Below are positions 1-64,000 of a stretch of 64,000 nt of DNA, piece after piece. Every line of letters starts with the position of its first letter. The stretch's first letter is position 1. This stretch comes from a virus. The stretch lies in IMG/VR virus record IMGVR_UViG_3300045988_086138. The stretch is one strand, 5' to 3'. The notes beneath the pieces were generated by a model. The model was not told where the DNA came from, did not search any database, and saw nothing but the letters and a program-made list of their open reading frames with translations. Position numbers and translations under genes: made by a program.

Positions 1-849
1 GCTGCTGGAGATATGGCAAAAGAATTGATGGAATGGGTACTCTATATCGAAGTTCCAAAACATCTTACCCATTATACTCAAGGTACTCAAGCTAGAGATT
101 ACAAAGCTCAAGTAACTTGGGTACAGACTTGCTTGGGTACAGTAGGTAATTCTAAGTACATTGCCTATTTTGGTGGTGGGCTTAAGTACTACAATGAAAA
201 CGGTAATCTTCAGGATTCAGATGTAGTGGGTACCATTGCAGGTTTGGGAGATGCTTCTGCTACTCAGTATGGGCCTTGGAAATCCTTTGCTGGTATGAAC
301 CGAGGAGTAATTGGGGATGCTGTTGGACCAGTATGCCCGAATTATGGTTCTCCTTCTCGATATAATGAACTGAACATCCTTGCTCAGAATTATATCAATG
401 AGATGGTAATCAAAGATACACCAGATGCTGGTAAACAAACTATGCTCTGGCATTGCTTCTCCTCTCAAGTAAAACAGGATTCTGAAAGATTCCTTTCAAT
501 CGTAAGGTTGAATCTGTATCTGAAGAAATTCCTTCGCCCAGTACTTAACAAGTATTTGGAAGAACCAAACGTTTGGAGTACTTGGAAGAGAATCTGGTTG
601 GAAGTTAAACCTACTCTGGATTCATTGGTGGATGAAGATGCCATGACAGAATATACCTGGATGGGTGACCAAGATGCAACTTCTTGGGATGACCTTTCGG
701 TAAATAACGAAGCAGATGCTCGTCAAGGTAAATATCGTGCTATCCTTAAGTATAAGGACGTAGTTCCTATGCAAGAGGTAACTATGGAGATTGTAATTGA
801 TGCTGCCTCTAAGTCGGTATCAGTTGTAGAAACAAGTAATAACCTATAA
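1..849 (+). CDS. contractile tail sheath protein, C-terminal part (gene starts upstream of window)
   Basis: Frame 1 is open from nt 1 through the ATG at 13 to the stop at 847-849, so the 5' end is probably missing. Sequence character and position directly 5' of tube, chaperone and tape measure fit a sheath. Read by eye. Confidence 0.6.
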   Translation, partial: AAGDMAKELMEWVLYIEVPKHLTHYTQGTQARDYKAQVTWVQTCLGTVGNSKYIAYFGGGLKYYNENGNLQDSDVVGTIAGLGDASATQYGPWKSFAGMNRGVIGDAVGPVCPNYGSPSRYNELNILAQNYINEMVIKDTPDAGKQTMLWHCFSSQVKQDSERFLSIVRLNLYLKKFLRPVLNKYLEEPNVWSTWKRIWLEVKPTLDSLVDEDAMTEYTWMGDQDATSWDDLSVNNEADARQGKYRAILKYKDVVPMQEVTMEIVIDAASKSVSVVETSNNL

Positions 850-860
850 ACATTATAACG

Positions 861-1325
861 ATGGGAGCAAAAGTAAAAAACCCACGGAAAAAATTCCTGT
901 GGAGTATTATGTTTCCTAAGCACCCTATCAATACCTACCTCTTTCAAACTTGTACTTTGCCAGATGTAGAAATTGACCAGGTAGCTCATGGGGACGTTAA
1001 TAGAGACGTTAAAACTGCAGGTAGGGTTACAGTAGGTAATCTAATTGTAGAGAAACTTATGACTACTGCAGGTTCAGATACATGGCTTCATGATTGGCTT
1101 TATTCTTGCCAGGATATGATTGCTGGTGGAGGATTGGTACCAAGCCAATATTGGGAAACTGCAATTGTAAATGAACTTGCTGAAGATGGGGTATCAGTTC
1201 TTAATACCCATATCTATGAAGAGGTTTGGCCATGTAAGATAACTGGCCTTGACTTGGACAGAATGGCTTCAGAGAACACCATTGAGTCTATCGAATTCTC
1301 AGTAGGTACTGCAGACAAATATTAA
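861..1325 (+). CDS. tail tube protein
   Basis: 154-aa ORF immediately after the sheath gene. Size and synteny fit a gp19/FII-type tube protein. Followed by a hairpin terminator. Confidence 0.6.
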   Translation: MGAKVKNPRKKFLWSIMFPKHPINTYLFQTCTLPDVEIDQVAHGDVNRDVKTAGRVTVGNLIVEKLMTTAGSDTWLHDWLYSCQDMIAGGGLVPSQYWETAIVNELAEDGVSVLNTHIYEEVWPCKITGLDLDRMASENTIESIEFSVGTADKY

Positions 1326-1357
1326 TTCCTTAGTCTATTTTCACTAAGATTCGGTGG

Positions 1358-1400
1358 AGGGGTGGGATTCCTGAGATAGGATGTCTCACCCCTTTCTTGT
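1358..1400 (+). terminator. hairpin terminator after sheath-tube genes
   Basis: AGGGGTG (1358-1364) pairs with CACCCCT (1387-1393), followed by T-rich TTCTTGTTGTT. Confidence 0.5.
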
Positions 1401-1448
1401 TGTTACAGGGAATACTATGAACATTTGTAAACATTAAAATATTAAATT

Positions 1449-2210
1449 ATGGAATTTAGAACATTTGAATTTACCGGGCCCTCTGGTTATCTTTACGAAA
1501 TCAGAGAACAGAATGGAGCTGATGAGGATATACTCAGCAACATGTCAGACATGAAGACTTTGATGAACCTTACCAAGTTCATTGCAGCCATAGTAATCAG
1601 AACCAATGCTACTCTCACTGGTAGGTTAACTGTAGAGGATGCACTTAACCTACCAGTAAATGACCGCTATGCCATCATATTCAATTCTCGTATTTTCTCA
1701 CTGGGAGATGAGGTAGAATTTGAATATGATTGGGGTAATGAAAATGGTGGTAAGGTTACTTATGGCCAAGATCTTCATGAATTCCTTTTCGATTATGGTA
1801 CAGTACCTACAGAAGAGGAACTTGGTAAAAAACCAGATGCTATACCTTTCTACCCCGAGGGTGTTAAATTGGTAGACCATGAATACACCCTGACTTCAGG
1901 TAAGCATATCAAATTCGATTGCATGACCGGTAAGGGAGAACAAGCTTTCATGAAACTCCCTATGGAAAAGCAAACTAAGAATGCCCCTCTTCTTTGCCGT
2001 AACCTTTATTTAGAGGTAGATGGGAAATGGGAGAAGGTAGAAAGCTTTATGCCATTCAGTGCAAAGGATATGGCTGAGATGAGAAAATATATACTATCTA
2101 TCGACCCAGTATTCAAGGGTGATTCCCATATTACTAATCCAGTTACTGGGGAGGAAAGAACTTATCCTGTAGTATGGGCACCTAATTTTTTCTACCTGAC
2201 GGAAGAGTAA
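1449..2210 (+). CDS. tail assembly chaperone, in-frame (short) product
   Basis: 253-aa ORF between tube and tape measure. It carries a slippery TTTTTTC near its 3' end with an open -1 frame. Confidence 0.6.
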   Translation: MEFRTFEFTGPSGYLYEIREQNGADEDILSNMSDMKTLMNLTKFIAAIVIRTNATLTGRLTVEDALNLPVNDRYAIIFNSRIFSLGDEVEFEYDWGNENGGKVTYGQDLHEFLFDYGTVPTEEELGKKPDAIPFYPEGVKLVDHEYTLTSGKHIKFDCMTGKGEQAFMKLPMEKQTKNAPLLCRNLYLEVDGKWEKVESFMPFSAKDMAEMRKYILSIDPVFKGDSHITNPVTGEERTYPVVWAPNFFYLTEE

Positions 2211-2356
2211 CTTTAGAGGGTGATTTTGTTTATATTACCAGAGCCGAGATAACCTTAGATTATTTCGGCTTTTTACATCTTCCGTATAGGATAAGGAAAA
2301 TATTCAAGGATATGGCCGAGCAATATTATAAACAATTAAAGAAGAAAACAAGATGA
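1449..2356 (+). CDS. tail assembly chaperone, long product via programmed -1 frameshift
   Basis: Manual translation of the -1 frame from 2192 gives 54 sense codons (LPDGRVTLEG...QLKKKTR) up to TGA 2354-2356. That stop overlaps the tape measure ATG as ATGA. Confidence 0.55.
2186..2192 (+). promoter_or_regulatory. slippery heptamer T TTT TTC (X XXY YYZ) for -1 ribosomal frameshift
   Basis: Zero-frame codons AAT TTT TTC lie at 2184-2192. The -1 frame is open to 2356. Confidence 0.55.
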
Positions 2357-4296
2357 TAAATACCAGTAGGAGTGTAATAGAGGTCGGTGTTGCCATGGTT
2401 TTAAGAGACCGATTCTCTCAGGAAGCAGGTAAGATATCTGGGTCATTTAGAACTATGATGAATGACATGACTACCTGGAATAGAGGTATTCAGATGTCAG
2501 CTTCCAATACAATGGACTTCGGGATGCAACTTGTGGGGGGAATGGCAAGGGCCTATAAATACTCTGCGGGTGTTCAGAATGAAGTTTGGACTGCTTCGAA
2601 GATTGCTGGTGCTACCATTGCAGAACAAAGAGAAATGTTACAATTGGCAAAGGATGTCAATGAGATAACCCCTCTTACTGCTTCAGATGTTGCATCAGGA
2701 CAAAGATACTTGGCTATGGCCGGTAATAAATTCGATGCTATTAAGGAAATGATTGGGCCAGCCTCTAAGCTGGCTTCAATCTTTACTATGCCAGTGGGAC
2801 AGAAAGGTGGTGTAGCTGACTTGATGACTAACATTATGTCAATGTACCAAATCCCAATGACAGAAGCCGCTAGAGTAACCGATGATTTATATACTGCTGT
2901 TACTAATGCAAATATATCTTTAACAGACTTAGCCCAGTCCATATCCTATGCAGGAGCAGATATGGCAACTGCTGGAGTAGACCTTCGGCAAACGGCTGCT
3001 GCTATTGGTGTATTAGGTGATATGGGTATACAAGGTTCTATGGCAGGTACTTCACTGGCTAATATGATACGTTATTTACAACTATCCCTTGTTAACCAAA
3101 AAAAGAAAGGCTATAACGCTTTAGCAGACTTAGGCTTAAGTCCCGATGAATTCTTCGATGCTAAAGGTAACCTTATAGACCTTTACACTATCTATCAGAA
3201 GTTTGCTAAGGCTGCAGTAGATTTGCCTTCACGAATTGAAACCCCAACATTCTTCAATATCTTTGGAGTTCGTGGTAATAGAGGTATGCTCCCAGTACTT
3301 AGGGATATTGCTTCTGGTAGAGATAAGATGGGTAAGATACTTGCAACCTATAATCAGAATATGGGTGCAGTAAATAGACTCAATGAAGAAAGACTTAAAA
3401 CTGATGCCGGTGTAATCGACCAATGGCAATCCGGTCTAGAGAACTTAACAGTTACTGCAGGTGCAGCACTTGGTAGAGTATTTACACCAGTACTTCAATT
3501 TGGTACCCGGTTAGTCGATATAATTAACTCAGTATCAGAAACTTGGGCAGGAGGGTTTGCTCTTAGAGTTGTAGCAACTGGTGTAGTAGTGGGTACTATA
3601 GTAGCAGGTTTTAAAACTCTAAGAGGTATAATGCAAATGACCTCTTACCTTCAAACTTTAACTACCAGAGAATCCAATGGTATGTCAGCAGCGGCCATAA
3701 AGACCAATACCCAATTTGCCATCATGGAAGCACACATGGTAAGTATGGTTAACCTTATGAGAACTATGGTACAACTACAGATGATGATGGGTGGTGTTGG
3801 TATGAACAGTAAGGGTAGATTCTATAATTCAAAAACTGGTAGATTTGTTAAGACTCCTAATCCTGGTGTACCTTTAGCTACTACTATGGGTGCTAGTTTA
3901 ATTGGTGGAGCAGTAGGTCAAAATATGGCAAACACTGGAGGTCAGATAATTAGACAAGGAACTGCAAAAGGGCTAGCTTCAATTGGTGGTCGTCTTTTGG
4001 GATTCTTAGGTGGACCTATTGGAATTGGTATTACAGTACTTCTTCCTTTATTAATCGAGGGTATTAGTTATCTTAGCAATTCGGTAGATAGGAATACTGA
4101 TGCTCAAAATAATAAAGAAGATGACCCATTAACTATGAGGGCTCAGAATGAGGAAAGATTCCTTAATGCCATGAGAGCTGCCATTAGAGATGGTTTAAGA
4201 GATGGTAAGATTGGTATCACAATCGATGGTCAATCTGCTGGAGATTATACCCTTGGTAGTCAACAGGATTATACTGGAGTAGTATTAGGATTATAA
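2353..4296 (+). CDS. tail tape measure protein
   Basis: 647 aa. The core region (LAKDVNEITPLTASDV...YAGADMATAGVDLRQTAAAIGVLGDMGIQGS) is typical of tape measure proteins. Gly/hydrophobic-rich C-terminal half. Confidence 0.85.
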   Translation: MINTSRSVIEVGVAMVLRDRFSQEAGKISGSFRTMMNDMTTWNRGIQMSASNTMDFGMQLVGGMARAYKYSAGVQNEVWTASKIAGATIAEQREMLQLAKDVNEITPLTASDVASGQRYLAMAGNKFDAIKEMIGPASKLASIFTMPVGQKGGVADLMTNIMSMYQIPMTEAARVTDDLYTAVTNANISLTDLAQSISYAGADMATAGVDLRQTAAAIGVLGDMGIQGSMAGTSLANMIRYLQLSLVNQKKKGYNALADLGLSPDEFFDAKGNLIDLYTIYQKFAKAAVDLPSRIETPTFFNIFGVRGNRGMLPVLRDIASGRDKMGKILATYNQNMGAVNRLNEERLKTDAGVIDQWQSGLENLTVTAGAALGRVFTPVLQFGTRLVDIINSVSETWAGGFALRVVATGVVVGTIVAGFKTLRGIMQMTSYLQTLTTRESNGMSAAAIKTNTQFAIMEAHMVSMVNLMRTMVQLQMMMGGVGMNSKGRFYNSKTGRFVKTPNPGVPLATTMGASLIGGAVGQNMANTGGQIIRQGTAKGLASIGGRLLGFLGGPIGIGITVLLPLLIEGISYLSNSVDRNTDAQNNKEDDPLTMRAQNEERFLNAMRAAIRDGLRDGKIGITIDGQSAGDYTLGSQQDYTGVVLGL

Positions 4297-4307
4297 ACTA
4301 AAATATT

Positions 4308-5225
4308 ATGGCTAGAGTATTAAATAAAGCAACAGGTAAGGTTGTTGAAAAGTACAATGATCTTACACGAGATACTTCTGGTGTTCTTACTGGCCCATTA
4401 AATAAATTATGGAGAGCTCGAATATTATTAAATCGAGCTATATCCACTCTCCCCAAAGATGATGCTTTAAAAGGTAAAGCCTATGACCCTAATGGGGTTT
4501 TAGGGGAATCTCAGATATCATCTAAGAACCCCATCTTAAATAAACAACTCCAGGCTAAATGGAGAATGGAATTGCAATTCCCAAGGATGGAGGAAGGAGA
4601 AGGTATAGACCCAGCAAAGGGCAATAAGAATACTACTAATTATCGAAACTTCGAGGTAAAGGCAGATATTAGATATCAGAATGAAGTACGGATATATAAT
4701 ATGTCTGCTAATCCAACTCAATATATTACTTTACAGAATAGACCTCCAGAATTGGATTTCAGAGGGGAAACTACATGGGCAACCATTAAATCTATGGGAC
4801 GTAATACACCCATGTATCACTTTACTGGTGCCGAAGATATTATTCAATTTAATGTATCTTGGTACTGCAATGACCCAGAGAATCCCGAAGAGGTAGTAAA
4901 TAAATGCAGGTTACTAGAGGCATGGACTAAGGCAAACGGTTATCAGACTGCTCCACCGATTATTCAAATCGAATGGGGAGAATCAGGTTTATTCGAGAAC
5001 CATTACTACATCCTTACTTCTGCAACCTATACTCTGAAGAATTTCCAGAACGGTTATAGGATAAGGGTTCCTGGTAAACCTGCTACATTTGGTAATGGTA
5101 AGTTATTACCTGCAGCTGCTACTCAAGAATTAATTTTCAAGAGAGTAAGTGCATACAACTTATCCTATGGAGATTTTATAAATTCTGATTCACTTAAAAA
5201 GACGGAGGGCATTAAATATGATTGA
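4308..5225 (+). CDS. baseplate tube-initiator-like tail protein
   Basis: Sits directly after the tape measure gene. The C-terminal pattern PPIIQIEWGESGLF...YILTSATYTLKNF...LLPAAATQELIFKRV resembles tube-fold proteins of contractile injection systems. Tentative. Confidence 0.4.
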   Translation: MARVLNKATGKVVEKYNDLTRDTSGVLTGPLNKLWRARILLNRAISTLPKDDALKGKAYDPNGVLGESQISSKNPILNKQLQAKWRMELQFPRMEEGEGIDPAKGNKNTTNYRNFEVKADIRYQNEVRIYNMSANPTQYITLQNRPPELDFRGETTWATIKSMGRNTPMYHFTGAEDIIQFNVSWYCNDPENPEEVVNKCRLLEAWTKANGYQTAPPIIQIEWGESGLFENHYYILTSATYTLKNFQNGYRIRVPGKPATFGNGKLLPAAATQELIFKRVSAYNLSYGDFINSDSLKKTEGIKYD

Positions 5226-5508
5226 TACAACTCAGTATTTAGTAGGTGCGAGTCCCTATAACCAAGCCTACGTTTTAAACTATGGCGATGGCGATTATTC
5301 TTTAGAGGCTGTTCAAACCTCAGTACCTTCATCATCCGATGATATACAACATACGGTAAAGGATGGAGAGACTCTACAGAATATTGCTTATAGGTATTAT
5401 GGTGATTCTGGTAAGTGGTATCTTATAGCTGAGGCTAATGGTATACTAAATCCATTTAAGGAATTAGAAAGTGGAACCCTTATAAAAATCCCAGTATATG
5501 CCGGCTAA
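5218..5508 (+). CDS. LysM-domain tail protein (P2 gpX-like)
   Basis: HTVKDGETLQNIAYRYYGDSGKWYLIAEANGILNPFKELESGTLIKIP is a clear LysM motif. Start overlaps the upstream gene. Confidence 0.7.
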   Translation: MIDTTQYLVGASPYNQAYVLNYGDGDYSLEAVQTSVPSSSDDIQHTVKDGETLQNIAYRYYGDSGKWYLIAEANGILNPFKELESGTLIKIPVYAG

Positions 5509-5989
5509 ACAAAAACCCATATTATATAATGGAATGGGCCAACCATATTTGGCTCTTTTCGATTTTAAAGGAATGTCCATTAAGAATCCTCTTACGGGCA
5601 TTCCTCTTGGAGCGTATATAAGTACCTGGAGTTATAGATATGATGAAGAGAAAGAGAATTTAGCAACCATTACTTTTGATACTGGTAATCCTGATACCGT
5701 AGATATAGAGGCTTTACAAGAAGGGCAGAATATATGCCTTCAGTGGGGTTACATATATCCAGACGGTTCATTTGTTTCTGGTCCAATTAAAGTAATCAAA
5801 GTAAGAGATTTCGATGCTAAGTTTGATTCTACTGGTACTCATATAACTATAAAGTGTATTGATTCTACGGGGGATTTAAGGTATCAACCATCTTATAATT
5901 TTTCTGAGATGGAGGGATATAAGTTATCTACCTTCTTAGACAATGGCTGTGATAATTCTGTAGGTGTAATCATAGAAATATTTCAATAA
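5498..5989 (+). CDS. baseplate hub protein, N-terminal fragment (gpD / Mu P-like)
   Basis: 163 aa. ITFDTGNPDTVDIEALQEGQNICLQWGY resembles the N-terminus of hub/late-control-D proteins. Its stop overlaps the next start as TAATG. Confidence 0.45.
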   Translation: MPAKQKPILYNGMGQPYLALFDFKGMSIKNPLTGIPLGAYISTWSYRYDEEKENLATITFDTGNPDTVDIEALQEGQNICLQWGYIYPDGSFVSGPIKVIKVRDFDAKFDSTGTHITIKCIDSTGDLRYQPSYNFSEMEGYKLSTFLDNGCDNSVGVIIEIFQ

Positions 5990-7890
5990 TGGAACAACAG
6001 ATTATAAGTAATAAAGTATATGAGTCACTACAAGTACCTACTGAGAATACCAGAACTACTACTGGTAAAGTACTTTATGCGAATAGATACAGTGGAGTAG
6101 CTAGTGTGGCTATGCCCGAAGATTTAAAAGCTCTAATAGATAGTGACTTTGGATTAGTAGGCAAGAATATATTGGTTCAGCTTGAACAGAAGATGAAGGG
6201 TTATACTAATGGCCCATGGTATGTAGATTCTAGAGATGGGGTTATCTATATACATAATCGAAAGTTTAATGAGGAACCAGTACATACTTATACCTATCAG
6301 GGAGAGAATGGTGAAGTACTCAGCGTATCTTTTACCATGCAGAATATAACTAAAAAAGTTAAAGCTACATTGGCCCCAGTAATCAATCCTGAGAGTAAAG
6401 ATTTAAATGTATTTACTACTGGTATAAAAGAACCAGATGAGAATAATTTACCTCAGGTAATGCCCAATGAAGCTAATGGGGTATATTATAAAAATTGGAA
6501 TACTTCAGTAGGTAAATATGGTGCTGAGAATAACCCGGATGATATTTGGAAAGTTAAAAGTATTCAAATAGAAAATGCCCTTGCAAATGATATGAACTTT
6601 AAAGCTGCCGTAGCAGCCGAGAAGGAAATGAACCATAAATGGAATAGTGATGTAGCTGAATACAAAGCTACCAATCCTGCAGAAGCTTATAGAGCGGGTA
6701 AACAAAAACATCTTGATGATCTTGAATTAAGTGAATTGAAAGCAAATATCAATCAGGCCATATCTAATTTACCCAGTGACCGTAGAGCTGCTGTTCAACA
6801 AGCTTTACGTAATTCAAAAACTGGTAAAGAGTTAGAAGCTAATCTTTATAAGATACTAAAGAATGAACGGTACTTATTTGAAGGGGATGACCAAATGATG
6901 TATATGACTATAGAGGATGTAGACCCAAGAGATTATGACCCACAACATGCTAATAAGGGTGGGGCTACTGCTTGGGGCTCAGAGGATATGGCCAGTGTAA
7001 ATCGAGGTATTCAAGCTTTGAAGGATGGGCCTTATACCATTGTGGTAGATGATACTCCGGTGATAAAATATAAGAACCCCTTAAATCAAAGCTTGGGTAT
7101 TTATAGTATCAGTGTTAAGGTACAGCATTGGAAAAAAGCCAACATGGATGTACCTATCTATAAGCTCTATCATAACCTATTTAGTAGATACGGTGGGGCA
7201 GATAAGTATGCTTGGGCTGCTAATGCTAATGCCAATGGTGGGTTAAAACATACTGAGAAAAGGTTAGTATGTCAAATGCAGGTAATAGGTAGACCTTCTC
7301 TTGCCTCATCTCAAATAATTAATATTGAGAACGTAGGTAAACGTTGGTCAGGGCCTTGGTATATCAAACAATGTACTCACTCTATGGATGCTGGTCAAGG
7401 CTATATAACCAATTTGGAGTTAGTAAAGAATTTAGGTAAGTCTGGTTCTGTTACTTCTCAATCTGGTCTATCTACTCAGGATATAGTAGCAAATGATGCT
7501 AAGTCTAACAGTAAAACAAGTAAAGGTAAAGATAAGAAATCCCTTAGCAATGTAAACGAATTAATACTTGACTTCACTTACAATGAAGTAGTATACTTCG
7601 TGGAAACTTTCTTAGATAAAAATGGGGAAGTTAAAGATAGAAAGGGAGCAGAGGAATTCCTTCGTAAGAGGGCTTACTATACCGAAGTACTTGCTAAAGA
7701 CCCAATCGAAAAAGCAGAAGGAATAGTAATTACTGAAGGTAATCTTACTACCTCTACTGGTAAGTATATACCAGGAAAGATAACTATTAAGGACGTACAA
7801 GTTCCTGATGATTACTGGGTTAAGTTTGATTATATGGCAGTAGCCATGAGGAATTACAAAGAATATTTGAAAAAGAATAAAATAAAATAA
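5989..7890 (+). CDS. baseplate hub protein, main part (gpD / Mu P / gp27-like)
   Basis: 633 aa. VIGRPSLASSQIINIENVGKRWSGPWYIKQCTHSMDAGQGYITNLELVKN resembles the conserved C-terminal core of the late-control-D family. Synteny is consistent. Confidence 0.5.
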   Translation: MEQQIISNKVYESLQVPTENTRTTTGKVLYANRYSGVASVAMPEDLKALIDSDFGLVGKNILVQLEQKMKGYTNGPWYVDSRDGVIYIHNRKFNEEPVHTYTYQGENGEVLSVSFTMQNITKKVKATLAPVINPESKDLNVFTTGIKEPDENNLPQVMPNEANGVYYKNWNTSVGKYGAENNPDDIWKVKSIQIENALANDMNFKAAVAAEKEMNHKWNSDVAEYKATNPAEAYRAGKQKHLDDLELSELKANINQAISNLPSDRRAAVQQALRNSKTGKELEANLYKILKNERYLFEGDDQMMYMTIEDVDPRDYDPQHANKGGATAWGSEDMASVNRGIQALKDGPYTIVVDDTPVIKYKNPLNQSLGIYSISVKVQHWKKANMDVPIYKLYHNLFSRYGGADKYAWAANANANGGLKHTEKRLVCQMQVIGRPSLASSQIINIENVGKRWSGPWYIKQCTHSMDAGQGYITNLELVKNLGKSGSVTSQSGLSTQDIVANDAKSNSKTSKGKDKKSLSNVNELILDFTYNEVVYFVETFLDKNGEVKDRKGAEEFLRKRAYYTEVLAKDPIEKAEGIVITEGNLTTSTGKYIPGKITIKDVQVPDDYWVKFDYMAVAMRNYKEYLKKNKIK

Positions 7891-7892
7891 TT

Positions 7893-8615
7893 ATGGGATA
7901 CGAAACTGCACAGATTATTACCGAGGAAGGCCTAGAAGGTCTCGGTAGATATTATTCAGTCTATCGAGGTATAGTTGTAGATAACAATGATACCGAGAAG
8001 AATATGAATAGGGTAAAGGTATGTATTCCAGAAGTAATGGGTGGTACTTTTACTTGGGCTATCCCTAAAGGTCAACATGGTTCTATAAGTAGTGGTTTTA
8101 AATATTTAGCCCCGAAGGTTGGAGACATAGTATTTATTACTTTCGAATTTGGTGACCCAACAAAGCCTTTATGGGAATACCATGGTTGGGGATTACAACA
8201 AATACCTCAACCCCTTAATGGTCCGAATAAAATGGGCTTAGTTACACCTGAGGGTAACTTAATTGTGATTGATGATGATGAAGGAACCTTGAACCTATAT
8301 TTTAATGGCTCTGTATCTTTATATTCAGAAAGTGATGTAGTGATAGCCTCTAAGAAAAGTATAGGTATAAATTCTGGGGATTCAGTAGTACTTAATACCG
8401 GAGAGAATAGAGGAATCATTAATATTGAACAGTTAACCGAGAAACTAAATCAAACTGTTAAAGAGTTAGAACAACTTCGCAGTTTGTTTAATTCTCATGT
8501 ACACTCAGGTGTAACTACCGGACCAGGTTCTTCTGGTCCAACAGTAACTCAAGTAACTAAACCTTTCTCACAATTCGTTATAGACGATTATGAGGATAAA
8601 TCTTGCATACACTAA
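7893..8615 (+). CDS. baseplate central spike (gpV / gp5 OB-fold type)
   Basis: The N-terminus YYSVYRGIVVDNNDTEKNMNRVKVCIPEVMGG...GDIVFITFEFGDPTKPLW is typical of phage baseplate assembly protein V. Confidence 0.7.
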   Translation: MGYETAQIITEEGLEGLGRYYSVYRGIVVDNNDTEKNMNRVKVCIPEVMGGTFTWAIPKGQHGSISSGFKYLAPKVGDIVFITFEFGDPTKPLWEYHGWGLQQIPQPLNGPNKMGLVTPEGNLIVIDDDEGTLNLYFNGSVSLYSESDVVIASKKSIGINSGDSVVLNTGENRGIINIEQLTEKLNQTVKELEQLRSLFNSHVHSGVTTGPGSSGPTVTQVTKPFSQFVIDDYEDKSCIH

Positions 8616-9040
8616 TGGAAAAGAATTACTTTACAGATCTAGTTGGTATAGGTGTAACATATCCTATTCAGCTTACTCAGAATGAAAAGGGTGAAAGAGG
8701 TTGGTACCCAGTTAATGGGGATTTTAAACTTATCCGAAATAATATAAGTTCGATATTATATTATATGATAGGTCAGAGGTTTCGACAAGAAAACTTTGGT
8801 AGTAAACTATGGCAATGTATTGAGGAACCAAACTCACAAGCCCTGAGTTTTATAATTAAAGAGTTTTTAAAACAAGCCATAGGTGCTTGGGAACAAAGAA
8901 TAACCTTCCAAAGTATCACAGTTACTAGAGTTGATGCAAAAATACACATAGAAGTAGCTTATGTAGTAAATGGAACAAATTCTAGTCAGTACCTTGATAT
9001 CACCTATGACAGTTCGGATAATTCATTAAATACACAATAA
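8615..9040 (+). CDS. baseplate wedge protein (GPW / gp25-like)
   Basis: GVTYPIQL...IRNNISSILYYMIGQRFRQENFGSKLWQCIEEPN fits the gp25 family. The ATG at 8615 overlaps the upstream stop as TAATG; the ORF-track start at 8603 is a TTG. Confidence 0.7.
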   Translation: MEKNYFTDLVGIGVTYPIQLTQNEKGERGWYPVNGDFKLIRNNISSILYYMIGQRFRQENFGSKLWQCIEEPNSQALSFIIKEFLKQAIGAWEQRITFQSITVTRVDAKIHIEVAYVVNGTNSSQYLDITYDSSDNSLNTQ

Positions 9041-9041
9041 T

Positions 9042-10763
9042 ATGGGAATCACTAATAAATGGCTTAACCCATACCAGAGGTCATATCAACAGATTAAGGC
9101 TAAACTGGTAGAATCCCTTATGGGGCTAAAAGACTCTCAAGGTCAGAAACTCATAACGGATTATTCGGAGGGGAATATCTTAATTATTATCCTCTCATTG
9201 TTTGCGGCAATTGCCGAAGTACTCCATTACTATGTAGATAACATGGCAAGGGAAACTTTCCTATCTACTGCAAGAAGGTATGATTCGGTAGTTAAACATG
9301 GAGCATTGGTAGATTACCATGCTCGAGCAGCAATCGCAGCTACTGTAGATGTAATCTTATCTAGAAGTATTACTGGTAATTCTATCGGAGCCAAATTAAC
9401 TATACCTCAAAGTACTGTATTTACAGACTCTAATGGTAATTCTTGGTTATCTGCCAGAGATGTAATATGGTATTCAAATGTAACTACCTGTAAAGTACCT
9501 CTTATACAGCATGAGAAATATACTTCGAGTGCTCTTAATAATATGGTAATACCCAGTGGGGATAGAGTAATACTTAACCTTGGTACATTACCAAACGGTA
9601 AATACTATGAACAAGGTTCTATGTCTTTACAGATAGGTGGAGAATCCTGGGTATTAGTAGATACTTTTGCAAAATCCAAACCTACAGATAAACATTTCAT
9701 GGTATCAGTAGATGAAGCTCTCAACCCTTATATAATGTTTGGAGATGGTACTTTTGGTAAGAAGCCTGCTGCTGGTGCAAAGATAACTAATGTAGTATTC
9801 TACTTAACCAACGGTTCTCAGGGAAATGTAAAGAGTAATACCATTACTTCTATACCCTCAGTAATATCTTCATCAATTACCGATGCTACAGTAAGTAATG
9901 CTTATGATGCTGCAGGAGGTTCAAACTACGAAAACTTTACAATGCTCAAGGAACATATACCTTTGAGTGTAAAAACCTTGGGAGTAGCAATTACCAAAGA
10001 GGACTTCGAAAGTTTGGCCATGTTAGTAGATGGGGTAAACAAAGCTAAGGCAGATTATGAATGTGGTAGAAAGCTTACCGTATATATTAGCCCAGATGGT
10101 GGAGCAGTTGCATCTTCAGAATTAATAAACAGAGTATACAACCTATTATCTCAAAGAGCTCCCATGACTACCTGGCTTAAGGTTAAGTCTGCAGGCAAGG
10201 TTCAGATAATCCTAGAAATGGATGTTACTGGTAAGAAATCTTATAAAACTGCAGAGATACAAACTCAGATACTTACCGCATTATATAATGCCTATTCTCC
10301 GGAACAAGCCCAGATAGGTGGTGATGTAAGAATATCTGATATCTATGCTTTGATAGATAACCTTTCTACCGTAGACTATCTACATCTTACTAAGTTCTAC
10401 ATTAAACCTTGGCCTATCACCATTTACGGTAATAAAGAATTAAGCTTGGGACAATTTAAGTTAAACAAAGCTACTGGGTCAATGACCTATTATATAACCT
10501 TCAATTCTTCAACTACATTTACTGTACGTTCGGTATCTAATGGTTATGTAACTACAGGGACAGTAGGTAACTCTATCCAGATAATCGATAAAGCAAATGG
10601 TTTTGATTTCTCTTTGGACATTCAGAATAACAGCTATCAATCTGGGTATAGGTATTCTATTACGGTATCAGAACCTAATCACGATTATGAAGACCCAGGG
10701 TTTAACTTACCCGTATTCGAAAATGCTTCACAACTAACACTAACCGTAAAAGAGATAGTATAA
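9042..10763 (+). CDS. baseplate J-like protein (gp6 / gpJ type)
   Basis: 573 aa directly after the gp25-like gene. The N-terminal and central regions look like the baseplate J family. Synteny W-J-I. Confidence 0.7.
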   Translation: MGITNKWLNPYQRSYQQIKAKLVESLMGLKDSQGQKLITDYSEGNILIIILSLFAAIAEVLHYYVDNMARETFLSTARRYDSVVKHGALVDYHARAAIAATVDVILSRSITGNSIGAKLTIPQSTVFTDSNGNSWLSARDVIWYSNVTTCKVPLIQHEKYTSSALNNMVIPSGDRVILNLGTLPNGKYYEQGSMSLQIGGESWVLVDTFAKSKPTDKHFMVSVDEALNPYIMFGDGTFGKKPAAGAKITNVVFYLTNGSQGNVKSNTITSIPSVISSSITDATVSNAYDAAGGSNYENFTMLKEHIPLSVKTLGVAITKEDFESLAMLVDGVNKAKADYECGRKLTVYISPDGGAVASSELINRVYNLLSQRAPMTTWLKVKSAGKVQIILEMDVTGKKSYKTAEIQTQILTALYNAYSPEQAQIGGDVRISDIYALIDNLSTVDYLHLTKFYIKPWPITIYGNKELSLGQFKLNKATGSMTYYITFNSSTTFTVRSVSNGYVTTGTVGNSIQIIDKANGFDFSLDIQNNSYQSGYRYSITVSEPNHDYEDPGFNLPVFENASQLTLTVKEIV

Positions 10764-13225
10764 TGATAAACCTAAAAAATCTAATCGATTTTTTACCATT
10801 CGAATATAAGGACCAAGATACTTATAAGGTAAATGGTAAAGGCATCTTAGAAAGGTTTCTAGAAATTTGCGGAGAGCATTTTGAAGATTATATTACTAAG
10901 GACATTGAGAATATTCTGGATATTATCGATATAGATAAAACCCCAGATATGTACCTTAACTTCCTTTGGCAATTTCTCGGAGAAATGCCCTTTGCTTATG
11001 GGAATACCATAGATGCTCAAAAATGGTCAGAGTACTTTAATGGGTTCTATTCTGATAGTAAACTCCAAGAGCTATCAAAGCTTTGGATAATTCCAAAGGA
11101 AGGCCCATTTACTTTAACAAGTACTCAAGTAAGAAACATACTGAAGTACTCAGTATCACTTTTCAAAATACGAGGGACTTCCGAGTTCTTCGAAATTATG
11201 ATGAGGTTATATGGGTTAACCTGTACAGTAACTGACCCAGCTAAGGCAGACTCTTATGATGGTTGGGTAAAGAGCAACCCGAGGTTTGACCAGTACTATC
11301 AGTACGATGATAAGTATACCTATGATAATACTTTTGATTGTTCTCAATGTATACCCGTAACTTTTAGACTTACCGGTCATGGGTATACTTCTAATTCTGA
11401 AAGCTTTAAAAGATTTAGAGAAGCAGTAGAAAGTTTCTTTAAAAGATTCATACCCTACCATGTATCATTTATTATACAATATGGGTTTACCATAAACGAT
11501 GGGTATACTATTAAGGCAGAGTTAGTAAACCCAGAACAACCTAACCTTATTACTTCAGAAGTATACGAGGTACCAGTAAGGGTAATAGTAACTGCTGATT
11601 GGATAAATGCCGATTTGAGATATCAAATATCAAGTGATGGTGTTAATTGGGGATATACTAAACATGCAAGTGGTTCCGTATTTTATATACCAAGAGCTGG
11701 TACATATTACTTCAGAAGTGTAGGTGATAATTCTAAGGTGACCCAAATCACGGTAAATCAGGAATCCTATAATAGGGTATACTCTATTACTTGTGAACCA
11801 ATCTCTGAAAAGATAACTCCCAGTAAGTTAAAAGTTAGTACTGTAGTAAGGGCTAATGTATCTTATAAAGGTACCGTTAAGATTTGTAATGTAAGGTTAT
11901 CTGGTACTGACCAAGTAAAAGGCTTAGGCTCAACTTGGGAATTTACAGAGCCAGGTACTTATATTTTTGAGATAGTAGAGTTTCCTGTAAAACAAACTTC
12001 TTTTGTAGTAACTCGAGAAGAGATTACTTATAAGGTAAGATGTACACCTTCTGAATTTAGAGTAGGTGATAAACAGAGTATTAGGGATGCAGTTACTACT
12101 CTAACTATAGAATCGAATTATCCAGAATCATTTACTGGTGATTTATACTGTAGGCTAATAGGTGATACCAAGTTGTTTAAGAATGGGGATAAGTTTACTG
12201 CTAGTAGTTACGGTACTTACAAATTCAAATGTACACTGGATAAAAGGGAAACAGATGAAGGGGTAGGTATCTTCGAAGTAACCTCTGGTAAAACTGCAAT
12301 ATATCGAATAAGTATTAACCCACCAACTTCTACTCTATTCAATGGCTCAGCTAAAACTACGGTAAACATCCAACGTATCTCGGGTAATGGTGATGATTAT
12401 AGGGTAAGGGTAGTAGAGACTGGGGAAACATTTAATGCAGCAAGTGGGTATGTATATACTACTAATCGAGCAGGAACATATACTTTCCAATCAGTAGCTT
12501 ATCCTACTGCTAAGACAGCTTGGGTTGTTAATAACTCACCAACTGTATATCAGAATAAACTTAAAATCGTCCCTTCGGATGCTACTGATTCAAAATGGAA
12601 GGAACCAAATTGGTCACTACCAGAAGACCAGATTGATGACACTTATGCCATATACCAATTGTTGGATGAGGCTTCTGCTTGTAAGTTCCATCTTGAAGAA
12701 ATGAAGAATGGGGTTAATGTAAGTGGTACTGCAACTTGTAATGAAACAGGCGAAACGTATAACCTTGAATCAGAGATTATTTTAACTAAGGCTGGTACTT
12801 ATACTTTTACTGCCGATGATGGTTCTTCTTTAAGGTGTCAAGTAATACTCGAAGATTATCCAACTGTTATCGAAATTTCTTGTACTCCGGAGTATGCAGA
12901 ATTAAAAGGTACAGTTAAGCAGGTTTCTACTTTAATTAAGTGTACCTCTAACAAACCGGATTTCGATAGTAGGGTTAGGGAAGTTGGTAAAGTAAATACT
13001 TATGATGCCGGAGGTGCTGGATACGAATTTATAACGGCTACTGCTGGGGAATATATTTTCGAATCTGTAGCAGATACTTCAAAGAGAACTAAATTTACGG
13101 TAGTAGATGCAGACCTTTTAAGTGTCAGTCCTCAGGTATTGGAATGGGAACATGATGACCTATCCGAGAAAACCTTTACTATTACAACATACAGTAATCA
13201 ATCTTGGCAAATAGTAGAACAATGA
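10763..13225 (+). CDS. baseplate/tail fibre protein: gpI-like N-terminus plus about six tandem Ig-like modules
   Basis: The N-terminus LPFEYKDQDTYK...TPDMYLNFLWQFLGEMP resembles tail protein I. The C-terminal part repeats a module ending (A/P)GTYxF about six times. Confidence 0.5.
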   Translation: MINLKNLIDFLPFEYKDQDTYKVNGKGILERFLEICGEHFEDYITKDIENILDIIDIDKTPDMYLNFLWQFLGEMPFAYGNTIDAQKWSEYFNGFYSDSKLQELSKLWIIPKEGPFTLTSTQVRNILKYSVSLFKIRGTSEFFEIMMRLYGLTCTVTDPAKADSYDGWVKSNPRFDQYYQYDDKYTYDNTFDCSQCIPVTFRLTGHGYTSNSESFKRFREAVESFFKRFIPYHVSFIIQYGFTINDGYTIKAELVNPEQPNLITSEVYEVPVRVIVTADWINADLRYQISSDGVNWGYTKHASGSVFYIPRAGTYYFRSVGDNSKVTQITVNQESYNRVYSITCEPISEKITPSKLKVSTVVRANVSYKGTVKICNVRLSGTDQVKGLGSTWEFTEPGTYIFEIVEFPVKQTSFVVTREEITYKVRCTPSEFRVGDKQSIRDAVTTLTIESNYPESFTGDLYCRLIGDTKLFKNGDKFTASSYGTYKFKCTLDKRETDEGVGIFEVTSGKTAIYRISINPPTSTLFNGSAKTTVNIQRISGNGDDYRVRVVETGETFNAASGYVYTTNRAGTYTFQSVAYPTAKTAWVVNNSPTVYQNKLKIVPSDATDSKWKEPNWSLPEDQIDDTYAIYQLLDEASACKFHLEEMKNGVNVSGTATCNETGETYNLESEIILTKAGTYTFTADDGSSLRCQVILEDYPTVIEISCTPEYAELKGTVKQVSTLIKCTSNKPDFDSRVREVGKVNTYDAGGAGYEFITATAGEYIFESVADTSKRTKFTVVDADLLSVSPQVLEWEHDDLSEKTFTITTYSNQSWQIVEQ

Positions 13226-13752
13226 TAAATACCATTGATAGAATCACAGAGACCACGACTCAGTCTTTATTTAAGACATTTACCGTGGGAATATTGGGAG
13301 AGTGTACACAAATCTTATACGATTTAAGGTGGATGATAATACTTGCAATAATCTTAATCCTATCCGATTTATGGTTTGGGTTATCTGCAAGCAGGCTTCA
13401 ACATATAGAGATTCGAAAATCCCGAGCTGGAAGAAGAACTCTAAATAAGATAGTAGATTATATTTGCTATGTTTTACTTGGAGCTGTACTTGGTAAAGCC
13501 ATAGGAGAACCCTATGGAATGAATCCTATAGTTGTATCTATAACCGTTATGGTATTATGTTATTGTTTCGAAGTAGATAGTATATATGGGCATATCTGCG
13601 AAATACATGGTATTAAGAAACGGTATAGTATATGGAGAATTCTCTTTAAGCTATTAACCTTTAGGTTCAAGGATTTAGGTGAAGCATTTAAAGAGATGGC
13701 AGAACAAAAAAATAACTTTAAAAATACTAAGGATAATGAAGACGTACTTTAA
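13222..13752 (+). CDS. membrane protein, holin-family-like
   Basis: The ATG at 13222 overlaps the upstream stop as ATGA. Several hydrophobic segments (WMIILAIILILSDLWFGL, IVDYICYVLLGAVLG, IVVSITVMVLCYCF). Resemblance to holin families is tentative. Confidence 0.4.
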   Translation: MINTIDRITETTTQSLFKTFTVGILGECTQILYDLRWMIILAIILILSDLWFGLSASRLQHIEIRKSRAGRRTLNKIVDYICYVLLGAVLGKAIGEPYGMNPIVVSITVMVLCYCFEVDSIYGHICEIHGIKKRYSIWRILFKLLTFRFKDLGEAFKEMAEQKNNFKNTKDNEDVL

Positions 13753-15091
13753 GTATGAAGGTATTATTAAATCGAAGGAAGCAGCAGAAGCAATTGCTGC
13801 TCCTTCCGGTTTAGGACCATTCTGTGGATTTGGCTCAGCTACCATAAATGGTAATAAATTAATGGTATCTCCTCAGGGAGTTTCTGGAAGTAAATATGCT
13901 AATGTGATTAAGGATAGAATCCTTGCAAGGTACATGGCAAAAGATTCTGAGGATGGGGAATTACCAGATGTGAACTTCGGATGTATTTCAAGAGATGGGT
14001 ATGTATTCATTTCCGATGAGCAAACTCTTACGATTGAAAACATCCAAGGTACTCAAGGCTCAACAGAAGAGGTATTACTATTTGCAGTACATACTCCTAT
14101 ACCGGAGCCAGTAGATAACCCAGTTGATTTTGTAGCATACTGGAATGAATCATCCGAAAGCTTTTACACTTTATTCAAAAAGTCTCAGGATATTTACTAC
14201 CCCATTGCTGAGGATAATCGTACTCCGGATATACTTAATAATGATGTATATTCCGATTATGATATGACGTTTAGCAATCTTCTAGAGATGGCAGAGAGTG
14301 CTTGCCCCTATTACTCCAATAATAAGAATTCAGTTGTTCTTATTGGAGTATATGGTAAGGGTACAGATGCCATGACCAAGAGAAATGAGAACTTTGCTAT
14401 CGTACCTTATCAAGGCAAATTTCAAGAAATCCCATACACTACTGCCGCTCACAGTATGGTGAAGGAATCGGTAAAAAGGGTAGAAGATATTAATAAGGGC
14501 TTCCCAGTAGTAGATGAATCCGGGAACAAGTTTAATATTAAACAGTATATCGATAATCAGATTGAGGCAATTCGAAAAGAATTTGCTGACCAGCTGAGTA
14601 CTGCAAATCTTCCCATTGGTTCTATAATCTTATGGGAAACCGATGTAATACCCGATGGCTGGGCAGAATATACCAAAGCAGCCGGTAGAATAGTTATCGG
14701 TTATCAAGCTGGAGGTATTCAAATTGGTAATGATGTAATGTTACAAAATGTTGGTGATTACTATACACCTACTCAAGGTAACTTCATTATAACTCTTAAG
14801 GGGGATGACTTACCTAAACACAGGCATGCTCTTGGTGTATCTAAAGGTAAACAAGATAATGCCAATAACTGGGAGAATGTTAGACCTCAGTCTTTCTTTA
14901 ATAGGGAGACGGGTTTAAATGGAGACTTCGGTAGAGGAACTCCCACCAAAGGTATTCAAGATGGTGCTATTGTAGTAAGTTGGAACTTGATAGGGGAGTC
15001 TTTCTTACAAGAGACTTCGGTAGATACTTTGAATATCGAAAAATTACCACCGACTATTACTTTAAGATATATCCAAAAGATATCATCATAA
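13736..15091 (+). CDS. tail fibre protein with C-terminal tail-collar-like domain
   Basis: LPIGSIILWETDVIPDGWAEY...GDDLPKHRHALG matches the phage tail collar motif. ATG 13736 was chosen over 13679. Confidence 0.6.
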   Translation: MKTYFKYEGIIKSKEAAEAIAAPSGLGPFCGFGSATINGNKLMVSPQGVSGSKYANVIKDRILARYMAKDSEDGELPDVNFGCISRDGYVFISDEQTLTIENIQGTQGSTEEVLLFAVHTPIPEPVDNPVDFVAYWNESSESFYTLFKKSQDIYYPIAEDNRTPDILNNDVYSDYDMTFSNLLEMAESACPYYSNNKNSVVLIGVYGKGTDAMTKRNENFAIVPYQGKFQEIPYTTAAHSMVKESVKRVEDINKGFPVVDESGNKFNIKQYIDNQIEAIRKEFADQLSTANLPIGSIILWETDVIPDGWAEYTKAAGRIVIGYQAGGIQIGNDVMLQNVGDYYTPTQGNFIITLKGDDLPKHRHALGVSKGKQDNANNWENVRPQSFFNRETGLNGDFGRGTPTKGIQDGAIVVSWNLIGESFLQETSVDTLNIEKLPPTITLRYIQKISS

Positions 15092-15169
15092 TCGTAGTAA
15101 ACACTCATGTATTAGTTGTATTGTTAGTATGTAAACAAATCTAAGTTTTGCATAATTACTTTAAGGGAA

Positions 15170-15196
15170 GGGACGTTGGGAAACGCCCCTTTTCTT
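15170..15196 (+). terminator. hairpin terminator after tail module, possibly bidirectional
   Basis: GGGACG / CGCCCC stem with one mismatch, an 8-nt loop, then TTTTCTTTT. It lies between convergent genes. Confidence 0.4.
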
Positions 15197-15202
15197 TTGT
15201 GT

Positions 15203-15856
15203 TTAATATTTGAGTTCTTCCTTAGCTCTATCTTCCCAATATTGTATATCTTGTCTGAGTTCTGAGATATATCTCATGGAATCATTAGTCTTAGGCATTT
15301 CGAAAAATTCTATTAGCATTATATTAGTAATTCGAGTGCTATTCCCAAGTTTCTCTTTAATGAAAGGTGGAGGAGTGATTAATACTTCGAAAAGTAAATA
15401 AGCATCAGAAGAAAGGTTAGCCTTCATATATTTATACATCATATCAATCATTTCTGATTTGGCTTTTTCTTCTTCACTATCATCCTCTAATTCCTTATCA
15501 TTATCAAATAAATCATCAAGCTTAAAAAGGCTTTGATTATACTCGGCTTGTTCTCCATAAGCAGAACGAAGTAATTTATTCTTGAATGTACTAAGAGATG
15601 CAAGGATTCTTGCTTTAAGATGTTCTTCAGTACACTCACCATAGTATTTGTTGAAAACAAATAACATCTTATCCCAGAAATATGATTGAATAATATCCGG
15701 TGTAAGATTAAACCGTTTATAATCAATCTGACGGGTAAGATTCTTGATTACCGGCTTACAGACTTTATAAAGTCTGTTAAATGTAGCTTCATCATAATCC
15801 CTCATAGGTTTTAATCTGTGAAGCTCAGAGCCATTATTTCCTTTACTTTTTCCCAT
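15203..15856 (-). CDS. putative RNA polymerase sigma factor (ECF-like)
   Basis: Region-2-like FNRLYKVCKPVIKNL...DIIQSYFWDKMLFVFNKY and a region-4-like C-terminal helix-turn-helix. This is the only minus-strand gene in the first 57 kb. Confidence 0.45.
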   Translation of the reverse strand: MGKSKGNNGSELHRLKPMRDYDEATFNRLYKVCKPVIKNLTRQIDYKRFNLTPDIIQSYFWDKMLFVFNKYYGECTEEHLKARILASLSTFKNKLLRSAYGEQAEYNQSLFKLDDLFDNDKELEDDSEEEKAKSEMIDMMYKYMKANLSSDAYLLFEVLITPPPFIKEKLGNSTRITNIMLIEFFEMPKTNDSMRYISELRQDIQYWEDRAKEELKY

Positions 15857-15872
15857 TGTTATAAATATTCGT

Positions 15873-15884
15873 TATGCAAATATA
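15873..15884 (-). promoter_or_regulatory. TATATTTGCATA promoter (-7 box TAnnTTTG) for sigma-like gene
   Basis: The minus strand reads CTTATATTTGCATAAC, 16 nt upstream of ATG 15856. Confidence 0.55.
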
Positions 15885-15955
15885 AGTCTTTTTTCTTATA
15901 TAAAATAATAATATTAAAAATACTTGAGCTTAAGGTAGTGGATTAGGGAGTTTCT

Positions 15956-15985
15956 AGATAGTTGTCAACACCTTCAGAACTATCT
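15956..15985. repeat. 8-bp inverted repeat in helicase leader
   Basis: AGATAGTT (15956-15963) pairs with AACTATCT (15978-15985). Confidence 0.5.
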
Positions 15986-16030
15986 CGGTACTATCAAAAT
16001 CTATTAGTTTATAAATATTGCAATATAGAT

Positions 16031-17470
16031 ATGAAGAAGTTTAAAGAGAAAATTAAATTTAGTTTCACACCGGATTTCCAATTGGAGATACTCCGGTTTA
16101 TCCTAAGGGATAAAGAGGGAGGCTTAGTTTTAAAAAGGCTTAAATCTAATTACCTGGTTTTAATTGAGCATTCCCTAATATTTGAGGGTATCACTAAATA
16201 CTTTAAGAAGCAAGGCAAGATGCCTTCCGAGAATATTCTAAAGGAGGTATTAAAAGAATTGCTAGAATCCAAGGCATACGTGGATTTGGTAACTAAGGAA
16301 GATATCCCAAGTATTAATAAAATAATCAGTAATCTTTATCACATACCCTTATCAGATGCTGATTATATAAAAGAAAAAATATACCAGTTCTCTACCTATG
16401 TTGAGATGAAGAACTTAAATGATTCTTTCGATTTGGATAACTTTGAACAATATGAAGAATATTCAAGGAAAGTTGAAAAGGTACTTCAGAAAAGTAAACC
16501 TAAGAAAGAAGATGAACCTTTGTACATGATTCGGGATATTGTTGAAAGACAATTCAAAAGACAGTCAGAACCATCGGTATTACCTTGCCCATTTAGGCAA
16601 TTGAATGACCTAACAAATGCAGGAGGTTACCCTGAACATTCAATCAATGTGATATTGGATAAACCCAAAGCAAAGAAAACATTCTTCATGGTAAACCTTG
16701 CAAGAGGTTACTTGAGAATGAAGAAATCAGTATTATATATTGATACCGAGAATGGTCAAGAACAAATCATGGACCGTTTCATTCAATCCAGTATTAATAA
16801 AACCAAAAAGGAATTATATTCTGGTGAGTACGATAAACTTGAGGCAAAGCATTTAAGGAAACTTGCCAGGTTTGGAGTTGAATTAGTAGTTGAAAGGGTA
16901 CCTGCAATGATTACTAATGCCACTTATATAAGAGAAAAGATAATTCAACTGCGTAACCAAGGGATTGATATTAAGGTACTGATGGTCGATTATGCAGGTA
17001 AACTTGCATCAATAGCTGGAGACCGAGAAGATTTTGAAAGGATATCAAATGTATATATCGATTTACAGAACCTGGCAGAAGAATTACACCTTGATATTGT
17101 ATGGACTGCTCATCATATTACTCGTGATGGTAAAAAGCATAGGACTACCCGATATGATGAGAATGATATCTCTGGTTCTATTGCAATCGTTCGCAATGCT
17201 CAGGTTATTGTAGGTCTTAACTCTACTGAACAAGAAGAGAAAGATAATATCCTTCGAGTTGAAATGGTAGTACAAAGGGATGGTCTTTCCTCTGGTAGAG
17301 CTTTATTCAAATGTGATGTTGAAAGGCAAAGATGTACAGAATTTACAAAGGAACAACGTAAACAATATGATGAAGTATATGGAAAAAAGTTGGATGAATC
17401 GTTTAAGAAGAATGGCAGCAATCCTGATGCAGATTCTAAGAAAAGGGAAAGAACTACTGGAGATATCTAA
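16031..17470 (+). CDS. DnaB-like replicative helicase with atypical P-loop
   Basis: RecA-fold core VILDKPKAKKTFFMVNLA...SVLYIDTENGQEQIMDRF...VLMVDYAG...WTAHHITRDG. ATG 16031 is preferred to the TTG at 15962. Confidence 0.65.
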   Translation: MKKFKEKIKFSFTPDFQLEILRFILRDKEGGLVLKRLKSNYLVLIEHSLIFEGITKYFKKQGKMPSENILKEVLKELLESKAYVDLVTKEDIPSINKIISNLYHIPLSDADYIKEKIYQFSTYVEMKNLNDSFDLDNFEQYEEYSRKVEKVLQKSKPKKEDEPLYMIRDIVERQFKRQSEPSVLPCPFRQLNDLTNAGGYPEHSINVILDKPKAKKTFFMVNLARGYLRMKKSVLYIDTENGQEQIMDRFIQSSINKTKKELYSGEYDKLEAKHLRKLARFGVELVVERVPAMITNATYIREKIIQLRNQGIDIKVLMVDYAGKLASIAGDREDFERISNVYIDLQNLAEELHLDIVWTAHHITRDGKKHRTTRYDENDISGSIAIVRNAQVIVGLNSTEQEEKDNILRVEMVVQRDGLSSGRALFKCDVERQRCTEFTKEQRKQYDEVYGKKLDESFKKNGSNPDADSKKRERTTGDI

Positions 17471-17675
17471 ATGTAAGTTAGGTATACATAAGTGGGTACA
17501 TGAGTTTTGGTATGAGTATAGGGTAAAACCTAGAAAAGCTATCTTTTCAAAGAAAGGTGGTAGAAAGAGGGCTCAGTATTATACCAAAAATTGTTCGAGG
17601 ATTTATTGTGAAAGATGTGGTAAGAAACGAAAGAATAGATATGAAAACAAAAAGGATAGCTATCACAAAAGATAA
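17427..17675 (+). CDS. possible small basic Cys-rich protein (alternative frame in helicase-primase gap)
   Basis: The only open frame covering the 170-nt gap 17471-17640. Contains NCSRIYCERCGKKRKN. Start is uncertain and it competes with the 17557/17641 frame. Confidence 0.25.
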   Translation: MQILRKGKELLEISKCKLGIHKWVHEFWYEYRVKPRKAIFSKKGGRKRAQYYTKNCSRIYCERCGKKRKNRYENKKDSYHKR

Positions 17676-17820
17676 ATATGAGGATGGGTTATCTTTAGAG
17701 ATATCTCATAACGGTTATCAAACAACCTCTATCGGTAATTTAGATTTAGAGGATTTAAAGAAGTTAAGGAAAGTAGTTAGGGAAGCAATACGAGAATATG
17801 AAAATAACAAACCAGTTTAA
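17641..17820 (+). CDS. hypothetical small protein
   Basis: ATG 17641 lies within ORF-track ORF 17557-17820, whose listed start is GTG. Overlaps the primase start. Confidence 0.35.
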   Translation: MKTKRIAITKDKYEDGLSLEISHNGYQTTSIGNLDLEDLKKLRKVVREAIREYENNKPV

Positions 17821-18751
17821 ATCTAGACTACGAACTTATTTCGTTAAAAGATTAGGTGGATATGATTATAGGCATGGCTGGATGAGAATACCTACTTGCC
17901 CATATTGCGGGAGAGAACATAAGTTAGGTGTTAACCTATCTATGTATCGAACCAATTGTTTTCGATGTAATGCTCATCCATCCCCTACCCAATTAATAAT
18001 GGATATAGAGGGATTCACTGAATATAATGAATTAATAAACTTTTTGAACAATGGACAATTTGATGAACTTCAATTTAAGGAGGAGAAACTCGAACTTGCC
18101 GAGAGTAAGCCTCTGTATCTGCCCGAGGGATTTAGAAATATTTCGCTTGGAGACAGCCAACTTGCAAAAAGTATTAGAGGCTATGTCAAGAAACGCGGTT
18201 TCAGTATCGAACAGTTTTCAAGATGTGGTATCGGCTATGGCACAATGGGGGAAACTTACGGGTACCTTATTATCCCCTTCTATTATCAGGGGCAACTTAA
18301 ATACTACAATGCTAGAAACGTTATCGGAAAAGGTCCCAGGTATAATAACCCAGACAAAGATATCACAGGCCTTGGAAAACAGTTTATCATCTTTAATCAT
18401 GACGCATTGGAGATGTACAGGTCGGTATTCGTTTGCGAAGGAGCACTTAATGCTCTCACCATGGGGGATAGAGGCATTGCCACAATGGGCAAAGCTATTA
18501 GTCAGTACCAAGTCAATGAGTTACTTAAATCCCAATGCGAAAGATATATTATACTCTTGGACCCAGATGCAAAAGAATACGCAATCAATCTGGCGCTCAA
18601 ACTTGTTGCCTATAAAAAGGTCAAGGTGGTGTTTCTACCAGAAGGAAAAGATTGCAATGACCTCGGGAGAAAAGAAGTCTTAAAGTTAGTGTACTCTATT
18701 AGGTACCAAAGTTATCAAGAATTGATATCAATCAGAAACTCATTGAAATAG
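17798..18751 (+). CDS. DNA primase (zinc finger + TOPRIM)
   Basis: Zinc finger CPYCGREHKLGVNLSMYRTNCFRCNAH. TOPRIM VFVCEGALNALTMGD...IILLDPDAKEYA. Confidence 0.75.
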   Translation: MKITNQFKSRLRTYFVKRLGGYDYRHGWMRIPTCPYCGREHKLGVNLSMYRTNCFRCNAHPSPTQLIMDIEGFTEYNELINFLNNGQFDELQFKEEKLELAESKPLYLPEGFRNISLGDSQLAKSIRGYVKKRGFSIEQFSRCGIGYGTMGETYGYLIIPFYYQGQLKYYNARNVIGKGPRYNNPDKDITGLGKQFIIFNHDALEMYRSVFVCEGALNALTMGDRGIATMGKAISQYQVNELLKSQCERYIILLDPDAKEYAINLALKLVAYKKVKVVFLPEGKDCNDLGRKEVLKLVYSIRYQSYQELISIRNSLK

Positions 18752-18791
18752 GGAGTTCCTATTATATTATATAACTTAAAAATATAAAACT

Positions 18792-18938
18792 ATGGGCAAT
18801 GTAATTATAACTTCCGTAAGTGGGAAAGAGCATGAACTTTCCGATTCTGAACAAGAATTTTATAATGACCTAACTGAATTAGGTGAAGAAGAGATATTAG
18901 AGGTTTGGTTGAAGAATTTAACTTTATATGATTCATGA
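18792..18938 (+). CDS. hypothetical small acidic protein (48 aa)
   Basis: Below the ORF-track size cutoff. Manual translation gives MGNVIITSVSGKEHELSDSEQEFYNDLTELGEEEILEVWLKNLTLYDS. It fills an otherwise empty gap. Confidence 0.3.
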   Translation: MGNVIITSVSGKEHELSDSEQEFYNDLTELGEEEILEVWLKNLTLYDS

Positions 18939-19137
18939 TATGAAACAGTTTATTAAAGAATGGTGTAGAAATATGGTTATAGCTATTGCTATTCTCTTTT
19001 ATATAGCCATATTTATGGGTGGTATCTATTTTTTAGATGATGGTACATTAAAAGGTTTTATATATGTAGGTTTATGGGTTTTGTTTGTATCTATAACTAC
19101 AATAACCTCGTATATCCAATATAATAAAGAGAAATGA
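18928..19137 (+). CDS. small membrane protein
   Basis: Two hydrophobic segments (VIAIAILFYIAIFMGGIYF, FIYVGLWVLFVSITTI). Confidence 0.45.
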   Translation: MIHDMKQFIKEWCRNMVIAIAILFYIAIFMGGIYFLDDGTLKGFIYVGLWVLFVSITTITSYIQYNKEK

Positions 19138-19955
19138 GAGAACCAAGTATTCATATAACTAAGTCTCAATTTGAGGAAATATTAAATACCTTAGAGGTAG
19201 ATAACTTCCCAGTTGAGGCTTTTTTTGTTATTGCACGAAAAGAGGCAATAAATCATAGAGCAGTCTTAGTTTCTAATAATAAGAATACTAAGCGAGTTAA
19301 TAACATATTACTAGCATCTAAGGGGGATGCTGCCCTTGTTGCTGATATTTTGTATGCAACCCGTATAAAATTAAAACATAGGGGAGTTCGGAAAATAAAC
19401 GAGAGTAATTCTCGAGAATGGGCAAATTGTAAAAAGCTTGCTGAAATATGTAATACTTTTTGTGAGGATTTTAAATTTGATACTCGTGAAGGCTTTATCA
19501 AATATATAGAGACTGGATTAAAAAGGATGACTGATTATCGTAATGTTATGCAAAGGTTGATATCCATGCAGGATAACATTACTAATCAAACTGAGGCTGA
19601 GATTAAATTACAATCAGCAGATTTGGAACTCACTGCTAAGGTACATGATTATTTTGTAAGTAAGATTGCTAAGGCAACTGGTATATATGAATCTTATGAA
19701 AATCAACCAGAGGAGTATGTACATTTTGCTTATGTAGCAGCATTCTTAGAGGAAGAAGGTTGGGATTATGAGGATTTCATAGATGCTCAGTTTGAATCTC
19801 TGGCATGGTGTAATGGGTTACCAGATATTGCTCAATTATATACTGATAAAGCAGTAGAAAGATACAATAAGTATTTATATAAGAATAAGAATAAACAATT
19901 ACTTGAAGATGAACCTACAGTAGAGGGGAGTCTTTGGGATAAAATCCAAAAATAA
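19134..19955 (+). CDS. hypothetical protein
   Basis: 273-aa ORF with an ATGA-type overlap to the upstream gene. No motif recognised. Confidence 0.55.
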   Translation: MREPSIHITKSQFEEILNTLEVDNFPVEAFFVIARKEAINHRAVLVSNNKNTKRVNNILLASKGDAALVADILYATRIKLKHRGVRKINESNSREWANCKKLAEICNTFCEDFKFDTREGFIKYIETGLKRMTDYRNVMQRLISMQDNITNQTEAEIKLQSADLELTAKVHDYFVSKIAKATGIYESYENQPEEYVHFAYVAAFLEEEGWDYEDFIDAQFESLAWCNGLPDIAQLYTDKAVERYNKYLYKNKNKQLLEDEPTVEGSLWDKIQK

Positions 19956-19956
19956 T

Positions 19957-20544
19957 ATGAAAGGTTTACAATTTTTAGGGAACAGAGTAGAGGATGCAGC
20001 TAATGCTTTTATTGATGTCCTCAAGTATTCAGACCAATCAGTAGAGTATCCCGATTTTAAGGATATCGAACCTTGGCCTGATGAGATAGTTAATATGTTC
20101 TATGTAATTTGGAAGAATGCTAAATTCTCAGAACTAAGTGCAATCATTATGTATACTCAGCAGTCATCCCAATTTAAAGAGATTTCGGAATTGATGCTGG
20201 GTATTGGGTTAGTAGAAATGAGGCATCTTGATAAGATATCCGATTTCATACAGTTAGCAGACCCCTATGAAAATTACTCTGTAATCAACATTAACCCTAC
20301 AATTGAAATAGGTCCTACTTGGGAACAGGCTTTGAAGATTGCCTGGGATTCTGAGATAGAAACCATAGGTCACTATAAGAAGATTCAAAAGGCAATCGGT
20401 CAATACAAAGAACGACCCGATTATGATGATGTGAATTATTTCCTTGAGAAACTTATGGCAGATGAGGAACATCATATCAAACTTCTCAAGGAAGCTTTGG
20501 GAGTAGATAAGGGTACTAAAGGTGTAACTGTAATCATCAAGTGA
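19957..20544 (+). CDS. ferritin-like di-iron/manganese protein (CotJC / Mn-catalase-like)
   Basis: Paired ExxH motifs in helical context: LVEMRHLDKI and MADEEHHIKLLKEAL, plus DSEIETIGHY. Confidence 0.5.
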   Translation: MKGLQFLGNRVEDAANAFIDVLKYSDQSVEYPDFKDIEPWPDEIVNMFYVIWKNAKFSELSAIIMYTQQSSQFKEISELMLGIGLVEMRHLDKISDFIQLADPYENYSVININPTIEIGPTWEQALKIAWDSEIETIGHYKKIQKAIGQYKERPDYDDVNYFLEKLMADEEHHIKLLKEALGVDKGTKGVTVIIK

Positions 20545-22028
20545 GTAAGATAATTATTCAGAATGGTAATATGTGCGAACTGGACTTACCTCTTAAGTTC
20601 GCACAGAAACTTTATAATGAGTTTGCCATTCGACACCCGAATGCTTTCTACTTACGTACAAGGCAAAGAGGTATGCAGAATTGGGATGGTAAGATTCACT
20701 ACATCACCAAGACTGGGCAATTTAAAATAGGTTTACTCCCAAAGGTATATGAAAGATGTATTGAGATGGGGATTAAACCTAAAGTTGTAGATATGCGTCA
20801 ACCTTTACCTAAAGTCAGTAAAGTTGTTACGAAGATAGGCAAATATAAACTAAGACCAGAACAAGAGAAAGCAGTCAAGGCTGTAATCAATAATACCATT
20901 GGAGGTAAACCATTTCATATCGGAGTATTGGATTACACGGTTAATGCAGGTAAAACTCTTATTATGTCGTCTTTATATTTATCCTATAAGAAGCAGTTAA
21001 AGACTTTGCTAATAACTAATGACTCTGATTGGTTAAACCAGGCTAGAGAAGAATTTAAGCAATATCTCCCGGGAGAAGATATCACCTTTGTTCAAGGTAA
21101 AGTTTTAAACTGGAGTAACTTCACTATTGGTATGGTTCAATCTATTTCTCGTAATATGAGATTCTATCAGAAGGAATTATCTCAAGTAGATATGGTACTT
21201 ATTGATGAGGCTGACCAAGGAGGTAGTAAGCAATATCAGAATGTAATTACTCGGTTATTTAATACTCGTATTCGTATAGGATTATCTGGTACAATTTATA
21301 TGAGTAAGCTTGCTAAGGATAAGGTTAAGAATATGAACCTTGAATGTTTCTTTGGTAAGGTAATCGCTGAGTTCAAACTTAAGGATTCTATTAAGAAGGG
21401 TTACTCAACTAAAACAATCGTAAAGATGGTACCTGGTAAACCTTGGTATGGTAATTGGGAATCAGATTGTATATCTTATAAGGAAATATATGATGATTCT
21501 ATTACTGATAATAACACTGCCTGGACTATGGCTTGGGATAGATTAAGGTGGAATTTAAGGCAAGGTAGATTTCCTGCACTTGTAGTATGTAAGCATATTG
21601 CACATTGTGAAAATCTATATGAGTTCTTTAAAAATAGACTGGGTGATGCCTATAATATTGCCTATGTGCATGTTAATACTCCCACTAAATTAAGACAACA
21701 AATAATGAAGGATTTTAGAGAAGGTAAGATTGATATCCTGGTATCAACTACAATCATAGCTCGAGGTAAAAACTTTCCTAAGCTTAGGTATTTATTAAAT
21801 ACTGCCAGTATGGATAGCCAAGAAAAATCTATTCAGTTCCTTGGACGTTTGGTAAGAACCGATGAATCCAAAAAGAAAGTATACCTTGATGACCTTCATT
21901 ATCCCGGTAATTATTTGAATAGGCATGGTAAACATAGGAAGCAATATTATCAGAGACAAGAATTGAAGGTCATATTATTAGATAAGCTTTGGAAGAATCA
22001 TACTAACCATAGCCTTAATCAGAGTTAA
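20541..22028 (+). CDS. superfamily 2 DEAD-box DNA/RNA helicase
   Basis: Walker A TVNAGKT, DEAD box LIDEADQG, and SGT motif, with C-terminal helicase motifs (VSTTIIARGKNFP, GRLVR). The GTG start overlaps the upstream stop. Confidence 0.75.
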   Translation: MSKIIIQNGNMCELDLPLKFAQKLYNEFAIRHPNAFYLRTRQRGMQNWDGKIHYITKTGQFKIGLLPKVYERCIEMGIKPKVVDMRQPLPKVSKVVTKIGKYKLRPEQEKAVKAVINNTIGGKPFHIGVLDYTVNAGKTLIMSSLYLSYKKQLKTLLITNDSDWLNQAREEFKQYLPGEDITFVQGKVLNWSNFTIGMVQSISRNMRFYQKELSQVDMVLIDEADQGGSKQYQNVITRLFNTRIRIGLSGTIYMSKLAKDKVKNMNLECFFGKVIAEFKLKDSIKKGYSTKTIVKMVPGKPWYGNWESDCISYKEIYDDSITDNNTAWTMAWDRLRWNLRQGRFPALVVCKHIAHCENLYEFFKNRLGDAYNIAYVHVNTPTKLRQQIMKDFREGKIDILVSTTIIARGKNFPKLRYLLNTASMDSQEKSIQFLGRLVRTDESKKKVYLDDLHYPGNYLNRHGKHRKQYYQRQELKVILLDKLWKNHTNHSLNQS

Positions 22029-22100
22029 CTAGAAGTACTATGAGTAATTACTTTTCTCCGTAGGAGGAAATAATTACATCCTAATAAGCATACGGGCATT

Positions 22101-22322
22101 ATGAATAATGATAAGTTAATATGTATCAGAGAAGAGGATGATAGTAAACTAACCCAATTACAATCAGAAGGTTATAGGATAATCCAAATCTCTGCCTCAG
22201 GTATCTACTGTTGGGTACTACTAAGGAAACCAAATTTTACTAAAAAAGACATAAAAGGATTTTTCAATGAAAACACTAAGCCAAATATTAAACCAGGTGA
22301 AGGCATTATTAAAAGGACCTGA
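22101..22322 (+). CDS. hypothetical protein
   Basis: ORF-track ORF, co-directional. No motif recognised. Confidence 0.4.
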   Translation: MNNDKLICIREEDDSKLTQLQSEGYRIIQISASGIYCWVLLRKPNFTKKDIKGFFNENTKPNIKPGEGIIKRT

Positions 22323-22614
22323 ACCTAATCCTCAACATGTATTTAATTGTAGGGATATTGCATGGATAACCGATATTAAATCTACTCGGTTCTCACCAGA
22401 TAAGTATATTAAGTATTTTTTCTTGTATTTCAATTCTGGGTTGGAAGTAAAGATCTGTCAAGATACTCAAGATGAAAACTGCCCAGAACTTGAAGAACTT
22501 AGGAAACTATTTATTAATAGCATCGGATATTCCTATGTCAGTATAGACTACCCATCTACTCAAGATAAGGAAGATGGTGGTATATACATTATGTCTCATC
22601 GAAAAAAGAATTAG
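22267..22614 (+). CDS. hypothetical protein
   Basis: ORF-track ORF that overlaps the upstream ORF by 56 nt. Start uncertain. Confidence 0.4.
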   Translation: MKTLSQILNQVKALLKGPEPNPQHVFNCRDIAWITDIKSTRFSPDKYIKYFFLYFNSGLEVKICQDTQDENCPELEELRKLFINSIGYSYVSIDYPSTQDKEDGGIYIMSHRKKN

Positions 22615-22617
22615 TAT

Positions 22618-23007
22618 ATGAGTAAGAAAAAGAAACAACTTCCCGATTTATCAAAGCAAGATATACTGACACCAATAGATGTCAGTACTCTTGGTACTAA
22701 TGGGGACCCATGTTTTGGTATTGGGTATGATTTATCAACTAAAGAATGTAAATTATGCGGAGACTCAGAATTGTGTGCATTCAAGATGTCCCAGAATTTG
22801 AACATTACAAGGAAAGAATTAGAACAGAAGAATCAATACAAAGATTTGGATGTATTGGAAGACACGGTTGGTATCAAGAAATACATCCGAGGCTTGATTC
22901 GGAAAGGGAAAGACAGAAAAGAAATTATCTCAAAGACAGTTGAGAAATTCGAAGTACCTAAGAAACGTATTAGAGAACTTTATAGAGAATGCAATGCAAA
23001 AGATTGA
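22618..23007 (+). CDS. hypothetical protein (Cys cluster, basic C-terminus)
   Basis: 129 aa with CFGIGYDLSTKECKLCGDSELC. No family recognised. Confidence 0.5.
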   Translation: MSKKKKQLPDLSKQDILTPIDVSTLGTNGDPCFGIGYDLSTKECKLCGDSELCAFKMSQNLNITRKELEQKNQYKDLDVLEDTVGIKKYIRGLIRKGKDRKEIISKTVEKFEVPKKRIRELYRECNAKD

Positions 23008-23194
23008 TATGATATGGGCAATGTTTAAGTTATATCTTAACAACCCAAATTATTATGTACGGCAAGATGATGTTCTTGCTGATTTGTTTATGCAGGGTGA
23101 ATATGACGTAGAAAGATTCTGTCATTCACTCGGAGTAACTCCTCAACGAGGATTAACCTTTGGACAACTTTTAAAACAGTGTAATATATTATGA
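22994..23194 (+). CDS. hypothetical protein
   Basis: In-frame ATGs at 22940, 22994 and 23009. The true start is uncertain. Confidence 0.4.
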   Translation: MQKIDMIWAMFKLYLNNPNYYVRQDDVLADLFMQGEYDVERFCHSLGVTPQRGLTFGQLLKQCNIL

Positions 23195-23730
23195 ACAGAT
23201 TCAGATTTATCAAAGTAAGGGAGGTAGTATCTCCAAACAGAGCAAACCCAAATGATGCTGGGTTAGATTTTTATGTACCAACCGATTTATATCCAGAGCA
23301 TATTCATTCTAAAAATGAATTAGACTCAGAAGGTTATGATTTAGATGTTCCTTTTGGTGAAGCCTTTGTAAGGCATATAGCTTTAAAACCTGGACATCGT
23401 ATACTTATCCCATCTGGTATTAGGGGATTGCTTGAACCACCTGCCTCTATGTTAATGGCTGCTAATAAGTCCGGTATAGTTACTAAGCAAGGTTTACTCT
23501 TTACAGCTGAGATAGTAGATTCCCCTTATGTAGGAGAGATACATATCGGAGTATATAATGCTTCTGATAAGTCTCAAGTTATCGAATGTGGCAAGAAGCT
23601 TATACAGTTCATACATGTTCCTATCTACATCACAGAGCCAGAAGAGATTCAACAAGAAGAATTCTATACTGAGTCTCAAATGTGGGGAAGTAGAGGAGAT
23701 AAGGGATTTGGTTCATCTCAAAATAAATAA
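23191..23730 (+). CDS. dut: dUTP pyrophosphatase (trimeric dUTPase)
   Basis: Motifs AGLDFYVP, IPSGI, VDSPYVGEIHIGVYN and C-terminal SRGDKGFGSS. Confidence 0.8.
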   Translation: MNRFRFIKVREVVSPNRANPNDAGLDFYVPTDLYPEHIHSKNELDSEGYDLDVPFGEAFVRHIALKPGHRILIPSGIRGLLEPPASMLMAANKSGIVTKQGLLFTAEIVDSPYVGEIHIGVYNASDKSQVIECGKKLIQFIHVPIYITEPEEIQQEEFYTESQMWGSRGDKGFGSSQNK

Positions 23731-23735
23731 ACATC

Positions 23736-24575
23736 ATGGATGTAAGAAACATAAGAGAAGAGGTGCCCAATATAAAAGAAACAGAGGTACTTCCACAGAT
23801 GTATATCTTAGGGTTAGAACAATTAAATGGGTATAGACAAATAGAATCACTACCAGAGTATCCCTTAGATATAAATAACCCTAAGAGCCAAGTTATACTT
23901 AAGGATTTTATTGGTAGGGTAATCGAAGAATTAACTGAAGGCTTTGAATCTACAGATTTCGTGGTAGCTATATACCAAAAACATGGGTGGAATAATGATT
24001 GCTTAACTGAGGAAGAATATACCGAAGTACTTAATCATCTAGCAAATGCAAATGAAGAACAAGCAGATGCTTTAGGATTCTTCTTTACTTTGCTTATATA
24101 TTCCAATATATTGCCAGAGGATATACTTGCATACAATAATGCAAAAAACCTATTTGAGGTAATGGCTATCGGGGTAAAGGAATTAATAACTAAGTACCCG
24201 GATTATCATATAAAGAAATATCCCATATTAAATCCAGAGGACTATGTAGGTGATGTGGACCAACCAGACTGGGACAAGCTAGTTTCATATACACCAGGCT
24301 TTCATAATATGAGTGACTTATCTCATGAAACTGAGAAGTTATATCTATGGGAAGTTATATACGAACTGAATAAGGCAAGGAATTTCCTTAAATGCCGTCC
24401 TTGGAAACAAACTTCGGTAATGACTAAAGAGATAGAATTTCAGGAGTCATTAGTAAAATCATTATATATATATATGGGATTCCTTGCATTAAACGGGTTC
24501 ACTACTCAGGGTTTATTTGGATTATTCTTTAAAAAACAACGCCTCAACTTATGGAGGCAACAAACTAATTATTAA
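23736..24575 (+). CDS. MazG-type all-alpha NTP pyrophosphohydrolase-like protein
   Basis: GRVIEELTEGFES ... NEEQADALGFFFTLLIY matches the EExxE ... ExxD helix pair of the MazG/dCTPase superfamily. Confidence 0.5.
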   Translation: MDVRNIREEVPNIKETEVLPQMYILGLEQLNGYRQIESLPEYPLDINNPKSQVILKDFIGRVIEELTEGFESTDFVVAIYQKHGWNNDCLTEEEYTEVLNHLANANEEQADALGFFFTLLIYSNILPEDILAYNNAKNLFEVMAIGVKELITKYPDYHIKKYPILNPEDYVGDVDQPDWDKLVSYTPGFHNMSDLSHETEKLYLWEVIYELNKARNFLKCRPWKQTSVMTKEIEFQESLVKSLYIYMGFLALNGFTTQGLFGLFFKKQRLNLWRQQTNY

Positions 24576-24576
24576 C

Positions 24577-25488
24577 GTGTCAGGATGGAATAAAAAATTA
24601 GAGGGACTTCAACTAAATACGGAGGAGTCCCTCCATTCGTTAGAATTTGCTACTTCACAAGAAGCTTGGGAAAAACTCAATGAGGGATTCTTAAGATTAG
24701 ACCCAATCCTATTTGGGAAAGGAGCTATGGCTAATAGTGGGGTAGCAGTAGTGTATAATGTATTTATAAAAATACGTAAAGCATGGGTAGACCCAGAATT
24801 TGATTATGGAAGATGTTTCAATTACAAAGAAACTAAGTGGACTAGCTTATTGAATAACTACATAGATTTTAATAAGCTTGACTTATTGCGTAGTAAACTG
24901 AGAGTACTGAGAAATAAGTACAATCAGAATTACAATATAACCTATATGTTTAACAATCATCATGATAATGGGAAACAATGTCTAATAGCAGCGACTTTTT
25001 CAAAACGATTCGGGGAGGACATCCCAGTTATTACAATGGTAGTTCGGGCTTCGGAGATTACCAAGAGGTTAATATTCGATTTCCTATTAATTCAACGAAT
25101 GTCAGAGTACGTATATGGTCCGGACCAGTCAGTACAAATCAATCTATTTGCGACTCAAATGTACGGAAATGTGGAGACTCTTCTAATGTATCATACCCAT
25201 AAACCTTTGAAGAAGGTACTAAAGGGAGCAGAAGAGAATTCATGGAATAAGAGGGTGAAGGAAATATGGAAGAAATTTCAAAATGGTACGGAGAAAGATT
25301 TCTCTTCATTCAAGGTATTCTTTAGAAGTTTTAAAGTACTCAGACCAGATTTATATGAGGAAACATATAAATCAATGAAAGCAAAAGAATTACTTCTTGA
25401 ATATGAGGATATTGAATATCCCGAGAATGTAATCTCTTACTCTCAACGTAAAGCATATAAGAAGAAACTTTTAAAACAGAAGAAATGA
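24577..25488 (+). CDS. divergent thymidylate synthase-fold protein (paralog 1)
   Basis: GKQCLIAATF and VVRASEITKRLIFDFLLIQRM align by eye to the ThyA PCH and RSxD...N regions. GTG 24577 follows the upstream stop. The TTG at 24517 is an alternative start. Confidence 0.45.
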   Translation: MSGWNKKLEGLQLNTEESLHSLEFATSQEAWEKLNEGFLRLDPILFGKGAMANSGVAVVYNVFIKIRKAWVDPEFDYGRCFNYKETKWTSLLNNYIDFNKLDLLRSKLRVLRNKYNQNYNITYMFNNHHDNGKQCLIAATFSKRFGEDIPVITMVVRASEITKRLIFDFLLIQRMSEYVYGPDQSVQINLFATQMYGNVETLLMYHTHKPLKKVLKGAEENSWNKRVKEIWKKFQNGTEKDFSSFKVFFRSFKVLRPDLYEETYKSMKAKELLLEYEDIEYPENVISYSQRKAYKKKLLKQKK

Positions 25489-26222
25489 GGATATATTCTA
25501 ACAGCTTTGAGTTAATGTCAGAACTTGGCAGAGAACTCAACAGTTATGGTCAAACTGTAAAACCAAAGACCTATCAGAATCAAGTAATTGAAGGTAATGA
25601 GGATTTTATAACAAAGGAACTCATTTGCCAACAATATTGCTTAACTTCACTTGGAGACCCAATATGGTTATTTGTATTCTCTCATTCAAAAGAATGGGCA
25701 GATGCAGAATTTAAAGAGAGAGTATCTAATGATTGGATTAATCCCGGAGATGCTTGGGAATTAAGGAAAGATTTATGGGAACAGTTTTTAGTAGATGGTC
25801 AATTTGATTATACCTATAATGAAAGAATGGCCTGGGTATTACCAAATTTGGTAGACCTTTTAAAAGAAGACCAAGATACTCGTAAAGCTATTCTTCCTAT
25901 ATTTAATGGTAGAGGTGAAATAGATACTGATTATTATGATGGAAGTCAACGTATCCCATGTTCTATGTATTATGATTTTTTAATCAGGGCGAACGGTAAA
26001 GGAGAGAAGGTATTACATATTTGTTATCACCAAAGAAGTTCAGATTTTGTTACTCACTTTGGTAATGATGTATACCTTGCATGGAGACTTATGGAATATG
26101 TAGCTAAAGAGGTTGGTGTTAAACCAGGCTATTTATATCATACTATAGATTCTCTTCATGCTTATAAGAAGGATTGGTTAGCATTATCATCCAATCTGGA
26201 AGATTTACAAGAGAAATATTAA
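25485..26222 (+). CDS. thymidylate synthase / pyrimidine hydroxymethylase family enzyme (paralog 2)
   Basis: Family hallmarks: RIPCSMYYDF (catalytic Cys), CYHQRSSDFVTHFGNDVYLAW and IDSLHAYKKD. Confidence 0.75.
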   Translation: MRIYSNSFELMSELGRELNSYGQTVKPKTYQNQVIEGNEDFITKELICQQYCLTSLGDPIWLFVFSHSKEWADAEFKERVSNDWINPGDAWELRKDLWEQFLVDGQFDYTYNERMAWVLPNLVDLLKEDQDTRKAILPIFNGRGEIDTDYYDGSQRIPCSMYYDFLIRANGKGEKVLHICYHQRSSDFVTHFGNDVYLAWRLMEYVAKEVGVKPGYLYHTIDSLHAYKKDWLALSSNLEDLQEKY

Positions 26223-26229
26223 TAATGAG

Positions 26230-26265
26230 GGATGTATCTACTACTGGTGGGTATGTCCCTTTTTC
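26230..26265 (+). terminator. hairpin terminator
   Basis: About 10-bp stem 26230-26239 / 26251-26260 including G-U pairs, followed by TTTTT. Confidence 0.45.
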
Positions 26266-26276
26266 TATTTTAAAAT

Positions 26277-28568
26277 ATGGAGACACGGTATACAATAATA
26301 AAAAACAAGAAAGAGCTTAAAAAACTTATTGCTTGTTGTAAAGCTACAGGTTATGCTTGCTGTGACTACGAAACAAATGCAGAACCTATATACAACAAAA
26401 GTTTTAAGCCAACTATACTCTCAGTATCCTGGATGCCAGGATTTGGTGCTTCCATACCTCTAGACCATTTTGAAACAAAGGATTATACTTCACCTGGATG
26501 GAATTGGAAAAAGATGTTAAGGAAATTTGGGGAAGAGGTTATTGAAAATCCAGAGATAACTAAGGTTGCATGGAACTGGAAATTTGATGATCAGATTAAT
26601 CAGAAGTACTTCATATTTTATAGAGGTACATGCTTAGATGGGATGCTTGCAAAATATGTTCTCAATGAGGAAAAACCTCATGGGCTAAAGGATATGGTTA
26701 GAAGGTATCTACCAGAATATGGTGATTACGAAAAGCAAGATAAGTTCGATAAGATACCATGGGGTAAAAAGGAATTAGACCCATTATGCAAATACGGTTG
26801 TCAAGATACTGACTTTACATTACGATTAATGATATTCTTTGAGAAGAAGTTAATTGATTTAAAGATGTATTCTGTATTCCGTAACCTATTCATGTGTAAT
26901 TCACGGGTATTAACCTCTGTAGAGAAAGAAGGTTTATACCTAGATACTGAGTTCAATAAAAAGCTTTTGGAAGAATATAAACCAAAAATAGATGCTGCTA
27001 GACAAGCAATATACGACTTGCCAAAAGTAAAGAAGTTCGAAAAGAAGTACAACCAAGAAAAGATTGATAAGTACATTGAATCTATTAAAGCTGAACTTGA
27101 GGAGTTGGATTATGATGACCCAAAAGACCATCGTAAGATTGTATCAAGGGAACAGAAAATATCTAATATCAAGGCAGGTATATTCACTACTAAAAAAGAA
27201 CAAGAACTTATAAGACCCATTAATCTTGGTAGTCCAGTTGATTTACCTAAATTAATGTATTCAGAAGATGGGTTTAATTTCGATGTAATCAAGGATAATG
27301 AATCTGGTAAGCCAAGTACAGATGAAGAAACTCTTACTAATTTAAGGCTGACGGTTAAAAAACCTGATTCACCAAAAGCAATATTTCTTGATAAGCTTCT
27401 TGAATTGAGAGGGTTAGAAAAAATGTATAAGACCTATATTTATGGTTGGTGGGAAAAAGTCCAGGATGATTCTCGATTACATGGTAGGTATAATATACAT
27501 GGTACTGATTCTAACCGGTTTAGTTCTGCAGACCCAAATATGCAGCAGATACCTAAGACATCTGTAGACCCTAATATCAAGAAACAATTGATTGCTCCTC
27601 CTGGTTACTTATATATGGCATTCGACTACTCTCAGGCAGAGCTGAGAATGATGGCTCACTTATCAGGTGATGAAACCTATCTGGAAGCATTTGCTAAGGG
27701 AGTAGACCCTCATCTTGGTATAGCAGCAGCAAAATATGGAGTACCAATTGAAGAAGCAAGTAAAATATATGAAGACGAAAGTCATCCCGATTATAAACTA
27801 TGGAAGGTAAGGAGAAAGCAAGCTAAACAAATTGCATTTGGACTTATCTATGGTATTGGGGATGCTTTACTAGCAGTAAAATTATCAGACCCCAAAGCTG
27901 GTATTATAGTTACCAAGGAAGAAGCTCGTAAGGAAATGGATGAGTTCTTTAAGAAACATCCTAAGATACTTAAGTTTAAAGAGAAGCAAGAGAAATTCTT
28001 ACGTAAGCATGGGTATTATACCCAGTTATTTGGTACTAAACGAAGACTCCCACAAATATATTCAAATGATAAGCAAGAAGTTGCTTATGCTATTCGTTTA
28101 GGACTTAATTTCCCATGTCAAGGTGCTGCAGCAAATATGACTAACTTTGGAGCTATCCTTGTTTATTGGTTAATGAGACAAGGTAAATTACCAATGATGA
28201 AAGAAGCTTGTACTGTCCATGATGCAGTATATATGTATTCTAAACCAAAAGATATAAATACCTGGACAGTATATACTATTTGGAATATTCTACGTAATCC
28301 AAGTACTAAGAAGTATTTCGGATTTCAAGTTGATGATGTAGATATGGATATGGACTTTACTATTGGTAGGTCAATGGCAGAAGAATTACCATTTATCCCA
28401 GGGTATGATTATAATAAAATGCTCCAACCAGATTTCTCAGTAGAGGAGTATATGGAAGAGCATAAGAAGTATAAGCATATCCACATCAAACAATTTAAGG
28501 AAAGGTTTAACAAACAGATTAAGAAATATGAAAAAGATTTTGAACGGACCCACAGTATGGCGAGCTAA
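26277..28568 (+). CDS. family A DNA polymerase with 3'-5' exonuclease domain
   Basis: Exo I CCDYETNA. Motif A DYSQAELRMMAH. Motif B RRKQAKQIAFGLIYG. Motif C CTVHDAV. Confidence 0.9.
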   Translation: METRYTIIKNKKELKKLIACCKATGYACCDYETNAEPIYNKSFKPTILSVSWMPGFGASIPLDHFETKDYTSPGWNWKKMLRKFGEEVIENPEITKVAWNWKFDDQINQKYFIFYRGTCLDGMLAKYVLNEEKPHGLKDMVRRYLPEYGDYEKQDKFDKIPWGKKELDPLCKYGCQDTDFTLRLMIFFEKKLIDLKMYSVFRNLFMCNSRVLTSVEKEGLYLDTEFNKKLLEEYKPKIDAARQAIYDLPKVKKFEKKYNQEKIDKYIESIKAELEELDYDDPKDHRKIVSREQKISNIKAGIFTTKKEQELIRPINLGSPVDLPKLMYSEDGFNFDVIKDNESGKPSTDEETLTNLRLTVKKPDSPKAIFLDKLLELRGLEKMYKTYIYGWWEKVQDDSRLHGRYNIHGTDSNRFSSADPNMQQIPKTSVDPNIKKQLIAPPGYLYMAFDYSQAELRMMAHLSGDETYLEAFAKGVDPHLGIAAAKYGVPIEEASKIYEDESHPDYKLWKVRRKQAKQIAFGLIYGIGDALLAVKLSDPKAGIIVTKEEARKEMDEFFKKHPKILKFKEKQEKFLRKHGYYTQLFGTKRRLPQIYSNDKQEVAYAIRLGLNFPCQGAAANMTNFGAILVYWLMRQGKLPMMKEACTVHDAVYMYSKPKDINTWTVYTIWNILRNPSTKKYFGFQVDDVDMDMDFTIGRSMAEELPFIPGYDYNKMLQPDFSVEEYMEEHKKYKHIHIKQFKERFNKQIKKYEKDFERTHSMAS

Positions 28569-28737
28569 ATGCCCTTACTGTGATTGTGAATTTGAATATG
28601 ATTATTCAGAAGTGGATTCACATACTTTTGCTGATTGTAAATTGGTTAAATGCCCAGGTTGCAATAGATATCTTCATCATAAAGACAATGCTAAATCTAC
28701 TACAGAAGCGAAAAGAGAGGATACTATGTCTACATAA
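28528..28737 (+). CDS. small zinc-ribbon protein
   Basis: CPYCDC ... CPGCNRY, two CxxC pairs. Overlaps the polymerase 3' end by 41 nt. Confidence 0.45.
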   Translation: MKKILNGPTVWRAKCPYCDCEFEYDYSEVDSHTFADCKLVKCPGCNRYLHHKDNAKSTTEAKREDTMST

Positions 28738-28758
28738 ATAAAATAAATTTATGAAACA

Positions 28759-29280
28759 ATGGCAACACAGAAAGAGATTGATAATGCAAGTAAATTAACC
28801 GCCCTCACTTATATGGTTGCAGGATGTTTAGGTTATTCTATCGAAAACCTATTTGCATATTTAGATGCTGCTAACTTAAAGTTGAGTGGACAAGAGAAAA
28901 TGTTATTCAACCGATTAAAGACCCAGTTATCTCAAGTACAAACTAACTTAAGTACTTTAGAGGGGTTGGCTTTTAAGGTAATGGCTACTGATGACGATGG
29001 TAAGCTTGCCTATGAAGATGCTACTCATATTTATTGGGCTGCATTTTTGGCATTACTAGATAGAGGAGGAACCGATAACCTATGCGACTTAAGGTTGATG
29101 GCTTTAGTAGATAAGTTAAGTGTGTATAAATCTCTTCTTAATTTGCCTGGTATGAAATTAGCTTATCAAATGGCTTTTGCTCAAGTGAGTAAAGCTATAG
29201 GTAATGGTGAATTTAATAAAGAAGACTTTAAAAACCTATTAGAAGTTTATGAAGACAGAACTGAAAAAACTAAAGGTTAA
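28759..29280 (+). CDS. hypothetical protein
   Basis: 173-aa ORF, co-directional. No motif recognised. Confidence 0.5.
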   Translation: MATQKEIDNASKLTALTYMVAGCLGYSIENLFAYLDAANLKLSGQEKMLFNRLKTQLSQVQTNLSTLEGLAFKVMATDDDGKLAYEDATHIYWAAFLALLDRGGTDNLCDLRLMALVDKLSVYKSLLNLPGMKLAYQMAFAQVSKAIGNGEFNKEDFKNLLEVYEDRTEKTKG

Positions 29281-29665
29281 GTTTGAAGGTAAGGTTCTCG
29301 AAATAGATATTCAAAAAGAATTATCTATTAATGAAAATATTATTAATTCTCAGCTACGAGAATCTCCTTCTAGTTATTATGTACTTTGTTCTTTAAGAGA
29401 TAAGTATATAAAAGAAAGAGATTTACTAGCAAGGGAAAAGGATGAAGCTTATTCTAATGCTTGGGTATATTATAAGGATGCTAATGAAAGATGGAATAAT
29501 GAGTACGTATCTCATAAGGCAAACCTTAACAAGAAATACTCTTCTATCAATGAAAGGTATTTAAAAGCAGTAGAAAAAGCAAATAAGTTCATAACAATTT
29601 GTAGATGTTATGAGTCTAGAGAAAACATCCTAAGAACTATTAATGCAAACCTAAGAAAAGGTTAA
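29249..29665 (+). CDS. hypothetical protein
   Basis: 138-aa ORF that overlaps the upstream gene by 32 nt. Confidence 0.45.
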   Translation: MKTELKKLKVKFEGKVLEIDIQKELSINENIINSQLRESPSSYYVLCSLRDKYIKERDLLAREKDEAYSNAWVYYKDANERWNNEYVSHKANLNKKYSSINERYLKAVEKANKFITICRCYESRENILRTINANLRKG

Positions 29666-29713
29666 CATATTGAACTATAATAGATTACTAACTTTTAAAA
29701 ACAGTATTAGAAT

Positions 29714-30106
29714 ATGAATTATTCAATGTCATTTATCTCACCTCTTGTAGCTGAGAAATTTAATCAAGAATTACCCGGATGTCCAACAGAAAACCGAGTA
29801 CTTATTTTATCCCCAAAGGAAGTAAATGCAACTATGTCTGGTATTATTATTCCAAGCCAAGTAAAAGAGGGTATACCCCGTAAAGGAGTAGTAGTAAAGA
29901 GTGGTATAATCACTGAAGATTACAAAACTTATAGAGAGTTGGTTGAAATAGGTAGAGTAGTTACCTATGGATTGTATGCAGGCAAGGAATTGGAATTTGA
30001 AACAGACAAATTATCACCTGCTCTTCAACAATTGCTTGAGAAAAACGTTCTTACTGTACTTAGTATGAACGAGATAGTTTATTCAGAGCCGAATAATCAA
30101 AATTAA
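29714..30106 (+). CDS. GroES-like co-chaperonin
   Basis: NRVLILSPKEVNATMSGIIIPSQVKEGIPRKGVVVKSG ... VGRVVTYGLYAGKELEFE follows the Cpn10 pattern. Confidence 0.55.
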   Translation: MNYSMSFISPLVAEKFNQELPGCPTENRVLILSPKEVNATMSGIIIPSQVKEGIPRKGVVVKSGIITEDYKTYRELVEIGRVVTYGLYAGKELEFETDKLSPALQQLLEKNVLTVLSMNEIVYSEPNNQN

Positions 30107-30112
30107 AACATT

Positions 30113-30910
30113 ATGATAAAAGACAAAAAGAAAAAGAAGGTTTCATCTGAGGGGCTTTCTACTAAAGAAAAGATGATGGCTAGGAAGAAACAGCTTGAAT
30201 CTAAGGGAAATGGGAGTGGGTTGGTATTCCCAAAAGAAGGTACACTTCGAATGAGAATCAAATCTCCAGGTGATGACCAAGAATTGGGTATAGAGATTAT
30301 TCAATTCTATTTGGGAGGTAATTTAGGTGGAGTAATATCTCCTGCTACTTTCGATGAACCTTGCCCATTTATGGAAAAGTATCAAGAACTGAAAAATTCC
30401 AAAGATGAGGATGACAAGGAGCTTGCAAAAAACCTGGTACCAAGGAGAAGATATGTTATTGGTGGACCGGTATATGCCGATGAGAAAGGTACTAAGTTTG
30501 ATTATGATGGTAAGGATAAGGGAGTTTTGGTACCTCGTTCTGTATACCAAGATATTATCGACTTATATCTTGATGAGGATGAAGCTGGTGATATGACAGA
30601 CCCAAGAACAGGATACGATATCAAAATTATTCGTTCTGGTTCTGGTAAGCTTGATACAACCTATTCTGCTCGTGCTTGTAAGCCAACTAAGTTGGACAAG
30701 AAATATCAAGGTAATGTAGACCTTGAAGGTATAGTTCGTTCTCAAATCAAATCCTATGATGAGTTGGAAGAGTTACTTGCTAAGTATTTGAATGAAGACC
30801 ATGGAGATGATGAGGATGAAAAACCCAAGAAGAAAAAGAAAAAAGGTATTCACAAGGACCATTACATGGTTGAAAAACCCAAGAAGAAAAAATATAAGTC
30901 GGACATTTAA
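30113..30910 (+). CDS. putative single-stranded DNA-binding protein (gp32-like)
   Basis: Position beside the recombinase, an acidic C-terminal tail (EDHGDDEDE) and a GYDIKIIRSGSGKLDTTYS segment. Tentative. Confidence 0.4.
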   Translation: MIKDKKKKKVSSEGLSTKEKMMARKKQLESKGNGSGLVFPKEGTLRMRIKSPGDDQELGIEIIQFYLGGNLGGVISPATFDEPCPFMEKYQELKNSKDEDDKELAKNLVPRRRYVIGGPVYADEKGTKFDYDGKDKGVLVPRSVYQDIIDLYLDEDEAGDMTDPRTGYDIKIIRSGSGKLDTTYSARACKPTKLDKKYQGNVDLEGIVRSQIKSYDELEELLAKYLNEDHGDDEDEKPKKKKKKGIHKDHYMVEKPKKKKYKSDI

Positions 30911-30933
30911 GGGTTAGTAAATATGGTTTCATT

Positions 30934-30978
30934 AGAAGGTGGTAATTAGATTCGTTCTGTTATCACCTTCTTTAGTTT
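30934..30978 (+). terminator. hairpin terminator
   Basis: Perfect 8-bp stem AGAAGGTG (30934-30941) / CACCTTCT (30964-30971), followed by a T-rich tail. Confidence 0.55.
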
Positions 30979-30992
30979 AAAGACATTACATT

Positions 30993-31403
30993 ATGGTATC
31001 AAAAGAATATTGGGCAAGCTTATCGGACGAAGATAAGTCAAAGATCATAAGGGAGTTTTGTAAAATTAATAATATTGGACCAGAATTTGATTATGCAAAG
31101 GTAAGAGCTTTTTCGGAAAGGATTAAGCAGATATATAAGGAAGCAGGTATAATCCAATTTAATAAGGTTTGTGAACACCCAGTTATAGTATTAAAATTGG
31201 TAGATCCTCTTATGGCAGAGATGATATTTTCATGGATGTATACTAGAGTAAAATTACCAAATGGTAACCAATCAGAAGTACCATTCATGGGATATCATCT
31301 AGTAGAATATGTGTTCGATAAGGGCAGTCTCATGGAGTTTACGGATGAAGAGAAAGATGTATTGAATCATGCAGTGAACATTTTAAAATCAAAAGGAGTT
31401 TAA
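30993..31403 (+). CDS. hypothetical protein
   Basis: 136-aa ORF. No motif recognised. Confidence 0.5.
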   Translation: MVSKEYWASLSDEDKSKIIREFCKINNIGPEFDYAKVRAFSERIKQIYKEAGIIQFNKVCEHPVIVLKLVDPLMAEMIFSWMYTRVKLPNGNQSEVPFMGYHLVEYVFDKGSLMEFTDEEKDVLNHAVNILKSKGV

Positions 31404-31404
31404 T

Positions 31405-32550
31405 ATGGCAAAGAAATCTAAGGTTGGTTTAAAAGTACCAACAGCAAATGAGATGGCAAAGAAATATGGGAGTATGATAAAATTAGCTTCAGAAGTTACT
31501 GATACTGATTTATATATACCATCAACCTTCTTTGCTTTGAATTACCTATTCGGTAAAGGAATCCCCTATGGTAAGTCAGTAGAAATTGCAGGAGAAGAAT
31601 CTTCGGGTAAATCCCTGGTAGCTTATAATTTTGCTTATGCTACTCAACAATTGGGAGGTCATGTAATATGGGTAGATGCAGAACAATCATGGATGAACTC
31701 ATGGGCAGAGATTAATGGGGTAGACCCAGCAAAGGTAACTATTGTTAATGATACTCGTATCGAGTATATTGCAGATGTAGTAGCAGACTTAGCAATATAT
31801 TTACGTTCTCAATTAACTCATAATGAACCGATACTCTTAGTAATCGACTCTATTGCAGCTACAGATTGTACAGACAATATTGATGCTAAGATGGTTGATG
31901 GTAAGGCAGAGATGGGAGGTAGAGCAAAGGCTCTCTATAAGTATTTCCGTATCAGAAGTGAACTATTCTACAAGCTGGGAGTATCTCAGATTTATATTAA
32001 CCAATTAAGAACTGCTCTAAATGTTGGATTTGGAAAAGATAATACAACTACAACGGGAGGCGCTGCACTTAAGTTCTACGCTTCAATCCGAGCTGCTTTC
32101 TATTCAGGAAGGTCTGTTACAATCAAACAAAATGGAAAAGAAAGGAAAGCTGGTAAGCTTGTCACAATCAGACTTATTAAAAATAAGGTTGCCCCTCCTC
32201 GACCTACCATCAGTAAATGCCCAGTATATTTTAACCCTAAATTCCATGAAGTTGGGTTTGATAGATGCTATGGTTTAGAGGATGTATTAGTAGATACAGA
32301 CGTAATAGAGAAAACTTCTGGTGGGTATAAACTAAAGGGTAAAACACTTGCAAGAGGGGAAGAGAAATTCCAAAAGCTTTTGGAAGAAGATGATGAACTT
32401 CGTAGAAAACTTTTACGAAAAGCCGGAGTAAATACCATAGGTACTACTAAAAAACAACTGGGGAAGATAGAAACTAATCTCTTCCCGGTTGATGGTGTAG
32501 AATACGAAAATTATGCAGACTCAGATGAAGAGGAGGAAGAAGATGAGTAA
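31405..32550 (+). CDS. RecA/UvsX-like recombinase
   Basis: Walker A AGEESSGKSLVA, Walker B LLVIDSIAA and an acidic C-terminal tail. Confidence 0.8.
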   Translation: MAKKSKVGLKVPTANEMAKKYGSMIKLASEVTDTDLYIPSTFFALNYLFGKGIPYGKSVEIAGEESSGKSLVAYNFAYATQQLGGHVIWVDAEQSWMNSWAEINGVDPAKVTIVNDTRIEYIADVVADLAIYLRSQLTHNEPILLVIDSIAATDCTDNIDAKMVDGKAEMGGRAKALYKYFRIRSELFYKLGVSQIYINQLRTALNVGFGKDNTTTTGGAALKFYASIRAAFYSGRSVTIKQNGKERKAGKLVTIRLIKNKVAPPRPTISKCPVYFNPKFHEVGFDRCYGLEDVLVDTDVIEKTSGGYKLKGKTLARGEEKFQKLLEEDDELRRKLLRKAGVNTIGTTKKQLGKIETNLFPVDGVEYENYADSDEEEEEDE

Positions 32551-33415
32551 GAAAACAATATTATTGATTGATGGGGAGAATATTCTCCATCAGTCTTTTC
32601 ATAAGTTCGAAAAACTTAAATCTACGGATGGCAAACCAAGTGGAGCAATATTCGGATTTTTTAAATCACTACACATGTACCTTACAAGGTTTGAACCAGA
32701 TGAGGTTTATATCTCATTTGATAATGGGCATTCTCCGGTAAGGATGAAGTTATTGCCTAACTATAAGGGGCATAGAAAAAATATCTCAGTAGATTATGAA
32801 TCATTGCAAAAACAAAAGGCAGTGATAATGAAAATACTGGGTATGCTAAGAATTAATTATATATTCGATAAAAAGAAATCCACAGTATATGAGGGTGATG
32901 ATTTCTTAGCATACCTTGCAATTAAAAAATTCCAATCTGAAAAAATGATATTAATATCTTCAGACAAGGACTTTAATCAATTGTTATCAAACAATCTAAG
33001 GATATATAATCCGAGAAAGGATGAGATGATAAGGATGGATAACTGTAAAGAGTTATTCGGATATCATTCTCATGAGACGGTAGAATATCTTGCAATGGTT
33101 GGGGATACTTCCGATGATATCCCAGGGTTCCCAGGAATAGGTCCAGTAAAAGCAAGGAAAATTCTTGATGAGGGTAGGATTGAAAAATTCATTGCTCACA
33201 GTAAGAACAAAGAATATCTTCAGATTTGGAAAAGGAATGAGCAATTGATTGACCTTTTCTGGTTTGTAAGACATAACCCTTTGAAGGAATTGCCCTTAAA
33301 AACAAAAAGGGAGTTTAAATATGAGAAATTCAAGAAAGTATGTATCGAATACTCTTTAGCATCTTTCTTGACAAATGAATTTATAAAACCATTTAAAGCA
33401 TTACACCATGACTAA
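32543..33415 (+). CDS. 5'-3' exonuclease / flap endonuclease (RNase H-like)
   Basis: LLIDGENILHQSFH, ISFDNGHS, YKGHRK, ISSDKDFNQLL, MVGDTSDDIPGFPGIGPVKA. ATG 32543 overlaps the upstream stop. Confidence 0.85.
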   Translation: MSKKTILLIDGENILHQSFHKFEKLKSTDGKPSGAIFGFFKSLHMYLTRFEPDEVYISFDNGHSPVRMKLLPNYKGHRKNISVDYESLQKQKAVIMKILGMLRINYIFDKKKSTVYEGDDFLAYLAIKKFQSEKMILISSDKDFNQLLSNNLRIYNPRKDEMIRMDNCKELFGYHSHETVEYLAMVGDTSDDIPGFPGIGPVKARKILDEGRIEKFIAHSKNKEYLQIWKRNEQLIDLFWFVRHNPLKELPLKTKREFKYEKFKKVCIEYSLASFLTNEFIKPFKALHHD

Positions 33416-33995
33416 AAGAATAATGTTTGTAGGTCCCTCTGGGATAGGTAAAACCACTTTAGCACAATACGTGGCTAAATCACAAAACATACCTTTTGTA
33501 TCAGGTAGTATGTCGGATTTATTACCGGCTATGAAAGATTTATCTCATAATGAGGTATTATCACTCGGTTCTCAGGCAATGCAAACGGCAGATTATCAAC
33601 TCCTTAGTTTAAGAAACAGACTCTTTAGAGGTAAAGAGGAATTTGTTACAGATAGGAGTTATGCTGACCTGGCTGCATATTTTTGGTATAAACAATCTAG
33701 AACTATTCCGGAATGCGAATTAGAACACTTTATAGGTTGTTGTAAAGCATCAATGGAAGACCAATGTGATTTAGCAATCTTCCTTCCTCTAAACCTTTGT
33801 AATTATTCTGATTGGGCAATGGAAGATAATAAGAAGAGAATTACGAATAGATTCTTTCAGATTCAGATATCATCGTTGATGGGAGAACTTCTTGCAGATT
33901 GGGAAATATCCACATTATGTTTATCAAGTCTGGATTTGGAAGAAAGAAAAGAACAAATAGACTATCATATAAACCGGATATGGGGAAAGAAGTAG
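33408..33995 (+). CDS. P-loop nucleoside/nucleotide kinase-like protein
   Basis: FVGPSGIGKTTLAQY Walker A, and VTDRSYADLAAYF resembling the dNK-family ERS motif. Confidence 0.45.
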   Translation: MTKRIMFVGPSGIGKTTLAQYVAKSQNIPFVSGSMSDLLPAMKDLSHNEVLSLGSQAMQTADYQLLSLRNRLFRGKEEFVTDRSYADLAAYFWYKQSRTIPECELEHFIGCCKASMEDQCDLAIFLPLNLCNYSDWAMEDNKKRITNRFFQIQISSLMGELLADWEISTLCLSSLDLEERKEQIDYHINRIWGKK

Positions 33996-34948
33996 TATTT
34001 ATAGCATTCTCGGATTTGCACATAAACTTATGGGCAAAGTTTAATGAGAACAATAGTAGGACCTTGAACTCTTTCAAGGTCCTGTCTATTATTGCCTCTA
34101 AATGTGAAAAGTATAAATGTCCTGCTTTATTTTGTGGTGATCTGTTTCATAAACCCGAGTCAATAGATCAGGATTTGGCCTTAATCGTAGAAGAAGAGTT
34201 TGAAAAGCTTACTAAATATAAATGGAATCTGATATACATAAATGGCAATCATGATTTGAAAGGTATTAATCGAATTGATAATATACGAAAAGGATGGCCA
34301 TATATATTTTGGAAACCCTTTATGATATGCGTTGATGGTAATAGGTATAAACATGCTTCTTATGGGGATTACCATATATATGGTGTACCGTACATTGATA
34401 ATAATGTGGGTCTAAGTGAATATCTTAAGAAACTCAAATTAGATAAGAATGTAAAGAACATTTTACTTCTTCATACTGATTACCCGGGAGCAAGAGATAC
34501 TGATGGCAGGGAGGTTGATTCTGTAGAAAATCTGAATGTGAATACTCTAAACAAATTTGACTTGGTATTATGTGGACATATACATAAACCCCAAAGACTG
34601 TCAAAGAAGGTTTATATGATAGGTGCACCTAATCACCAAAGAAGAACTGATAGAGGTTGTAAATTAGGGTATTGGGAGATATATTCAGATTTATCCATGA
34701 AGTTCATCCCTTTAAAAGAGTTTCCGAAATTTATTGATGTAGAAAAGGAGGATGATATTAAAGATGATGGCAATTATTATACTGTAATTCCCCCAAAAGC
34801 TAGTAATCCAGTTAATAATAAACATAAGATTACTAAGCAACTTTCTAAGAAAACTCTAGCAAAGAGATACTTAAAAGAGAAAGGTATAAAAGATGAGGTT
34901 AAAACCAATCTTTTAATTGAAACACTTAAAAAAGCTGAATCATGTTAA
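33980..34948 (+). CDS. SbcD/Mre11-like nuclease
   Basis: Metallophosphoesterase motifs FSDLHIN, CGDLFH, INGNHD, LLLHTD, CGHIHKPQ. ATG 33980 is preferred to 33899. Confidence 0.85.
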   Translation: MGKEVVFIAFSDLHINLWAKFNENNSRTLNSFKVLSIIASKCEKYKCPALFCGDLFHKPESIDQDLALIVEEEFEKLTKYKWNLIYINGNHDLKGINRIDNIRKGWPYIFWKPFMICVDGNRYKHASYGDYHIYGVPYIDNNVGLSEYLKKLKLDKNVKNILLLHTDYPGARDTDGREVDSVENLNVNTLNKFDLVLCGHIHKPQRLSKKVYMIGAPNHQRRTDRGCKLGYWEIYSDLSMKFIPLKEFPKFIDVEKEDDIKDDGNYYTVIPPKASNPVNNKHKITKQLSKKTLAKRYLKEKGIKDEVKTNLLIETLKKAESC

Positions 34949-36654
34949 CATTTCTAAGTATGGATGCAGAGGGATTCTGTTCAATAGAATCCCTACATTT
35001 GTTATTGAATACTCAATGTACCATACTAATCAAAGCTCCGAATGGCAAAGGGAAATCCACTATCCTTTCAGCTTTGGTATGGGCAATATATGGGAAGAAT
35101 CTAAAGGGAGTTTCTGAGGTAAATACCTGGAAACAAGTAAGACCTAAAGATTATAAAGGTACAAAGGTACAAGTATACTTCCAAAAAGACTCACATACTT
35201 ATAAGATACTAAGGTGTCAAAAATATGAAGGAGTAATCGATGATGGGGCTAAAGGTAAAGACAGACTTATATTTATCAAGGATGGAGATGTAATTGATAT
35301 AAAAGGGAAAGGTAAGATACAGGATGCCATAAACAGAGAAATAGGTTTGTCATATACTTTGTTTATGAATTCAATTATGTTTGGCCAGGGTATAAGGAGG
35401 CTTATACAAGAGTCTAATTCAGACAAGAAAAAGATATTTGAAGAAGTATTTGATTTAGAGTTCTTAAACCTTGCTAAGGGCATTGCATTGCAGGATAAGA
35501 ATAACCTTATATCTCAGATAAATGAAGTAGAGCATGAGTCTCAAATGCTGAAGAAAGAATTAGAGGCTAATAAAGAGGCTTACTTTGATATGAGAGATAG
35601 GGAAAAATCTTTCAAACAAAAGATTAGGGAAGAAAGGAAAGAACTAAAACAAGATAGGGAGAAGCTAACTAAGTTACTGATTGAAAAACAAAAACAGATT
35701 AAAGATGAAGTAGATGCCTCACTTCAGATAAAGATTAAGAAACAAAACAAATTAATCCTTGATTTAAGGGGTAAGATAAAAGATGCTAAGAGTTTATCCA
35801 ATGTACCTCTCAAGACGGTAATTAAGGAATTAGTAATACAGTTAGAGGCAGGCCACTACAAACGTGCATTACGTGATGCTAAATCAATATATAAAGCGTT
35901 CTCTGACCTTGATAAATATGATAAAGAGTATCAAGAGGCTTTAGAAAGGTTAGAAGAACTTGGTAGTGTAAATGATAAGTATAGGAAATTAAAATCTGAT
36001 TGTGATGATATTGCTTCTGATATTGCTTCTGTTGATGAGGATTTGGCTAAGCTCAAACAGGAAAAACTTAAAGTCATGTCTCCCAAGTATAAACAGAAAC
36101 TTAAAGAGATTAGGAAAAAATTACGGAAGGTTGATGAGGATTTTCACAACAAAGAATTAGAGCTTGAGAATTACAATTGGTTAATCAATGACCCATTGGG
36201 AAATAATGGGATTAAAGCTTATTTATTCGATTCCTCTCTTGAGTTCTTGAACAAATGTTTAGAAAAATATTCAGAAGTATTAGGATTTAGGATTGAATTT
36301 AATATCGATTTGGGTACTGCTAGAAAAGAGTTTGTTACTCTTATAGAAAGAGATGGGCAAATAATTGATTATGATGAACTTAGTGGAGGAGAAAAACAAT
36401 TATGTAATGTTGCAATGGCATTTGCAATGAATGAAGCTCTTACTGCTTCTAAAGGTATCAATTTAGCATTCCTTGATGAGGTATTCGAATCTTTAAGTTC
36501 GGATAATGTTGAAATAGTTACATCACTAATACGACACATATTCAAAGAAAAAACCTTATTCTTAATAACCCATCTAGATTCACTTCCATTGGGTAATACT
36601 AAAATCCTGCAAGTGGAAAAGACCCAAGGCCTGAGTAGGTACCAATTACTATAA
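34942..36654 (+). CDS. SbcC/Rad50-like ATPase
   Basis: Walker A APNGKGKSTI, a long coiled-coil middle, signature LSGGEKQ and Walker B LAFLDEVF. Confidence 0.85.
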   Translation: MLTFLSMDAEGFCSIESLHLLLNTQCTILIKAPNGKGKSTILSALVWAIYGKNLKGVSEVNTWKQVRPKDYKGTKVQVYFQKDSHTYKILRCQKYEGVIDDGAKGKDRLIFIKDGDVIDIKGKGKIQDAINREIGLSYTLFMNSIMFGQGIRRLIQESNSDKKKIFEEVFDLEFLNLAKGIALQDKNNLISQINEVEHESQMLKKELEANKEAYFDMRDREKSFKQKIREERKELKQDREKLTKLLIEKQKQIKDEVDASLQIKIKKQNKLILDLRGKIKDAKSLSNVPLKTVIKELVIQLEAGHYKRALRDAKSIYKAFSDLDKYDKEYQEALERLEELGSVNDKYRKLKSDCDDIASDIASVDEDLAKLKQEKLKVMSPKYKQKLKEIRKKLRKVDEDFHNKELELENYNWLINDPLGNNGIKAYLFDSSLEFLNKCLEKYSEVLGFRIEFNIDLGTARKEFVTLIERDGQIIDYDELSGGEKQLCNVAMAFAMNEALTASKGINLAFLDEVFESLSSDNVEIVTSLIRHIFKEKTLFLITHLDSLPLGNTKILQVEKTQGLSRYQLL

Positions 36655-36685
36655 TGGTATATAAAATACAATACACCATTATATT

Positions 36686-37201
36686 ATGAACTCTAAGAAT
36701 AAGGGAAATAGATTTGAAAGAAAAATAGGGGCCTGGTTCACCAAGTGGACCGGGTTTAAGTTTGAAAGGAATCGAGCAGGCTCAGGAGCTTGGCATACGA
36801 ATAAAGATTCCACTTCAGATTTAACGTGTACAGATGAAAAACATGCTCATAGGTGTAAGATATCTATTGAGTGTAAAAATTACAAAGACATCAAGTTTGA
36901 ACATATACTACTTGGCAATAAAAACTGTGATATCCTAAGATTTTGGGAACAAGCAAGCAAGGATGCTAAAAGGGCAAATAAAGTACCTATTCTATGTATG
37001 AGGTATAATTCTATGCCTGCAAATGAATTTTTCTTCGTAGTTGGAGTAAAACTGGGAGATATTATTGCAGAATATGTTACTAAAGTAATGTATATTCAAG
37101 TACCCGGGAATACTCTTATGGTATTTATGGCTAGTGAGGTTTTAAATGTACCTTATAAGTTAATTCATAAGCAAGCTAAGTTAATTCTTAAAAACTCCTA
37201 A
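36686..37201 (+). CDS. PD-(D/E)xK nuclease-like protein (possible junction resolvase)
   Basis: NKGNRFERKIGAWF ... DLTCTD ... ISIECKNYK fits a D...ExK arrangement. Tentative. Confidence 0.4.
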   Translation: MNSKNKGNRFERKIGAWFTKWTGFKFERNRAGSGAWHTNKDSTSDLTCTDEKHAHRCKISIECKNYKDIKFEHILLGNKNCDILRFWEQASKDAKRANKVPILCMRYNSMPANEFFFVVGVKLGDIIAEYVTKVMYIQVPGNTLMVFMASEVLNVPYKLIHKQAKLILKNS

Positions 37202-37205
37202 ACTC

Positions 37206-37922
37206 ATGAAAAAGCATACCCCATATTCATATTGCATATTCTATATTGAAAGAAAGTACTGTGACAGAATTAATAAAGAACTGAAAGAGAAGGGGTATAA
37301 CCAAGTAAAAGCAATTATACCTACAGTAAACGTATTAAGGAAAACCATAAAAGGTAAAATGGTATTTGAAGAAGTACCAGTACTGTTTAATTATGGCTTT
37401 ATGAGAATGCCCACTGAATTAGCTTTTTCTAGGCCTTTTTTGAATAAACTGAAGAGAAGTATATCCGGTATTAGAAGTTGGTTACGGAATACGGAAACCA
37501 TGCACCAGAGAAAGAAAAAGGCAAGAATAGATAATTCAGAGGATTTCGATGACTTTTCATTGGTAGCTACATGCAGTAGGAAAGAAGTAAGGAGATTTAA
37601 GAGACTTGCAAAAGAGAACAAGAGGTTTTCAGTTGAGGATTTGGTTAAAGTAAATCCTGGTGATTACTTAGTATTAAGAGGTTATCCTTATGAGGGGATA
37701 GATGCTACGGTATTAGAGGTTGACCATTTATGTAAAAGGGTAAAAGTACTAATATACCCAGAAATGGGTAAGATGGAAGTATGGTTACCCTTTGACAATG
37801 TTATATATAGCGTATATTTGAACCATGACCCAGATAGGCTTTATGCTAATCAGGGAGAATTCGACCCAAATCAGATTACCGGTGAAGCAATAGATACTAT
37901 TATGAATTTTAGAAGAAGTTAA
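37206..37922 (+). CDS. NusG/UpxY-like transcription antitermination factor
   Basis: NGN-like N-terminus (YCIFYIERKYCDRINKEL...VPVLFNYGFMRMP) and KOW-like C-terminus (VNPGDYLVLRGYPYEGIDATVLEVD...VKVLIYPEMGKMEVWLPFDNV). Confidence 0.55.
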   Translation: MKKHTPYSYCIFYIERKYCDRINKELKEKGYNQVKAIIPTVNVLRKTIKGKMVFEEVPVLFNYGFMRMPTELAFSRPFLNKLKRSISGIRSWLRNTETMHQRKKKARIDNSEDFDDFSLVATCSRKEVRRFKRLAKENKRFSVEDLVKVNPGDYLVLRGYPYEGIDATVLEVDHLCKRVKVLIYPEMGKMEVWLPFDNVIYSVYLNHDPDRLYANQGEFDPNQITGEAIDTIMNFRRS

Positions 37923-37923
37923 C

Positions 37924-38907
37924 ATGATGAACGAGGCTCAACAAAAAGCATGGAGTTGTTTAATTGACAAAGAACAACAATCATTATTCCTTCAACTATC
38001 AGAAAGTAAATCTTCATGGGAAGCTGGTGAAATTTTAAAGTTATCTCATTATAAATATCTTGAAATCCGAGAAAGGTCTGAGAAGTTTTTTAGGCTTTTC
38101 TCGGATTTTTTTGAGAAACACACTTCTATCTTTCGACCAGATTGCCCATGTGAGAGGAACTTCCAAGATTATATTGAAGGATGTTTAGAGAAACGTCTAA
38201 AGAGAAAGGAAGCCAGTTTATATACTGGAGATTCTGCTCAATTACTCCCAAAAGTAAACTCTAAGAACATAGAGAGGAACATGAAGAGGTTAAAAGACTC
38301 CGAAGATGAATGGGATTTAGATACTCTAAGATTAATTCTTGAGTTTGATAGGTGGAATAATTTTAGAATACTTCCAAGAATGCTACAACAGCCTTCTGCA
38401 TTTAAGAGAAGGTCTAATAAAAAAGATAAGATATACATAAAATATCTACTTAATAGAGTGCCAGATTGGATGCACACTAAACTCAGAGAAAGGTTTAGGT
38501 ATAAAGTAAAACCTGGTAAGAAGAAATATTGGGTAGCTTTAATATCAGAGGAATTATATACTGATGGTTACTTACTATTACCAATAAGACCATTGGAAGA
38601 GGTAGTTAGTGAATTTAGTAGATTTTATATGTATGTATTCGAAACTAAAGATGATGCCGATACTTTTGGTTTTATGGTATCTAAGTTTATGATTAAAACT
38701 GGTACGGTAAAGCTTGGGCAAAAATTCTGGCCAGAGTACAGATGCTGTGTGGAAAAAGCAGTAAACTATAATCAAGTGAATAACATAGAATTCAATATCA
38801 AGAAATTGGATATGGCCTATAACATTCATACACACCGAAAACCAAGGAAACCTAAATCTACTGCCGTAGAACGGGCAAAAACCTCGGCTTTTTATAAAAA
38901 TAAATAG
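37924..38907 (+). CDS. hypothetical protein with N-terminal sigma region-4-like helix-turn-helix
   Basis: LIDKEQQSLFLQLSESKSSWEAGEILKLSHYKYLEIRERSEKFF resembles an HTH. The rest is unrecognised. Confidence 0.35.
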   Translation: MMNEAQQKAWSCLIDKEQQSLFLQLSESKSSWEAGEILKLSHYKYLEIRERSEKFFRLFSDFFEKHTSIFRPDCPCERNFQDYIEGCLEKRLKRKEASLYTGDSAQLLPKVNSKNIERNMKRLKDSEDEWDLDTLRLILEFDRWNNFRILPRMLQQPSAFKRRSNKKDKIYIKYLLNRVPDWMHTKLRERFRYKVKPGKKKYWVALISEELYTDGYLLLPIRPLEEVVSEFSRFYMYVFETKDDADTFGFMVSKFMIKTGTVKLGQKFWPEYRCCVEKAVNYNQVNNIEFNIKKLDMAYNIHTHRKPRKPKSTAVERAKTSAFYKNK

Positions 38908-38936
38908 AAATAGATATTTAATTAAAATATTATTCT

Positions 38937-38948
38937 TATATTTGCATA
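38937..38948 (+). promoter_or_regulatory. TATATTTGCATA promoter
   Basis: AAAATATTATTCTTATATTTGCATACGAA, 34 nt upstream of ATG 38982. Confidence 0.6.
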
Positions 38949-38981
38949 CGAATTAATGAATACTTAAATAATATAATAGAT

Positions 38982-39563
38982 ATGGCAAAAAAGAGCAAAA
39001 AAGACATGAAAGCCCCATCCAAAGAGAAATCAAGTTTCTTGGGTGCATCAGGGAGAAACATGACTTACAAGGATTTAAAGAGAAAGGCTATCATATTGGG
39101 TATGCCTTTTCCAGATGCTTGTTCTGCCGGAGTTTTTGATTTACTACATTACATTCAATCATCAGAAGAAAAACCTGATAAATCATTGATTGATAAATAT
39201 GATGATTGGATGGATAAGCAACTTGAAAACATTGGCTATTCAAAAGAAGACCCATTAAGAAATTCAAGATTAAGGCTTGGGTTTCTTGGAGAAGAAGGGG
39301 ATAATGGGAAAAGAAAAACAAAAAGAGTCCCTGGAATAAAGAAACCTCGAGAAAAAAAGCCACCAAGAGAAAGGGACGAATTTAATCTTATCAAGGGAAC
39401 TAAGAAATCCTACGTATGGGAATTAACTGCAAAGGGTTTTGAACTTGATAGGATTATTCGGAGAATGAAGAAGAAATTCCCTGAAGCAAACGAGAAATCT
39501 ATTAATCTTTGGTATAGAATGGCAAAGAGGACTATCAATGGTAAAGCTAAAGGAAGGAAATAA
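38982..39563 (+). CDS. basic Lys/Arg-rich protein
   Basis: 193 aa, starting MAKKSKKDMKAPSKEK, with GKRKTKRVPGIKKPREKKPPRER. Has its own promoter. Confidence 0.6.
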   Translation: MAKKSKKDMKAPSKEKSSFLGASGRNMTYKDLKRKAIILGMPFPDACSAGVFDLLHYIQSSEEKPDKSLIDKYDDWMDKQLENIGYSKEDPLRNSRLRLGFLGEEGDNGKRKTKRVPGIKKPREKKPPRERDEFNLIKGTKKSYVWELTAKGFELDRIIRRMKKKFPEANEKSINLWYRMAKRTINGKAKGRK

Positions 39564-40101
39564 TGGACCAATAAGACCAGATAGGTATTATATATGGACA
39601 TGGAGACCAGATACCACTAATAAGTATGTAACTGAGAAAAGTTTATACAGGAAACATTTAACCGGTATACCCTATTTCTCTAGACATCATATTAAGGTTA
39701 CCTTAGTTTATATTTATGGGGTAGATGTCTTACGGTATATCCATATTATATCTGGAAGGAAACTAATAAGGCAAGGTATTAGAGAATTATCCGACATGAA
39801 TGGTAACCGATTCAAATGGGGTTACACTAAATTCTGGTATAAGGGTAAATTCGTAAAAGCGAAGAAATTCATAATACCCGATGAATATCATATAGATAAA
39901 CATAGGAGGCGAAGATTCATGGTTCAAATGCACCGGGTCTTTAAATCTAAAGGAAGAAAGGAATTCGATGAAAGGTACTCAATTAAACTCTATGGACAAC
40001 GGCAGGGCATATCTACCGAGCATCTCCACAAAAAGAGATTACAGGTCCGTCTTGTTATCCTACAGGATTTACAACAGGCTGAATCAAGAGGAGAAGAATA
40101 A
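39538..40101 (+). CDS. hypothetical basic protein
   Basis: 187-aa ORF that overlaps its neighbours. Confidence 0.45.
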   Translation: MVKLKEGNNGPIRPDRYYIWTWRPDTTNKYVTEKSLYRKHLTGIPYFSRHHIKVTLVYIYGVDVLRYIHIISGRKLIRQGIRELSDMNGNRFKWGYTKFWYKGKFVKAKKFIIPDEYHIDKHRRRRFMVQMHRVFKSKGRKEFDERYSIKLYGQRQGISTEHLHKKRLQVRLVILQDLQQAESRGEE

Positions 40102-40513
40102 GTTTAATCTTCTATTCTTACAGTACCCTCCATTGGTAAGTTCACTAGCTTTATATTTAAGAAAGAAAATGAACATCCCAATACAGAAGGTACTATTTAT
40201 CAAAGCACAAAGGGATATGCTTGATATATTCGATGAGGCATCACTTAAATTTATGGGGTATTTGCCAAAAGAAAGGTTCATCAAGAAATCACTTTTGTTC
40301 CAAGGGTTTATATCATTGGAGGGTATTAAGCTTAGAAGTTCTTATGCTTATATAATGACTAATAGGATGATAGAAAATAAGATATGGGTATACCCAATTC
40401 GACTATCAGATAACTATAAATCAATACAAAAGGGGAAATACAAATTCTATACCGAAGTATTTGGTAAGGTTGGTATTCCCGGAATAACTAAAATTAGGTA
40501 TAGCAATGAATGA
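39968..40513 (+). CDS. hypothetical protein (start uncertain)
   Basis: Overlaps the upstream ORF by 134 nt. An internal ATG at 40169 is an alternative start. Confidence 0.4.
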   Translation: MKGTQLNSMDNGRAYLPSISTKRDYRSVLLSYRIYNRLNQEEKNKFNLLFLQYPPLVSSLALYLRKKMNIPIQKVLFIKAQRDMLDIFDEASLKFMGYLPKERFIKKSLLFQGFISLEGIKLRSSYAYIMTNRMIENKIWVYPIRLSDNYKSIQKGKYKFYTEVFGKVGIPGITKIRYSNE

Positions 40514-40739
40514 TAAATTATCAAAGGTAGGGTTAGTAACACATGGACCCATTAACCCTTTCATAGGTAAGACCTTTAAAAAGGTAACCTACGATAAACA
40601 CCATAAGGAGGTTAAATCCGAAATGGTAACTATAGAATCCCAGATAGAATTGAAAACAACTCTAGATGAGATTAAACAATTTAACAGTGATAACGAAAAT
40701 CCCGGAAACGGTAATTATCAGAAACTTATAACAGAGTGA
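40506..40739 (+). CDS. hypothetical protein
   Basis: 77-aa ORF. Confidence 0.45.
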   Translation: MNDKLSKVGLVTHGPINPFIGKTFKKVTYDKHHKEVKSEMVTIESQIELKTTLDEIKQFNSDNENPGNGNYQKLITE

Positions 40740-40779
40740 TATATTTATTAATTTATTAACCAACTTAAACATTACGAAA

Positions 40780-41265
40780 ATGGCTAAGAAGAAAAAAGAA
40801 GTGGAACTGAAAGAAGTTTCCAGAACAGAAATCAATGGTGCAATTATCATTAAGTACGAAGATGGCTCAGTAAAAATCATCCCGGCTCCCATTACCTTGA
40901 CTGCCGAAGAAGCTGAAGAACTCTTTGGTTCTGAATCCGAAGAGGAAGAAGAGGAAGAAGAGGAAGAAGAGGAAGAAGAGGAAGAAGAGGAAGAGGAAGA
41001 GGAAGAAGAGGAAGAAGAGGAAGAAGAGGAAGAGGAAGAGGAAGAAGAGGAAGAAGAGGAAGAGGAACTGACCGGTGAAGACCTTGCCGAAATGGACTTC
41101 GAAGAACTCGAAGATGTCTGCGATGACAAAGAACTCGAAACCGATCCGGACGATTACGAAGAAGACGACATCGAAAAACTTCGTAAGGCAATCGCCAAAG
41201 AATTGGGTCTCAAACTTCCGGCAAAGAAAGAAGCCAAGGGAAAGGGCAAAAAGGGAAAAAAGTAA
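40780..41265 (+). CDS. extremely acidic protein with 43 consecutive glutamates
   Basis: Residues 54-96 are all Glu. The C-terminus is acidic then basic (KGKGKKGKK). Has its own terminator. Confidence 0.6.
   Translation: MAKKKKEVELKEVSRTEINGAIIIKYEDGSVKIIPAPITLTAEEAEELFGSESEEEEEEEEEEEEEEEEEEEEEEEEEEEEEEEEEEEEEEEEEEELTGEDLAEMDFEELEDVCDDKELETDPDDYEEDDIEKLRKAIAKELGLKLPAKKEAKGKGKKGKK
40939..41067 (+). repeat. GAA/GAG codon repeat (129 nt, irregular GAAGAG / GAAGAAGAG units)
   Basis: Read directly from the sequence. It encodes the poly-Glu tract. Confidence 0.95.
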
Positions 41266-41292
41266 GAGACTATGAGGGAAGGAAATATTACT

Positions 41293-41328
41293 GGGAAGGA
41301 GACGACCCAAGGGATGACCTTCCCTTTT
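41293..41328 (+). terminator. hairpin terminator
   Basis: GGGAAGG (41293-41299) / CCTTCCC (41318-41324), followed by TTTT. Confidence 0.65.
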
Positions 41329-41367
41329 AAAACTATTTAGTAACATAACATTTAAAAATTAAAAGAA

Positions 41368-41748
41368 ATGGCAACAAAGAAAGCTGACACCAAGAAAAAA
41401 GGTGACAAAGAAAAGGATGCTGAAAAAGAAGCAAAACGTAAAGCTCGTCAAGAGGCTCTAAAAAACAGACCCGCTGAACAACGTCCTAACAGTAAGCAAA
41501 TTGATATCATTGCAATCAACGACAAATCCAAGGTAATGAACTTTGGTTATGCCGTAAAAAACAAAGAAGGTTATCAGGGCGTAGTAGTTACTTCAGTTTT
41601 GGTTACCGATGGTAAACCGGTATCTACTTCAGTGGCATTCGTTCCCGGAAACTTGACAGTGAAGTCAAAGAAAGGTCATGGCGTTATCTGTTCTCCGAAA
41701 AACAAGAAGAACAAAGAAGGTGATGCCGAAGAGGAAGCTGAAGATTAA
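41368..41748 (+). CDS. Lys-rich N-terminus protein with biased (C-ending) codon usage
   Basis: Starts MATKKADTKKKGDKEKDAEKEAKRKARQ. All eight Asn codons are AAC by my reading. Flanked by terminators. Confidence 0.6.
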   Translation: MATKKADTKKKGDKEKDAEKEAKRKARQEALKNRPAEQRPNSKQIDIIAINDKSKVMNFGYAVKNKEGYQGVVVTSVLVTDGKPVSTSVAFVPGNLTVKSKKGHGVICSPKNKKNKEGDAEEEAED

Positions 41749-41836
41749 TTCACGCTAATACAGCGAGTAATGTATCTGCTAAAGTTTAGTTAATTCATAG
41801 TTAGCAAACATCCTACACTTAGGACGTTGTTCACTC

Positions 41837-41870
41837 AAAAGCTCATTGCCTGTGAAGGTAGTGGGCTTTT
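41837..41870 (+). terminator. hairpin terminator
   Basis: AAAAGCTCAT pairs with GTGGGCTTTT, a 10-bp stem with two G-U pairs, ending in TTTT. Confidence 0.5.
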
Positions 41871-41891
41871 AATCTTTAAAAGGGATACTTT

Positions 41892-42113
41892 ATGGACAAG
41901 GAACAATTAGCAATTCGAAAGAATATTCGAATACTTGCATTAGATAATTTAATAAATACTTATACTGATGCACTAGAAGATAAACAATTAAACCTGGAAC
42001 CCGATGAAAGGGAACTTGCTTTAGATATAATAAATGAAGCAAGAATAATGCTATCAGAAGAAACCCAGGAAGTAGTTAACCCAGTAATACAAAGGCCCAA
42101 ATGGAAGAAGTAA
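41892..42113 (+). CDS. hypothetical protein
   Basis: 73-aa ORF. Confidence 0.45.
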   Translation: MDKEQLAIRKNIRILALDNLINTYTDALEDKQLNLEPDERELALDIINEARIMLSEETQEVVNPVIQRPKWKK

Positions 42114-42469
42114 ATATAAGAACTCTCTTATCAAGTATTAAGATAACCAGAAATGATATTCAGTTTACCCAATACCAAATGAGCGTAGCACTTTCAAAGG
42201 GGAAGAAAGGTGATTGGCAAAGGCATAAGCTAAGGATGGGTTATCTTAAAAGGAAACTAAAAGGTTTGATGGATAAGTTAAACCAAAAACTTAATGGTAT
42301 TATACTTACTGTGTTATATAAGGTTGGAGATAAAACTTATGAACAAACTTTTACTAACATTACTCAGCAAGAAGTAGTGGACATATTGCAAATAAGGGCT
42401 ATTCTGGAAAATGCAAATATAGAAATCCTAGAAATTAAGGAAATCCCAACCCAAATTAGGGAAGTATAA
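42101..42469 (+). CDS. hypothetical protein
   Basis: 122-aa ORF with a short overlap to the upstream gene. Confidence 0.45.
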   Translation: MEEVNIRTLLSSIKITRNDIQFTQYQMSVALSKGKKGDWQRHKLRMGYLKRKLKGLMDKLNQKLNGIILTVLYKVGDKTYEQTFTNITQQEVVDILQIRAILENANIEILEIKEIPTQIREV

Positions 42470-42521
42470 CTATGGTATTATGTAAATCGGAAATTCAATT
42501 ATTCACCAAAATTATAAGAAA

Positions 42522-43067
42522 ATGGCTAAGAAAGAAAAGAAGAGCAAGCCGGAATCTAAGACACCGGAACTCACCAAGGCTAAGAAAGCTTTAGACACTT
42601 ATCTCAAAGAGAACAAGTTGGACCCAACTAAAGATTGGACCAAGGACAAGAAACACGGTAAAAAGGTTACCGAACTTGTAAACAAGCTAAATAAGGAACG
42701 GGATAAGGTCGCTGCTGCTTACCCTGAAGGTGACAAAGAGAATACCAAGAAATTGGTAAAACTTAGTAAAGAAAAAGGGAAAGAGAAGTCTGAAACCAAA
42801 GAGAAGAAAGAAAAGAAATCTGCCGGTAAAGCTGCTACCAAATATGATTATCCTCTTATCGATGGCCAGGAGATGACTTCTGCCGAAAAAAAGAAATATC
42901 GTATGGAGCAAAGAAAGCTTGCTTCAGGAAAGGCTCCTAAGGAAACGAAGGAAACCAAAGAGAAAAAGGAAAAGAAGGTAAAAGAAAAACCTGCTCCTGC
43001 TCCGGAAAAGAAAGAGAAAAAGGCCAAAGATAAAAAGAAGAAAAAGGCCGTAAAAGAAGAGGATTAA
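42522..43067 (+). CDS. highly charged Lys/Glu-rich low-complexity protein
   Basis: 181 aa dominated by KEKK-type repeats (KEKGKEKSETKEKKEKK, KETKETKEKKEKKVKEK, EKKEKKAKDKKKKK). Followed by a strong terminator. Confidence 0.6.
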   Translation: MAKKEKKSKPESKTPELTKAKKALDTYLKENKLDPTKDWTKDKKHGKKVTELVNKLNKERDKVAAAYPEGDKENTKKLVKLSKEKGKEKSETKEKKEKKSAGKAATKYDYPLIDGQEMTSAEKKKYRMEQRKLASGKAPKETKETKEKKEKKVKEKPAPAPEKKEKKAKDKKKKKAVKEED

Positions 43068-43101
43068 TCCCTTTTATATAAGTATTCGTTAATAATGAAA
43101 A

Positions 43102-43135
43102 AGGCCTGGCAATATTACTTTGTTCAGGCCTTTTT
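43102..43135 (+). terminator. rho-independent terminator
   Basis: AGGCCTG (43102-43108) / CAGGCCT (43125-43131), followed by TTTTT. Confidence 0.75.
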
Positions 43136-43155
43136 ATTTACCCATACTTAATTAT

Positions 43156-43998
43156 ATGGAACAAGAAGTATATAAACCAAAACTGAGAATCACTACACTA
43201 TCAGAGAATGGTACCCCTTTATCAGATAGGTTAGTAGATGCTTATACTGAGATGAACTCAGGTCCAAAGATACAGCATAAGGGTCCTATAAGAGTAGAAG
43301 TAACTCTTACTAATAAACAAGATGTAGATAACTTTAAAGAATACTTAGATAGGTTAATTGGGGTATTACCTGCTAAGGCTCCAACTGCTGGTAGAGGAAG
43401 ACCTGCAGGGACTACAGTTAAAAATCTTGAATCACCCAGGGAAGACATTCTTGCAGATGTAGAGAAAATGGTTGAAGAAGGTAAAAGCCAACAGGAGATT
43501 ATTAAATACCTAAGAGAATTAGGATTTATATTTATCCTTACGGAGGACTTTCTTTATCACTTTCCCGGATTCGAATTCGATAAGAAGGATGTTGGAGAAG
43601 CAACCGACAATAAGCAATATCCCAACTCATTCTCCTGGATGGCAAGATGTATCAAACGTGCCAAAGACCCAAAGGCAGATAAATTCGACCCGATGGTCAT
43701 CTTCGGTTTTAGCATCCTTAACGGACCATCGAAAAAGATTATTCCGTACTTGTATAAAGAAAGGAAAAAACCTCTAAGGGCACAAACTGGAAAGAACGTA
43801 TTATCTTTTTCTCAAGCAGAATTTACTAAACTTCCTAAGTATATGCTTGAAGAAGAACGTATTAAATTCTCTACAGAGCAAAGGCAATTGCTCCTCAATC
43901 CAGAAAAGAAACCATCTAAGTTCTTTATGCGTTGGTATCGGGATGTAATATTCCCAGATTCTATCAAGGATAAAATAGAAGAGGCAATCAACCGATAA
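43156..43998 (+). CDS. hypothetical protein with AT-hook-like GRGRPAG
   Basis: ATG 43156. The TTG at 43120 in the ORF track lies inside the terminator hairpin. Confidence 0.5.
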   Translation: MEQEVYKPKLRITTLSENGTPLSDRLVDAYTEMNSGPKIQHKGPIRVEVTLTNKQDVDNFKEYLDRLIGVLPAKAPTAGRGRPAGTTVKNLESPREDILADVEKMVEEGKSQQEIIKYLRELGFIFILTEDFLYHFPGFEFDKKDVGEATDNKQYPNSFSWMARCIKRAKDPKADKFDPMVIFGFSILNGPSKKIIPYLYKERKKPLRAQTGKNVLSFSQAEFTKLPKYMLEEERIKFSTEQRQLLLNPEKKPSKFFMRWYRDVIFPDSIKDKIEEAINR

Positions 43999-44048
43999 CC
44001 CCTACCTCAGTAATTATTAAAAGAGTATTTTATATAAAATAAATTTCG

Positions 44049-44060
44049 TATATTTGCATA
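44049..44060 (+). promoter_or_regulatory. TATATTTGCATA promoter
   Basis: AAATTTCGTATATTTGCATAAAGAAA, 15 nt upstream of ATG 44075. Confidence 0.6.
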
Positions 44061-44074
44061 AAGAAAATTTAATT

Positions 44075-44446
44075 ATGGACAAAGAAACAAAAGACATCAT
44101 CAAGCTAATTGCTGGCATTCAGATTGAATCTCTAAATTCAATCAAGGAAGAGGTATCTAATGGCAATAACATTGCCAATGACTTAATCAAGAAACTTCTT
44201 CAGATTGATAATGATGAAATCATCCTGGCATTAGATGAACACATACAATTATATGTGGATATTGAACAAACACCCCAATTAATTCAAACAATCTCAGAAT
44301 ATCAGATGCTGGTATGCTCACATATCCTATTCCGTATGGAAGATGAATGGGTACATACCAATTCTCAAGGAGTATTGGGAACTTGGGCAATATTCCAGAA
44401 GTCACATCTTAAATTTCATCCTGAATTAACACTTTTAAAATTTTAA
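44075..44446 (+). CDS. hypothetical protein
   Basis: ATG 44075 is preferred to the TTG at 44054. Confidence 0.5.
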   Translation: MDKETKDIIKLIAGIQIESLNSIKEEVSNGNNIANDLIKKLLQIDNDEIILALDEHIQLYVDIEQTPQLIQTISEYQMLVCSHILFRMEDEWVHTNSQGVLGTWAIFQKSHLKFHPELTLLKF

Positions 44447-44453
44447 TATAGAC
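44441..44453 (+). promoter_or_regulatory. start-proximal motif TTTTAATATAGAC
   Basis: Ends directly at ATG 44454. It overlaps the stop of the upstream gene. Confidence 0.5.
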
Positions 44454-44720
44454 ATGGAAAAGAACGAATACTTAGAATCAGTTGAAATGAACACTGGAGT
44501 TGAAATGATTCCTTGTGAATCCTCTAACATTGAGGGCTTTGGTTATGACTCAAAGAAACAACAACTTTGGGTTGCTTTTAAAAATAACCGGGTATATCGC
44601 TATGATAAGGTACCTTACGAAATCTGCAATGGTTTACACCAATCAGAATCCAAAGGTAAATATTTGAACAGTAATATCAAGGATAAGTTTAAAACTACCG
44701 GATATGAACTCAGGAACTAA
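44454..44720 (+). CDS. KTSC domain protein
   Basis: SSNIEGFGYDSKKQQLWVAFKNNRVYRYDKVPYEICNGLHQSESKGKYLNSNIK matches the KTSC domain pattern. Confidence 0.65.
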   Translation: MEKNEYLESVEMNTGVEMIPCESSNIEGFGYDSKKQQLWVAFKNNRVYRYDKVPYEICNGLHQSESKGKYLNSNIKDKFKTTGYELRN

Positions 44721-45192
44721 GGTTACAAAAAGTCTTTTAATTGCCATGGGAGCAATGCTACTTTACTTGGGGACTAAATATAATGCCCCTACAGAAGAAG
44801 TGAGCATTGCTCCTTCTGAGTTTAATAGGCCCGAACCATTAGATATAAAACCAAAGATATCTAAGCAATGGTATAAATATAGGGTAGAAATAGAGACGAT
44901 TCCAGAAAATCAATTATATAAGATTGAGAAATCTGGATACCAGCAATATGAGGTTTCTAGATTAGGTGAATCTTACTCTTATGTAACCTATGAATTTACA
45001 TCGGACAAGATAATGACTACCGAAGAAGCTTATGAATTCGTAAAGAAATATCCTGAAAAATGTACTCGGGTACCCAATACTAAAACCGAAAACATTTATG
45101 ATAGGTATAATGACGAATACGAAGATTATATCAATGACCCAGAGGACGAAATTAATTATCCTCCAGAGGTCTTTGACTTCCTAGCCGATTAA
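44704..45192 (+). CDS. hypothetical protein with N-terminal transmembrane segment
   Basis: SLLIAMGAMLLYLG hydrophobic N-terminus and an acidic C-terminus. Confidence 0.5.
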   Translation: MNSGTKVTKSLLIAMGAMLLYLGTKYNAPTEEVSIAPSEFNRPEPLDIKPKISKQWYKYRVEIETIPENQLYKIEKSGYQQYEVSRLGESYSYVTYEFTSDKIMTTEEAYEFVKKYPEKCTRVPNTKTENIYDRYNDEYEDYINDPEDEINYPPEVFDFLAD

Positions 45193-45248
45193 CCTTAGCA
45201 AATATAAAAATTTATTCGATTTATTTTTTGTATTAAAAATATTATTCG

Positions 45249-45260
45249 TATATTTGCATA
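45249..45260 (+). promoter_or_regulatory. TATATTTGCATA promoter with upstream TTTG (-33-like)
   Basis: TTTTGTATTAAAAATATTATTCGTATATTTGCATAGAGAAA. Confidence 0.65.
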
Positions 45261-45280
45261 GAGAAATCAATTTACTAACA

Positions 45281-45293
45281 TTTTAATATAGAC
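45281..45293 (+). promoter_or_regulatory. start-proximal motif TTTTAATATAGAC
   Basis: 3 nt upstream of ATG 45297. Confidence 0.5.
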
Positions 45294-45296
45294 GTT

Positions 45297-45785
45297 ATGA
45301 AAAAGAATGAAAACAAGGTTACTAACCTTATCAGCAACAAAGTTGCAGAACAACTTGAAGGCATTAAGAATGCTAAGACTTCTAAGGCTTCTAAAGAAAA
45401 GGCCAAAAAGACTAAAAAGGAATTGGTAGAAAATGCTCAAGAGGCTGCCAAATCCTTTGCCAATGCTAAATTGGTAGAACTCACTCCAAAGGAAAAACCT
45501 GCCAAATCTAAAAAGGAACAGGTAGTCAAGGAGGTAAAAGAACAACAGAAACCTTCCATTATCGAACAGGTAATCTCCAACCGAGAAGTAAAATACGTAT
45601 ACCCCGAGGATGTAGTAGACACACTTGCCCGGAAGAAATGGAGACAACAAACTCGTAATGAACTCCATCGATTGGAACTTGCCATGGCACGTATCAAGGA
45701 TTCTAACTCAAAGGAATTCAAGGCTGCGGCTAAGGCATACGAGGACTTTAAGAAAAAGGTCCTCAAACCAGAACAAGTTGCATAA
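45297..45785 (+). CDS. Lys-rich charged protein
   Basis: 162 aa with KTSKASKEKAKKTKKE and KEKPAKSKKEQVVKEVKEQQK. Has its own promoter and terminator. Confidence 0.6.
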   Translation: MKKNENKVTNLISNKVAEQLEGIKNAKTSKASKEKAKKTKKELVENAQEAAKSFANAKLVELTPKEKPAKSKKEQVVKEVKEQQKPSIIEQVISNREVKYVYPEDVVDTLARKKWRQQTRNELHRLELAMARIKDSNSKEFKAAAKAYEDFKKKVLKPEQVA

Positions 45786-45798
45786 CCCTTTACTAACC

Positions 45799-45828
45799 AA
45801 GTGCCTGGGATAAATGACCTGGGCACTT
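45799..45828 (+). terminator. hairpin terminator
   Basis: 11-bp stem AAGTGCCTGGG / CCTGGGCACTT with two G-U pairs and an 8-nt loop. The T tract is weak. Confidence 0.5.
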
Positions 45829-45841
45829 TAATTCATACAAA

Positions 45842-46141
45842 ATGGATTACACTATCTTCTCTGATAAGGAGATGCTTAAACAGGATAAAGAACTTGTCGA
45901 ATTACATAAACGTTGTTGTAAGTCTTGGCTGGTTCAGCATTCACTTAAGCATTCTAAGATTAAGAAGTTCTTCATAGTTTATGATTGGTATATCAACCCT
46001 CATAACGTAAGGAGCTTCTTTTTTAGGCCTATACACATCTTTATTCAAGCATTGCTATTAGGGCAGCTTGATGACATATCTGATTACATAGACAATAACA
46101 AAAATGGAAAACGAAAGAAGAAACGGAATCGAAAGATATAA
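45842..46141 (+). CDS. hypothetical protein
   Basis: 99-aa ORF. Confidence 0.45.
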   Translation: MDYTIFSDKEMLKQDKELVELHKRCCKSWLVQHSLKHSKIKKFFIVYDWYINPHNVRSFFFRPIHIFIQALLLGQLDDISDYIDNNKNGKRKKKRNRKI

Positions 46142-46403
46142 CGTACTTTACTGCAAGGGTAAATACCAGTATAAATCCAAATATCCTCAGATTGATGCTA
46201 AACACAAAATTGTTTATGCAGGTCCTGTAGAACCTATGGCACCTATCTGGGATAATATTTCTGATATACTTCGGAAGTCAGAAAGGATTTGTACTGAATC
46301 TCGTAGGGAATTAAAGAAGTTAGAGGAACGTTCACAGAACCAATTCTACTTCAAGAAGAATGGTATCACTCACATAATTATATACAAATGTTTGGGACAA
46401 TAG
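46104..46403 (+). CDS. hypothetical protein
   Basis: 99-aa ORF with a 38-nt overlap. Confidence 0.45.
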   Translation: MENERRNGIERYNVLYCKGKYQYKSKYPQIDAKHKIVYAGPVEPMAPIWDNISDILRKSERICTESRRELKKLEERSQNQFYFKKNGITHIIIYKCLGQ

Positions 46404-46741
46404 TAAAAGACCTATATATAGGTAAATCGAAACTGATAATAAAATGTAATCAAAGAGAATTACCACAAACCACCTTAGTAATGGATGTATTACAACCTAC
46501 AGGTTTTACTGGTAATATGCCAGATTATGGTACCTATGGTAATTTACTTACTACTGGTGAATTTGAAATAACTCCAATGATGCCTAAGCATAGGCTTTAT
46601 GTTACGGGTATACCGAAAGGGGCAATCCTTGATAATTTTCGAATTAGAAGGGTTTATTGGTCCTCATACTATGAGGATGATATAAGGGGATATTTATTTC
46701 AGATAACTGATGAACATCCCAAGTTAATAATCACAAAGTAA
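46388..46741 (+). CDS. hypothetical protein
   Basis: 117-aa ORF. Confidence 0.45.
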   Translation: MFGTIVKDLYIGKSKLIIKCNQRELPQTTLVMDVLQPTGFTGNMPDYGTYGNLLTTGEFEITPMMPKHRLYVTGIPKGAILDNFRIRRVYWSSYYEDDIRGYLFQITDEHPKLIITK

Positions 46742-46747
46742 AGTTAT

Positions 46748-47197
46748 ATGGAAGCAATAGATTATGTCAAACTATTTAAACTCGACCAAGAGAATTATGA
46801 TTTCAAAAGGGAAGAGTTTATATCCGAATTAGGTAAAGATTTTCTAGATTATTGCCAAAACACCACTATAGGTATAAATCCAAAGTGCGGATATATCTAT
46901 TATTATCGGTTTAAGGAAATAATAAAGAATTTCGAAACCAAATTCTGGGCAATTTCAAAACTAAAGGTAGGGGGACCATTTACTCAGAAATTATGGAATG
47001 CCTTTTTCGCTACACAGGTAGTACCTCTAAGGAAAAAATTATTCCCAGAGGTACAAAGGTTAATCGAAGAACAGAAAGGGATTATCCAAAATGACCCAAG
47101 GCCTAATAATCCTTACCGTAGTAAACAAGACAAAAAACCTTCGAACCTTAAAAAGGCAAATTATGGTAAGAGAAATCACAGACCTGCATGGGAATAA
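46748..47197 (+). CDS. hypothetical protein
   Basis: 149-aa ORF. Confidence 0.5.
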   Translation: MEAIDYVKLFKLDQENYDFKREEFISELGKDFLDYCQNTTIGINPKCGYIYYYRFKEIIKNFETKFWAISKLKVGGPFTQKLWNAFFATQVVPLRKKLFPEVQRLIEEQKGIIQNDPRPNNPYRSKQDKKPSNLKKANYGKRNHRPAWE

Positions 47198-47441
47198 ATT
47201 TAGGGTAGGGGATTATTCCCTTTGCCTTAAAATCCCTATTACTGGGAAAGGAAATTTGGTATTCACCAGGGACTTAATCTCTGGTGAACCTTTTAATTTA
47301 TTAGTGAATAAGAATAAGTATAAGGGGTATTTCTATAACGTATCTATGAATCTGTATGTAAAATACGATTTAGAGTATAAGGGTTATGATGAAAGCTCGG
47401 ATATTAGAAAATCTCATTTGTATGTCAGAAAAAGAAAATAA
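47163..47441 (+). CDS. hypothetical protein
   Basis: ATG 47163 within ORF-track ORF 47091-47441 minimises overlap. Confidence 0.4.
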   Translation: MVREITDLHGNKFRVGDYSLCLKIPITGKGNLVFTRDLISGEPFNLLVNKNKYKGYFYNVSMNLYVKYDLEYKGYDESSDIRKSHLYVRKRK

Positions 47442-48333
47442 GATTGTAAGATTCCCAAGACCTATGGGGACTACAGCTATGGCATTAGAATATCAAAAGA
47501 ATCCAGATGACAATCTTTTGATGAAGATACATAATTATATCATCAATCAATGGTTGATGGGTAATGGTGTATTATGTGGTATTACGTATGATATTAATAC
47601 TTTCTCATATCGTATGGGTATAGATATTAACTACATACGTGTATTTATGAGGGATAGGCTATTAAGCTCTAGAATATGGGATAAAGATAAGGCAGAAGAC
47701 TTATTGCAAGCATTAATGGGAGAACAATTAGCATGGGCATTAGAAGATCGTATGGAGATAGCTCATCAGGTTAATATCTTAAGAGAATCCCAGGGTGGAA
47801 AGTATATGCCATTTATATCTGCCGAGCTGGGAAAGGCATTGAAATTAAAACTGGAATCCTCTACCTCATTACAGTCTATTGTACGTAATCTTACTGGAGG
47901 AAGTACAACTAATATCTTTGCTCAATTTAATCAACAGAATAATGTAACTCAACAAAATGCTATCACTATTGATGAGGCACGTCAAATTGTATTAGAATCT
48001 CAAAGGATATTAGATAAGACTGAAGAGGCTAAGTTATTAGAGGATAGGTATGATATAGCTTCATTACCTGAAGTAGTTGCTACTAAACAAGAGGGAGTAG
48101 ATACAAGTAAGGAAGGTCTTAACCTTAATAAGCAAGAGCTTATGCAAATTACGGATGACTATAAGGGAGCTATGTCATTATTCCCAGATGAACATCATGA
48201 AATACGTAGAGAAATAGAAATGCGTATAGACCTAGATGAAGAAGACCCAGAACTCTACTTATATGAGGATGAGCCTAAGGAAGAGGATGATGGCTCATTT
48301 GCAGCCCAATTCCTCAGAAATAGGAAGCTCTAG
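47386..48333 (+). CDS. hypothetical protein
   Basis: 315-aa ORF. The start could be 47422. Acidic C-terminus. Confidence 0.5.
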   Translation: MMKARILENLICMSEKENKIVRFPRPMGTTAMALEYQKNPDDNLLMKIHNYIINQWLMGNGVLCGITYDINTFSYRMGIDINYIRVFMRDRLLSSRIWDKDKAEDLLQALMGEQLAWALEDRMEIAHQVNILRESQGGKYMPFISAELGKALKLKLESSTSLQSIVRNLTGGSTTNIFAQFNQQNNVTQQNAITIDEARQIVLESQRILDKTEEAKLLEDRYDIASLPEVVATKQEGVDTSKEGLNLNKQELMQITDDYKGAMSLFPDEHHEIRREIEMRIDLDEEDPELYLYEDEPKEEDDGSFAAQFLRNRKL

Positions 48334-48373
48334 TAGATATATCTGGATATTGCATTATTAAAATAATATTTTA

Positions 48374-48385
48374 AATATTTGCATA
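48374..48385 (+). promoter_or_regulatory. AATATTTGCATA promoter variant
   Basis: Part of a 38-nt block identical to 50497-50534. Confidence 0.55.
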
Positions 48386-48412
48386 TCAATTTTAAATATA
48401 GACAAAAATATG
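48375..48412 (+). repeat. 38-nt promoter-leader-ATG block, copy 1
   Basis: ATATTTGCATATCAATTTTAAATATAGACAAAAATATG is identical to 50497-50534. Confidence 0.9.
48390..48403 (+). promoter_or_regulatory. start-proximal motif TTTTAAATATAGAC
   Basis: 6 nt upstream of ATG 48410. Confidence 0.5.
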
Positions 48413-48619
48413 GAACTCCAGTATTACCACAAAACCAAGATTAACCAGGTTAATCAAGGTACTTACTTTAAATTAAAACCCACAGATACTGCTCCAGTAT
48501 GGGTAAGAGACCATTATGATAAGTCATCAAAAACTTATGCTTGCCATAAGTACGATGATACTAATCATGAGAAGTTCTTTAAGGGAACAAGAGACATATA
48601 TACTAACTTTACTTTTTAA
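48410..48619 (+). CDS. hypothetical protein
   Basis: 69-aa ORF behind a promoter and leader motif. Confidence 0.55.
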   Translation: MELQYYHKTKINQVNQGTYFKLKPTDTAPVWVRDHYDKSSKTYACHKYDDTNHEKFFKGTRDIYTNFTF

Positions 48620-48622
48620 AAC

Positions 48623-49261
48623 ATGAGATTATTCAAACGAAAAAGATGCTGCAAGAACCTTATCAAACTTAATAAGGGAAACTTAACATTCAGAGAACCA
48701 GTTATGCCTTGCTACTTAGCTATTCAGAAATTAATGGAACAATCCGGTAACTTTGATGAAAGATTATATTTCGATTTATACCAAGAATATGAGAAACATT
48801 ATGTTATATATGACATTGTTCCGGACTTACTTCGGTTTAAGGTAGCTCTCATATTTAATCACAGGTTTCCAAATTGTCACATGTATTTCAGCAATGATTT
48901 TACCTTTCAGTGGTTAATTCCGAATAGGGCTATTTATTCCAGAATACCAGATTGTCTATGTCTCCCGAAACACCTGGAAGACATACTTGTTAAGGTCAGA
49001 AGCAAAATCTTACCTTATATTATTCAGGATGAAATAGATGATACCCGGTTCTTATCTCTTATTAGAGAGAATTTCTTAAAACAGTGGGAATTGTTTAACC
49101 AGGACAATTCTCAAATAGACAACTATATGGATGCTCAATTCGGCATGATGTATGGTTGGGCTCCAATAGAGAATCAAACAATAGTTAAAAACATAATCGA
49201 AAGAACTCAGGACGAATTAGCCCAAGAGTTCTTATCTAAAAATGATACGTATGGGAAATAG
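48623..49261 (+). CDS. hypothetical protein
   Basis: 212-aa ORF. Confidence 0.5.
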   Translation: MRLFKRKRCCKNLIKLNKGNLTFREPVMPCYLAIQKLMEQSGNFDERLYFDLYQEYEKHYVIYDIVPDLLRFKVALIFNHRFPNCHMYFSNDFTFQWLIPNRAIYSRIPDCLCLPKHLEDILVKVRSKILPYIIQDEIDDTRFLSLIRENFLKQWELFNQDNSQIDNYMDAQFGMMYGWAPIENQTIVKNIIERTQDELAQEFLSKNDTYGK

Positions 49262-49556
49262 TAAAGAGAAATTTGCCTTCAGAAAGGTAAACATGTCAGA
49301 AGGTGTAGAGGTAGAATTTATTAAAATAATTACCTCATTAGAAACTGAAAGTGATGAGAAAATTATCAAAGAGTTTAAGGAAAGGATATCCAGTTTTAGT
49401 TCAACTGGGCATGCTGAAATGTTATCTAGAACCCCAAATCAGATAATCTTTCAAACATCCAAGTTTAGTAAGACAAGTTTAATCTACAGGGATTGGGAAC
49501 TATGGATATTCTCTAATATCCTGGGAGTATGGACGATAAATAGGTTCAGAATATGA
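49242..49556 (+). CDS. hypothetical protein
   Basis: 104-aa ORF. Confidence 0.45.
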   Translation: MIRMGNSKEKFAFRKVNMSEGVEVEFIKIITSLETESDEKIIKEFKERISSFSSTGHAEMLSRTPNQIIFQTSKFSKTSLIYRDWELWIFSNILGVWTINRFRI

Positions 49557-49939
49557 TTACGATGAAAACTCTCCAAGTAGAGGACATCAAGGATAAATGG
49601 TTATATAATGCCCTAACTCAGGGCATTAAAGAGTGTATAACTGCTCCAGTCCTAACTTTGGACCCAACTAAACCAGAACCAACTAAGAGGGCCGAAATGA
49701 TATTGGATAACTTCTCTCAAGAGGGTAGTCCAGTAATTGCTACTATAATTGCTCCAGGCAATTTTATACAGATGATATTACCGAAGTACGAAATATTACT
49801 ATCGGTAATGTTCATATATAGAGAGAAAAATACCTACGTACAACTTGTAATACAAAAGCTAAGTTATGAACGAGAAAAAAGCAACCCCGATACCGATACG
49901 GAAAGTAATGTACCTAATGGTAGTACTAAGAAAGGGTAA
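49553..49939 (+). CDS. hypothetical protein
   Basis: ATGA overlap with the upstream gene. Confidence 0.5.
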   Translation: MITMKTLQVEDIKDKWLYNALTQGIKECITAPVLTLDPTKPEPTKRAEMILDNFSQEGSPVIATIIAPGNFIQMILPKYEILLSVMFIYREKNTYVQLVIQKLSYEREKSNPDTDTESNVPNGSTKKG

Positions 49940-50393
49940 AGTATACAAAATACCCATCGAAGAAATCAATAAGATTAGTAAGTTAACTGACTTCAATACA
50001 CTAAGAAGAATACTTACACCATTAATACATATTTATTACAATGTATGTGCAGAGACTAAATTAGAATATGAAGACTTTGGTGCTTTTCTTATGGATTTAG
50101 AACATCTGGGTTATGAAGTATTTGAAGAATACTATGCTGGTATATTGGAATTAGTAGAAGTAAATCCTATTACTAATAATGACCAAGAACTGCAAGAGAT
50201 AAGAAATGGTACCCTTATTTCATTAAGGTCTCAGGAATTATCAGAAAGATTAGCTTCCAATTTGAAAAAGGCTATACATGAGATATTTGAAGAAGAGAAG
50301 AAAAAACAAGGACCTGGCTCTTCTTTTACGGAATCACAGAAAAGTTCTATAATAAAAGAGGCTATATATCTCTTAACTCCTCAGTTACCTTAA
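49866..50393 (+). CDS. hypothetical protein (start uncertain)
   Basis: Overlaps the upstream ORF. An internal ATG at 49908 is an alternative start. Confidence 0.45.
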   Translation: MNEKKATPIPIRKVMYLMVVLRKGKVYKIPIEEINKISKLTDFNTLRRILTPLIHIYYNVCAETKLEYEDFGAFLMDLEHLGYEVFEEYYAGILELVEVNPITNNDQELQEIRNGTLISLRSQELSERLASNLKKAIHEIFEEEKKKQGPGSSFTESQKSSIIKEAIYLLTPQLP

Positions 50394-50398
50394 TATTT

Positions 50399-50425
50399 GA
50401 AAGGCAGTCTAATCCACTGCCTTTC
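50399..50425 (+). terminator. hairpin terminator
   Basis: Perfect 10-bp stem GAAAGGCAGT / ACTGCCTTTC with a 7-nt loop. Confidence 0.6.
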
Positions 50426-50495
50426 ATAGCGTGTACACATCCTCAGCCACTTTAAAATAAATATAGATATTATTTTCTATATAAATAAAAATGAT

Positions 50496-50507
50496 TATAT
50501 TTGCATA
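50496..50507 (+). promoter_or_regulatory. TATATTTGCATA promoter
   Basis: Part of the 38-nt block identical to 48375-48412. Confidence 0.6.
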
Positions 50508-50534
50508 TCAATTTTAAATATAGACAAAAATATG
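50497..50534 (+). repeat. 38-nt promoter-leader-ATG block, copy 2
   Basis: Identical to 48375-48412. Confidence 0.9.
50512..50525 (+). promoter_or_regulatory. start-proximal motif TTTTAAATATAGAC
   Basis: 6 nt upstream of ATG 50532. Confidence 0.5.
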
Positions 50535-50918
50535 AAAACGAACTCAGTAATCAACAATCAAGACGAACAACTAACTAAGGTAGTTCGCAATTTCCTTGAA
50601 AAGAAATCTACATTCGAACTTGATTCGGATGAACAGGGTAATCTTTACAATCTTCTCATGGTTCTTTTATATAGACTAGAGGATGTTCATAAACTTTGCT
50701 GCATTGATATCAATCAATTCAATATGTATGAAACTACATATTACTCATTTACATTCGAATCGATGCTAACAATTGATTCCTTCACAAAAAAGAATCAAAT
50801 TGCCGATGCTGCAGTCGAATTTATGAATGACTTTACCGATAATGATGGTATGTTCATATCATTTAATCAACTGGATAAAAATCATTGGATTTTCCAACTT
50901 AACTTTTCAATATCATGA
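50532..50918 (+). CDS. hypothetical acidic protein
   Basis: 128-aa ORF behind a promoter. Confidence 0.55.
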   Translation: MKTNSVINNQDEQLTKVVRNFLEKKSTFELDSDEQGNLYNLLMVLLYRLEDVHKLCCIDINQFNMYETTYYSFTFESMLTIDSFTKKNQIADAAVEFMNDFTDNDGMFISFNQLDKNHWIFQLNFSIS

Positions 50919-51112
50919 ACGAAGAACTTTTAAATGAACAGGCCCAAAAATTACATCAGGCTCAAATACAAGAATATCCCTGGGTATCTGCAGACCCCGA
51001 GGATGCTAAATCCTATATTGAGACTTATGGTGATACCGATGTACACCTATATTATGATTACTTAATTGCTAACGGAATAGGAGAAATAGAAGATGAACAA
51101 ACCGAGATATAA
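50915..51112 (+). CDS. hypothetical acidic protein
   Basis: ATGA overlap with the upstream gene. Confidence 0.5.
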   Translation: MNEELLNEQAQKLHQAQIQEYPWVSADPEDAKSYIETYGDTDVHLYYDYLIANGIGEIEDEQTEI

Positions 51113-51491
51113 GGTAAAACCTTTAGTACCACATTACATGGAGTTTACTACTGGGTCAATATTTGCAGGTACCTGGTGCCGATACTCTATAACCCTAACT
51201 TTGCATCAATGTTATATTGAAGCTATATGGAAGGTAAGACCTTCATCCTCTGATAAATCATTAGACGGGCATAAAGAAACTTTTAATACTTTACAGGAGT
51301 ATCTAGATTGGTTTGATAATCTTAAGAAAACTTACAAGAAAAGAATTACCCGTAACCAAATGATGTATGCTTCATATAACGAGGAACTACGTACATTTGA
51401 ATATACACCTTATGAGAACGCTGCTACAAGGCGTTCACGTGAAAAACTAAATAAGCCAAAGGAACCGTTATTGGCCGATGGATTATACTAA
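51093..51491 (+). CDS. hypothetical protein
   Basis: 132-aa ORF. Confidence 0.5.
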   Translation: MNKPRYKVKPLVPHYMEFTTGSIFAGTWCRYSITLTLHQCYIEAIWKVRPSSSDKSLDGHKETFNTLQEYLDWFDNLKKTYKKRITRNQMMYASYNEELRTFEYTPYENAATRRSREKLNKPKEPLLADGLY

Positions 51492-51516
51492 TCCCTAACC
51501 AGTTAATATATCTTCA

Positions 51517-51553
51517 GGGAGTTCAGAAATACCAACATCTGGGCTCCCTTTAT
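51517..51553 (+). terminator. weak hairpin terminator
   Basis: GGGAG (51517-51521) / CTCCC (51544-51548), followed by TTTATT. Confidence 0.35.
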
Positions 51554-51587
51554 TGCAATTATTATTGCAGGAATAAAATATTATTCT

Positions 51588-51599
51588 TATATTTGCATA
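51588..51599 (+). promoter_or_regulatory. TATATTTGCATA promoter
   Basis: AAAATATTATTCTTATATTTGCATAAGAGAAA. The upstream half is nearly identical to the promoter at 38937. Confidence 0.6.
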
Positions 51600-51659
51600 A
51601 GAGAAAAATAAATAATAATTATTAACCGACCTCGAACAGGGTCACAAAACTTATTTCTT

Positions 51660-52049
51660 ATGACAACTATTAACGAAATCTCAAATCACATTATGGGTTA
51701 CTTTGATGGAACTCTTGATGCTTTTGGTTACACTGCTCAATCAATTAACGAAATCTCAAATCCGGATGAATCCTATATGGGAACTCTTAATCTCCAATTC
51801 CTGGATTATCCCATAGACGATGACGAAAAGGAAGAAACTTACTGCAGAGAATCCGATGCTTTTGAACGAGTAGTTCTTAGTTACATTAACGGATTGCTTC
51901 AAAAAGAATATCAGCATCATCCTGGTGGTCAACTAAAAGAACTCAACAATAACCATCATTATATGGCAAATGCTAGCGGAGATACTATCCAGGTACATTT
52001 CAATGATACTTCCCTTTTCATTATTATTACCATGACTGGGCAATATTAA
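51660..52049 (+). CDS. hypothetical acidic protein
   Basis: 129-aa ORF behind a promoter. Confidence 0.55.
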   Translation: MTTINEISNHIMGYFDGTLDAFGYTAQSINEISNPDESYMGTLNLQFLDYPIDDDEKEETYCRESDAFERVVLSYINGLLQKEYQHHPGGQLKELNNNHHYMANASGDTIQVHFNDTSLFIIITMTGQY

Positions 52050-52060
52050 CCAAAACATTC

Positions 52061-52087
52061 TGGGAGGCACTCAAAACACCTCCCAGA
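52061..52087 (+). terminator. hairpin (terminator-like, no T tract)
   Basis: Perfect 8-bp stem CTGGGAGG / CCTCCCAG. Confidence 0.4.
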
Positions 52088-52133
52088 ACCTCCCTATTTA
52101 TAAAATAATAATTAAATATAGAAATAATTTCAT

Positions 52134-52145
52134 ATATTTGCAGTG
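52134..52145 (+). promoter_or_regulatory. TATATTTGCAGT promoter variant
   Basis: AATTTCATATATTTGCAGTGAGAAA. Confidence 0.55.
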
Positions 52146-52166
52146 AGAAATATTTCTCAATAATCA

Positions 52167-52179
52167 TTTTAATATAGAC
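52167..52179 (+). promoter_or_regulatory. start-proximal motif TTTTAATATAGAC
   Basis: 2 nt upstream of ATG 52182. Confidence 0.5.
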
Positions 52180-52181
52180 TT

Positions 52182-52706
52182 ATGAAAAAAGAACAAATTA
52201 TTAAAACCGACCAGCAACTTAAGGCAATCATAGCTGCCAATAAGTTCCACACATTTGATTACACTTGCGATGGCTTTTGTACATCAGATTACATTGAAAT
52301 TCTCGATATAGCTATTCCCAGAGCCAATTGCCCAATTGATACCATCGATTGCTATATTTCTCTCTACCCTACATACGAGGCATTCTGGGATGATATCCAA
52401 TCCAATTTCATTCATTTGGACTTAACCAAGGGTGGCGATGACCAATACTACGATTATAACCCATCTTGCTTGGAAGCTATCGTTTATGCAATCCCTCTAC
52501 TCAAATCAGAGGACCAGGATTACATTATTACTGGACTCAAAACCAAATTGGAATCTTTTATCCATGATGAAGACGAAGACGAGGACATGATACAACAATA
52601 TGAATCAGTATACAATGCCCTCGAAAAATACGAAACGGACCATCGGGAAACTGAACTCTTTAACGAATTATACGTATCAGACTTACTTAACCAAATAAAC
52701 AAATAA
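52182..52706 (+). CDS. hypothetical acidic protein
   Basis: 174 aa, including IHDEDEDEDMIQQYE. Confidence 0.55.
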   Translation: MKKEQIIKTDQQLKAIIAANKFHTFDYTCDGFCTSDYIEILDIAIPRANCPIDTIDCYISLYPTYEAFWDDIQSNFIHLDLTKGGDDQYYDYNPSCLEAIVYAIPLLKSEDQDYIITGLKTKLESFIHDEDEDEDMIQQYESVYNALEKYETDHRETELFNELYVSDLLNQINK

Positions 52707-52711
52707 TCACT

Positions 52712-53068
52712 ATGGTAAACTTATATAAATTACTCAACGTACTGGAACAGGGCATGACTCTGTTCCAACTTAACAAATGGAAAACTGAAGGTCTCTGGTA
52801 CCCTATTACTCAATACAAAAAGGAATCAGACGAAATCCAGGTAGTAACCAATCTATTTATCCCAGAACAAACAGAATATCATATTCAACTTTCTGGGAAC
52901 TATCCAGAGGAATCAGAAGACTGGAACAAATTTCTAGAGGAAAACCAATGGAAAATCTATCCATTACTTGCAAACATAATGCAAGTCTTCTTGCCCACAG
53001 GGAACTACCAATTATTCTACACTCAATATCCACAAGGATTCATATCCATAATTGCTAAACCATTATGA
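52712..53068 (+). CDS. hypothetical protein
   Basis: 118-aa ORF. Confidence 0.5.
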   Translation: MVNLYKLLNVLEQGMTLFQLNKWKTEGLWYPITQYKKESDEIQVVTNLFIPEQTEYHIQLSGNYPEESEDWNKFLEENQWKIYPLLANIMQVFLPTGNYQLFYTQYPQGFISIIAKPL

Positions 53069-53367
53069 TAACCATAGAAGAATTCAAACAAGCTTTAGAT
53101 TCATTATCACCAGAAGTACATAATCAAGCCAAGGAACTGGTAAAAACTTGGACAGAAAACATGAATCGAATATCGGAAGAACCAGAACTTGATACTGATG
53201 AATCCGATGACTTAGAACAAATTGCCGATGAAGCCAAATCTAAGTTACTTACTTTACTATTTGGCCCACTTTACATATACTTTGTACTAGAGTATTACGG
53301 AGATGCTACTTTAGATGACGAAGAAGAAAGCTTTATCGAGGACCTATACGAATATTATTTCAAATGA
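53065..53367 (+). CDS. hypothetical acidic protein
   Basis: ATGA overlap with the upstream gene. Contains ELDTDESDDLEQIADE. Confidence 0.5.
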   Translation: MITIEEFKQALDSLSPEVHNQAKELVKTWTENMNRISEEPELDTDESDDLEQIADEAKSKLLTLLFGPLYIYFVLEYYGDATLDDEEESFIEDLYEYYFK

Positions 53368-53507
53368 AAGACTTCATAATATTCGTAATCATAATCACCA
53401 ATCCCAAAGGTTGTGCCATTAACTTCTTTGGGATTGGTACCAAACCCTTAACGGAAGACATAATATTAACATCGGCTAACACCGACCTAATACCCATATT
53501 AATATGA
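53364..53507 (+). CDS. hypothetical small protein (47 aa)
   Basis: Below the ORF-track cutoff. Manual translation gives MKDFIIFVIIITNPKGCAINFFGIGTKPLTEDIILTSANTDLIPILI. ATGA overlaps at both ends. Confidence 0.4.
   Translation: MKDFIIFVIIITNPKGCAINFFGIGTKPLTEDIILTSANTDLIPILI
53398..53437. repeat. 12-bp perfect inverted repeat
   Basis: CCAATCCCAAAG (53398-53409) pairs with CTTTGGGATTGG (53426-53437), with a 16-nt spacer. Confidence 0.85.
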
Positions 53508-53767
53508 AACTAACAATCACAACCTTAGTAATCATTGAAGATACTACCGACAAATCTGTACTCAATGAGGTAAGCCTATGCTATCATTCATTCTTTGAAG
53601 ACATAGAGAAGGCTAAAAGGGAAATCATAATTGACGTAAATCGGGTATATGCTCCAGATGTAACATTCGAAACTATAGAACAAATCCAAGAATACTTCGA
53701 TTACGTTCACCTTGAACGTCAAGAGATAAAACTTATTAGTACAACCACCGCTATAAAAGAAATCTAA
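53504..53767 (+). CDS. hypothetical protein
   Basis: 87-aa ORF. Confidence 0.5.
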   Translation: MKLTITTLVIIEDTTDKSVLNEVSLCYHSFFEDIEKAKREIIIDVNRVYAPDVTFETIEQIQEYFDYVHLERQEIKLISTTTAIKEI

Positions 53768-53768
53768 T

Positions 53769-54116
53769 ATGGAACCAATCATAACAGTAAACGATTATCC
53801 AATCGGATGGGAATGGCTAGCCAATGTACCTCTAGAAGACTTTAACTGGCTCATAGACATATTTGCTACGATGACCGATAATACAGATACTTATGACTTT
53901 GCTACCTATGATAAGGAAGCTATCCCTAATGATATATGTCCTATAATCGAAGTAAATAAGATACCATTAGCTAACTTCCTAAACGAGGACCAAGGCTATG
54001 AATCAGGTATATCCATGTACGGTCACTACATAGCATGCAAATGCCTTGACATATCCTCAGAAGAGGAATATATGAATCAATTAACCGATATAAGAATCCT
54101 AACTAACGAACTATAA
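53769..54116 (+). CDS. hypothetical acidic protein
   Basis: 115-aa ORF. Confidence 0.5.
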   Translation: MEPIITVNDYPIGWEWLANVPLEDFNWLIDIFATMTDNTDTYDFATYDKEAIPNDICPIIEVNKIPLANFLNEDQGYESGISMYGHYIACKCLDISSEEEYMNQLTDIRILTNEL

Positions 54117-54119
54117 CCT

Positions 54120-54368
54120 ATGCTAACATCAGGTAAATTCTTAGTATCATTCGAAGTCCCGGGACCACTACCTGGGACTACTGAAGGCTTCTGCGAAGAA
54201 ATGAACGTAGTGTACAGAACCGAGGAACTTAATACCTACCTCCGCTACCCCAAACAACAAATAAACCCTTGGCATAAACATAGTACCTACATAAGGCTAA
54301 AGCTAAGAGAGATCCTCGAAGTAAACCTAACAGATATAACACTAATCGATATAATATCACTACCATGA
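54120..54368 (+). CDS. hypothetical protein
   Basis: 82-aa ORF with a G-poor coding strand. Confidence 0.45.
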   Translation: MLTSGKFLVSFEVPGPLPGTTEGFCEEMNVVYRTEELNTYLRYPKQQINPWHKHSTYIRLKLREILEVNLTDITLIDIISLP

Positions 54369-54577
54369 ATATCCTCTATCACATAATCCGAATAATCCTA
54401 TCCGTAATAACTGTCCTCTTCCTAATACAGAATGAGGACACCTACCAAACACATAAGCACTCCCACCCAACAAACAAAATAAGATATATCATATCACAGC
54501 TAATAATACTAATCCTATACACCTCATCACTAATCCTCATATCCTACATATCAAGGTACCTAACCATATACCTATAA
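54365..54577 (+). CDS. small hydrophobic membrane protein
   Basis: ATGA overlap. Two hydrophobic stretches. Only 13 G in 213 nt by my count. Confidence 0.45.
   Translation: MNILYHIIRIILSVITVLFLIQNEDTYQTHKHSHPTNKIRYIISQLIILILYTSSLILISYISRYLTIYL
54545..54561 (+). repeat. 17-nt direct repeat TACATATCAAGGTACCT, copy 1
   Basis: Identical copy at 54712-54728. Confidence 0.85.
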
Positions 54578-54711
54578 TACCCACTACCCCTCCCCAACAA
54601 AGAAATATATAAATAAAATCGTACAGAGCCTAACTACGTTACATATAATAATATAATAATACACCTACCTTATATACATATAATCAATATACTACCAATC
54701 GTATATAATAA

Positions 54712-54728
54712 TACATATCAAGGTACCT
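54712..54728 (+). repeat. 17-nt direct repeat TACATATCAAGGTACCT, copy 2
   Basis: Identical copy at 54545-54561. Confidence 0.85.
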
Positions 54729-54773
54729 CGCCGGGGGTTTTGCCCCAAGGGCAGGGGATTGGGAATCCCACCC
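54727..54773. other. GC-rich hairpin cluster in AT-rich non-coding DNA
   Basis: CTCGCCGGGGGTTTTGCCCCAAGGGCAGGGGATTGGGAATCCCACCC contains GGGG/CCCC stems and GGGATT-GGG-AATCCC. Confidence 0.6.
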
Positions 54774-54968
54774 TATTACTATACAACTACACTATAGCCA
54801 CTATACTATATAGCTCTCTAGCTCTACTACTCCACACTTTAAAGGCAATCACAAAAAGGCCTAAAAAGGCAATAAAATCCGACCATTAATGGCCCCTAAT
54901 TTGCCTTATCCGAATTACCTTATCAAGCACTATTATATAATACATACTAATTAAAAATTCAAGGTAAT

Positions 54969-55391
54969 ATGAAACACAGAACCCACAAGGATTTCCCATC
55001 CTACAGATTCTATTCAGATAATAGGATACTGAACAAAACAACCAATCGTTTTATCAAGGTAAAACCTAAAATGAAACTAATAAATGTTCAGGGTAAACGT
55101 TGTAGTGTTAACTCTATCAAACTATTTGCCCAACTATTTCCTAACTTATATACTTGGGAGCCATACAAGGCCTTGCGTACTAAGGCTATAATACCTAAGG
55201 GGAAACGTAGGAAATATAATCCTAAGTTCATTAAGGCCATTCAGAATGAGGCAAATCATAAAACCTGGGATGAATTGGTTAAGGCTTATAATATACCAAT
55301 AGGTAGTATAGGATATTTATTAAAGAAAGGTAAGGATAAACCCAATGGCCAGGTTATAATTAACATTGCTAAAGTAATTATTAAGGGATAG
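54969..55391 (+). CDS. NUMOD4-like / HTH DNA-binding protein (homing-endonuclease-related, no nuclease motif seen)
   Basis: DFPSYRFYSDNRILNKTTNRFIKVKPKMKLINVQGKRCSVNSIKLFAQLFPN resembles NUMOD4. The C-terminal WDELVKAYNIPIGSIGYLLKKG is HTH-like. No HNH or GIY-YIG motif seen. Confidence 0.3.
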   Translation: MKHRTHKDFPSYRFYSDNRILNKTTNRFIKVKPKMKLINVQGKRCSVNSIKLFAQLFPNLYTWEPYKALRTKAIIPKGKRRKYNPKFIKAIQNEANHKTWDELVKAYNIPIGSIGYLLKKGKDKPNGQVIINIAKVIIKG

Positions 55392-55398
55392 GTAATAT

Positions 55399-55466
55399 AG
55401 TCCTAGAGCTTTATTAGTAATTGGCTAAGTATTTATATTAGCATTATTTATAAAGTTTCTAGGACT
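55399..55466. repeat. inverted repeat, 9-bp perfect arms (extendable imperfectly)
   Basis: AGTCCTAGA (55399-55407) pairs with TCTAGGACT (55458-55466). Confidence 0.8.
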
Positions 55467-55528
55467 TATTGTGTTAAGGCAATCTCCATTCATGGCCCCG
55501 GGGATAAATAACCTTTAGGTACCCCAGC

Positions 55529-55540
55529 AATATTTGCATA
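55529..55540 (+). promoter_or_regulatory. AATATTTGCATA promoter variant (tandem, upstream copy)
   Basis: CAGCAATATTTGCATATATAA. Confidence 0.45.
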
Positions 55541-55556
55541 TATAATATATTATATG

Positions 55557-55568
55557 TATATTTGCATA
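55557..55568 (+). promoter_or_regulatory. TATATTTGCATA promoter
   Basis: TATATGTATATTTGCATAGAGAAAA. Confidence 0.6.
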
Positions 55569-55608
55569 GAGAAAATAAATAGTATTAATCATTTAAAAAT
55601 ATACCGAT

Positions 55609-55962
55609 ATGAAAACATCTCAAGCATCCTTCAGACAGAAAAACCCACAGGCAATCATTAATTCATTGCTAGCTTACCTTTGTACTTATGATTCATATTA
55701 TCCTTGGTACCAGTACATCGCTAATACTTACGATAATTCTATCACTGGCTATGTATCTACTCCCAACAATGAAAATCCTTTCGAATACCTAGAACATATT
55801 ATCAGGGAGGATCTCAACACTAACGAAATCCTGGTATATTATAATACCGACGATGAATTCTTTACCTTCAATTCTCTCGAAGAGGAACCTATGGCTGATA
55901 CCGATACTGCCGAGGATACCTATAAGGCCTATGGTATTACCTTCTACCTATTCAAGGATTAA
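55609..55962 (+). CDS. hypothetical acidic protein
   Basis: 117-aa ORF behind a promoter and followed by a terminator. Confidence 0.55.
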   Translation: MKTSQASFRQKNPQAIINSLLAYLCTYDSYYPWYQYIANTYDNSITGYVSTPNNENPFEYLEHIIREDLNTNEILVYYNTDDEFFTFNSLEEEPMADTDTAEDTYKAYGITFYLFKD

Positions 55963-55969
55963 CCCATTG

Positions 55970-56000
55970 CCCCAGGCCTAACTTAGGTACCTGGGGTTTT
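55970..56000 (+). terminator. rho-independent terminator
   Basis: CCCCAGG (55970-55976) / CCTGGGG (55990-55996), followed by TTTT. Confidence 0.7.
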
Positions 56001-56033
56001 ACTTAGCCTAACTTAGTAGGCCGATATAGGCTT

Positions 56034-56112
56034 TCCTCTATAACCTTATTCTTATAGGCTTACCGAGTCCATATATGGCCTTATTGAAATAGGACCTGGG
56101 TGTTATAGAGGA
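56034..56112. repeat. 11-bp perfect inverted repeat with 57-nt spacer
   Basis: TCCTCTATAAC (56034-56044) pairs with GTTATAGAGGA (56102-56112). Confidence 0.85.
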
Positions 56113-56289
56113 GGCAATACAGAAGAGGCCTTAATTCTTTATCACCTTAGTCCATTAGGGGCCTATATGTAATATACAGATATATAATACACTCTCAAGA
56201 GGGCAGGCGTACGTAACATAGTATATTATATATACCTATCATATATGCCCACTACAAGGCGTACCAATTTTGGCCATCGGGGCCTCCAA

Positions 56290-56313
56290 AATTAAGTGCA
56301 ATAATTAAGTGCA
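56290..56313 (+). repeat. tandem AATTAAGTGCA x2 (13-nt period)
   Basis: Copies at 56290-56300 and 56303-56313, at the left edge of the low-GC island. Confidence 0.85.
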
Positions 56314-56398
56314 CAATATTTTTAATTTTTCATTTATTTAACAGAAAATATTTTGAAAATAAAAATATTCATTTTTTCATAAATTTTTCTCGAAAATG

Positions 56399-56429
56399 TT
56401 TGTAGTTTCAAATATTATTCGTATCTTTG
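56399..56429 (+). promoter_or_regulatory. canonical Bacteroidota-type promoter (TTTG - 19 nt - TATCTTTG), copy A
   Basis: TTTG at 56399-56402 and TATCTTTG at 56422-56429. Confidence 0.6.
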
Positions 56430-56504
56430 TAATGTCAAAAAGATAAAGCGATATTTGAATAAATAATCTATTAAAACTTTTTAAGAAAATATTTCTCTAA
56501 AAAT

Positions 56505-56535
56505 TTTGCAGATTAAAAATAAAACGTTATCTTTG
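56505..56535 (+). promoter_or_regulatory. canonical Bacteroidota-type promoter (TTTG - 19 nt - TATCTTTG), copy B
   Basis: TTTG at 56505-56508 and TATCTTTG at 56528-56535. The flanks resemble copy A. Confidence 0.6.
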
Positions 56536-56669
56536 TAACAAGAAAAAGAAATAGTTCTTTGATATAGTGAAACATTTAATTAAGCTTTATTAGATAGTTA
56601 TATTAGTCTTGAAAAGTCTATTGAAAAGGTTATAAAAATAATAATTTAAAATTTTTCAAGCATTTTATT

Positions 56670-57143
56670 ATGAGCGAAAATTTAAACAATTCAGTTGAGA
56701 ACGTTAATGCAGTTACTAACAAAGAAACTTCTTCAAAGAAGAAAATAAATAAAGTAAGTGCAAGTAAAGCAAAAGCAACTGCAAAAGCAAATAGCTTAAT
56801 TGCTTTAGACGTTTTAAAAAGCGTAAAAGAAAAAAATGAAGGTCTTTTCAAAACTGCTTTAGGGACAAAAACAGAGATTTACAAAAAAGAATTATTTGCA
56901 GGTGCAAACGAAAAGCAAATCAAATCTTTGCGTAAAAAGTTTAGAAACGTGACTTTTAATTTTCTTTCTTCAATCGCTGCAAATGGAGATAAGAAATTAA
57001 TTGCGGGATTTATAGACTTTTATAAACAAGTCTATGTAACAAATGATTTTTCATTTTCTTCTATTGCATCAGAAAATACAAAAGAAGAAAAGAAAGAAAT
57101 TTTAATGAAAGGTCTTTCAATCGTAAAGAAAAACGCAAAATAA
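56670..57143 (+). CDS. Lys-rich hypothetical protein in low-GC island
   Basis: 157 aa. Codon usage differs from the rest of the phage (Ala mostly GCA, very AT-rich). Followed by a perfect palindromic terminator. Confidence 0.6.
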   Translation: MSENLNNSVENVNAVTNKETSSKKKINKVSASKAKATAKANSLIALDVLKSVKEKNEGLFKTALGTKTEIYKKELFAGANEKQIKSLRKKFRNVTFNFLSSIAANGDKKLIAGFIDFYKQVYVTNDFSFSSIASENTKEEKKEILMKGLSIVKKNAK

Positions 57144-57153
57144 GTATTCATCA

Positions 57154-57179
57154 GATAGGGAGTAATATTACTCCCTATC
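57154..57179 (+). terminator. palindromic hairpin terminator
   Basis: GATAGGGAGTAATATTACTCCCTATC is a perfect 26-nt palindrome. Confidence 0.65.
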
Positions 57180-57194
57180 ATAATTTTAAAGTAT

Positions 57195-57500
57195 ATGATA
57201 TTAATTTTAATATTGCTATTAATTATTTATAGCACTTTGTTACTAATTTGTTATTTGCTTACTAAAAACAAATTTATTATAGTAACGTCTTTCGATAGTA
57301 TTCATTTATCAGATAGTGACAAATACACTTATTACAATATTTCTAATATTTGGAAATGTATAGAAAATTGTTCTCATTTTCATTATTGCTTAATTACTCC
57401 CTACACTTTAATATCTTTAGCAATAATGAGTAGTAAGAACTTTACTAAAAAAGTTTTTTACAATAATCGAAAGTTATTTGTTTGCAAAGAAGAATATTAA
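57195..57500 (+). CDS. small membrane-anchored protein in low-GC island
   Basis: N-terminal MILILILLLIIYSTLLLICYLL. Cys/His-rich middle. Confidence 0.5.
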   Translation: MILILILLLIIYSTLLLICYLLTKNKFIIVTSFDSIHLSDSDKYTYYNISNIWKCIENCSHFHYCLITPYTLISLAIMSSKNFTKKVFYNNRKLFVCKEEY

Positions 57501-57511
57501 AATAACTATCA

Positions 57512-57550
57512 AAGGGACATTCAAATAAATGTTTGTCCCTTACTTTTTAT
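57512..57550 (+). terminator. rho-independent terminator
   Basis: AAGGGACA (57512-57519) / TGTCCCTT (57534-57541), followed by ACTTTTTATTT. Confidence 0.65.
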
Positions 57551-57671
57551 TTATGAATGTTTAATTTAACGTAACCGTTCGCCCCATTTACTACTACAAC
57601 TTTTTGACACCTCGTATTAAGGGCATACCTTGAACACACAAATCCCACATGCCCACAAAACACACAAAGAA

Positions 57672-57694
57672 GCCAGAGACCCAATATCCCTGGC
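57672..57694 (-). terminator. weak hairpin after minus-strand operon
   Basis: GCCAG / CTGGC 5-bp stem. The minus strand continues T/G-rich. Confidence 0.3.
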
Positions 57695-57701
57695 AACCCT
57701 A

Positions 57702-57968
57702 CTACAGAATACTCCTCAATAAATCCTTAGTCCTATCCTTCCCCAGAACCCCCCTAACCTTACCACATTTCTTCTCATAAAAGAAAACATACCATATCTG
57801 AAGATCCCTCAACCACCATCTCTTAACTTCACCATAGCCATCAAAGTATCTTTCAATACAATTCATATCCAACTGGGTAATCCAAATCTGATACCAAATT
57901 CTATTGCCTTCAGAACACCTTAGGATTCTCTTATCCCGTTCATCCTTAATTACTTCAACCTTCACCAT
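57702..57968 (-). CDS. hypothetical protein
   Basis: 88-aa ORF, last gene of a three-gene minus-strand operon. Confidence 0.5.
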   Translation of the reverse strand: MVKVEVIKDERDKRILRCSEGNRIWYQIWITQLDMNCIERYFDGYGEVKRWWLRDLQIWYVFFYEKKCGKVRGVLGKDRTKDLLRSIL

Positions 57969-57971
57969 ATA

Positions 57972-58223
57972 TCACTTCTCTTTAAATTCATTCTCAAACT
58001 CGGATATCACTTTCTCCAATAACTTTGCCCTTACTTCATTAAACTCTAAGGTTAATGGATACCAATAGAATTTATACCTTTCATTTTCAGGTATATCCTC
58101 AATCCTATATTTATACCAGTAGTTGAATAAGCCTATAAGGATTAACTTGAGGCTCCTTATTATCCTATCGGCATTATCCCTTAGGTAATCCTCTACTCCT
58201 AATAATTCTATATCACTTTTCAT
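57972..58223 (-). CDS. hypothetical protein
   Basis: 83-aa ORF. Confidence 0.5.
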   Translation of the reverse strand: MKSDIELLGVEDYLRDNADRIIRSLKLILIGLFNYWYKYRIEDIPENERYKFYWYPLTLEFNEVRAKLLEKVISEFENEFKEK

Positions 58224-58434
58224 GGTTAAGCATTTCTCTATTAATCCTAAATCCAGGCCTTGAGATAATCATTCTCTGTACCTCATGGATTTTTCTTTCC
58301 ATATCTTTTCTCTCACCCATATATTGTTCTGGAATTTCCAAAAACAAATTCCAAGCCCTTTCAGTAAGCTTAAGGATTTGTTTTTCCTTTTTAGTAAACC
58401 TTGCTGGGTCATACCCATTCGTATCTTGTTCCAT
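58213..58434 (-). CDS. hypothetical protein
   Basis: 73-aa ORF, first gene of the minus-strand operon. Confidence 0.5.
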   Translation of the reverse strand: MEQDTNGYDPARFTKKEKQILKLTERAWNLFLEIPEQYMGERKDMERKIHEVQRMIISRPGFRINREMLNHEK

Positions 58435-58471
58435 ATCTCAATATAAATTAGTTATTATATAATATCATAGC

Positions 58472-58491
58472 ACCCATATTATCCTATGGGT
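58472..58491. repeat. 7-bp inverted repeat in divergent intergenic region (operator-like)
   Basis: ACCCATA (58472-58478) pairs with TATGGGT (58485-58491). Confidence 0.6.
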
Positions 58492-58520
58492 ATTGGATTA
58501 CAATATCAAGTCTTTGCTTA

Positions 58521-58553
58521 TATAAATGATTATAAATGATTATAAATGATTAT
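58521..58553 (+). repeat. tandem repeat (TATAAATGAT) x3 plus partial unit, ending in the start codon
   Basis: Three perfect 10-nt units at 58521-58550. ATG 58546 lies in unit 3. Confidence 0.95.
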
Positions 58554-59256
58554 GGAAGTATTCGATTTAACTAGAGGTACCACAACTGGTACCGTACGAG
58601 TACCTGCTAAGGCAGGTGAAACAGCTCAATTTAAAATTAGGTCCACAAAGGCAAAGAAGGTAAATGGGAAATCCCAAACCCCAGAAAGGATTAACTTTAC
58701 TTACCCTTATGCTAATCAGGCCGTTGTAAGAGCCTCTTGGGAAGAAGACCCATCTAATGCAGAACTGTATATAGTTACCTTATTGGTTATACGTACAAAT
58801 ACTGCTAACACCGAAGATAATACCACGGTACCTTTCACTCAGAATGAATCAGGTAATGTATTAAATCTAACTGTGGTACAAGAAGCTGCCGCAATTACCT
58901 ATGAATATTTCGTTATAGGTAAACCTCAAGATGGTATCATGGTAAATGATCCAGCCACTTTAGTTTTTGAATCTCATTTTGGTTCAACTAATAATTCGAT
59001 AATATTCCAAGTGTTGAAGGTGGGATACCAAGGGAGTACCATTATATCTCAAGAGATTGTAGGTAGTACCGATGGTTTTACCGCTTATAGTAGACCTATT
59101 AATGATGGCTTTAGGTTAGGTAGAGAATCTGGAGTAGATGAAACTTCAATCTCTACTATTGGTGGGTCATCTGGTAAATGGTTCGGTACAATCAATGTAA
59201 GTTTCACTTATGGTAGTATTAGTGGTAGTAATGATATAGAACTTTATCAACGTTAG
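58546..59256 (+). CDS. BACON-like (Ig-fold) domain protein, paralog 1
   Basis: N-terminal module ending NTTVPFTQNESGNVLNLTVVQEAAA, similar to the next two genes. Confidence 0.5.
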   Translation: MIMEVFDLTRGTTTGTVRVPAKAGETAQFKIRSTKAKKVNGKSQTPERINFTYPYANQAVVRASWEEDPSNAELYIVTLLVIRTNTANTEDNTTVPFTQNESGNVLNLTVVQEAAAITYEYFVIGKPQDGIMVNDPATLVFESHFGSTNNSIIFQVLKVGYQGSTIISQEIVGSTDGFTAYSRPINDGFRLGRESGVDETSISTIGGSSGKWFGTINVSFTYGSISGSNDIELYQR

Positions 59257-59260
59257 AATT

Positions 59261-59995
59261 ATGGAAATCAAAACAATCGATTTTAGAGCAGTGGGGGGGG
59301 GGCAAACCACCTTAAACCTTACATTTCCTTATACACAAGGTATAGAACCTATTGAAGTAACTTCTCTAAAGGTTCGAAAGGTCAATGGAAAAGAAGACGG
59401 TAGCTCTGTTCAAGTTGGCTATGTTATAGATGAGCCTCCTTATGGATATATAATAGGTCAGACTATAGATGGATTCGAGATACACTATAAAGAAAATTCT
59501 AGTAATGATAGTAGGAACGGTGTCATTACCCTTACTCAAAATGAATCAAACAAACAATGTAAGGTAAACTTTACTCAGAAAGCAAATCCTATACGACGTT
59601 ATAAGGGCTTGACTATGAAAAGTTATGGTAACTCTCTTGAGAGTCGTGATACTTATGTAGAGTTTGATAATGATACCAAGTACTTTAAATGGGCCGGTTC
59701 AACTAACGGTCTTACTATGTATATGAGAAATTCTCAGGGATTCGAAAAATCATTTAAGAGTTTCATATTACATACTACTCAGATTAATAACTTTGGGCAA
59801 TACAGTCCAAGCTATATATCCTTCTATGGAGAAAAGAACTTTGTAAACGGTACCTACTCAGCCTCTCTTACAGACCATACAGACCTTGTATTTAAACTAC
59901 CTTTGTCATCTGGCCTATGGGAACCTTTTAGTATCAAACTATGGAGTGATCAAGGTGGAGATGACTACTCACTGAGTTTTGAACAATTAACTTAA
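59261..59995 (+). CDS. BACON-like (Ig-fold) domain protein, paralog 2
   Basis: IDFRAVGGGQTTLNLTFPY...SRNGVITLTQNESNKQCKVNFTQKA fits the BACON-type ...R.g.itl.Q...v.Q pattern. Contains a G10 tract. Confidence 0.55.
   Translation: MEIKTIDFRAVGGGQTTLNLTFPYTQGIEPIEVTSLKVRKVNGKEDGSSVQVGYVIDEPPYGYIIGQTIDGFEIHYKENSSNDSRNGVITLTQNESNKQCKVNFTQKANPIRRYKGLTMKSYGNSLESRDTYVEFDNDTKYFKWAGSTNGLTMYMRNSQGFEKSFKSFILHTTQINNFGQYSPSYISFYGEKNFVNGTYSASLTDHTDLVFKLPLSSGLWEPFSIKLWSDQGGDDYSLSFEQLT
59293..59302 (+). repeat. poly-G tract (10 G) in codons 11-14 of paralog 2
   Basis: GCA GTG GGG GGG GGG CAA, in frame in this sequence. Confidence 0.9.
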
Positions 59996-60001
59996 AAATA
60001 T

Positions 60002-61014
60002 ATGGAAAATTATAATCCCCCCCCCTAAAACTGGCCTTTGATGCCAGGGGAGCTACATCTCAAACTATAAATGCTCCTTATGAAGGAACCAAAACAACCC
60101 TTACCATTTACTCTTATAGAGATACGAAAGTAAATGGTAAGGTTACTGGCAGTGACCTAATAGACTTCACTACTAAACTTACATCTGATGGTAATATCTC
60201 AGATTCTTGGATTTTTACCAAGAAAGCAGTAAATGATGCGTTGTCATATAGCTTGGAAATAGAGATAAGCCCAAATTTAGGTGGAGCTAGAACTGGTACT
60301 ATAACTCTTACTCAGGTTTCATCTGGAAAAACCATAACCATTAATATCTCTCAGGCAGCAGGCATAAGGATCCAAGAATATGTGTTTACTGGTCCACCTA
60401 TTACGAATTTCATGTTCTTAGCAGCTGGAGGTACAGAAACTGTAGAAGTAGAAAGTTATGCTCTATATTCTGATGGTTCTAAAGTAGCTGAAGTACCTTA
60501 TGTAGATTCAAAACCCACTTGGTTAACAGTTGAAATTACTCCAAAGAATCAATATGTTGGTAATACTAAATATTTAGTTAAAATGACAGTTGCTCCAAAT
60601 ACTGGTGAAATTCGTAATGGAACTCTGACTTTAAGTCAGGGAGTAGTGGAAGGTAAATCCCTTTCATTTACTTTGAGTCAGGGAGAACAAATTACAGATA
60701 CCGATATAACCTTAACACTTACAAATTTACCAATTAATGGAACTGGTGCTCTATTTGGAGAATTCGAAGTACCGAGTAGTAATTCTGCAATGGGGTATTT
60801 TGCCTTTAGTATCTTGGGCAGTACTCATAGCTTCACATATAGAAGATCTACCGGTTTACAAGTAAATTTATCTACTCCGGGAGAAACCGATATAGCCTAT
60901 GTTAATGATATAATAAGACTCTATATTTGGGATGATACTCGAGCTATATGGGTATATAGAACCCAATTTAGTTTATCAGGTAGAGATGAAACTATTTTCG
61001 TAACAGAAGAATAG
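60002..61014 (+). pseudogene. BACON-like two-module protein, paralog 3; frame broken at a C9 tract
   Basis: ATG 60002 reads MENYNPPP then TAA. The frame of ORF 60241-61014 is open back to 60016 and encodes LKLAFDARGATSQTINAPYEGTK..., similar to the N-terminus of paralog 2. That ORF is called only from an internal TTG. Confidence 0.6.
60017..60025 (+). repeat. poly-C tract (9 C by frame arithmetic against ORF-track coordinates)
   Basis: A run length of 7 or 10 would join ATG 60002 to the long ORF. Confidence 0.8.
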
Positions 61015-61030
61015 GGGTCTTAGACCCCTA
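61012..61030. terminator. bidirectional hairpin between convergent genes
   Basis: TAGGGGTC-TTA-GACCCCTA, an 8-bp stem. Confidence 0.6.
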
Positions 61031-61040
61031 TTCTTAATAT

Positions 61041-61232
61041 CTACAAGAGTTTATATCTTATAAACTTATAAAATAAGTATATTGGGAACAATGGAAGAAC
61101 TAGCCATACCGAAATAAATAATACCAGAGAATGGAGTTTATGGGTTTGTGGTAAAAAATCCAGGCAAGCTTTTACAAAGAACATGGTAAATGGTAAGCAT
61201 ACCAAATAGATGATAACGATTACTGTAGTCAT
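61041..61232 (-). CDS. small membrane protein
   Basis: 63 aa with two hydrophobic segments. ATGA overlap with the upstream gene. Confidence 0.5.
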   Translation of the reverse strand: MTTVIVIIYLVCLPFTMFFVKACLDFLPQTHKLHSLVLFISVWLVLPLFPIYLFYKFIRYKLL

Positions 61233-61627
61233 TGTTCCTCCTTGAAATACTTGTTAATAATCTTAGTGAGCTTCTTATCGAAATCTATCATTACATCTAA
61301 AGCTTCTTCCTCTCCAATACTTCTTATCTTTTTATCCAAGAACTCCATATTTCTTTTAATGGAGAAATAGGCTTTATAAGCCAAGAACCCCTTTTCATTT
61401 TCCTCAGTTAAAGGTAAAACCTTACCATCCTTTCCATCTAACCTTGAATAAGTATCATCTGGTCCAAGTGTTCTTGCAACCTTTACCCGATTACTCAATG
61501 TAGCATACCCACCTTTCTTATCGATAGACTCTACCGTTACCTTCTCCATGATTTGTCTCCCATCAAGTAAGAAGAAAACTTCATCACCTTCCCTGAGCTT
61601 TTTGATTTCTTTCTTTTCTTTTTTCAT
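61229..61627 (-). CDS. hypothetical protein
   Basis: 132-aa ORF. Confidence 0.5.
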   Translation of the reverse strand: MKKEKKEIKKLREGDEVFFLLDGRQIMEKVTVESIDKKGGYATLSNRVKVARTLGPDDTYSRLDGKDGKVLPLTEENEKGFLAYKAYFSIKRNMEFLDKKIRSIGEEEALDVMIDFDKKLTKIINKYFKEEQ

Positions 61628-61638
61628 ATCTGTATTAA

Positions 61639-62172
61639 TTAGAAATTTTCTTTATGCAAAGATAATAAATAATTTCTTATATTTATTGCATTATCAATCT
61701 TATTTTTAATAAATTCATAGGTAATGTTTCTACGGTCCTGAAGTTCTTTGAATTGTTCAGGGGATAGAAATATACCATTAATTTTAAAAAGTCCTCTTAG
61801 AGGCTTCGGTATATCTCCTTGATGACTGGCGTTATTAGTCTGTACTAAAGAGAAGCTCTTATGTTTTTCATCAAGTATAGCAGCGTAGGTCATAGTTGGG
61901 TTTAACATAGCATGATATAGACCACTAAACCCAGTAGGAATAGTTAAAATAGTACCCGGTACCTTGACTATCCAATGGTCATACTTCGGAGTTATCAGAG
62001 CAACTTTGTTCTGTTTTAATAACTCCTTGTCATATTCTACTCGTTTATGCCAAAAAGCACAATGAAAACAGAGTTGGTCAGACTTCATCAAGAGCGGAAT
62101 TTCATAAGTAGGCTCATAATCCTCTAAATTAATGGGTTTGCCACATATGTGGCATCGATTTTTCTTGTCCAT
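61639..62172 (-). CDS. hypothetical zinc-finger protein
   Basis: CHICGKPI ... CFHCAFWH, two CxxC pairs. Confidence 0.5.
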   Translation of the reverse strand: MDKKNRCHICGKPINLEDYEPTYEIPLLMKSDQLCFHCAFWHKRVEYDKELLKQNKVALITPKYDHWIVKVPGTILTIPTGFSGLYHAMLNPTMTYAAILDEKHKSFSLVQTNNASHQGDIPKPLRGLFKINGIFLSPEQFKELQDRRNITYEFIKNKIDNAINIRNYLLSLHKENF

Positions 62173-62281
62173 ATTGCATTATTTATAAATTATATATGAT
62201 AATAGAACCTTGAAACATCCTAAAAATGGGTTATAAGCAATACTTTCGTTACTAAAATTGAACCATTAAAACTGATAGGTT

Positions 62282-62878
62282 ATGGATAAATTAACAAATG
62301 AGATGATTAAAGACCTTGCTAATCGCTTAGGTCTAGAACCTGCTCTCTTAAAAGCTGTTCAAATCGTAGAAGCAGCTGGTAGAGATGGATTTTTAGCTGA
62401 TGGCAGACCTCAAATTCTCTTTGAAGGTCACATTATGTACAAAGAATTTCATAAAAAGTTCCCAGAAAGAGATTTGGGGTACCTTTGTAAGAAATTTTCT
62501 ACGGTATTTTATCCAAAATGGGATAAATCTAAGTATCTTGGCGGTGTACACGAGTATAAAAGACTCGAATTAGCCCAAGAAATTGATGAAGAATGTGCAT
62601 TAAAGTCTGCAAGTTGGGGTATGTTCCAGATTATGGGCTTTAATCACAAACTTTGTAGCTGTAATGATGTCTATGATTTTGTTCATAAGATGTCTGAATC
62701 TCATGAAAAACAACTAGAACTGATGTATTATTTCATGAATACTTCTGGTTGTTTGAAGAACCTCAAGGAAAAGGATTGGGCAGGCTTCGCAAAGAAGTAT
62801 AATGGTCCTGGTTATGCCCAAAATGCTTACGACCAAAAATTAAGAAATGCTTACGAAAACTTTAAAAACAAGTTATGA
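62282..62878 (+). CDS. endolysin, N-acetylmuramidase family
   Basis: LEPALLKAVQIVEAAGRDGFLADGRPQILFEGHIMY ... SWGMFQIMGFNH ... FAKKYNGPGYAQNAYDQKL matches the phage muramidase family. Confidence 0.8.
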   Translation: MDKLTNEMIKDLANRLGLEPALLKAVQIVEAAGRDGFLADGRPQILFEGHIMYKEFHKKFPERDLGYLCKKFSTVFYPKWDKSKYLGGVHEYKRLELAQEIDEECALKSASWGMFQIMGFNHKLCSCNDVYDFVHKMSESHEKQLELMYYFMNTSGCLKNLKEKDWAGFAKKYNGPGYAQNAYDQKLRNAYENFKNKL

Positions 62879-63318
62879 AAAGATGTCATTTTAATAGCTG
62901 GGTAGCAAAACTGCTTTTGTTCCCAACTTATACAGCCGTTACTCTACTGTATAACTCTTTCTTCAAGAAAGATGAAGATGAATACTCTATGGATGATATA
63001 AATCACGAGTGTATTCATCAAGTACAACAAATGGAGTGTAGTGTTATTGGATTAGCACTGGGATTAGTATTATGTGGATTATTCAACTTATCTCTCTGGT
63101 GGATAATAATCTTGGGTCTTGGATTCTTCTATATCTGGTATGGTATAGAATATCTTATAATCCTATGTTTTGCTAAATGGGACAAACAGAATGAGAGATA
63201 TCATGATGTAAGTTTCGAGGAAGAAGCTCATAACAATGATGGGGATTGGGACTACCTTGAAGACCGTAAACCATTTGCATGGATTAAGTACATCAAATTG
63301 AGAAGTTATAAGAAATGA
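62875..63318 (+). CDS. membrane protein with HExxH motif
   Basis: INHECIHQVQ is followed by hydrophobic segments (VIGLALGLVLCGLF, WWIIILGLGFFYIWYGIEYLIILCF). ATGA overlap with the endolysin gene. Confidence 0.45.
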   Translation: MKRCHFNSWVAKLLLFPTYTAVTLLYNSFFKKDEDEYSMDDINHECIHQVQQMECSVIGLALGLVLCGLFNLSLWWIIILGLGFFYIWYGIEYLIILCFAKWDKQNERYHDVSFEEEAHNNDGDWDYLEDRKPFAWIKYIKLRSYKK

Positions 63319-64000
63319 GAAAGTTAAGGGTATTGGGAGTGTGCGCTGGACAGGGTGCACTCCTGTTCCCTTTTAGGGAAAATTTGCTAGGGAATATAGA
63401 AATAAGAGGAGTATTCCATACTCCGGGTGAAGAACAATGGAAGTTGAATTTTGGTGATATACCATTTTATAAAGGGTTCTGTTTACAAGAGTTCGATAAG
63501 AAAATTGATATAATTATTTCATCTCCAGATTGTGGTGCATCTTCAGTAATGAGGTTATCCAAAGTAAAGGAATTAGGTAATCCCAAAGATAACAGAAGTT
63601 TAAATCTAGTAATTGCTGCAATATTAGAGTATAAACCCAAGATATTTCTTATAGAAAATCTGCCTCGTTTACTATCTTTGCTTCCTAAAGATTTCTTTGA
63701 GGAAACGTTTAAGGACTATAAATTAATTTTTCACGAAAAGTCAGTTTCGGACTATGGAAATTCTCAGACTTCAAGGAAGCGTTTAGTTATCATTGGAGTA
63801 CATAAAAAGACCGGTAAGAAATACTTGAATGCTTTTAATGAAGTATTCCAAGTAAATACTCCAACAATTACTAGAAATCTACTAAAACCACTAACATTCT
63901 CTCAAGAAAACAATATTAATCAAATCCCGTTTATGAGTAAAACTCTGGCAATGTATGATTACAGGAAACTCCCTGAAAAGAAAAATCTTACTGTTGCAAA
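63314..64000 (+). CDS. DNA cytosine-5 methyltransferase-like protein (3' end outside window)
   Basis: Manual translation is open to the window end. Motif I VLGVCAGQGAL, motif IV-like ISSPDCGASS, motif VI IFLIENLPRL, motif VIII YGNSQTSRKRLVIIG. Confidence 0.65.

Follow-up and report, generated by a model that had tools for sequence, protein, structure and literature searches.

A conserved pair of thymidylate-synthase-fold genes in a candidate cytosine-nucleotide modification operon of a human-gut myovirus

The locus studied here raises the question of whether a compact gene group in an abundant ~86-kb myovirus, very common in the human gut, modifies a pyrimidine nucleotide before replication, and which base would be the target. 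The original prediction, made on the 64,000-nucleotide stretch analysed here (the window), described four co-directional genes for a dUTPase, a MazG-type pyrophosphohydrolase and two tandem thymidylate synthase (TS)-fold proteins, here called p3 and TS-X. This observation is confirmed: all of the ORFs are present on the + strand where they were placed, and every quoted motif was recovered in their translations. The interpretation attached to it is partly supported. The four genes are tightly packed, with gaps of 5, 1 and -4 bases (ORF coordinates), and the Pfam and PHROG profile matches of the dUTPase, the NTP pyrophosphatase (NTP-PPase) and TS-X are far above chance.

The four genes of the operon

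The first gene (23191..23730, + strand) encodes a trimeric dUTPase of 179 amino acids, identified by matches to PF00692 (E 4.8e-13) and phrog_135 (E 1.1e-19) and by its motifs, with motif III reading AEIVDSPYVGE and motif V reading SRGDKGFGSS in the translation; a match to TIGR00576 (E 3.4e-17) is under the equivalog cut-off. The second gene (23736..24575, + strand) encodes an all-alpha NTP-PPase of 279 amino acids that matches phrog_12184 'nucleotide pyrophosphohydrolase' (E 7.5e-18) and, near threshold, PF08761 (dimeric dUTPase; 19.7 bits, slightly below the 22.9 cut-off). Homologous pyrophosphatases occupy the same cassette slot in Clostridium perfringens, Serratia and Yersinia phages. The profile of this group matches the T4-type gp56 dCTPase with 18.9 bits (E 5e-8 in a one-sequence search), and the group and gp56 share KPWK and a C-terminal Y..K...N..RQ...Y. 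By these sequence features the protein is assigned, within the all-alpha NTP-PPase superfamily, to the branch of the dimeric dUTPases and T4 gp56 dCTPase; the 'MazG-type' label fits it only loosely. The enzyme would accordingly resemble gp56 in function, as a putative dCTPase that supplies dCMP. In other phages a MazG/PRA-PH-type pyrophosphatase fills this slot, and this non-orthologous replacement ties pyrophosphatase function to the p3/TS-X pair.

The third gene (24577..25488, + strand) features a GTG start 1 base past the stop of the NTP-PPase gene and encodes p3, a protein of 303 amino acids with a basic C-terminal tail. p3 belongs to phrog_34294, a PHROG of unknown function; it has no match in Pfam and none by sequence in the PDB, and no paper that characterises it was found in the literature. 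An AlphaFold model built from 66 homologues has a pLDDT of 92.7, and the top 50 Foldseek matches to this model in the PDB are essentially all TS-family structures, one designed protein based on the E. coli TS sequence being included. The matches in the PDB and BFVD comprise TS, dCMP hydroxymethylase, dCMP hydroxylase and MilA, with PDB values of 4.5e-5 for MilA, 1.9e-4 for the phage HY126 dCMP hydroxylase and 1.3e-3 for T4 dCMP hydroxymethylase. Profile-profile alignment with TS (hhalign) gave a probability of 81.6% and an E of 1.1e-5, in a register that corresponds to the catalytic core. The TS fold of p3, the boldest claim made for this locus, is borne out by the model, Foldseek and hhalign together. 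Among 72 sequences, which span down to ~20% identity, Y83, K87, L91, Y95, C135, R157 and D168 never vary, and E160 is kept at 99%; C135, R157, E160 and D168 align with C146, R166, D169 and N177 of E. coli ThyA. Much of the folate-binding small domain appears to be missing, and p3 has an additional helical region at its C-terminus. As modelled, p3 is an uncharacterised, highly divergent second TS-fold enzyme.

The fourth gene (25485..26222, + strand) starts in overlap with the p3 stop (ATGA) and encodes TS-X, a TS-family enzyme of 245 amino acids from a distinct clade. Its place in the TS family is shown by matches to PF00303 (E 3e-11) and phrog_160 (E 2e-26), and its top PDB sequence matches are the HY126 dCMP hydroxylase (E 6e-10) and the CMP hydroxymethylase MilA.

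The specificity position and the predicted substrate

The residues of TS-X were mapped from alignments with verified E. coli ThyA, T4 gp42 and PaMx74 ThyA. E45, Y111 and R133 correspond to E58, Y94 and R126 of E. coli ThyA, C159 to C146, R184 S185 S186 D187 to R166-D169, and H225 to H207. Asp195 occupies position 177 of E. coli ThyA. This Asp, in 'QRSSDFVTHFGNDVY', is located 11 residues past the Arg166-equivalent, a spacing (R+11) common to Asn177 of E. coli ThyA and Asp179 of T4 gp42 ('RSNDVVFGFRND'). Asp at position 177 is the experimentally established determinant of dCMP specificity and a marker of modified-cytosine contigs (PMC13326640, PMC8670742). Because the Asp stands in the same register as in T4 gp42, the substrate of TS-X should be dCMP, and cytosine, not thymine, is probably the target of the p3/TS-X cassette. 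The specificity position, previously described as ambiguous, is therefore clear, with Asp in TS-X and also in p3, and the analogy drawn to 5-hydroxymethyl-dU phages falls away. Since both proteins carry Asp at this position, neither is an ordinary ThyA, and the suggestion that one is a true thymidylate synthase and the other a hydroxymethylase is not supported; two successive modification activities are possible.

In TS homologues, a hydrophobic residue at position 143 is linked to methyl products and Asp or Glu to hydroxymethyl products. TS-X features an invariant Arg (Arg156) at this position and Ser160 at position 147; because this Arg is neither hydrophobic nor Asp/Glu, the product of TS-X is not readable from the sequence. 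TS-X is not of the flavin type, since D187 is kept at position 169. Its short C-terminus and SLH motif, both as in T4 gp42, its lack of a ThyA-like tail and the absence of an adjacent DHFR gene make TS-X look unlike a reductive methylase.

Conservation of the pair, the proposed pathway and its alternatives

Wherever p3 and TS-X could both be placed in a phage genome, p3 lies directly upstream of TS-X. These phages are unrelated and infect Clostridium, Pseudomonas, Serratia, Yersinia and Brevundimonas, and the pair is also present in gut metagenomes; p3 and TS-X are a conserved, translationally coupled gene pair, which is a new finding. The order kinase-PPase-p3-TS-X-(deaminase)-PolA is found in Pseudomonas PMBT14, Yersinia P744, Brevundimonas Strzyga, Serratia Serbin and MW202455, with PolA following TS-X at once or after intervening small genes, such as a deaminase. 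In C. perfringens phages and in three distant contigs from metagenomes the arrangement is PPase-p3-TS-X, or at least p3-TS-X. A TS(D177) gene with PRA-PH, deaminase and PolA is the reported neighbourhood of modified-cytosine metavirome contigs (10.1101/2024.12.05.627091), and this match supports a cytosine-modification reading of the cassette.

The conserved downstream neighbour in the window is a family A DNA polymerase of 763 amino acids (26277..28568, + strand; the identical L003 gene matches PF01612 and PF00476), presumed to be the consumer of the modified dNTP. Further downstream (33408..33995, + strand), the protein originally predicted to be kinase-like does have a thymidylate-kinase fold: this P-loop protein of 195 amino acids matches PF13521 AAA_28 (32.1 bits, over the cut-off) and phrog_2107 'thymidylate kinase' (E 2.6e-8), its AlphaFold model has a pLDDT of 90.5, and its top Foldseek matches are thymidylate kinases (TM 0.55-0.71). 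It features an invariant DRS-Y..AAY, similar to the TMK DRY..AYQ motif, and the kinases in the cassettes of PMBT14-type phages are not its orthologues. It is a candidate dNMP kinase for modified dCMP.

The predicted T4-like logic, in which a canonical-dNTP pyrophosphatase is combined with a TS homologue and a dNMP kinase, thus recurs in this gene set, and a pre-replicative cytosine-nucleotide modification operon of T4 type is given a probability of about 0.5. In such an operon the gp56-like pyrophosphatase would convert dCTP to dCMP, removing the canonical nucleotide and feeding the pathway, and dUTP would be handled by the separate trimeric dUTPase. p3 and TS-X, which both keep the Cys nucleophile, the phosphate-binding Arg and the Asp at the base-specificity position, would act at C5/C6 of the cytosine mononucleotide. 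TS-X, with methylene-tetrahydrofolate as the one-carbon donor, would most likely form 5-hydroxymethyl-dCMP or 5-methyl-dCMP, and p3 may work with it, as the other subunit of a heterodimer or by carrying out an adjacent step on the same nucleotide; we infer their physical interaction from adjacency and translational coupling only. The product would reach the triphosphate through the thymidylate-kinase-fold protein and host NDP kinase and would be put into DNA by the adjacent polymerase.

Complete bulky replacement of cytosine is argued against by two features of the window. A gene for a C5-cytosine DNA methyltransferase runs past the end of the window, which encodes the N-terminal two thirds of the protein (63315..64000, + strand); this part includes FxGxG-like, PDC and ENL motifs, and the full 347-aa gene in a near-identical genome (L008 14055-15098) matches PF00145 over the cut-off (E 1.4e-13). 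With a 5-substituent already on every C, such an enzyme would have nothing to act on. GATC is strongly avoided in the window (19 observed, 217 expected), as are ATGCAT (0, 13) and CATATG (1, 22), and this avoidance implies continuing restriction exposure, so that the modification either protects in part at most or is a small one. Literature searches found no nucleoside analysis of the window phage or of any isolate with the p3/TS-X pair.

The methyltransferase and the site avoidance also fit canonical C in DNA. The cassette may instead work on the nucleotide pool, supplying a genome of 35% G+C with dT nucleotides made from surplus dC nucleotides and leaving virion DNA canonical. The route would run from dCTP to dCMP (PPase), 5-methyl-dCMP (TS-X) and dTMP. 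The deamination would fall either to p3, using covalent Cys-C6 catalysis, or to the zinc deaminase of PMBT14-type cassettes. Phages in which 5mC replaces C make dTTP by deaminating 5-methyl-dC nucleotides, and 5/7 deaminase-linked D177 TS homologues produced 5mdCMP (10.1101/2024.12.05.627091). Deaminase genes lie 3' of TS-X in PMBT14, Serbin and P744, and no zinc deaminase was found in the annotated regions of the window phage (~74 kb, Pfam). However, p3 stands beside a zinc deaminase in several cassettes and so is no simple substitute for it, and we know of no TS-fold deaminase. The supply of dTMP is already covered where ThyX (MW202455) or canonical ThyA (L017) adjoins the pair, which argues that the pair is not a dTMP synthase, and TS-X has neither the ThyA-like C-terminus nor the DHFR neighbour of the PaMx74 5mdCMP synthase. 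Pool conversion is considered unlikely.

A non-catalytic role of p3 is rather improbable. On this reading p3 would be a degenerate TS-fold subunit whose task is to stabilise or regulate TS-X or to tether it, for instance to DNA or the replisome by way of the basic tail of p3, and all of the chemistry would fall to TS-X, an ordinary methylase or hydroxymethylase of dCMP. In its favour, TS enzymes form obligate dimers, the p3 and TS-X genes are translationally coupled, p3 has lost the R126/R127-type Arg pair and any Pfam-detectable TS signature, and long members of its family feature Lys/Arg-rich tails with GRP, AT-hook-like motifs. D177 TS homologues, which may not be of the TS-X clade, gave 5mdC when expressed with only T4 gp1 (10.1101/2024.12.05.627091). 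What is strictly conserved in p3, however, is the TS catalytic constellation plus a Tyr/Lys pair, and the Cys, the Arg166-equivalent, the acid at 169 and the Asp at 177 are retained as expected of an active site, not of a scaffold. Ordinary nucleotide metabolism, with TS-X as a plain thymidylate synthase (as automated annotation labels it in relatives), an unrelated upstream gene and an operon that boosts dTTP supply, is very improbable, since the residue and fold tests contradict it: TS-X is far under every NCBIfam ThyA equivalog cut-off (e.g. 29.8 vs 327 bits), has Asp and not Asn at 177 and no C-terminal segment, the upstream gene is TS-fold, and ThyX or ThyA is found beside the pair elsewhere.

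Comparison with known systems

The cytosine-replacement pathway of T4 (gp56 dCTPase/dUTPase, gp42 dCMP hydroxymethylase and gp1 dNMP kinase) is similar in its all-alpha PPase with KPWK and a C-terminal RQ...Y, in a TS homologue with Cys, RSxD, Asp at 177, SLH motif and short C-terminus, and in a P-loop protein resembling dNMP kinases. In both cases the genes belong to a myovirus replication module. Unlike T4, the window has a second, divergent TS-fold enzyme obligatorily paired with the TS homologue, Arg in place of Asp at position 143, a separate trimeric dUTPase, a C5 DNA methyltransferase and a kinase that is thymidylate-kinase-like and not gp1-like; Pfam annotation of ~74 kb of the genome revealed no glucosyltransferase, other glycosyltransferase or post-replicative tailoring gene, which counts against the T4-type reading.

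The 5-methylcytosine phages of the Xp12 / PaMx74 type, which use a dCMP methyltransferase, MazG and a 5mdCTP deaminase, share a D177 TS homologue and an NTP-PPase with the window, and PMBT14-type cassettes add a deaminase next to PolA. PaMx74 ThyA, however, has a long, ThyA-like C-terminus and an adjacent DHFR gene, the gene upstream of it is not p3-like, and tblastn with p3-type queries matched no Xp12 or PaMx74 record.

MilA, the CMP 5-hydroxymethylase of the mildiomycin pathway (PDB 5jnh/5b6d), is the top Foldseek PDB match of p3 and a sequence match of TS-X; it too has the TS fold, is specific for cytosine and carries Asp at 177. It differs as a bacterial antibiotic-pathway enzyme with a ribonucleotide substrate, Asp at position 143 and a single-copy gene outside any replication cassette.

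Among PDB entries, the flavin-dependent 5-hydroxy-dCMP synthases (RB69 gp48, DLP3 gp80 and HY126 AfhB; PDB 9iqu/9iqc) match TS-X best by sequence and the p3 model best by TM-score (TMt 0.55). Their diagnostic D169N is absent, with Asp187 in TS-X and Glu160 in p3, and their arabinosyl- or glycosyltransferase cluster has no counterpart in the window. These synthases illustrate that the TS fold is able to switch cofactor and chemistry on dCMP.

A four-gene cassette in the replication module

Translation of the window at 23191-26222 gives four plus-strand open reading frames with spacing near zero: a dUTPase (23191-23730), a pyrophosphohydrolase (PPase, 23736-24575), a divergent protein of the thymidylate synthase (TS) fold that is termed p3 (24577-25488, 303 aa) and a TS-family enzyme termed TS-X (25485-26222, 245 aa). 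The GTG start of p3 lies one base past the preceding stop, and the ATG of TS-X overlaps the TGA of p3. All of the motifs quoted in the original prediction were found in these translations. The four genes are located in a replication module that features a DnaB helicase and a SNF2-type helicase on one side and a family A polymerase on the other, and gp32-like, RecA/UvsX-like, FEN and SbcCD genes are found 3' of the polymerase. Just upstream of the SNF2-type helicase, a 195-aa protein (19957-20544) has weak rubrerythrin/ferritin-like Pfam matches.

Contigs of ~86 kb from human-gut metagenomes encode identical proteins, and thousands of sequences belong to the p3 protein clusters; the phage lineage is highly abundant in such metagenomes. 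The genome is that of a myovirus, as its 1-15 kb region encodes a tail tube, a tape measure and baseplate proteins. The tail and baseplate module at 1-15100, which is also present in the related contigs L006 and L008, consists of a gp19-like tube, the tape measure, baseplate V and gp25, and faint BACON-domain matches in several large proteins hint at a Bacteroidota host. The region 36000-58000 features about 40 small plus-strand open reading frames (65-300 aa), almost none of which have a Pfam match, and the GC skew is negative from ~50 kb to 58 kb, yet the genes remain on the plus strand. ARAGORN found no tRNA genes in the whole window. When the region was compared by megablast with 50,697 phage records, no match was found, and the relatives described here came from protein-level searches.

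The first gene, 23191-23730, encodes a trimeric dUTPase (PF00692, 49.4 bits against a cut-off of 22, E 4.8e-13; phrog_135, E 1e-19), and motifs III and V are read in the translation as VDSPYVGE and RGDKGFGSS. The PPase at 23736-24575 had been described as MazG-type, which is only approximate; it is an all-alpha NTP pyrophosphohydrolase that appears to be gp56-like, the profile built from cassette PPases scoring 18.9 bits with the T4-type gp56 dCTPase. The cassette PPases and gp56 have in common KPWK and a C-terminal Y..K...N..RQ...Y motif. The gp56 sequence used is 99.4% identical to annotated dCTP pyrophosphatases in the phage collection. The profile was required for this link: tblastn with the PPase against phages did not reach T4 gp56 directly, and a search of PDB sequences gave no match. 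The PPase matches phrog_12184 (E 7.5e-18), and its score against PF08761, the dimeric dUTPase family, is 19.7 bits, under the cut-off of 22.9. Homologues of this protein fill the same cassette slot in C. perfringens, Serratia and Yersinia phages. Since a genuine trimeric dUTPase is encoded alongside and the enzymes that follow are dCMP-specific, we infer that the PPase would hydrolyse dCTP rather than dUTP.

A kinase-like protein is encoded at 33408-33995. Its AlphaFold model (pLDDT 90.5) has thymidylate kinases as best Foldseek matches (E ~3e-7, TM up to 0.71), and GPSGIGKT and DRS-Y..AAY are invariant. The predicted structure has a thymidylate/dNMP kinase fold, a P-loop and a motif of the DR(Y/H) type, and the protein is a candidate dNMP kinase. 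The protein was rejected as an orthologue of the kinases found in related cassettes, with the match confined to the Walker A motif.

Fold and active site of p3

No match to p3 was found in Pfam, NCBIfam or PDB sequences, and a p3-profile search of PDB sequences gave only chance centrin matches. The sole match in family libraries is phrog_34294, whose function is unassigned; all p3-like proteins match this family, and the five p3-like proteins searched against Pfam have no match there. In word-indexed homologue searches the best 120 matches are all near-identical gut-phage proteins. Among 1.84 billion cluster representatives that were searched exhaustively there were only 137 relatives, and the diversity of the family was drawn from this search.

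The AlphaFold model of p3, built with 66 relatives as the alignment, has a pLDDT of 92.7 and a pTM of 0.89. TS-family structures make up essentially all of the best 50 Foldseek matches in the PDB, with a probability of 1.0 for the first ~12 and TM values of 0.35-0.55. The best match is MilA (E 4.5e-5), and the others include the HY126 dCMP hydroxylase (E 1.9e-4, TMt 0.55), T4 dCMP hydroxymethylase (E 1.3e-3) and many ThyA entries; structural matches in BFVD agree with this picture. At the sequence level the kinship with TS was detected by profile-profile comparison only. Local hhalign against a broader TS alignment, which includes the verified E. coli ThyA and T4 gp42 sequences, gave a probability of 81.6% and an E of 1.1e-5 over 74 columns, and global hhalign against a five-sequence TS alignment gave 2.6%. 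The original observation is borne out, including the non-obvious assignment of p3 to the TS fold.

The residues of the TS active site have counterparts in p3: C135 corresponds to C159 of TS-X and C146 of E. coli ThyA, R157 to R184 and R166, E160 to D187 and D169, and D168 to D195 and N177. Across a superfamily alignment of 72 sequences, conservation is 100% for Y83, K87, L91, Y95, C135, R157 and D168 and 99% for E160. With these residues retained, p3 resembles an active enzyme whose ligand would be a cytosine 5'-nucleotide. No conserved Arg pair of the Arg126/Arg127 type, which in TS is contributed across the dimer, is present upstream of the third strand of p3. The secondary-structure string of the model has ~50 residues, forming three helices, between the strand that ends at 68 and the strand that starts at 119, and an extra helical region is present at the C-terminus. 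As read from this string, p3 appears to lack much of the folate-binding small domain.

Some family members are longer than p3. These feature no Pfam domains and only basic low-complexity tails, so that domain fusions were rejected. The C-terminal tails of P0296, P0293, P0310 and P0300 are rich in Lys and Arg and carry GRP, AT-hook-like motifs (KRGPGRPPKD, RAGRPPKDD and GKRGRPRKIR in the longer members), and the C-terminus of p3 in the window (25440-25485) ends in SQRKAYKKKLLKQKK. The basic tails may mediate association with nucleic acid or the replisome. The 'hydrolase' gp53 of phage PaMx74 was considered as an equivalent of p3 and rejected, since it fails to align with members of this family; tblastn with p3-type queries returned no PaMx74 record.

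p3 and TS-X as a conserved unit

The result of greatest interest is the pair formed by p3 and TS-X, which is conserved and uncharacterised: p3, with its intact-looking active site, is directly upstream of one TS clade at every locus examined, across unrelated phages. Matches of p3 in tblastn are limited to gut-phage relatives and ten C. perfringens phages. The third-best BFVD structural match pointed to Pseudomonas phage PMBT14, which encodes a hypothetical protein of 262 aa that shares the C / R-x-x-E / D(+11) signature of p3. The gene order in PMBT14 is an NTP pyrophosphohydrolase, the p3-like protein, a 'thymidylate synthase', and then a dCMP deaminase and PolA. With the PMBT14 protein as query, tblastn found 18 records from Pseudomonas, Stutzerimonas, Serratia, Yersinia, Brevundimonas, Desulfofustis and uncultured phages, and at least 8 of these 18 are the next-best matches of TS-X from the window. 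The p3-like gene is directly upstream of TS-X wherever both coordinate sets were listed, and the stop-start overlap of the two genes is also found in PMBT14, the Brevundimonas phage Strzyga, phage MW202455 and the Serratia phage Serbin. Three contigs that encode distant p3 relatives, among them the two full-length relatives that are most distant, also carry p3 followed by TS-X, with a PPase upstream on two of the three. Cultured isolates with the pair include C. perfringens phages CPD4, P21 and CPAS-15, Pseudomonas phage PMBT14, Serratia phage Serbin and Yersinia phage P744.

The full cassette consists of a Tmk-like kinase, an all-alpha NTP-PPase, p3, TS-X, an optional deaminase and PolA. The PPase slot is occupied by either a gp56-like or a MazG/PRA-PH type enzyme, and this non-orthologous replacement indicates that pyrophosphatase activity is functionally tied to p3 and TS-X. 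MW202455 also encodes ThyX, and in contig L017 a canonical ThyA that is 37% identical to E. coli ThyA is directly upstream of the pair, thus p3 and TS-X are not the dTMP synthase. L017 therefore has three TS-fold genes (canonical ThyA, p3 and TS-X), as does the related gut phage Phage DP SC_6_H4_2017 (L002), where tandem p3 copies at 4030-4854 and 5012-5752 lie upstream of TS-X and the three genes are in a row. Extra HNH-type genes are found beside the polymerase in relatives (L004, 13085-13579), and the 438-aa family member P0004 has an N-terminal extension of 130 aa joined to p3; the probable explanation is that homing endonucleases have inserted into the cassette or that the calls are read-through.

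Specificity of TS-X and the proposed pathway

TS-X matches PF00303 with 43.4 bits against a cut-off of 24.3 (E 3e-11), with only the C-terminal half of the profile matched, and phrog_160 with an E of 2e-26. The best solved relatives are the flavin-dependent dCMP hydroxylase of phage HY126 and the CMP hydroxymethylase MilA. The E. coli ThyA and T4 gp42 reference sequences were confirmed to be identical to PDB chains before alignment, and C159, R184 and S185 of TS-X are invariant in the resulting alignment, A2. Residues E58, Y94, R126, L143, C146 and H147 of E. coli ThyA correspond to E45, Y111, R133, R156, C159 and S160 of TS-X, R166-D169 corresponds to R184, S185, S186 and D187, and N177 and H207 correspond to D195 and H225. 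D195 thus lies 11 residues past the Arg166 equivalent, at the position where Asn confers uracil specificity. Asp at position 177 is the established dCMP determinant, and this position is the top discriminator of modified and unmodified metavirome contigs (PMC13326640, PMC8670742). Position 143 is reportedly hydrophobic in methyl-forming enzymes and Asp or Glu in hydroxymethyl-forming enzymes. An acidic residue at this position is thought to admit or activate water (PMC13326640). Arg156, in an R-x-P-C motif, is invariant in 8 of the 8 clade members aligned, and with Arg at position 143 throughout the clade the product of TS-X cannot be called from sequence.

The gene set had been likened to phage base-replacement pathways. 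The T4-like logic is right in kind, however, the Asp at position 177 points to cytosine and not thymine as the target. Our preferred reading, to which we give a probability of about one half, is a pre-replicative pathway to a C5-modified dCMP in which both TS-fold enzymes act together. It is tentatively suggested, as a rather doubtful extension, that p3 would act with its dedicated TS-X partner, either by forming a heterodimer with it or by catalysing the step that follows, and so yield a cytosine derivative that is not yet described. A chemically plausible route would begin with attack of Cys on C6 of 5-hydroxymethyl-dCMP, after which water loss would regenerate the exocyclic methylene intermediate, and this could capture a different nucleophile. 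Alternatively, the chemistry of p3 could be folate-independent, for example a deamination by covalent catalysis.

Several features of the genome bear on the extent of any modification. One is a gene for a C5-cytosine DNA methyltransferase (match to PF00145, E 1.4e-13); its N-terminal part is at 63315-64000 and the gene runs past the window, with the full gene at 14055-15098 of contig L008. The encoded protein has an unusual SPDCG where motif IV (PCQ) is expected. GATC is avoided in the window (19 observed versus 217 expected under a maximal-order Markov model, O/E 0.09), as are ATGCAT (0 versus 13.1) and CATATG (1 versus 21.7) over the whole window, which suggests strong selection by host restriction systems of the GATC, NsiI and NdeI type. 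CpG is depleted, with an odds ratio of 0.50. T4 DNA blocks NsiI (ATGCAT) but not NdeI (CATATG) (PMC7653180), so the avoidance of ATGCAT and GATC suggests that the DNA of this phage is incompletely shielded. The Pfam annotation of ~74 of 86 kb contains neither a glycosyltransferase nor any other tailoring enzyme. Together, the methyltransferase, the site avoidance and the lack of tailoring genes in the annotated part argue for a small substituent, partial replacement or a nucleotide-pool role and not for a T4-like bulky hypermodification.

A nucleotide-pool role is the basis of the main rival to the C5-modified dCMP pathway, in which dC is converted to dT in the pool and the DNA is left canonical; this is considered unlikely. 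A flavin-dependent 5-hydroxy-dCMP synthase, whose signature is D169N (PMC13326640), is excluded by Asp187 in TS-X, and p3 has Glu160 (99% conserved) in place of this Asn. The suggested option that one of the paralogs is a true thymidylate synthase fails for both, given Asp at 177, the ThyX or ThyA genes beside the pair elsewhere, and, for TS-X, scores of 16.7-47.4 bits with the best NCBIfam ThyA models against cut-offs of 108-427 and the lack of the C-terminal segment that closes over folate (20 residues past His225, versus 57 past H207 in E. coli ThyA).

TS-superfamily enzymes are the entry point of phage pyrimidine hypermodification pathways in the literature covered, and new TS branches have each given new chemistry and new tools (5hmC, 5mC, 5hmU and, in 2025-2026, flavin-dependent 5-hydroxy-C). 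The pair is found in phages whose hosts are Bacteroidota-type gut bacteria, Clostridium, Pseudomonas, Serratia, Yersinia and Brevundimonas, and if the reading with an undescribed cytosine derivative is true, p3 and TS-X would constitute a widespread and overlooked DNA-modification or nucleotide-conversion route. Any modification would alter the restriction and CRISPR sensitivity of such phages, and possibly their recovery in sequencing.

Metavirome contigs enriched in modified cytosine feature a neighbourhood of an Asp177 TS homologue, a PRA-PH, a deaminase and PolA, and 5 of 7 such TS homologues produced 5-methyl-dCMP in vivo; a second TS-fold gene is not mentioned in that work (10.1101/2024.12.05.627091). 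Literature searches on phages with the pair turned up neither nucleoside analyses nor restriction phenotypes nor biochemical studies. Among known enzymes, TS-X resembles T4 gp42 in that 'RSSDFVTHFGND' of TS-X aligns with 'RSNDVVFGFRND' of T4 and both have Asp at 177, however, TS-X has Arg156 in place of the acidic residue of gp42 at position 143. The ThyA of the 5mC phage PaMx74 features a long C-terminus and an adjoining frd gene, neither of which is found with TS-X. With its short C-terminus, SLH motif and lack of a DHFR neighbour, TS-X is closer to T4 gp42 than to the PaMx74 enzyme.

Follow-up and report, generated by a model that had tools for sequence, protein, structure and literature searches.

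Why does a phage gene carry its start codon in one reading frame and its body in another, with a run of cytosines between the two? We met this arrangement in a 64,000-nucleotide stretch of viral DNA (IMG/VR record IMGVR_UViG_3300045988_086138; the whole stretch is referred to as the window here). On its plus strand, ATG 60002-60004 leads through GAA AAT TAT AAT into a tract of nine C residues (C9, 60017..60025, located with a homopolymer scan) and from there directly into TAA 60026-60028, so that the gene as written (60002..60028) is a stub of 8 codons encoding MENYNPPP. The body of the gene, referred to as paralog 3 (60016..61014, plus strand), comprises 329 codons downstream of the tract and is read in the -1 frame relative to this ATG. 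Its frame is closed by TAA 60013-60015, is open from 60016 up to the stop codon at 61012-61014, and offers TTG 60241 as its earliest ATG, GTG, or TTG. The 72 codons from 60025 to 60240 translate as LKLAFDARGATSQ..., and a tract of C7 or C10 would fuse ATG 60002 to the long frame, giving a BACON-domain protein of 337 amino acids. On these points, most of which the initial annotation had already made, direct reading of the sequence, inspection of the ORFs, and translation gave the same result. That annotation had also proposed that the upstream residues resemble the N terminus of the preceding gene, paralog 2, a similarity that proved weak but real (pairwise BLASTP, E = 4e-5). For the tract itself it had listed four explanations without choosing among them: slipped-strand phase variation with this molecule in the OFF state, a sequencing error, -1 ribosomal frameshifting, and transcriptional slippage. 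The first of these found support in the comparison described below, and the other three are disfavored. We put the probability at about 75% that slipped-strand phase variation, as known from contingency loci, best explains the tracts of this locus, which would make paralog 3 OFF and paralog 2 ON in the window.

Two long G/C tracts in a cassette of paralogous genes

Paralog 3 is preceded on the plus strand by two further genes, both identified by ORF calls and translation: paralog 1 (58546..59256, 236 amino acids), which has no homopolymer tract, and paralog 2 (59261..59995, 244 amino acids), which is in frame (ON) in the window. ATG 60002 shares its frame with paralog 2 and lies 6 nucleotides past the paralog 2 stop codon. 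The homopolymer scan located a second hypermutable tract, G10 (59293..59302, plus strand), at codons 11-14 of paralog 2 (..RAVGGGQ..), where an extra A (CAAACC versus CAACC) together with an AGT insert keeps the gene in frame in the window. This tract of the adjacent paralog is the key corroborating feature of the locus and had been overlooked by the initial annotation.

Both tracts have the position and the length that are expected of a contingency locus. They are situated in the 5' part of their ORFs, within the first 15 codons of adjacent paralogs (C9 at codons 6-8), at codon positions that are not homologous, and they are longer than base composition and codon usage predict. In the 64-kb window, which has 34% G+C, C9 and G10 are the only G/C runs of at least 7 nucleotides; under an i.i.d. 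model, 0.003 runs are expected for C of at least 9 and 0.018 for G of at least 9. The codons used are rare ones, CCC accounting for 13.8% of the proline codons and GGG for 16.1% of the glycine codons.

The borders of the cassette are marked by two features. A conserved element, CAAGTCTTTGCTTATATAAA (58507..58526, plus strand), identified by sequence comparison, precedes paralog 1 and is presumed to be promoter-proximal; with at most one or two mismatches, it also stands in front of the leading paralog, whichever that is, at 23 loci other than that of the window. At the cassette end, direct reading gave a hairpin rich in G and C, GGGGTC-TTA-GACCCC, with a T-rich stretch behind it (61014..61035, plus strand), which we presume to be a terminator; relatives have a hairpin of other sequence at the equivalent site (AAGGGGTATAATACCCCTT), and a consensus terminator scan of the window did not flag the hairpin at 61014-61035. 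The set of genes in the cassette is fluid. Several relatives lack paralog 1, have a shortened copy, or carry it as a fusion (it is missing in L003 and truncated in L004); L009 has no paralog 2, L004 has lost an internal part of paralog 3, and chimeras are found in L024, P0044, and P0048. A 10-bp repeat upstream of paralog 1 was considered as a third common switch and rejected, as it is confined to the haplotype of the window and L011. The cassette is located outside the recognized structural module, with no reverse transcriptase or invertase beside it. A megablast search for the cassette in 50,697 GenBank phage records came back empty, and no annotated reference for it exists among them.

To judge from its sequence, the phage resembles the proposed "Flandersviridae," whose layout comprises ~85 kb with a contractile-tail module, a DnaB/primase/PolA module, and ~20 kb of unknown ORFs, and whose hosts are Bacteroides/Parabacteroides (Benler et al. 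2021, PMC8008677). Related contigs measure 84.7-88.5 kb, in line with the ~85 kb of the family. Genes for a tape measure protein, baseplate wedge, DnaB-like helicase, PolA, UvsX, and SbcC were identified, and small ORFs of unknown function come after them. Shine-Dalgarno motifs were found in 4 of 53 ORFs, and this scarcity, together with the BACON domain, agrees with a Bacteroides/Parabacteroides host. This contractile-tailed human-gut phage probably infects Bacteroidota; a pattern scan of GTDB genomes returned no match, hence no isolate or host clue.

Tract lengths and reading frames among related phages

We compared the locus across 26 independent records from metagenomes, which represent 21 haplotypes of the ~85-kb phage. 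Two contigs came from IMG/VR and four from a scan of JGI/ENA metagenomes, while most are Logan/ENA contigs retrieved by exact-protein look-up; all are assembly consensus sequences from different samples. With identical flanks, the C tract occurs as C7 and C10, which are ON, and as C8, C9, C11, and C12, which are OFF, and relatives also carry in-frame versions that a substitution interrupts (CCCCATCCCC, CCCCTCCCCC, CCCCCCCCCT, CCCCCCCTCC, and CCCCCACCCCCCC). The G tract, likewise with identical flanks, has lengths of 7, 8, 9, 10, 11, and 14; G8, G11, and G14 are ON, G7 and G9 are OFF, and G10 is OFF unless compensated. Tract length modulo 3 thus sets the frame, and all four ON/OFF combinations of paralogs 2 and 3 were observed. 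Both OFF frame classes of paralog 3 are present (C8/C11 in 5 haplotypes and C9/C12 in 6), and the idea that only the frame that a -1 shift could rescue is used was rejected, with C8/C11 alleles as common as C9/C12 alleles. In the ten loci fetched by an exact neighboring protein, that is, blind to the tract (L011-L020), paralog 3 is OFF in five, ON in four, and broken elsewhere in one, and paralog 2 is OFF in two. The exact allele of the paralog 3 body found in the window was met only OFF, with C9 in up to 5 contigs and with C12 in 1. OFF alleles are otherwise intact, with open bodies of 323-330 codons in paralog 3 and 229 codons in paralog 2, except for L004, in which C9 is combined with an internal in-frame deletion that shortens the open body to 143 codons.

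Among close relatives, the tracts are polymorphic in length, with conserved flanks and an otherwise stable sequence. The C9 site differs in length in 8 of 13 comparisons, whereas control A/T runs of at least 5 nucleotides gave a single length difference in 366 comparisons and a control C6 run was unchanged in all 9. L003 and L014, which are 0.26% diverged, differ both in the C tract (C10 versus C11) and in the G tract (G8 versus G14), and the sole further internal indel between them is 2 nucleotides in an A run. On a neighbor-joining tree of the downstream 1.7 kb (21 taxa), at least 13 changes of tract state and at least 6 ON/OFF switches are required.

These observations bear first on the possibility that the window was simply misread or misassembled, the true tract being C10 or C7 and paralog 3 being intact. 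Long G/C homopolymers are indeed error prone and the fused reading frame is perfect, but ENA assembly ERZ652382 NODE_13, an independent assembly with 105x coverage, is identical to the window over 3.9 kb, C9 and G10 included; C9 is found in four other haplotypes as well, and the OFF lengths C8, C11, and C12 recur in assemblies that were made in different studies with different assemblers. In 5 contigs, the exact paralog 2 protein of the window is found next to the same neighbor genes, other homopolymers are stable in the same assemblies, and the difference between G8 and G14 is too large for miscalling. Separate assemblies of identical haplotypes agree in tract length (L003, L008, and L015; window and L011), with the qualification that some of these may be re-assemblies of the same reads. 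Given the repetition of C9 in the independent assembly and in the four other haplotypes, we regard a sequencing or assembly error as very improbable.

Could the full-length protein instead be produced from C9 as it stands, through -1 ribosomal frameshifting or slippage of RNA polymerase? The heptamer C CCC CCC formally matches X XXY YYZ with the 0-frame stop codon adjacent, and a 5-bp hairpin (60031-60047) starts 5 nucleotides downstream (z = -2.08 for the 100-nucleotide fold), but this hairpin is weak and belongs to constrained coding sequence. Long homopolymers may yield some transcriptional slippage as a by-product; to our knowledge, the documented bacterial sites of transcriptional slippage are A/T runs, and we know of no all-C heptamer that is established as an efficient frameshift site. 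Programmed frameshifting or transcriptional slippage would need a conserved out-of-frame organization, and no such conservation was seen among the homologues. In roughly half of the relatives the start codon is directly in frame with the body, as it is at C7 and C10, and the interrupted tracts of several relatives destroy any slippery site. Moreover, the two OFF frames are about equally common and a single directional shift would rescue only one of them, and a shift after codon 8 would give no useful alternative product. With a layout that is not conserved and with both OFF frames populated, recoding as the designed mechanism has very little probability in our judgment.

Length variation of this kind could also arise at a nonadaptive mutational hot spot, where dispensable cassette genes drift in and out of frame or decay and no bet-hedging is selected. 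Uninterrupted C tracts are ON in 4 of 15 haplotypes, near the neutral 1/3 of an unselected random walk, and the C-tract pattern is therefore compatible with a lack of adaptive value. The fluid cassette content points in the same direction, with its paralog losses, truncation, and internal deletion in L003, L004, and L009 and its chimeras, as does a second frameshift in L017, in which the tract is locked in frame and a separate 1-nucleotide deletion breaks the gene elsewhere. Drift and decay would not, however, be expected to leave OFF alleles otherwise intact across >320 and 229 codons, nor to generate two independent rare-codon tracts at different codon positions of adjacent paralogs and none elsewhere in 64 kb. 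In addition, a pure tract is retained in lineages at 50-65% protein identity, over which point mutations would soon break an unselected run, and the ON state of paralog 2, present in 11 of 17 haplotypes, is considerably more frequent than 1/3. We consider a purely nonadaptive hot spot to be unlikely, though neutral decay of dispensable genes is a rival to be taken seriously.

Slipped-strand phase variation, with the window's molecule in the OFF state for paralog 3, is supported by C-tract lengths of 7-12 between identical flanks, by the occurrence of both ON and OFF alleles, and by their intact bodies. Given that the C and G runs are found at many lengths in related phages of other people, they look like slippage-driven on/off switches. 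In such a mechanism, slippage of the strands while the phage DNA is replicated would add or remove single C or G residues. C tracts of 3n+1 residues (7, 10, and 13) and, in the common flank context, G tracts of 3n+2 residues (8, 11, and 14) would be ON, and the remaining lengths would be OFF by stopping translation after 8-30 codons, so that two independent switches would give four expression states. We infer that the variation is generated within populations by replication slippage that is frequent and reversible.

Predicted products and their possible roles

We regard paralog 3 as an accessory gene for a putative sugar-binding protein. The label "BACON-like," which it had received from its letters alone, agrees with the Pfam result: the fused protein matches BACON (PF13004) in two stretches with 48 bits (E = 1.3e-12), against a gathering threshold of 25 bits. 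Paralog 2 scored 18.9 bits, below this cutoff, and paralog 1 had no PF13004 match in the Pfam profile search; both are tied to paralog 3 by BLASTP paralogy only (E = 9e-7 over 111 amino acids for paralog 1 versus paralog 3). For a structural view we turned to P0001, a natural ON protein that is 97% identical to paralog 3. According to its AlphaFold model (pLDDT 86.6), the body is predicted to fold as an all-beta array of BACON/Ig-like domains with a C-terminal beta-sandwich, and residues 1-7, which are encoded by the tract, are disordered. The tracts would accordingly add a tail of Pro or Gly that is disordered and precedes the first beta-strand, and in-frame changes in the length of such a tail would be tolerated. 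Foldseek searches of PDB and BFVD brought up only generic arrays of Ig-like domains and gut-phage BACON proteins without a name, with no clue to virion position, and PHROGs had no family for paralogs 1-3 or for the small neighboring ORFs.

From domain type alone, we infer a location on the virion and a function: the paralog proteins may be virion-exposed adhesins for mucus/epithelium or for a host glycan, and their stochastic expression may serve bet-hedging. A broader proposal, which we put forward tentatively and with some doubt, is that one of the most prevalent phage groups of the human gut carries two independent slippage switches on paralogous BACON/Ig-like virion adhesins and releases up to four virion types per burst, which would differ in adherence to mucus/epithelium or in binding to phase-variable Bacteroidota capsules. 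It would be the first phase-variable case of bacteriophage adherence to mucus (BAM) and the first simple-sequence-repeat (SSR) contingency system to be described in a Bacteroidota phage. Few human-gut phages are as prevalent as the Flandersviridae-like myoviruses, and if the proposal is true, the virion surface would vary within one phage population in a manner that is heritable yet reversible, and with it gut retention, host targeting, or immune visibility. Phage contingency loci would then be known not only from Campylobacter and T-even phages but also from the dominant gut phylum. On the practical side, gene callers would be found to shorten these genes routinely (calls of 252-257 amino acids versus 336-337), and tract length would provide a simple read-level marker that can be mined in existing longitudinal metagenomes.

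Comparison with known adhesins and switches

A different phage that displayed BACON/Ig proteins of Flandersviridae-like myoviruses gained adherence to epithelium (Apjok et al. 2026, PMC13370021); both epithelial and mucus adherence have recently been demonstrated for such proteins of these phages. The paralogs described here have in common with the crAss-like/Flandersviridae-like BACON/Ig adhesins and with T4 Hoc (BAM model) a modular build, the shuffling of modules, minor sequence variants, and their occurrence in abundant myoviruses of the gut with genomes of ~85 kb (PMC13370021, PMC8008677); compared with the published adhesins, their role is a putative one, assigned by domain type. A search of the PMC13370021 supplementary text for peptides of the three paralogs gave no match, and neither Apjok et al. 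2026 (PMC13370021) nor Benler et al. 2021 (PMC8008677) mentions homopolymers or phase variation. Stochastic heterogeneity of the virion surface in a phage population is also the outcome of the diversity-generating retroelement (DGR) of Bordetella phage BPP-1 and of the invertible tail-fiber segment of phage Mu, which operate by retro-homing mutagenesis and site-specific inversion, respectively, whereas repeat slippage would be at work here.

The SSR loci of Campylobacter, Haemophilus, and Neisseria are similar in their 5' poly-G/C tract within a surface-protein ORF, in their modulo-3 ON/OFF logic, and in the interrupted, "locked" alleles of some strains, and differ in that the tract is here carried by a virus. 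Bacteroidota, the likely host phylum, are known mainly for inversion-based and less for SSR-based phase variation. Among phages, contingency loci of T2/T4 (agt and rIIA) undergo reversible frameshifts through polymerase slippage at short repeats, for which bet-hedging has been proposed (Gomez, Barrick & Waters 2025, bioRxiv 10.1101/2025.10.21.683753). The T2/T4 repeats are runs of at least 6 scattered over many genes, whereas the G and C runs described here are exceptionally long, have no counterpart elsewhere in the 64 kb, and lie at the 5' ends of two adhesin-like paralogs.

The closest precedent is provided by the Fletchervirus phages of Campylobacter, whose receptor-binding genes contain polyG tracts of 7-11 (Sorensen et al. 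2021, Cell Rep 35:109214, as summarized in bioRxiv 10.1101/2025.10.21.683753 and PMC10877375). As far as those summaries describe them, they share with our phage G/C homopolymers of ~7-11 nucleotides in genes for surface interaction, with several tract genes per genome, and their frame switching yields phenotypically mixed progeny, whereas the switching proposed here is read from sequence comparison. The phage lineage and the host phylum are unrelated, and no homology links the sequences: tblastn of paralog 3 against the 50,697 phage records returned one weak, unannotated gut-metagenome match and no Campylobacter phage. Unlike the Fletchervirus receptor-binding proteins, the paralogs encode small arrays of BACON/Ig-like domains that are located away from the tail module, and their part in surface interaction is putative. 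The kind of switch is already known from these systems, and for this phage group it had not been reported before.

The three-gene cassette and its two homopolymeric tracts

The three BACON-like genes lie in tandem on the + strand of the window (paralog 1, 58546-59256; paralog 2, 59261-59995; paralog 3, 60002/60016-61014) and have in common an N-terminal BACON-like domain of ~120 amino acids (BLASTP E values of 9e-7, 4e-5, and 0.005); a search of the window for a further paralog found none. Direct reading of paralog 3 bears out the initial annotation: from ATG 60002 the sequence continues with GAA AAT TAT AAT, a C9 tract (60017-60025), and TAA (60026-60028), and encodes only MENYNPPP. The long frame, which is -1 relative to this ATG, is closed by TAA 60013-60015, runs open from 60016 to the stop codon at 61012-61014, and has TTG 60241 as its earliest possible start codon. 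A C10 or C7 tract would join ATG and body into a 337-amino-acid protein, which matches the Pfam BACON model (PF13004; E = 1.3e-12, 48 bits, cut-off 25). The same annotation had overlooked a second long run, G10 (59293-59302), in codons 11 to 14 of paralog 2 (MEIKTIDFRAVGGGQTT...), which is in frame and lies directly upstream of paralog 3. Given that the two tracts occupy nonhomologous codon positions (the paralog 3 site matching the G tract reads ARGATS), they originated independently.

The C9 run is more than a chance feature. It and G10 are the only G/C homopolymers of at least 7 nt in the whole window (34% G+C), where independent, identically distributed bases would give 0.003 C runs and 0.018 G runs of at least 9 nt. 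Both CCC (13.8% of proline codons) and GGG (16.1% of glycine codons) are rare in the window.

Cassette content is very fluid among related loci (L003 5229-5300, L004 4699-5240 and 5984-6441, L024 737-800; homologous proteins P0044, P0048, and P0085). Paralog 1 is missing in L003 and most of its clade and truncated in L004, whose paralog 3 lacks internal BACON domains, and in chimeras the paralog 3 body is fused behind the 5' end of paralog 2 (or of paralog 1), with the junction at the tract itself in L024. An upstream element, CAAGTCTTTGCTTATATAAA, always stands 5' of whichever cassette gene comes first. Three copies of a 10-bp tandem repeat, ATAAATGATT (58521-58551), lie just 5' of the paralog 1 start and overlap it, each extra copy bringing an out-of-frame ATG (58526, 58536); this array occurs only in the window/L011 haplotype, whereas at every other locus the unit is present just once or the leader differs. 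The hairpin 3' of the paralog 3 stop (window 61014-61035; L002 ~1585-1612) differs in sequence by lineage but is kept (GGGGTCTTAGACCCC versus AAGGGGTATAATACCCCTT), and the A run beside it is A7 or A8 in close relatives (L013 versus L014).

Tract lengths in related loci

We compared 26 DNA records, representing 21 distinct haplotypes, from IMG/VR contigs (n = 2), ENA contigs (n = 4), and several loci reached via particular protein variants; ten loci were retrieved by an exact neighboring protein and are therefore blind to tract state. With identical flanks, the paralog 3 start codon is in frame with the body (ON) at C7 (L022/L023) and C10 (L003/L008/L015, L012, L016) and out of frame (OFF) at C8 (L005, L006), C9 (window/L011, L004, L010, L019, L020), C11 (L013, L014, L025/L026), and C12 (L029). 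Interrupted in-frame tracts are also ON: CCCCATCCCC (L007, L017), CCCCTCCCCC (L009), CCCCCCCCCT (L018), CCCCCCCTCC (L027), and CCCCCACCCCCCC (L024). Paralog 2 is ON at G8, G11, and G14 and OFF at G7 and G9, while G10 is OFF in L018 and L022/L023 but ON in the window and L012, where a 1-nt change close by brings the gene back into frame. The two paralogs occur in all four possible ON/OFF combinations. Among the ten tract-blind loci, paralog 3 is OFF in five, ON in four, and broken elsewhere in one, and paralog 2 is OFF in two.

At the protein level, the N termini of 86 close homologues diverge exactly at the tract (PPPL, PPL, PPLL, PPSL, PHPL, PSPL, LPPL, PLPL, and PPPPL), and 5'-truncated gene calls of 251 to 257 amino acids correspond to OFF alleles. 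In a structural model of P0001, a natural ON form 97% identical to the window product (pLDDT 86.6; an all-beta fold in which Ig-like/BACON domains follow one another and a sandwich forms the C terminus), the tract-encoded residues 1 to 7 are disordered, which accounts for the existence of PP, PPP, and PPPP versions.

In a diverged C11 lineage (L025 371-410, L026 697-736), a TTG overlapping the paralog 2 stop (TTGA) shares the reading frame of the paralog 3 body and was chosen as the start by the gene caller (P0053, MKNIWKITIPPPLRL...); for P0082, a comparable start lies in an alternative frame. Judged from this arrangement, a second tract-length class might be expressible through termination-reinitiation at TTGA.

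A probable slippage-prone switch and its rivals

The C tract is likely (probability of about 0.75) to be a true ON/OFF switch that is prone to slippage and, in this molecule, set to OFF. Slipped-strand mispairing would act here at a contingency locus, leaving the window molecule with paralog 2 ON and paralog 3 OFF. Of the four explanations left side by side by the initial annotation, this is the one favored by the comparative tract lengths and the intact OFF bodies. Such switching may serve adaptive bet-hedging.

A sequencing error behind C9 is unlikely, given the tracts shared across assemblies, the stable A/T and C6 runs, and the intact OFF bodies. Among 56 control homopolymers of at least 5 nt within 55.5-64 kb, compared across loci, A/T runs differ in length in 1 of 366 comparisons and a C6 run is unchanged in 9 of 9, versus differences in 8 of 13 for the C9 tract. 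Haplotypes identical over 3.9 kb share their tracts across separate assemblies (the window and ERZ652382 NODE_13; L003, L008, and L015), so that tract calls are reproducible. The contig of L011 (ENA ERZ652382 NODE_13_length_85741_cov_105.489), identical to the window over the 3.9 kb compared (window 59240-64000), probably represents the window's own genome or its source; the window sequence is absent from the IMG/VR contigs scanned.

Tract length also changes between close relatives: 10 substitutions in 3.9 kb (0.26%) separate L003 from L014, yet the two have C10 versus C11 and G8 versus G14. Apart from these, the sole internal indel is in an A run whose length differs by 2 nt. A neighbor-joining tree of the downstream 1.7 kb (21 taxa) requires at least 13 tract-state changes and at least 6 ON/OFF switches.

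As the designed mechanism, neither programmed -1 frameshifting nor transcriptional slippage is likely, since the out-of-frame arrangement varies among relatives, interrupted tracts are frequent, and the two OFF frames are near-equally filled (C8/C11, five haplotypes; C9/C12, six). The downstream hairpin is weak (5-bp stem; 100-nt fold, z = -2.08). Low-level slippage may occur as a by-product.

The main remaining rival is a nonadaptive hot spot in dispensable genes, with which the fluid cassette content agrees, as does the low ON fraction of uninterrupted C tracts (4 of 15, near the neutral one-third). Against it, OFF bodies are fully open (323 to 330 codons in paralog 3, 229 in paralog 2), except in L004, where C9 OFF is accompanied by an in-frame internal deletion and the open body has 143 codons. 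Moreover, two independent tracts are made of rare codons, the tract is kept in lineages at only 50 to 65% protein identity, and paralog 2 is ON in 11 of 17 haplotypes. The single allele broken elsewhere is that of L017 (reverse strand), where a substitution has "locked" the tract in frame, yet a separate 1-nt deletion ~155 nt into paralog 3 breaks the gene (GACCT-ATAG versus GATTTAATAG in L007). This may reflect selection for OFF once the switch was disabled, or simple decay.

Phage, proteins, and known systems

The window derives from a contractile-tailed phage encoding a tape measure, baseplate wedge, DnaB-like helicase, PolA, UvsX-like recombinase, and SbcC-like protein, with endolysin and DNA methylase genes downstream of the cassette; no tRNA genes were found across the 64 kb. 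Related contigs (84.7 to 88.5 kb) come from human-gut metagenomes, and the phage is common: 220 blocks of the assembly collection have an index entry for the 132-amino-acid protein neighboring the cassette. Bacteroidota are hosts that do not use Shine-Dalgarno sequences. A Shine-Dalgarno-like motif (AGGA/GGAG/GAGG, -18 to -4) precedes only 4 of the 53 window ORFs of at least 150 amino acids, whose upstream regions are 77% A+T; this scarcity is consistent with a Bacteroidota host. In genome size, gene order, and habitat, the phage resembles the proposed "Flandersviridae" (median genome 85.2 kb, PolA gene, ~20 kb of unknown ORFs, Bacteroides/Parabacteroides hosts; PMC8008677).

The cassette proteins lack a signal peptide, and a PHROGs search returned no family for them. 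Foldseek matches them to Ig-like arrays and to gut-phage BACON proteins. Flandersviridae BACON/Ig proteins were predicted to mediate attachment to host cells or mucosal glycans (Benler et al., PMC8008677), and such proteins from Flandersviridae-like myoviruses, placed on phage K1F, conferred epithelial adherence and gut retention experimentally (Apjok et al. 2026, PMC13370021). Based on these matches, prediction, and results, we infer that the switches could vary an adhesive decoration of the virion. Homopolymers and phase variation go unmentioned in both papers, and a search of the PMC13370021 supplements for the three paralogs found none of them.

A tblastn search of paralog 3 against 50,697 GenBank phage records gave no homology beyond one weak match. 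The closest precedent is the set of hypermutable polyG tracts (7 to 11 nt) described for Fletchervirus receptor-binding genes (Sorensen 2021); the contingency loci of T2 and T4 (bioRxiv 10.1101/2025.10.21.683753) are related. The class of mechanism is the same as in these systems; novelty lies in the phage group (a human-gut lineage of very high prevalence), in the host phylum and protein class, and in the tandem pair of paralogs, each switched independently.
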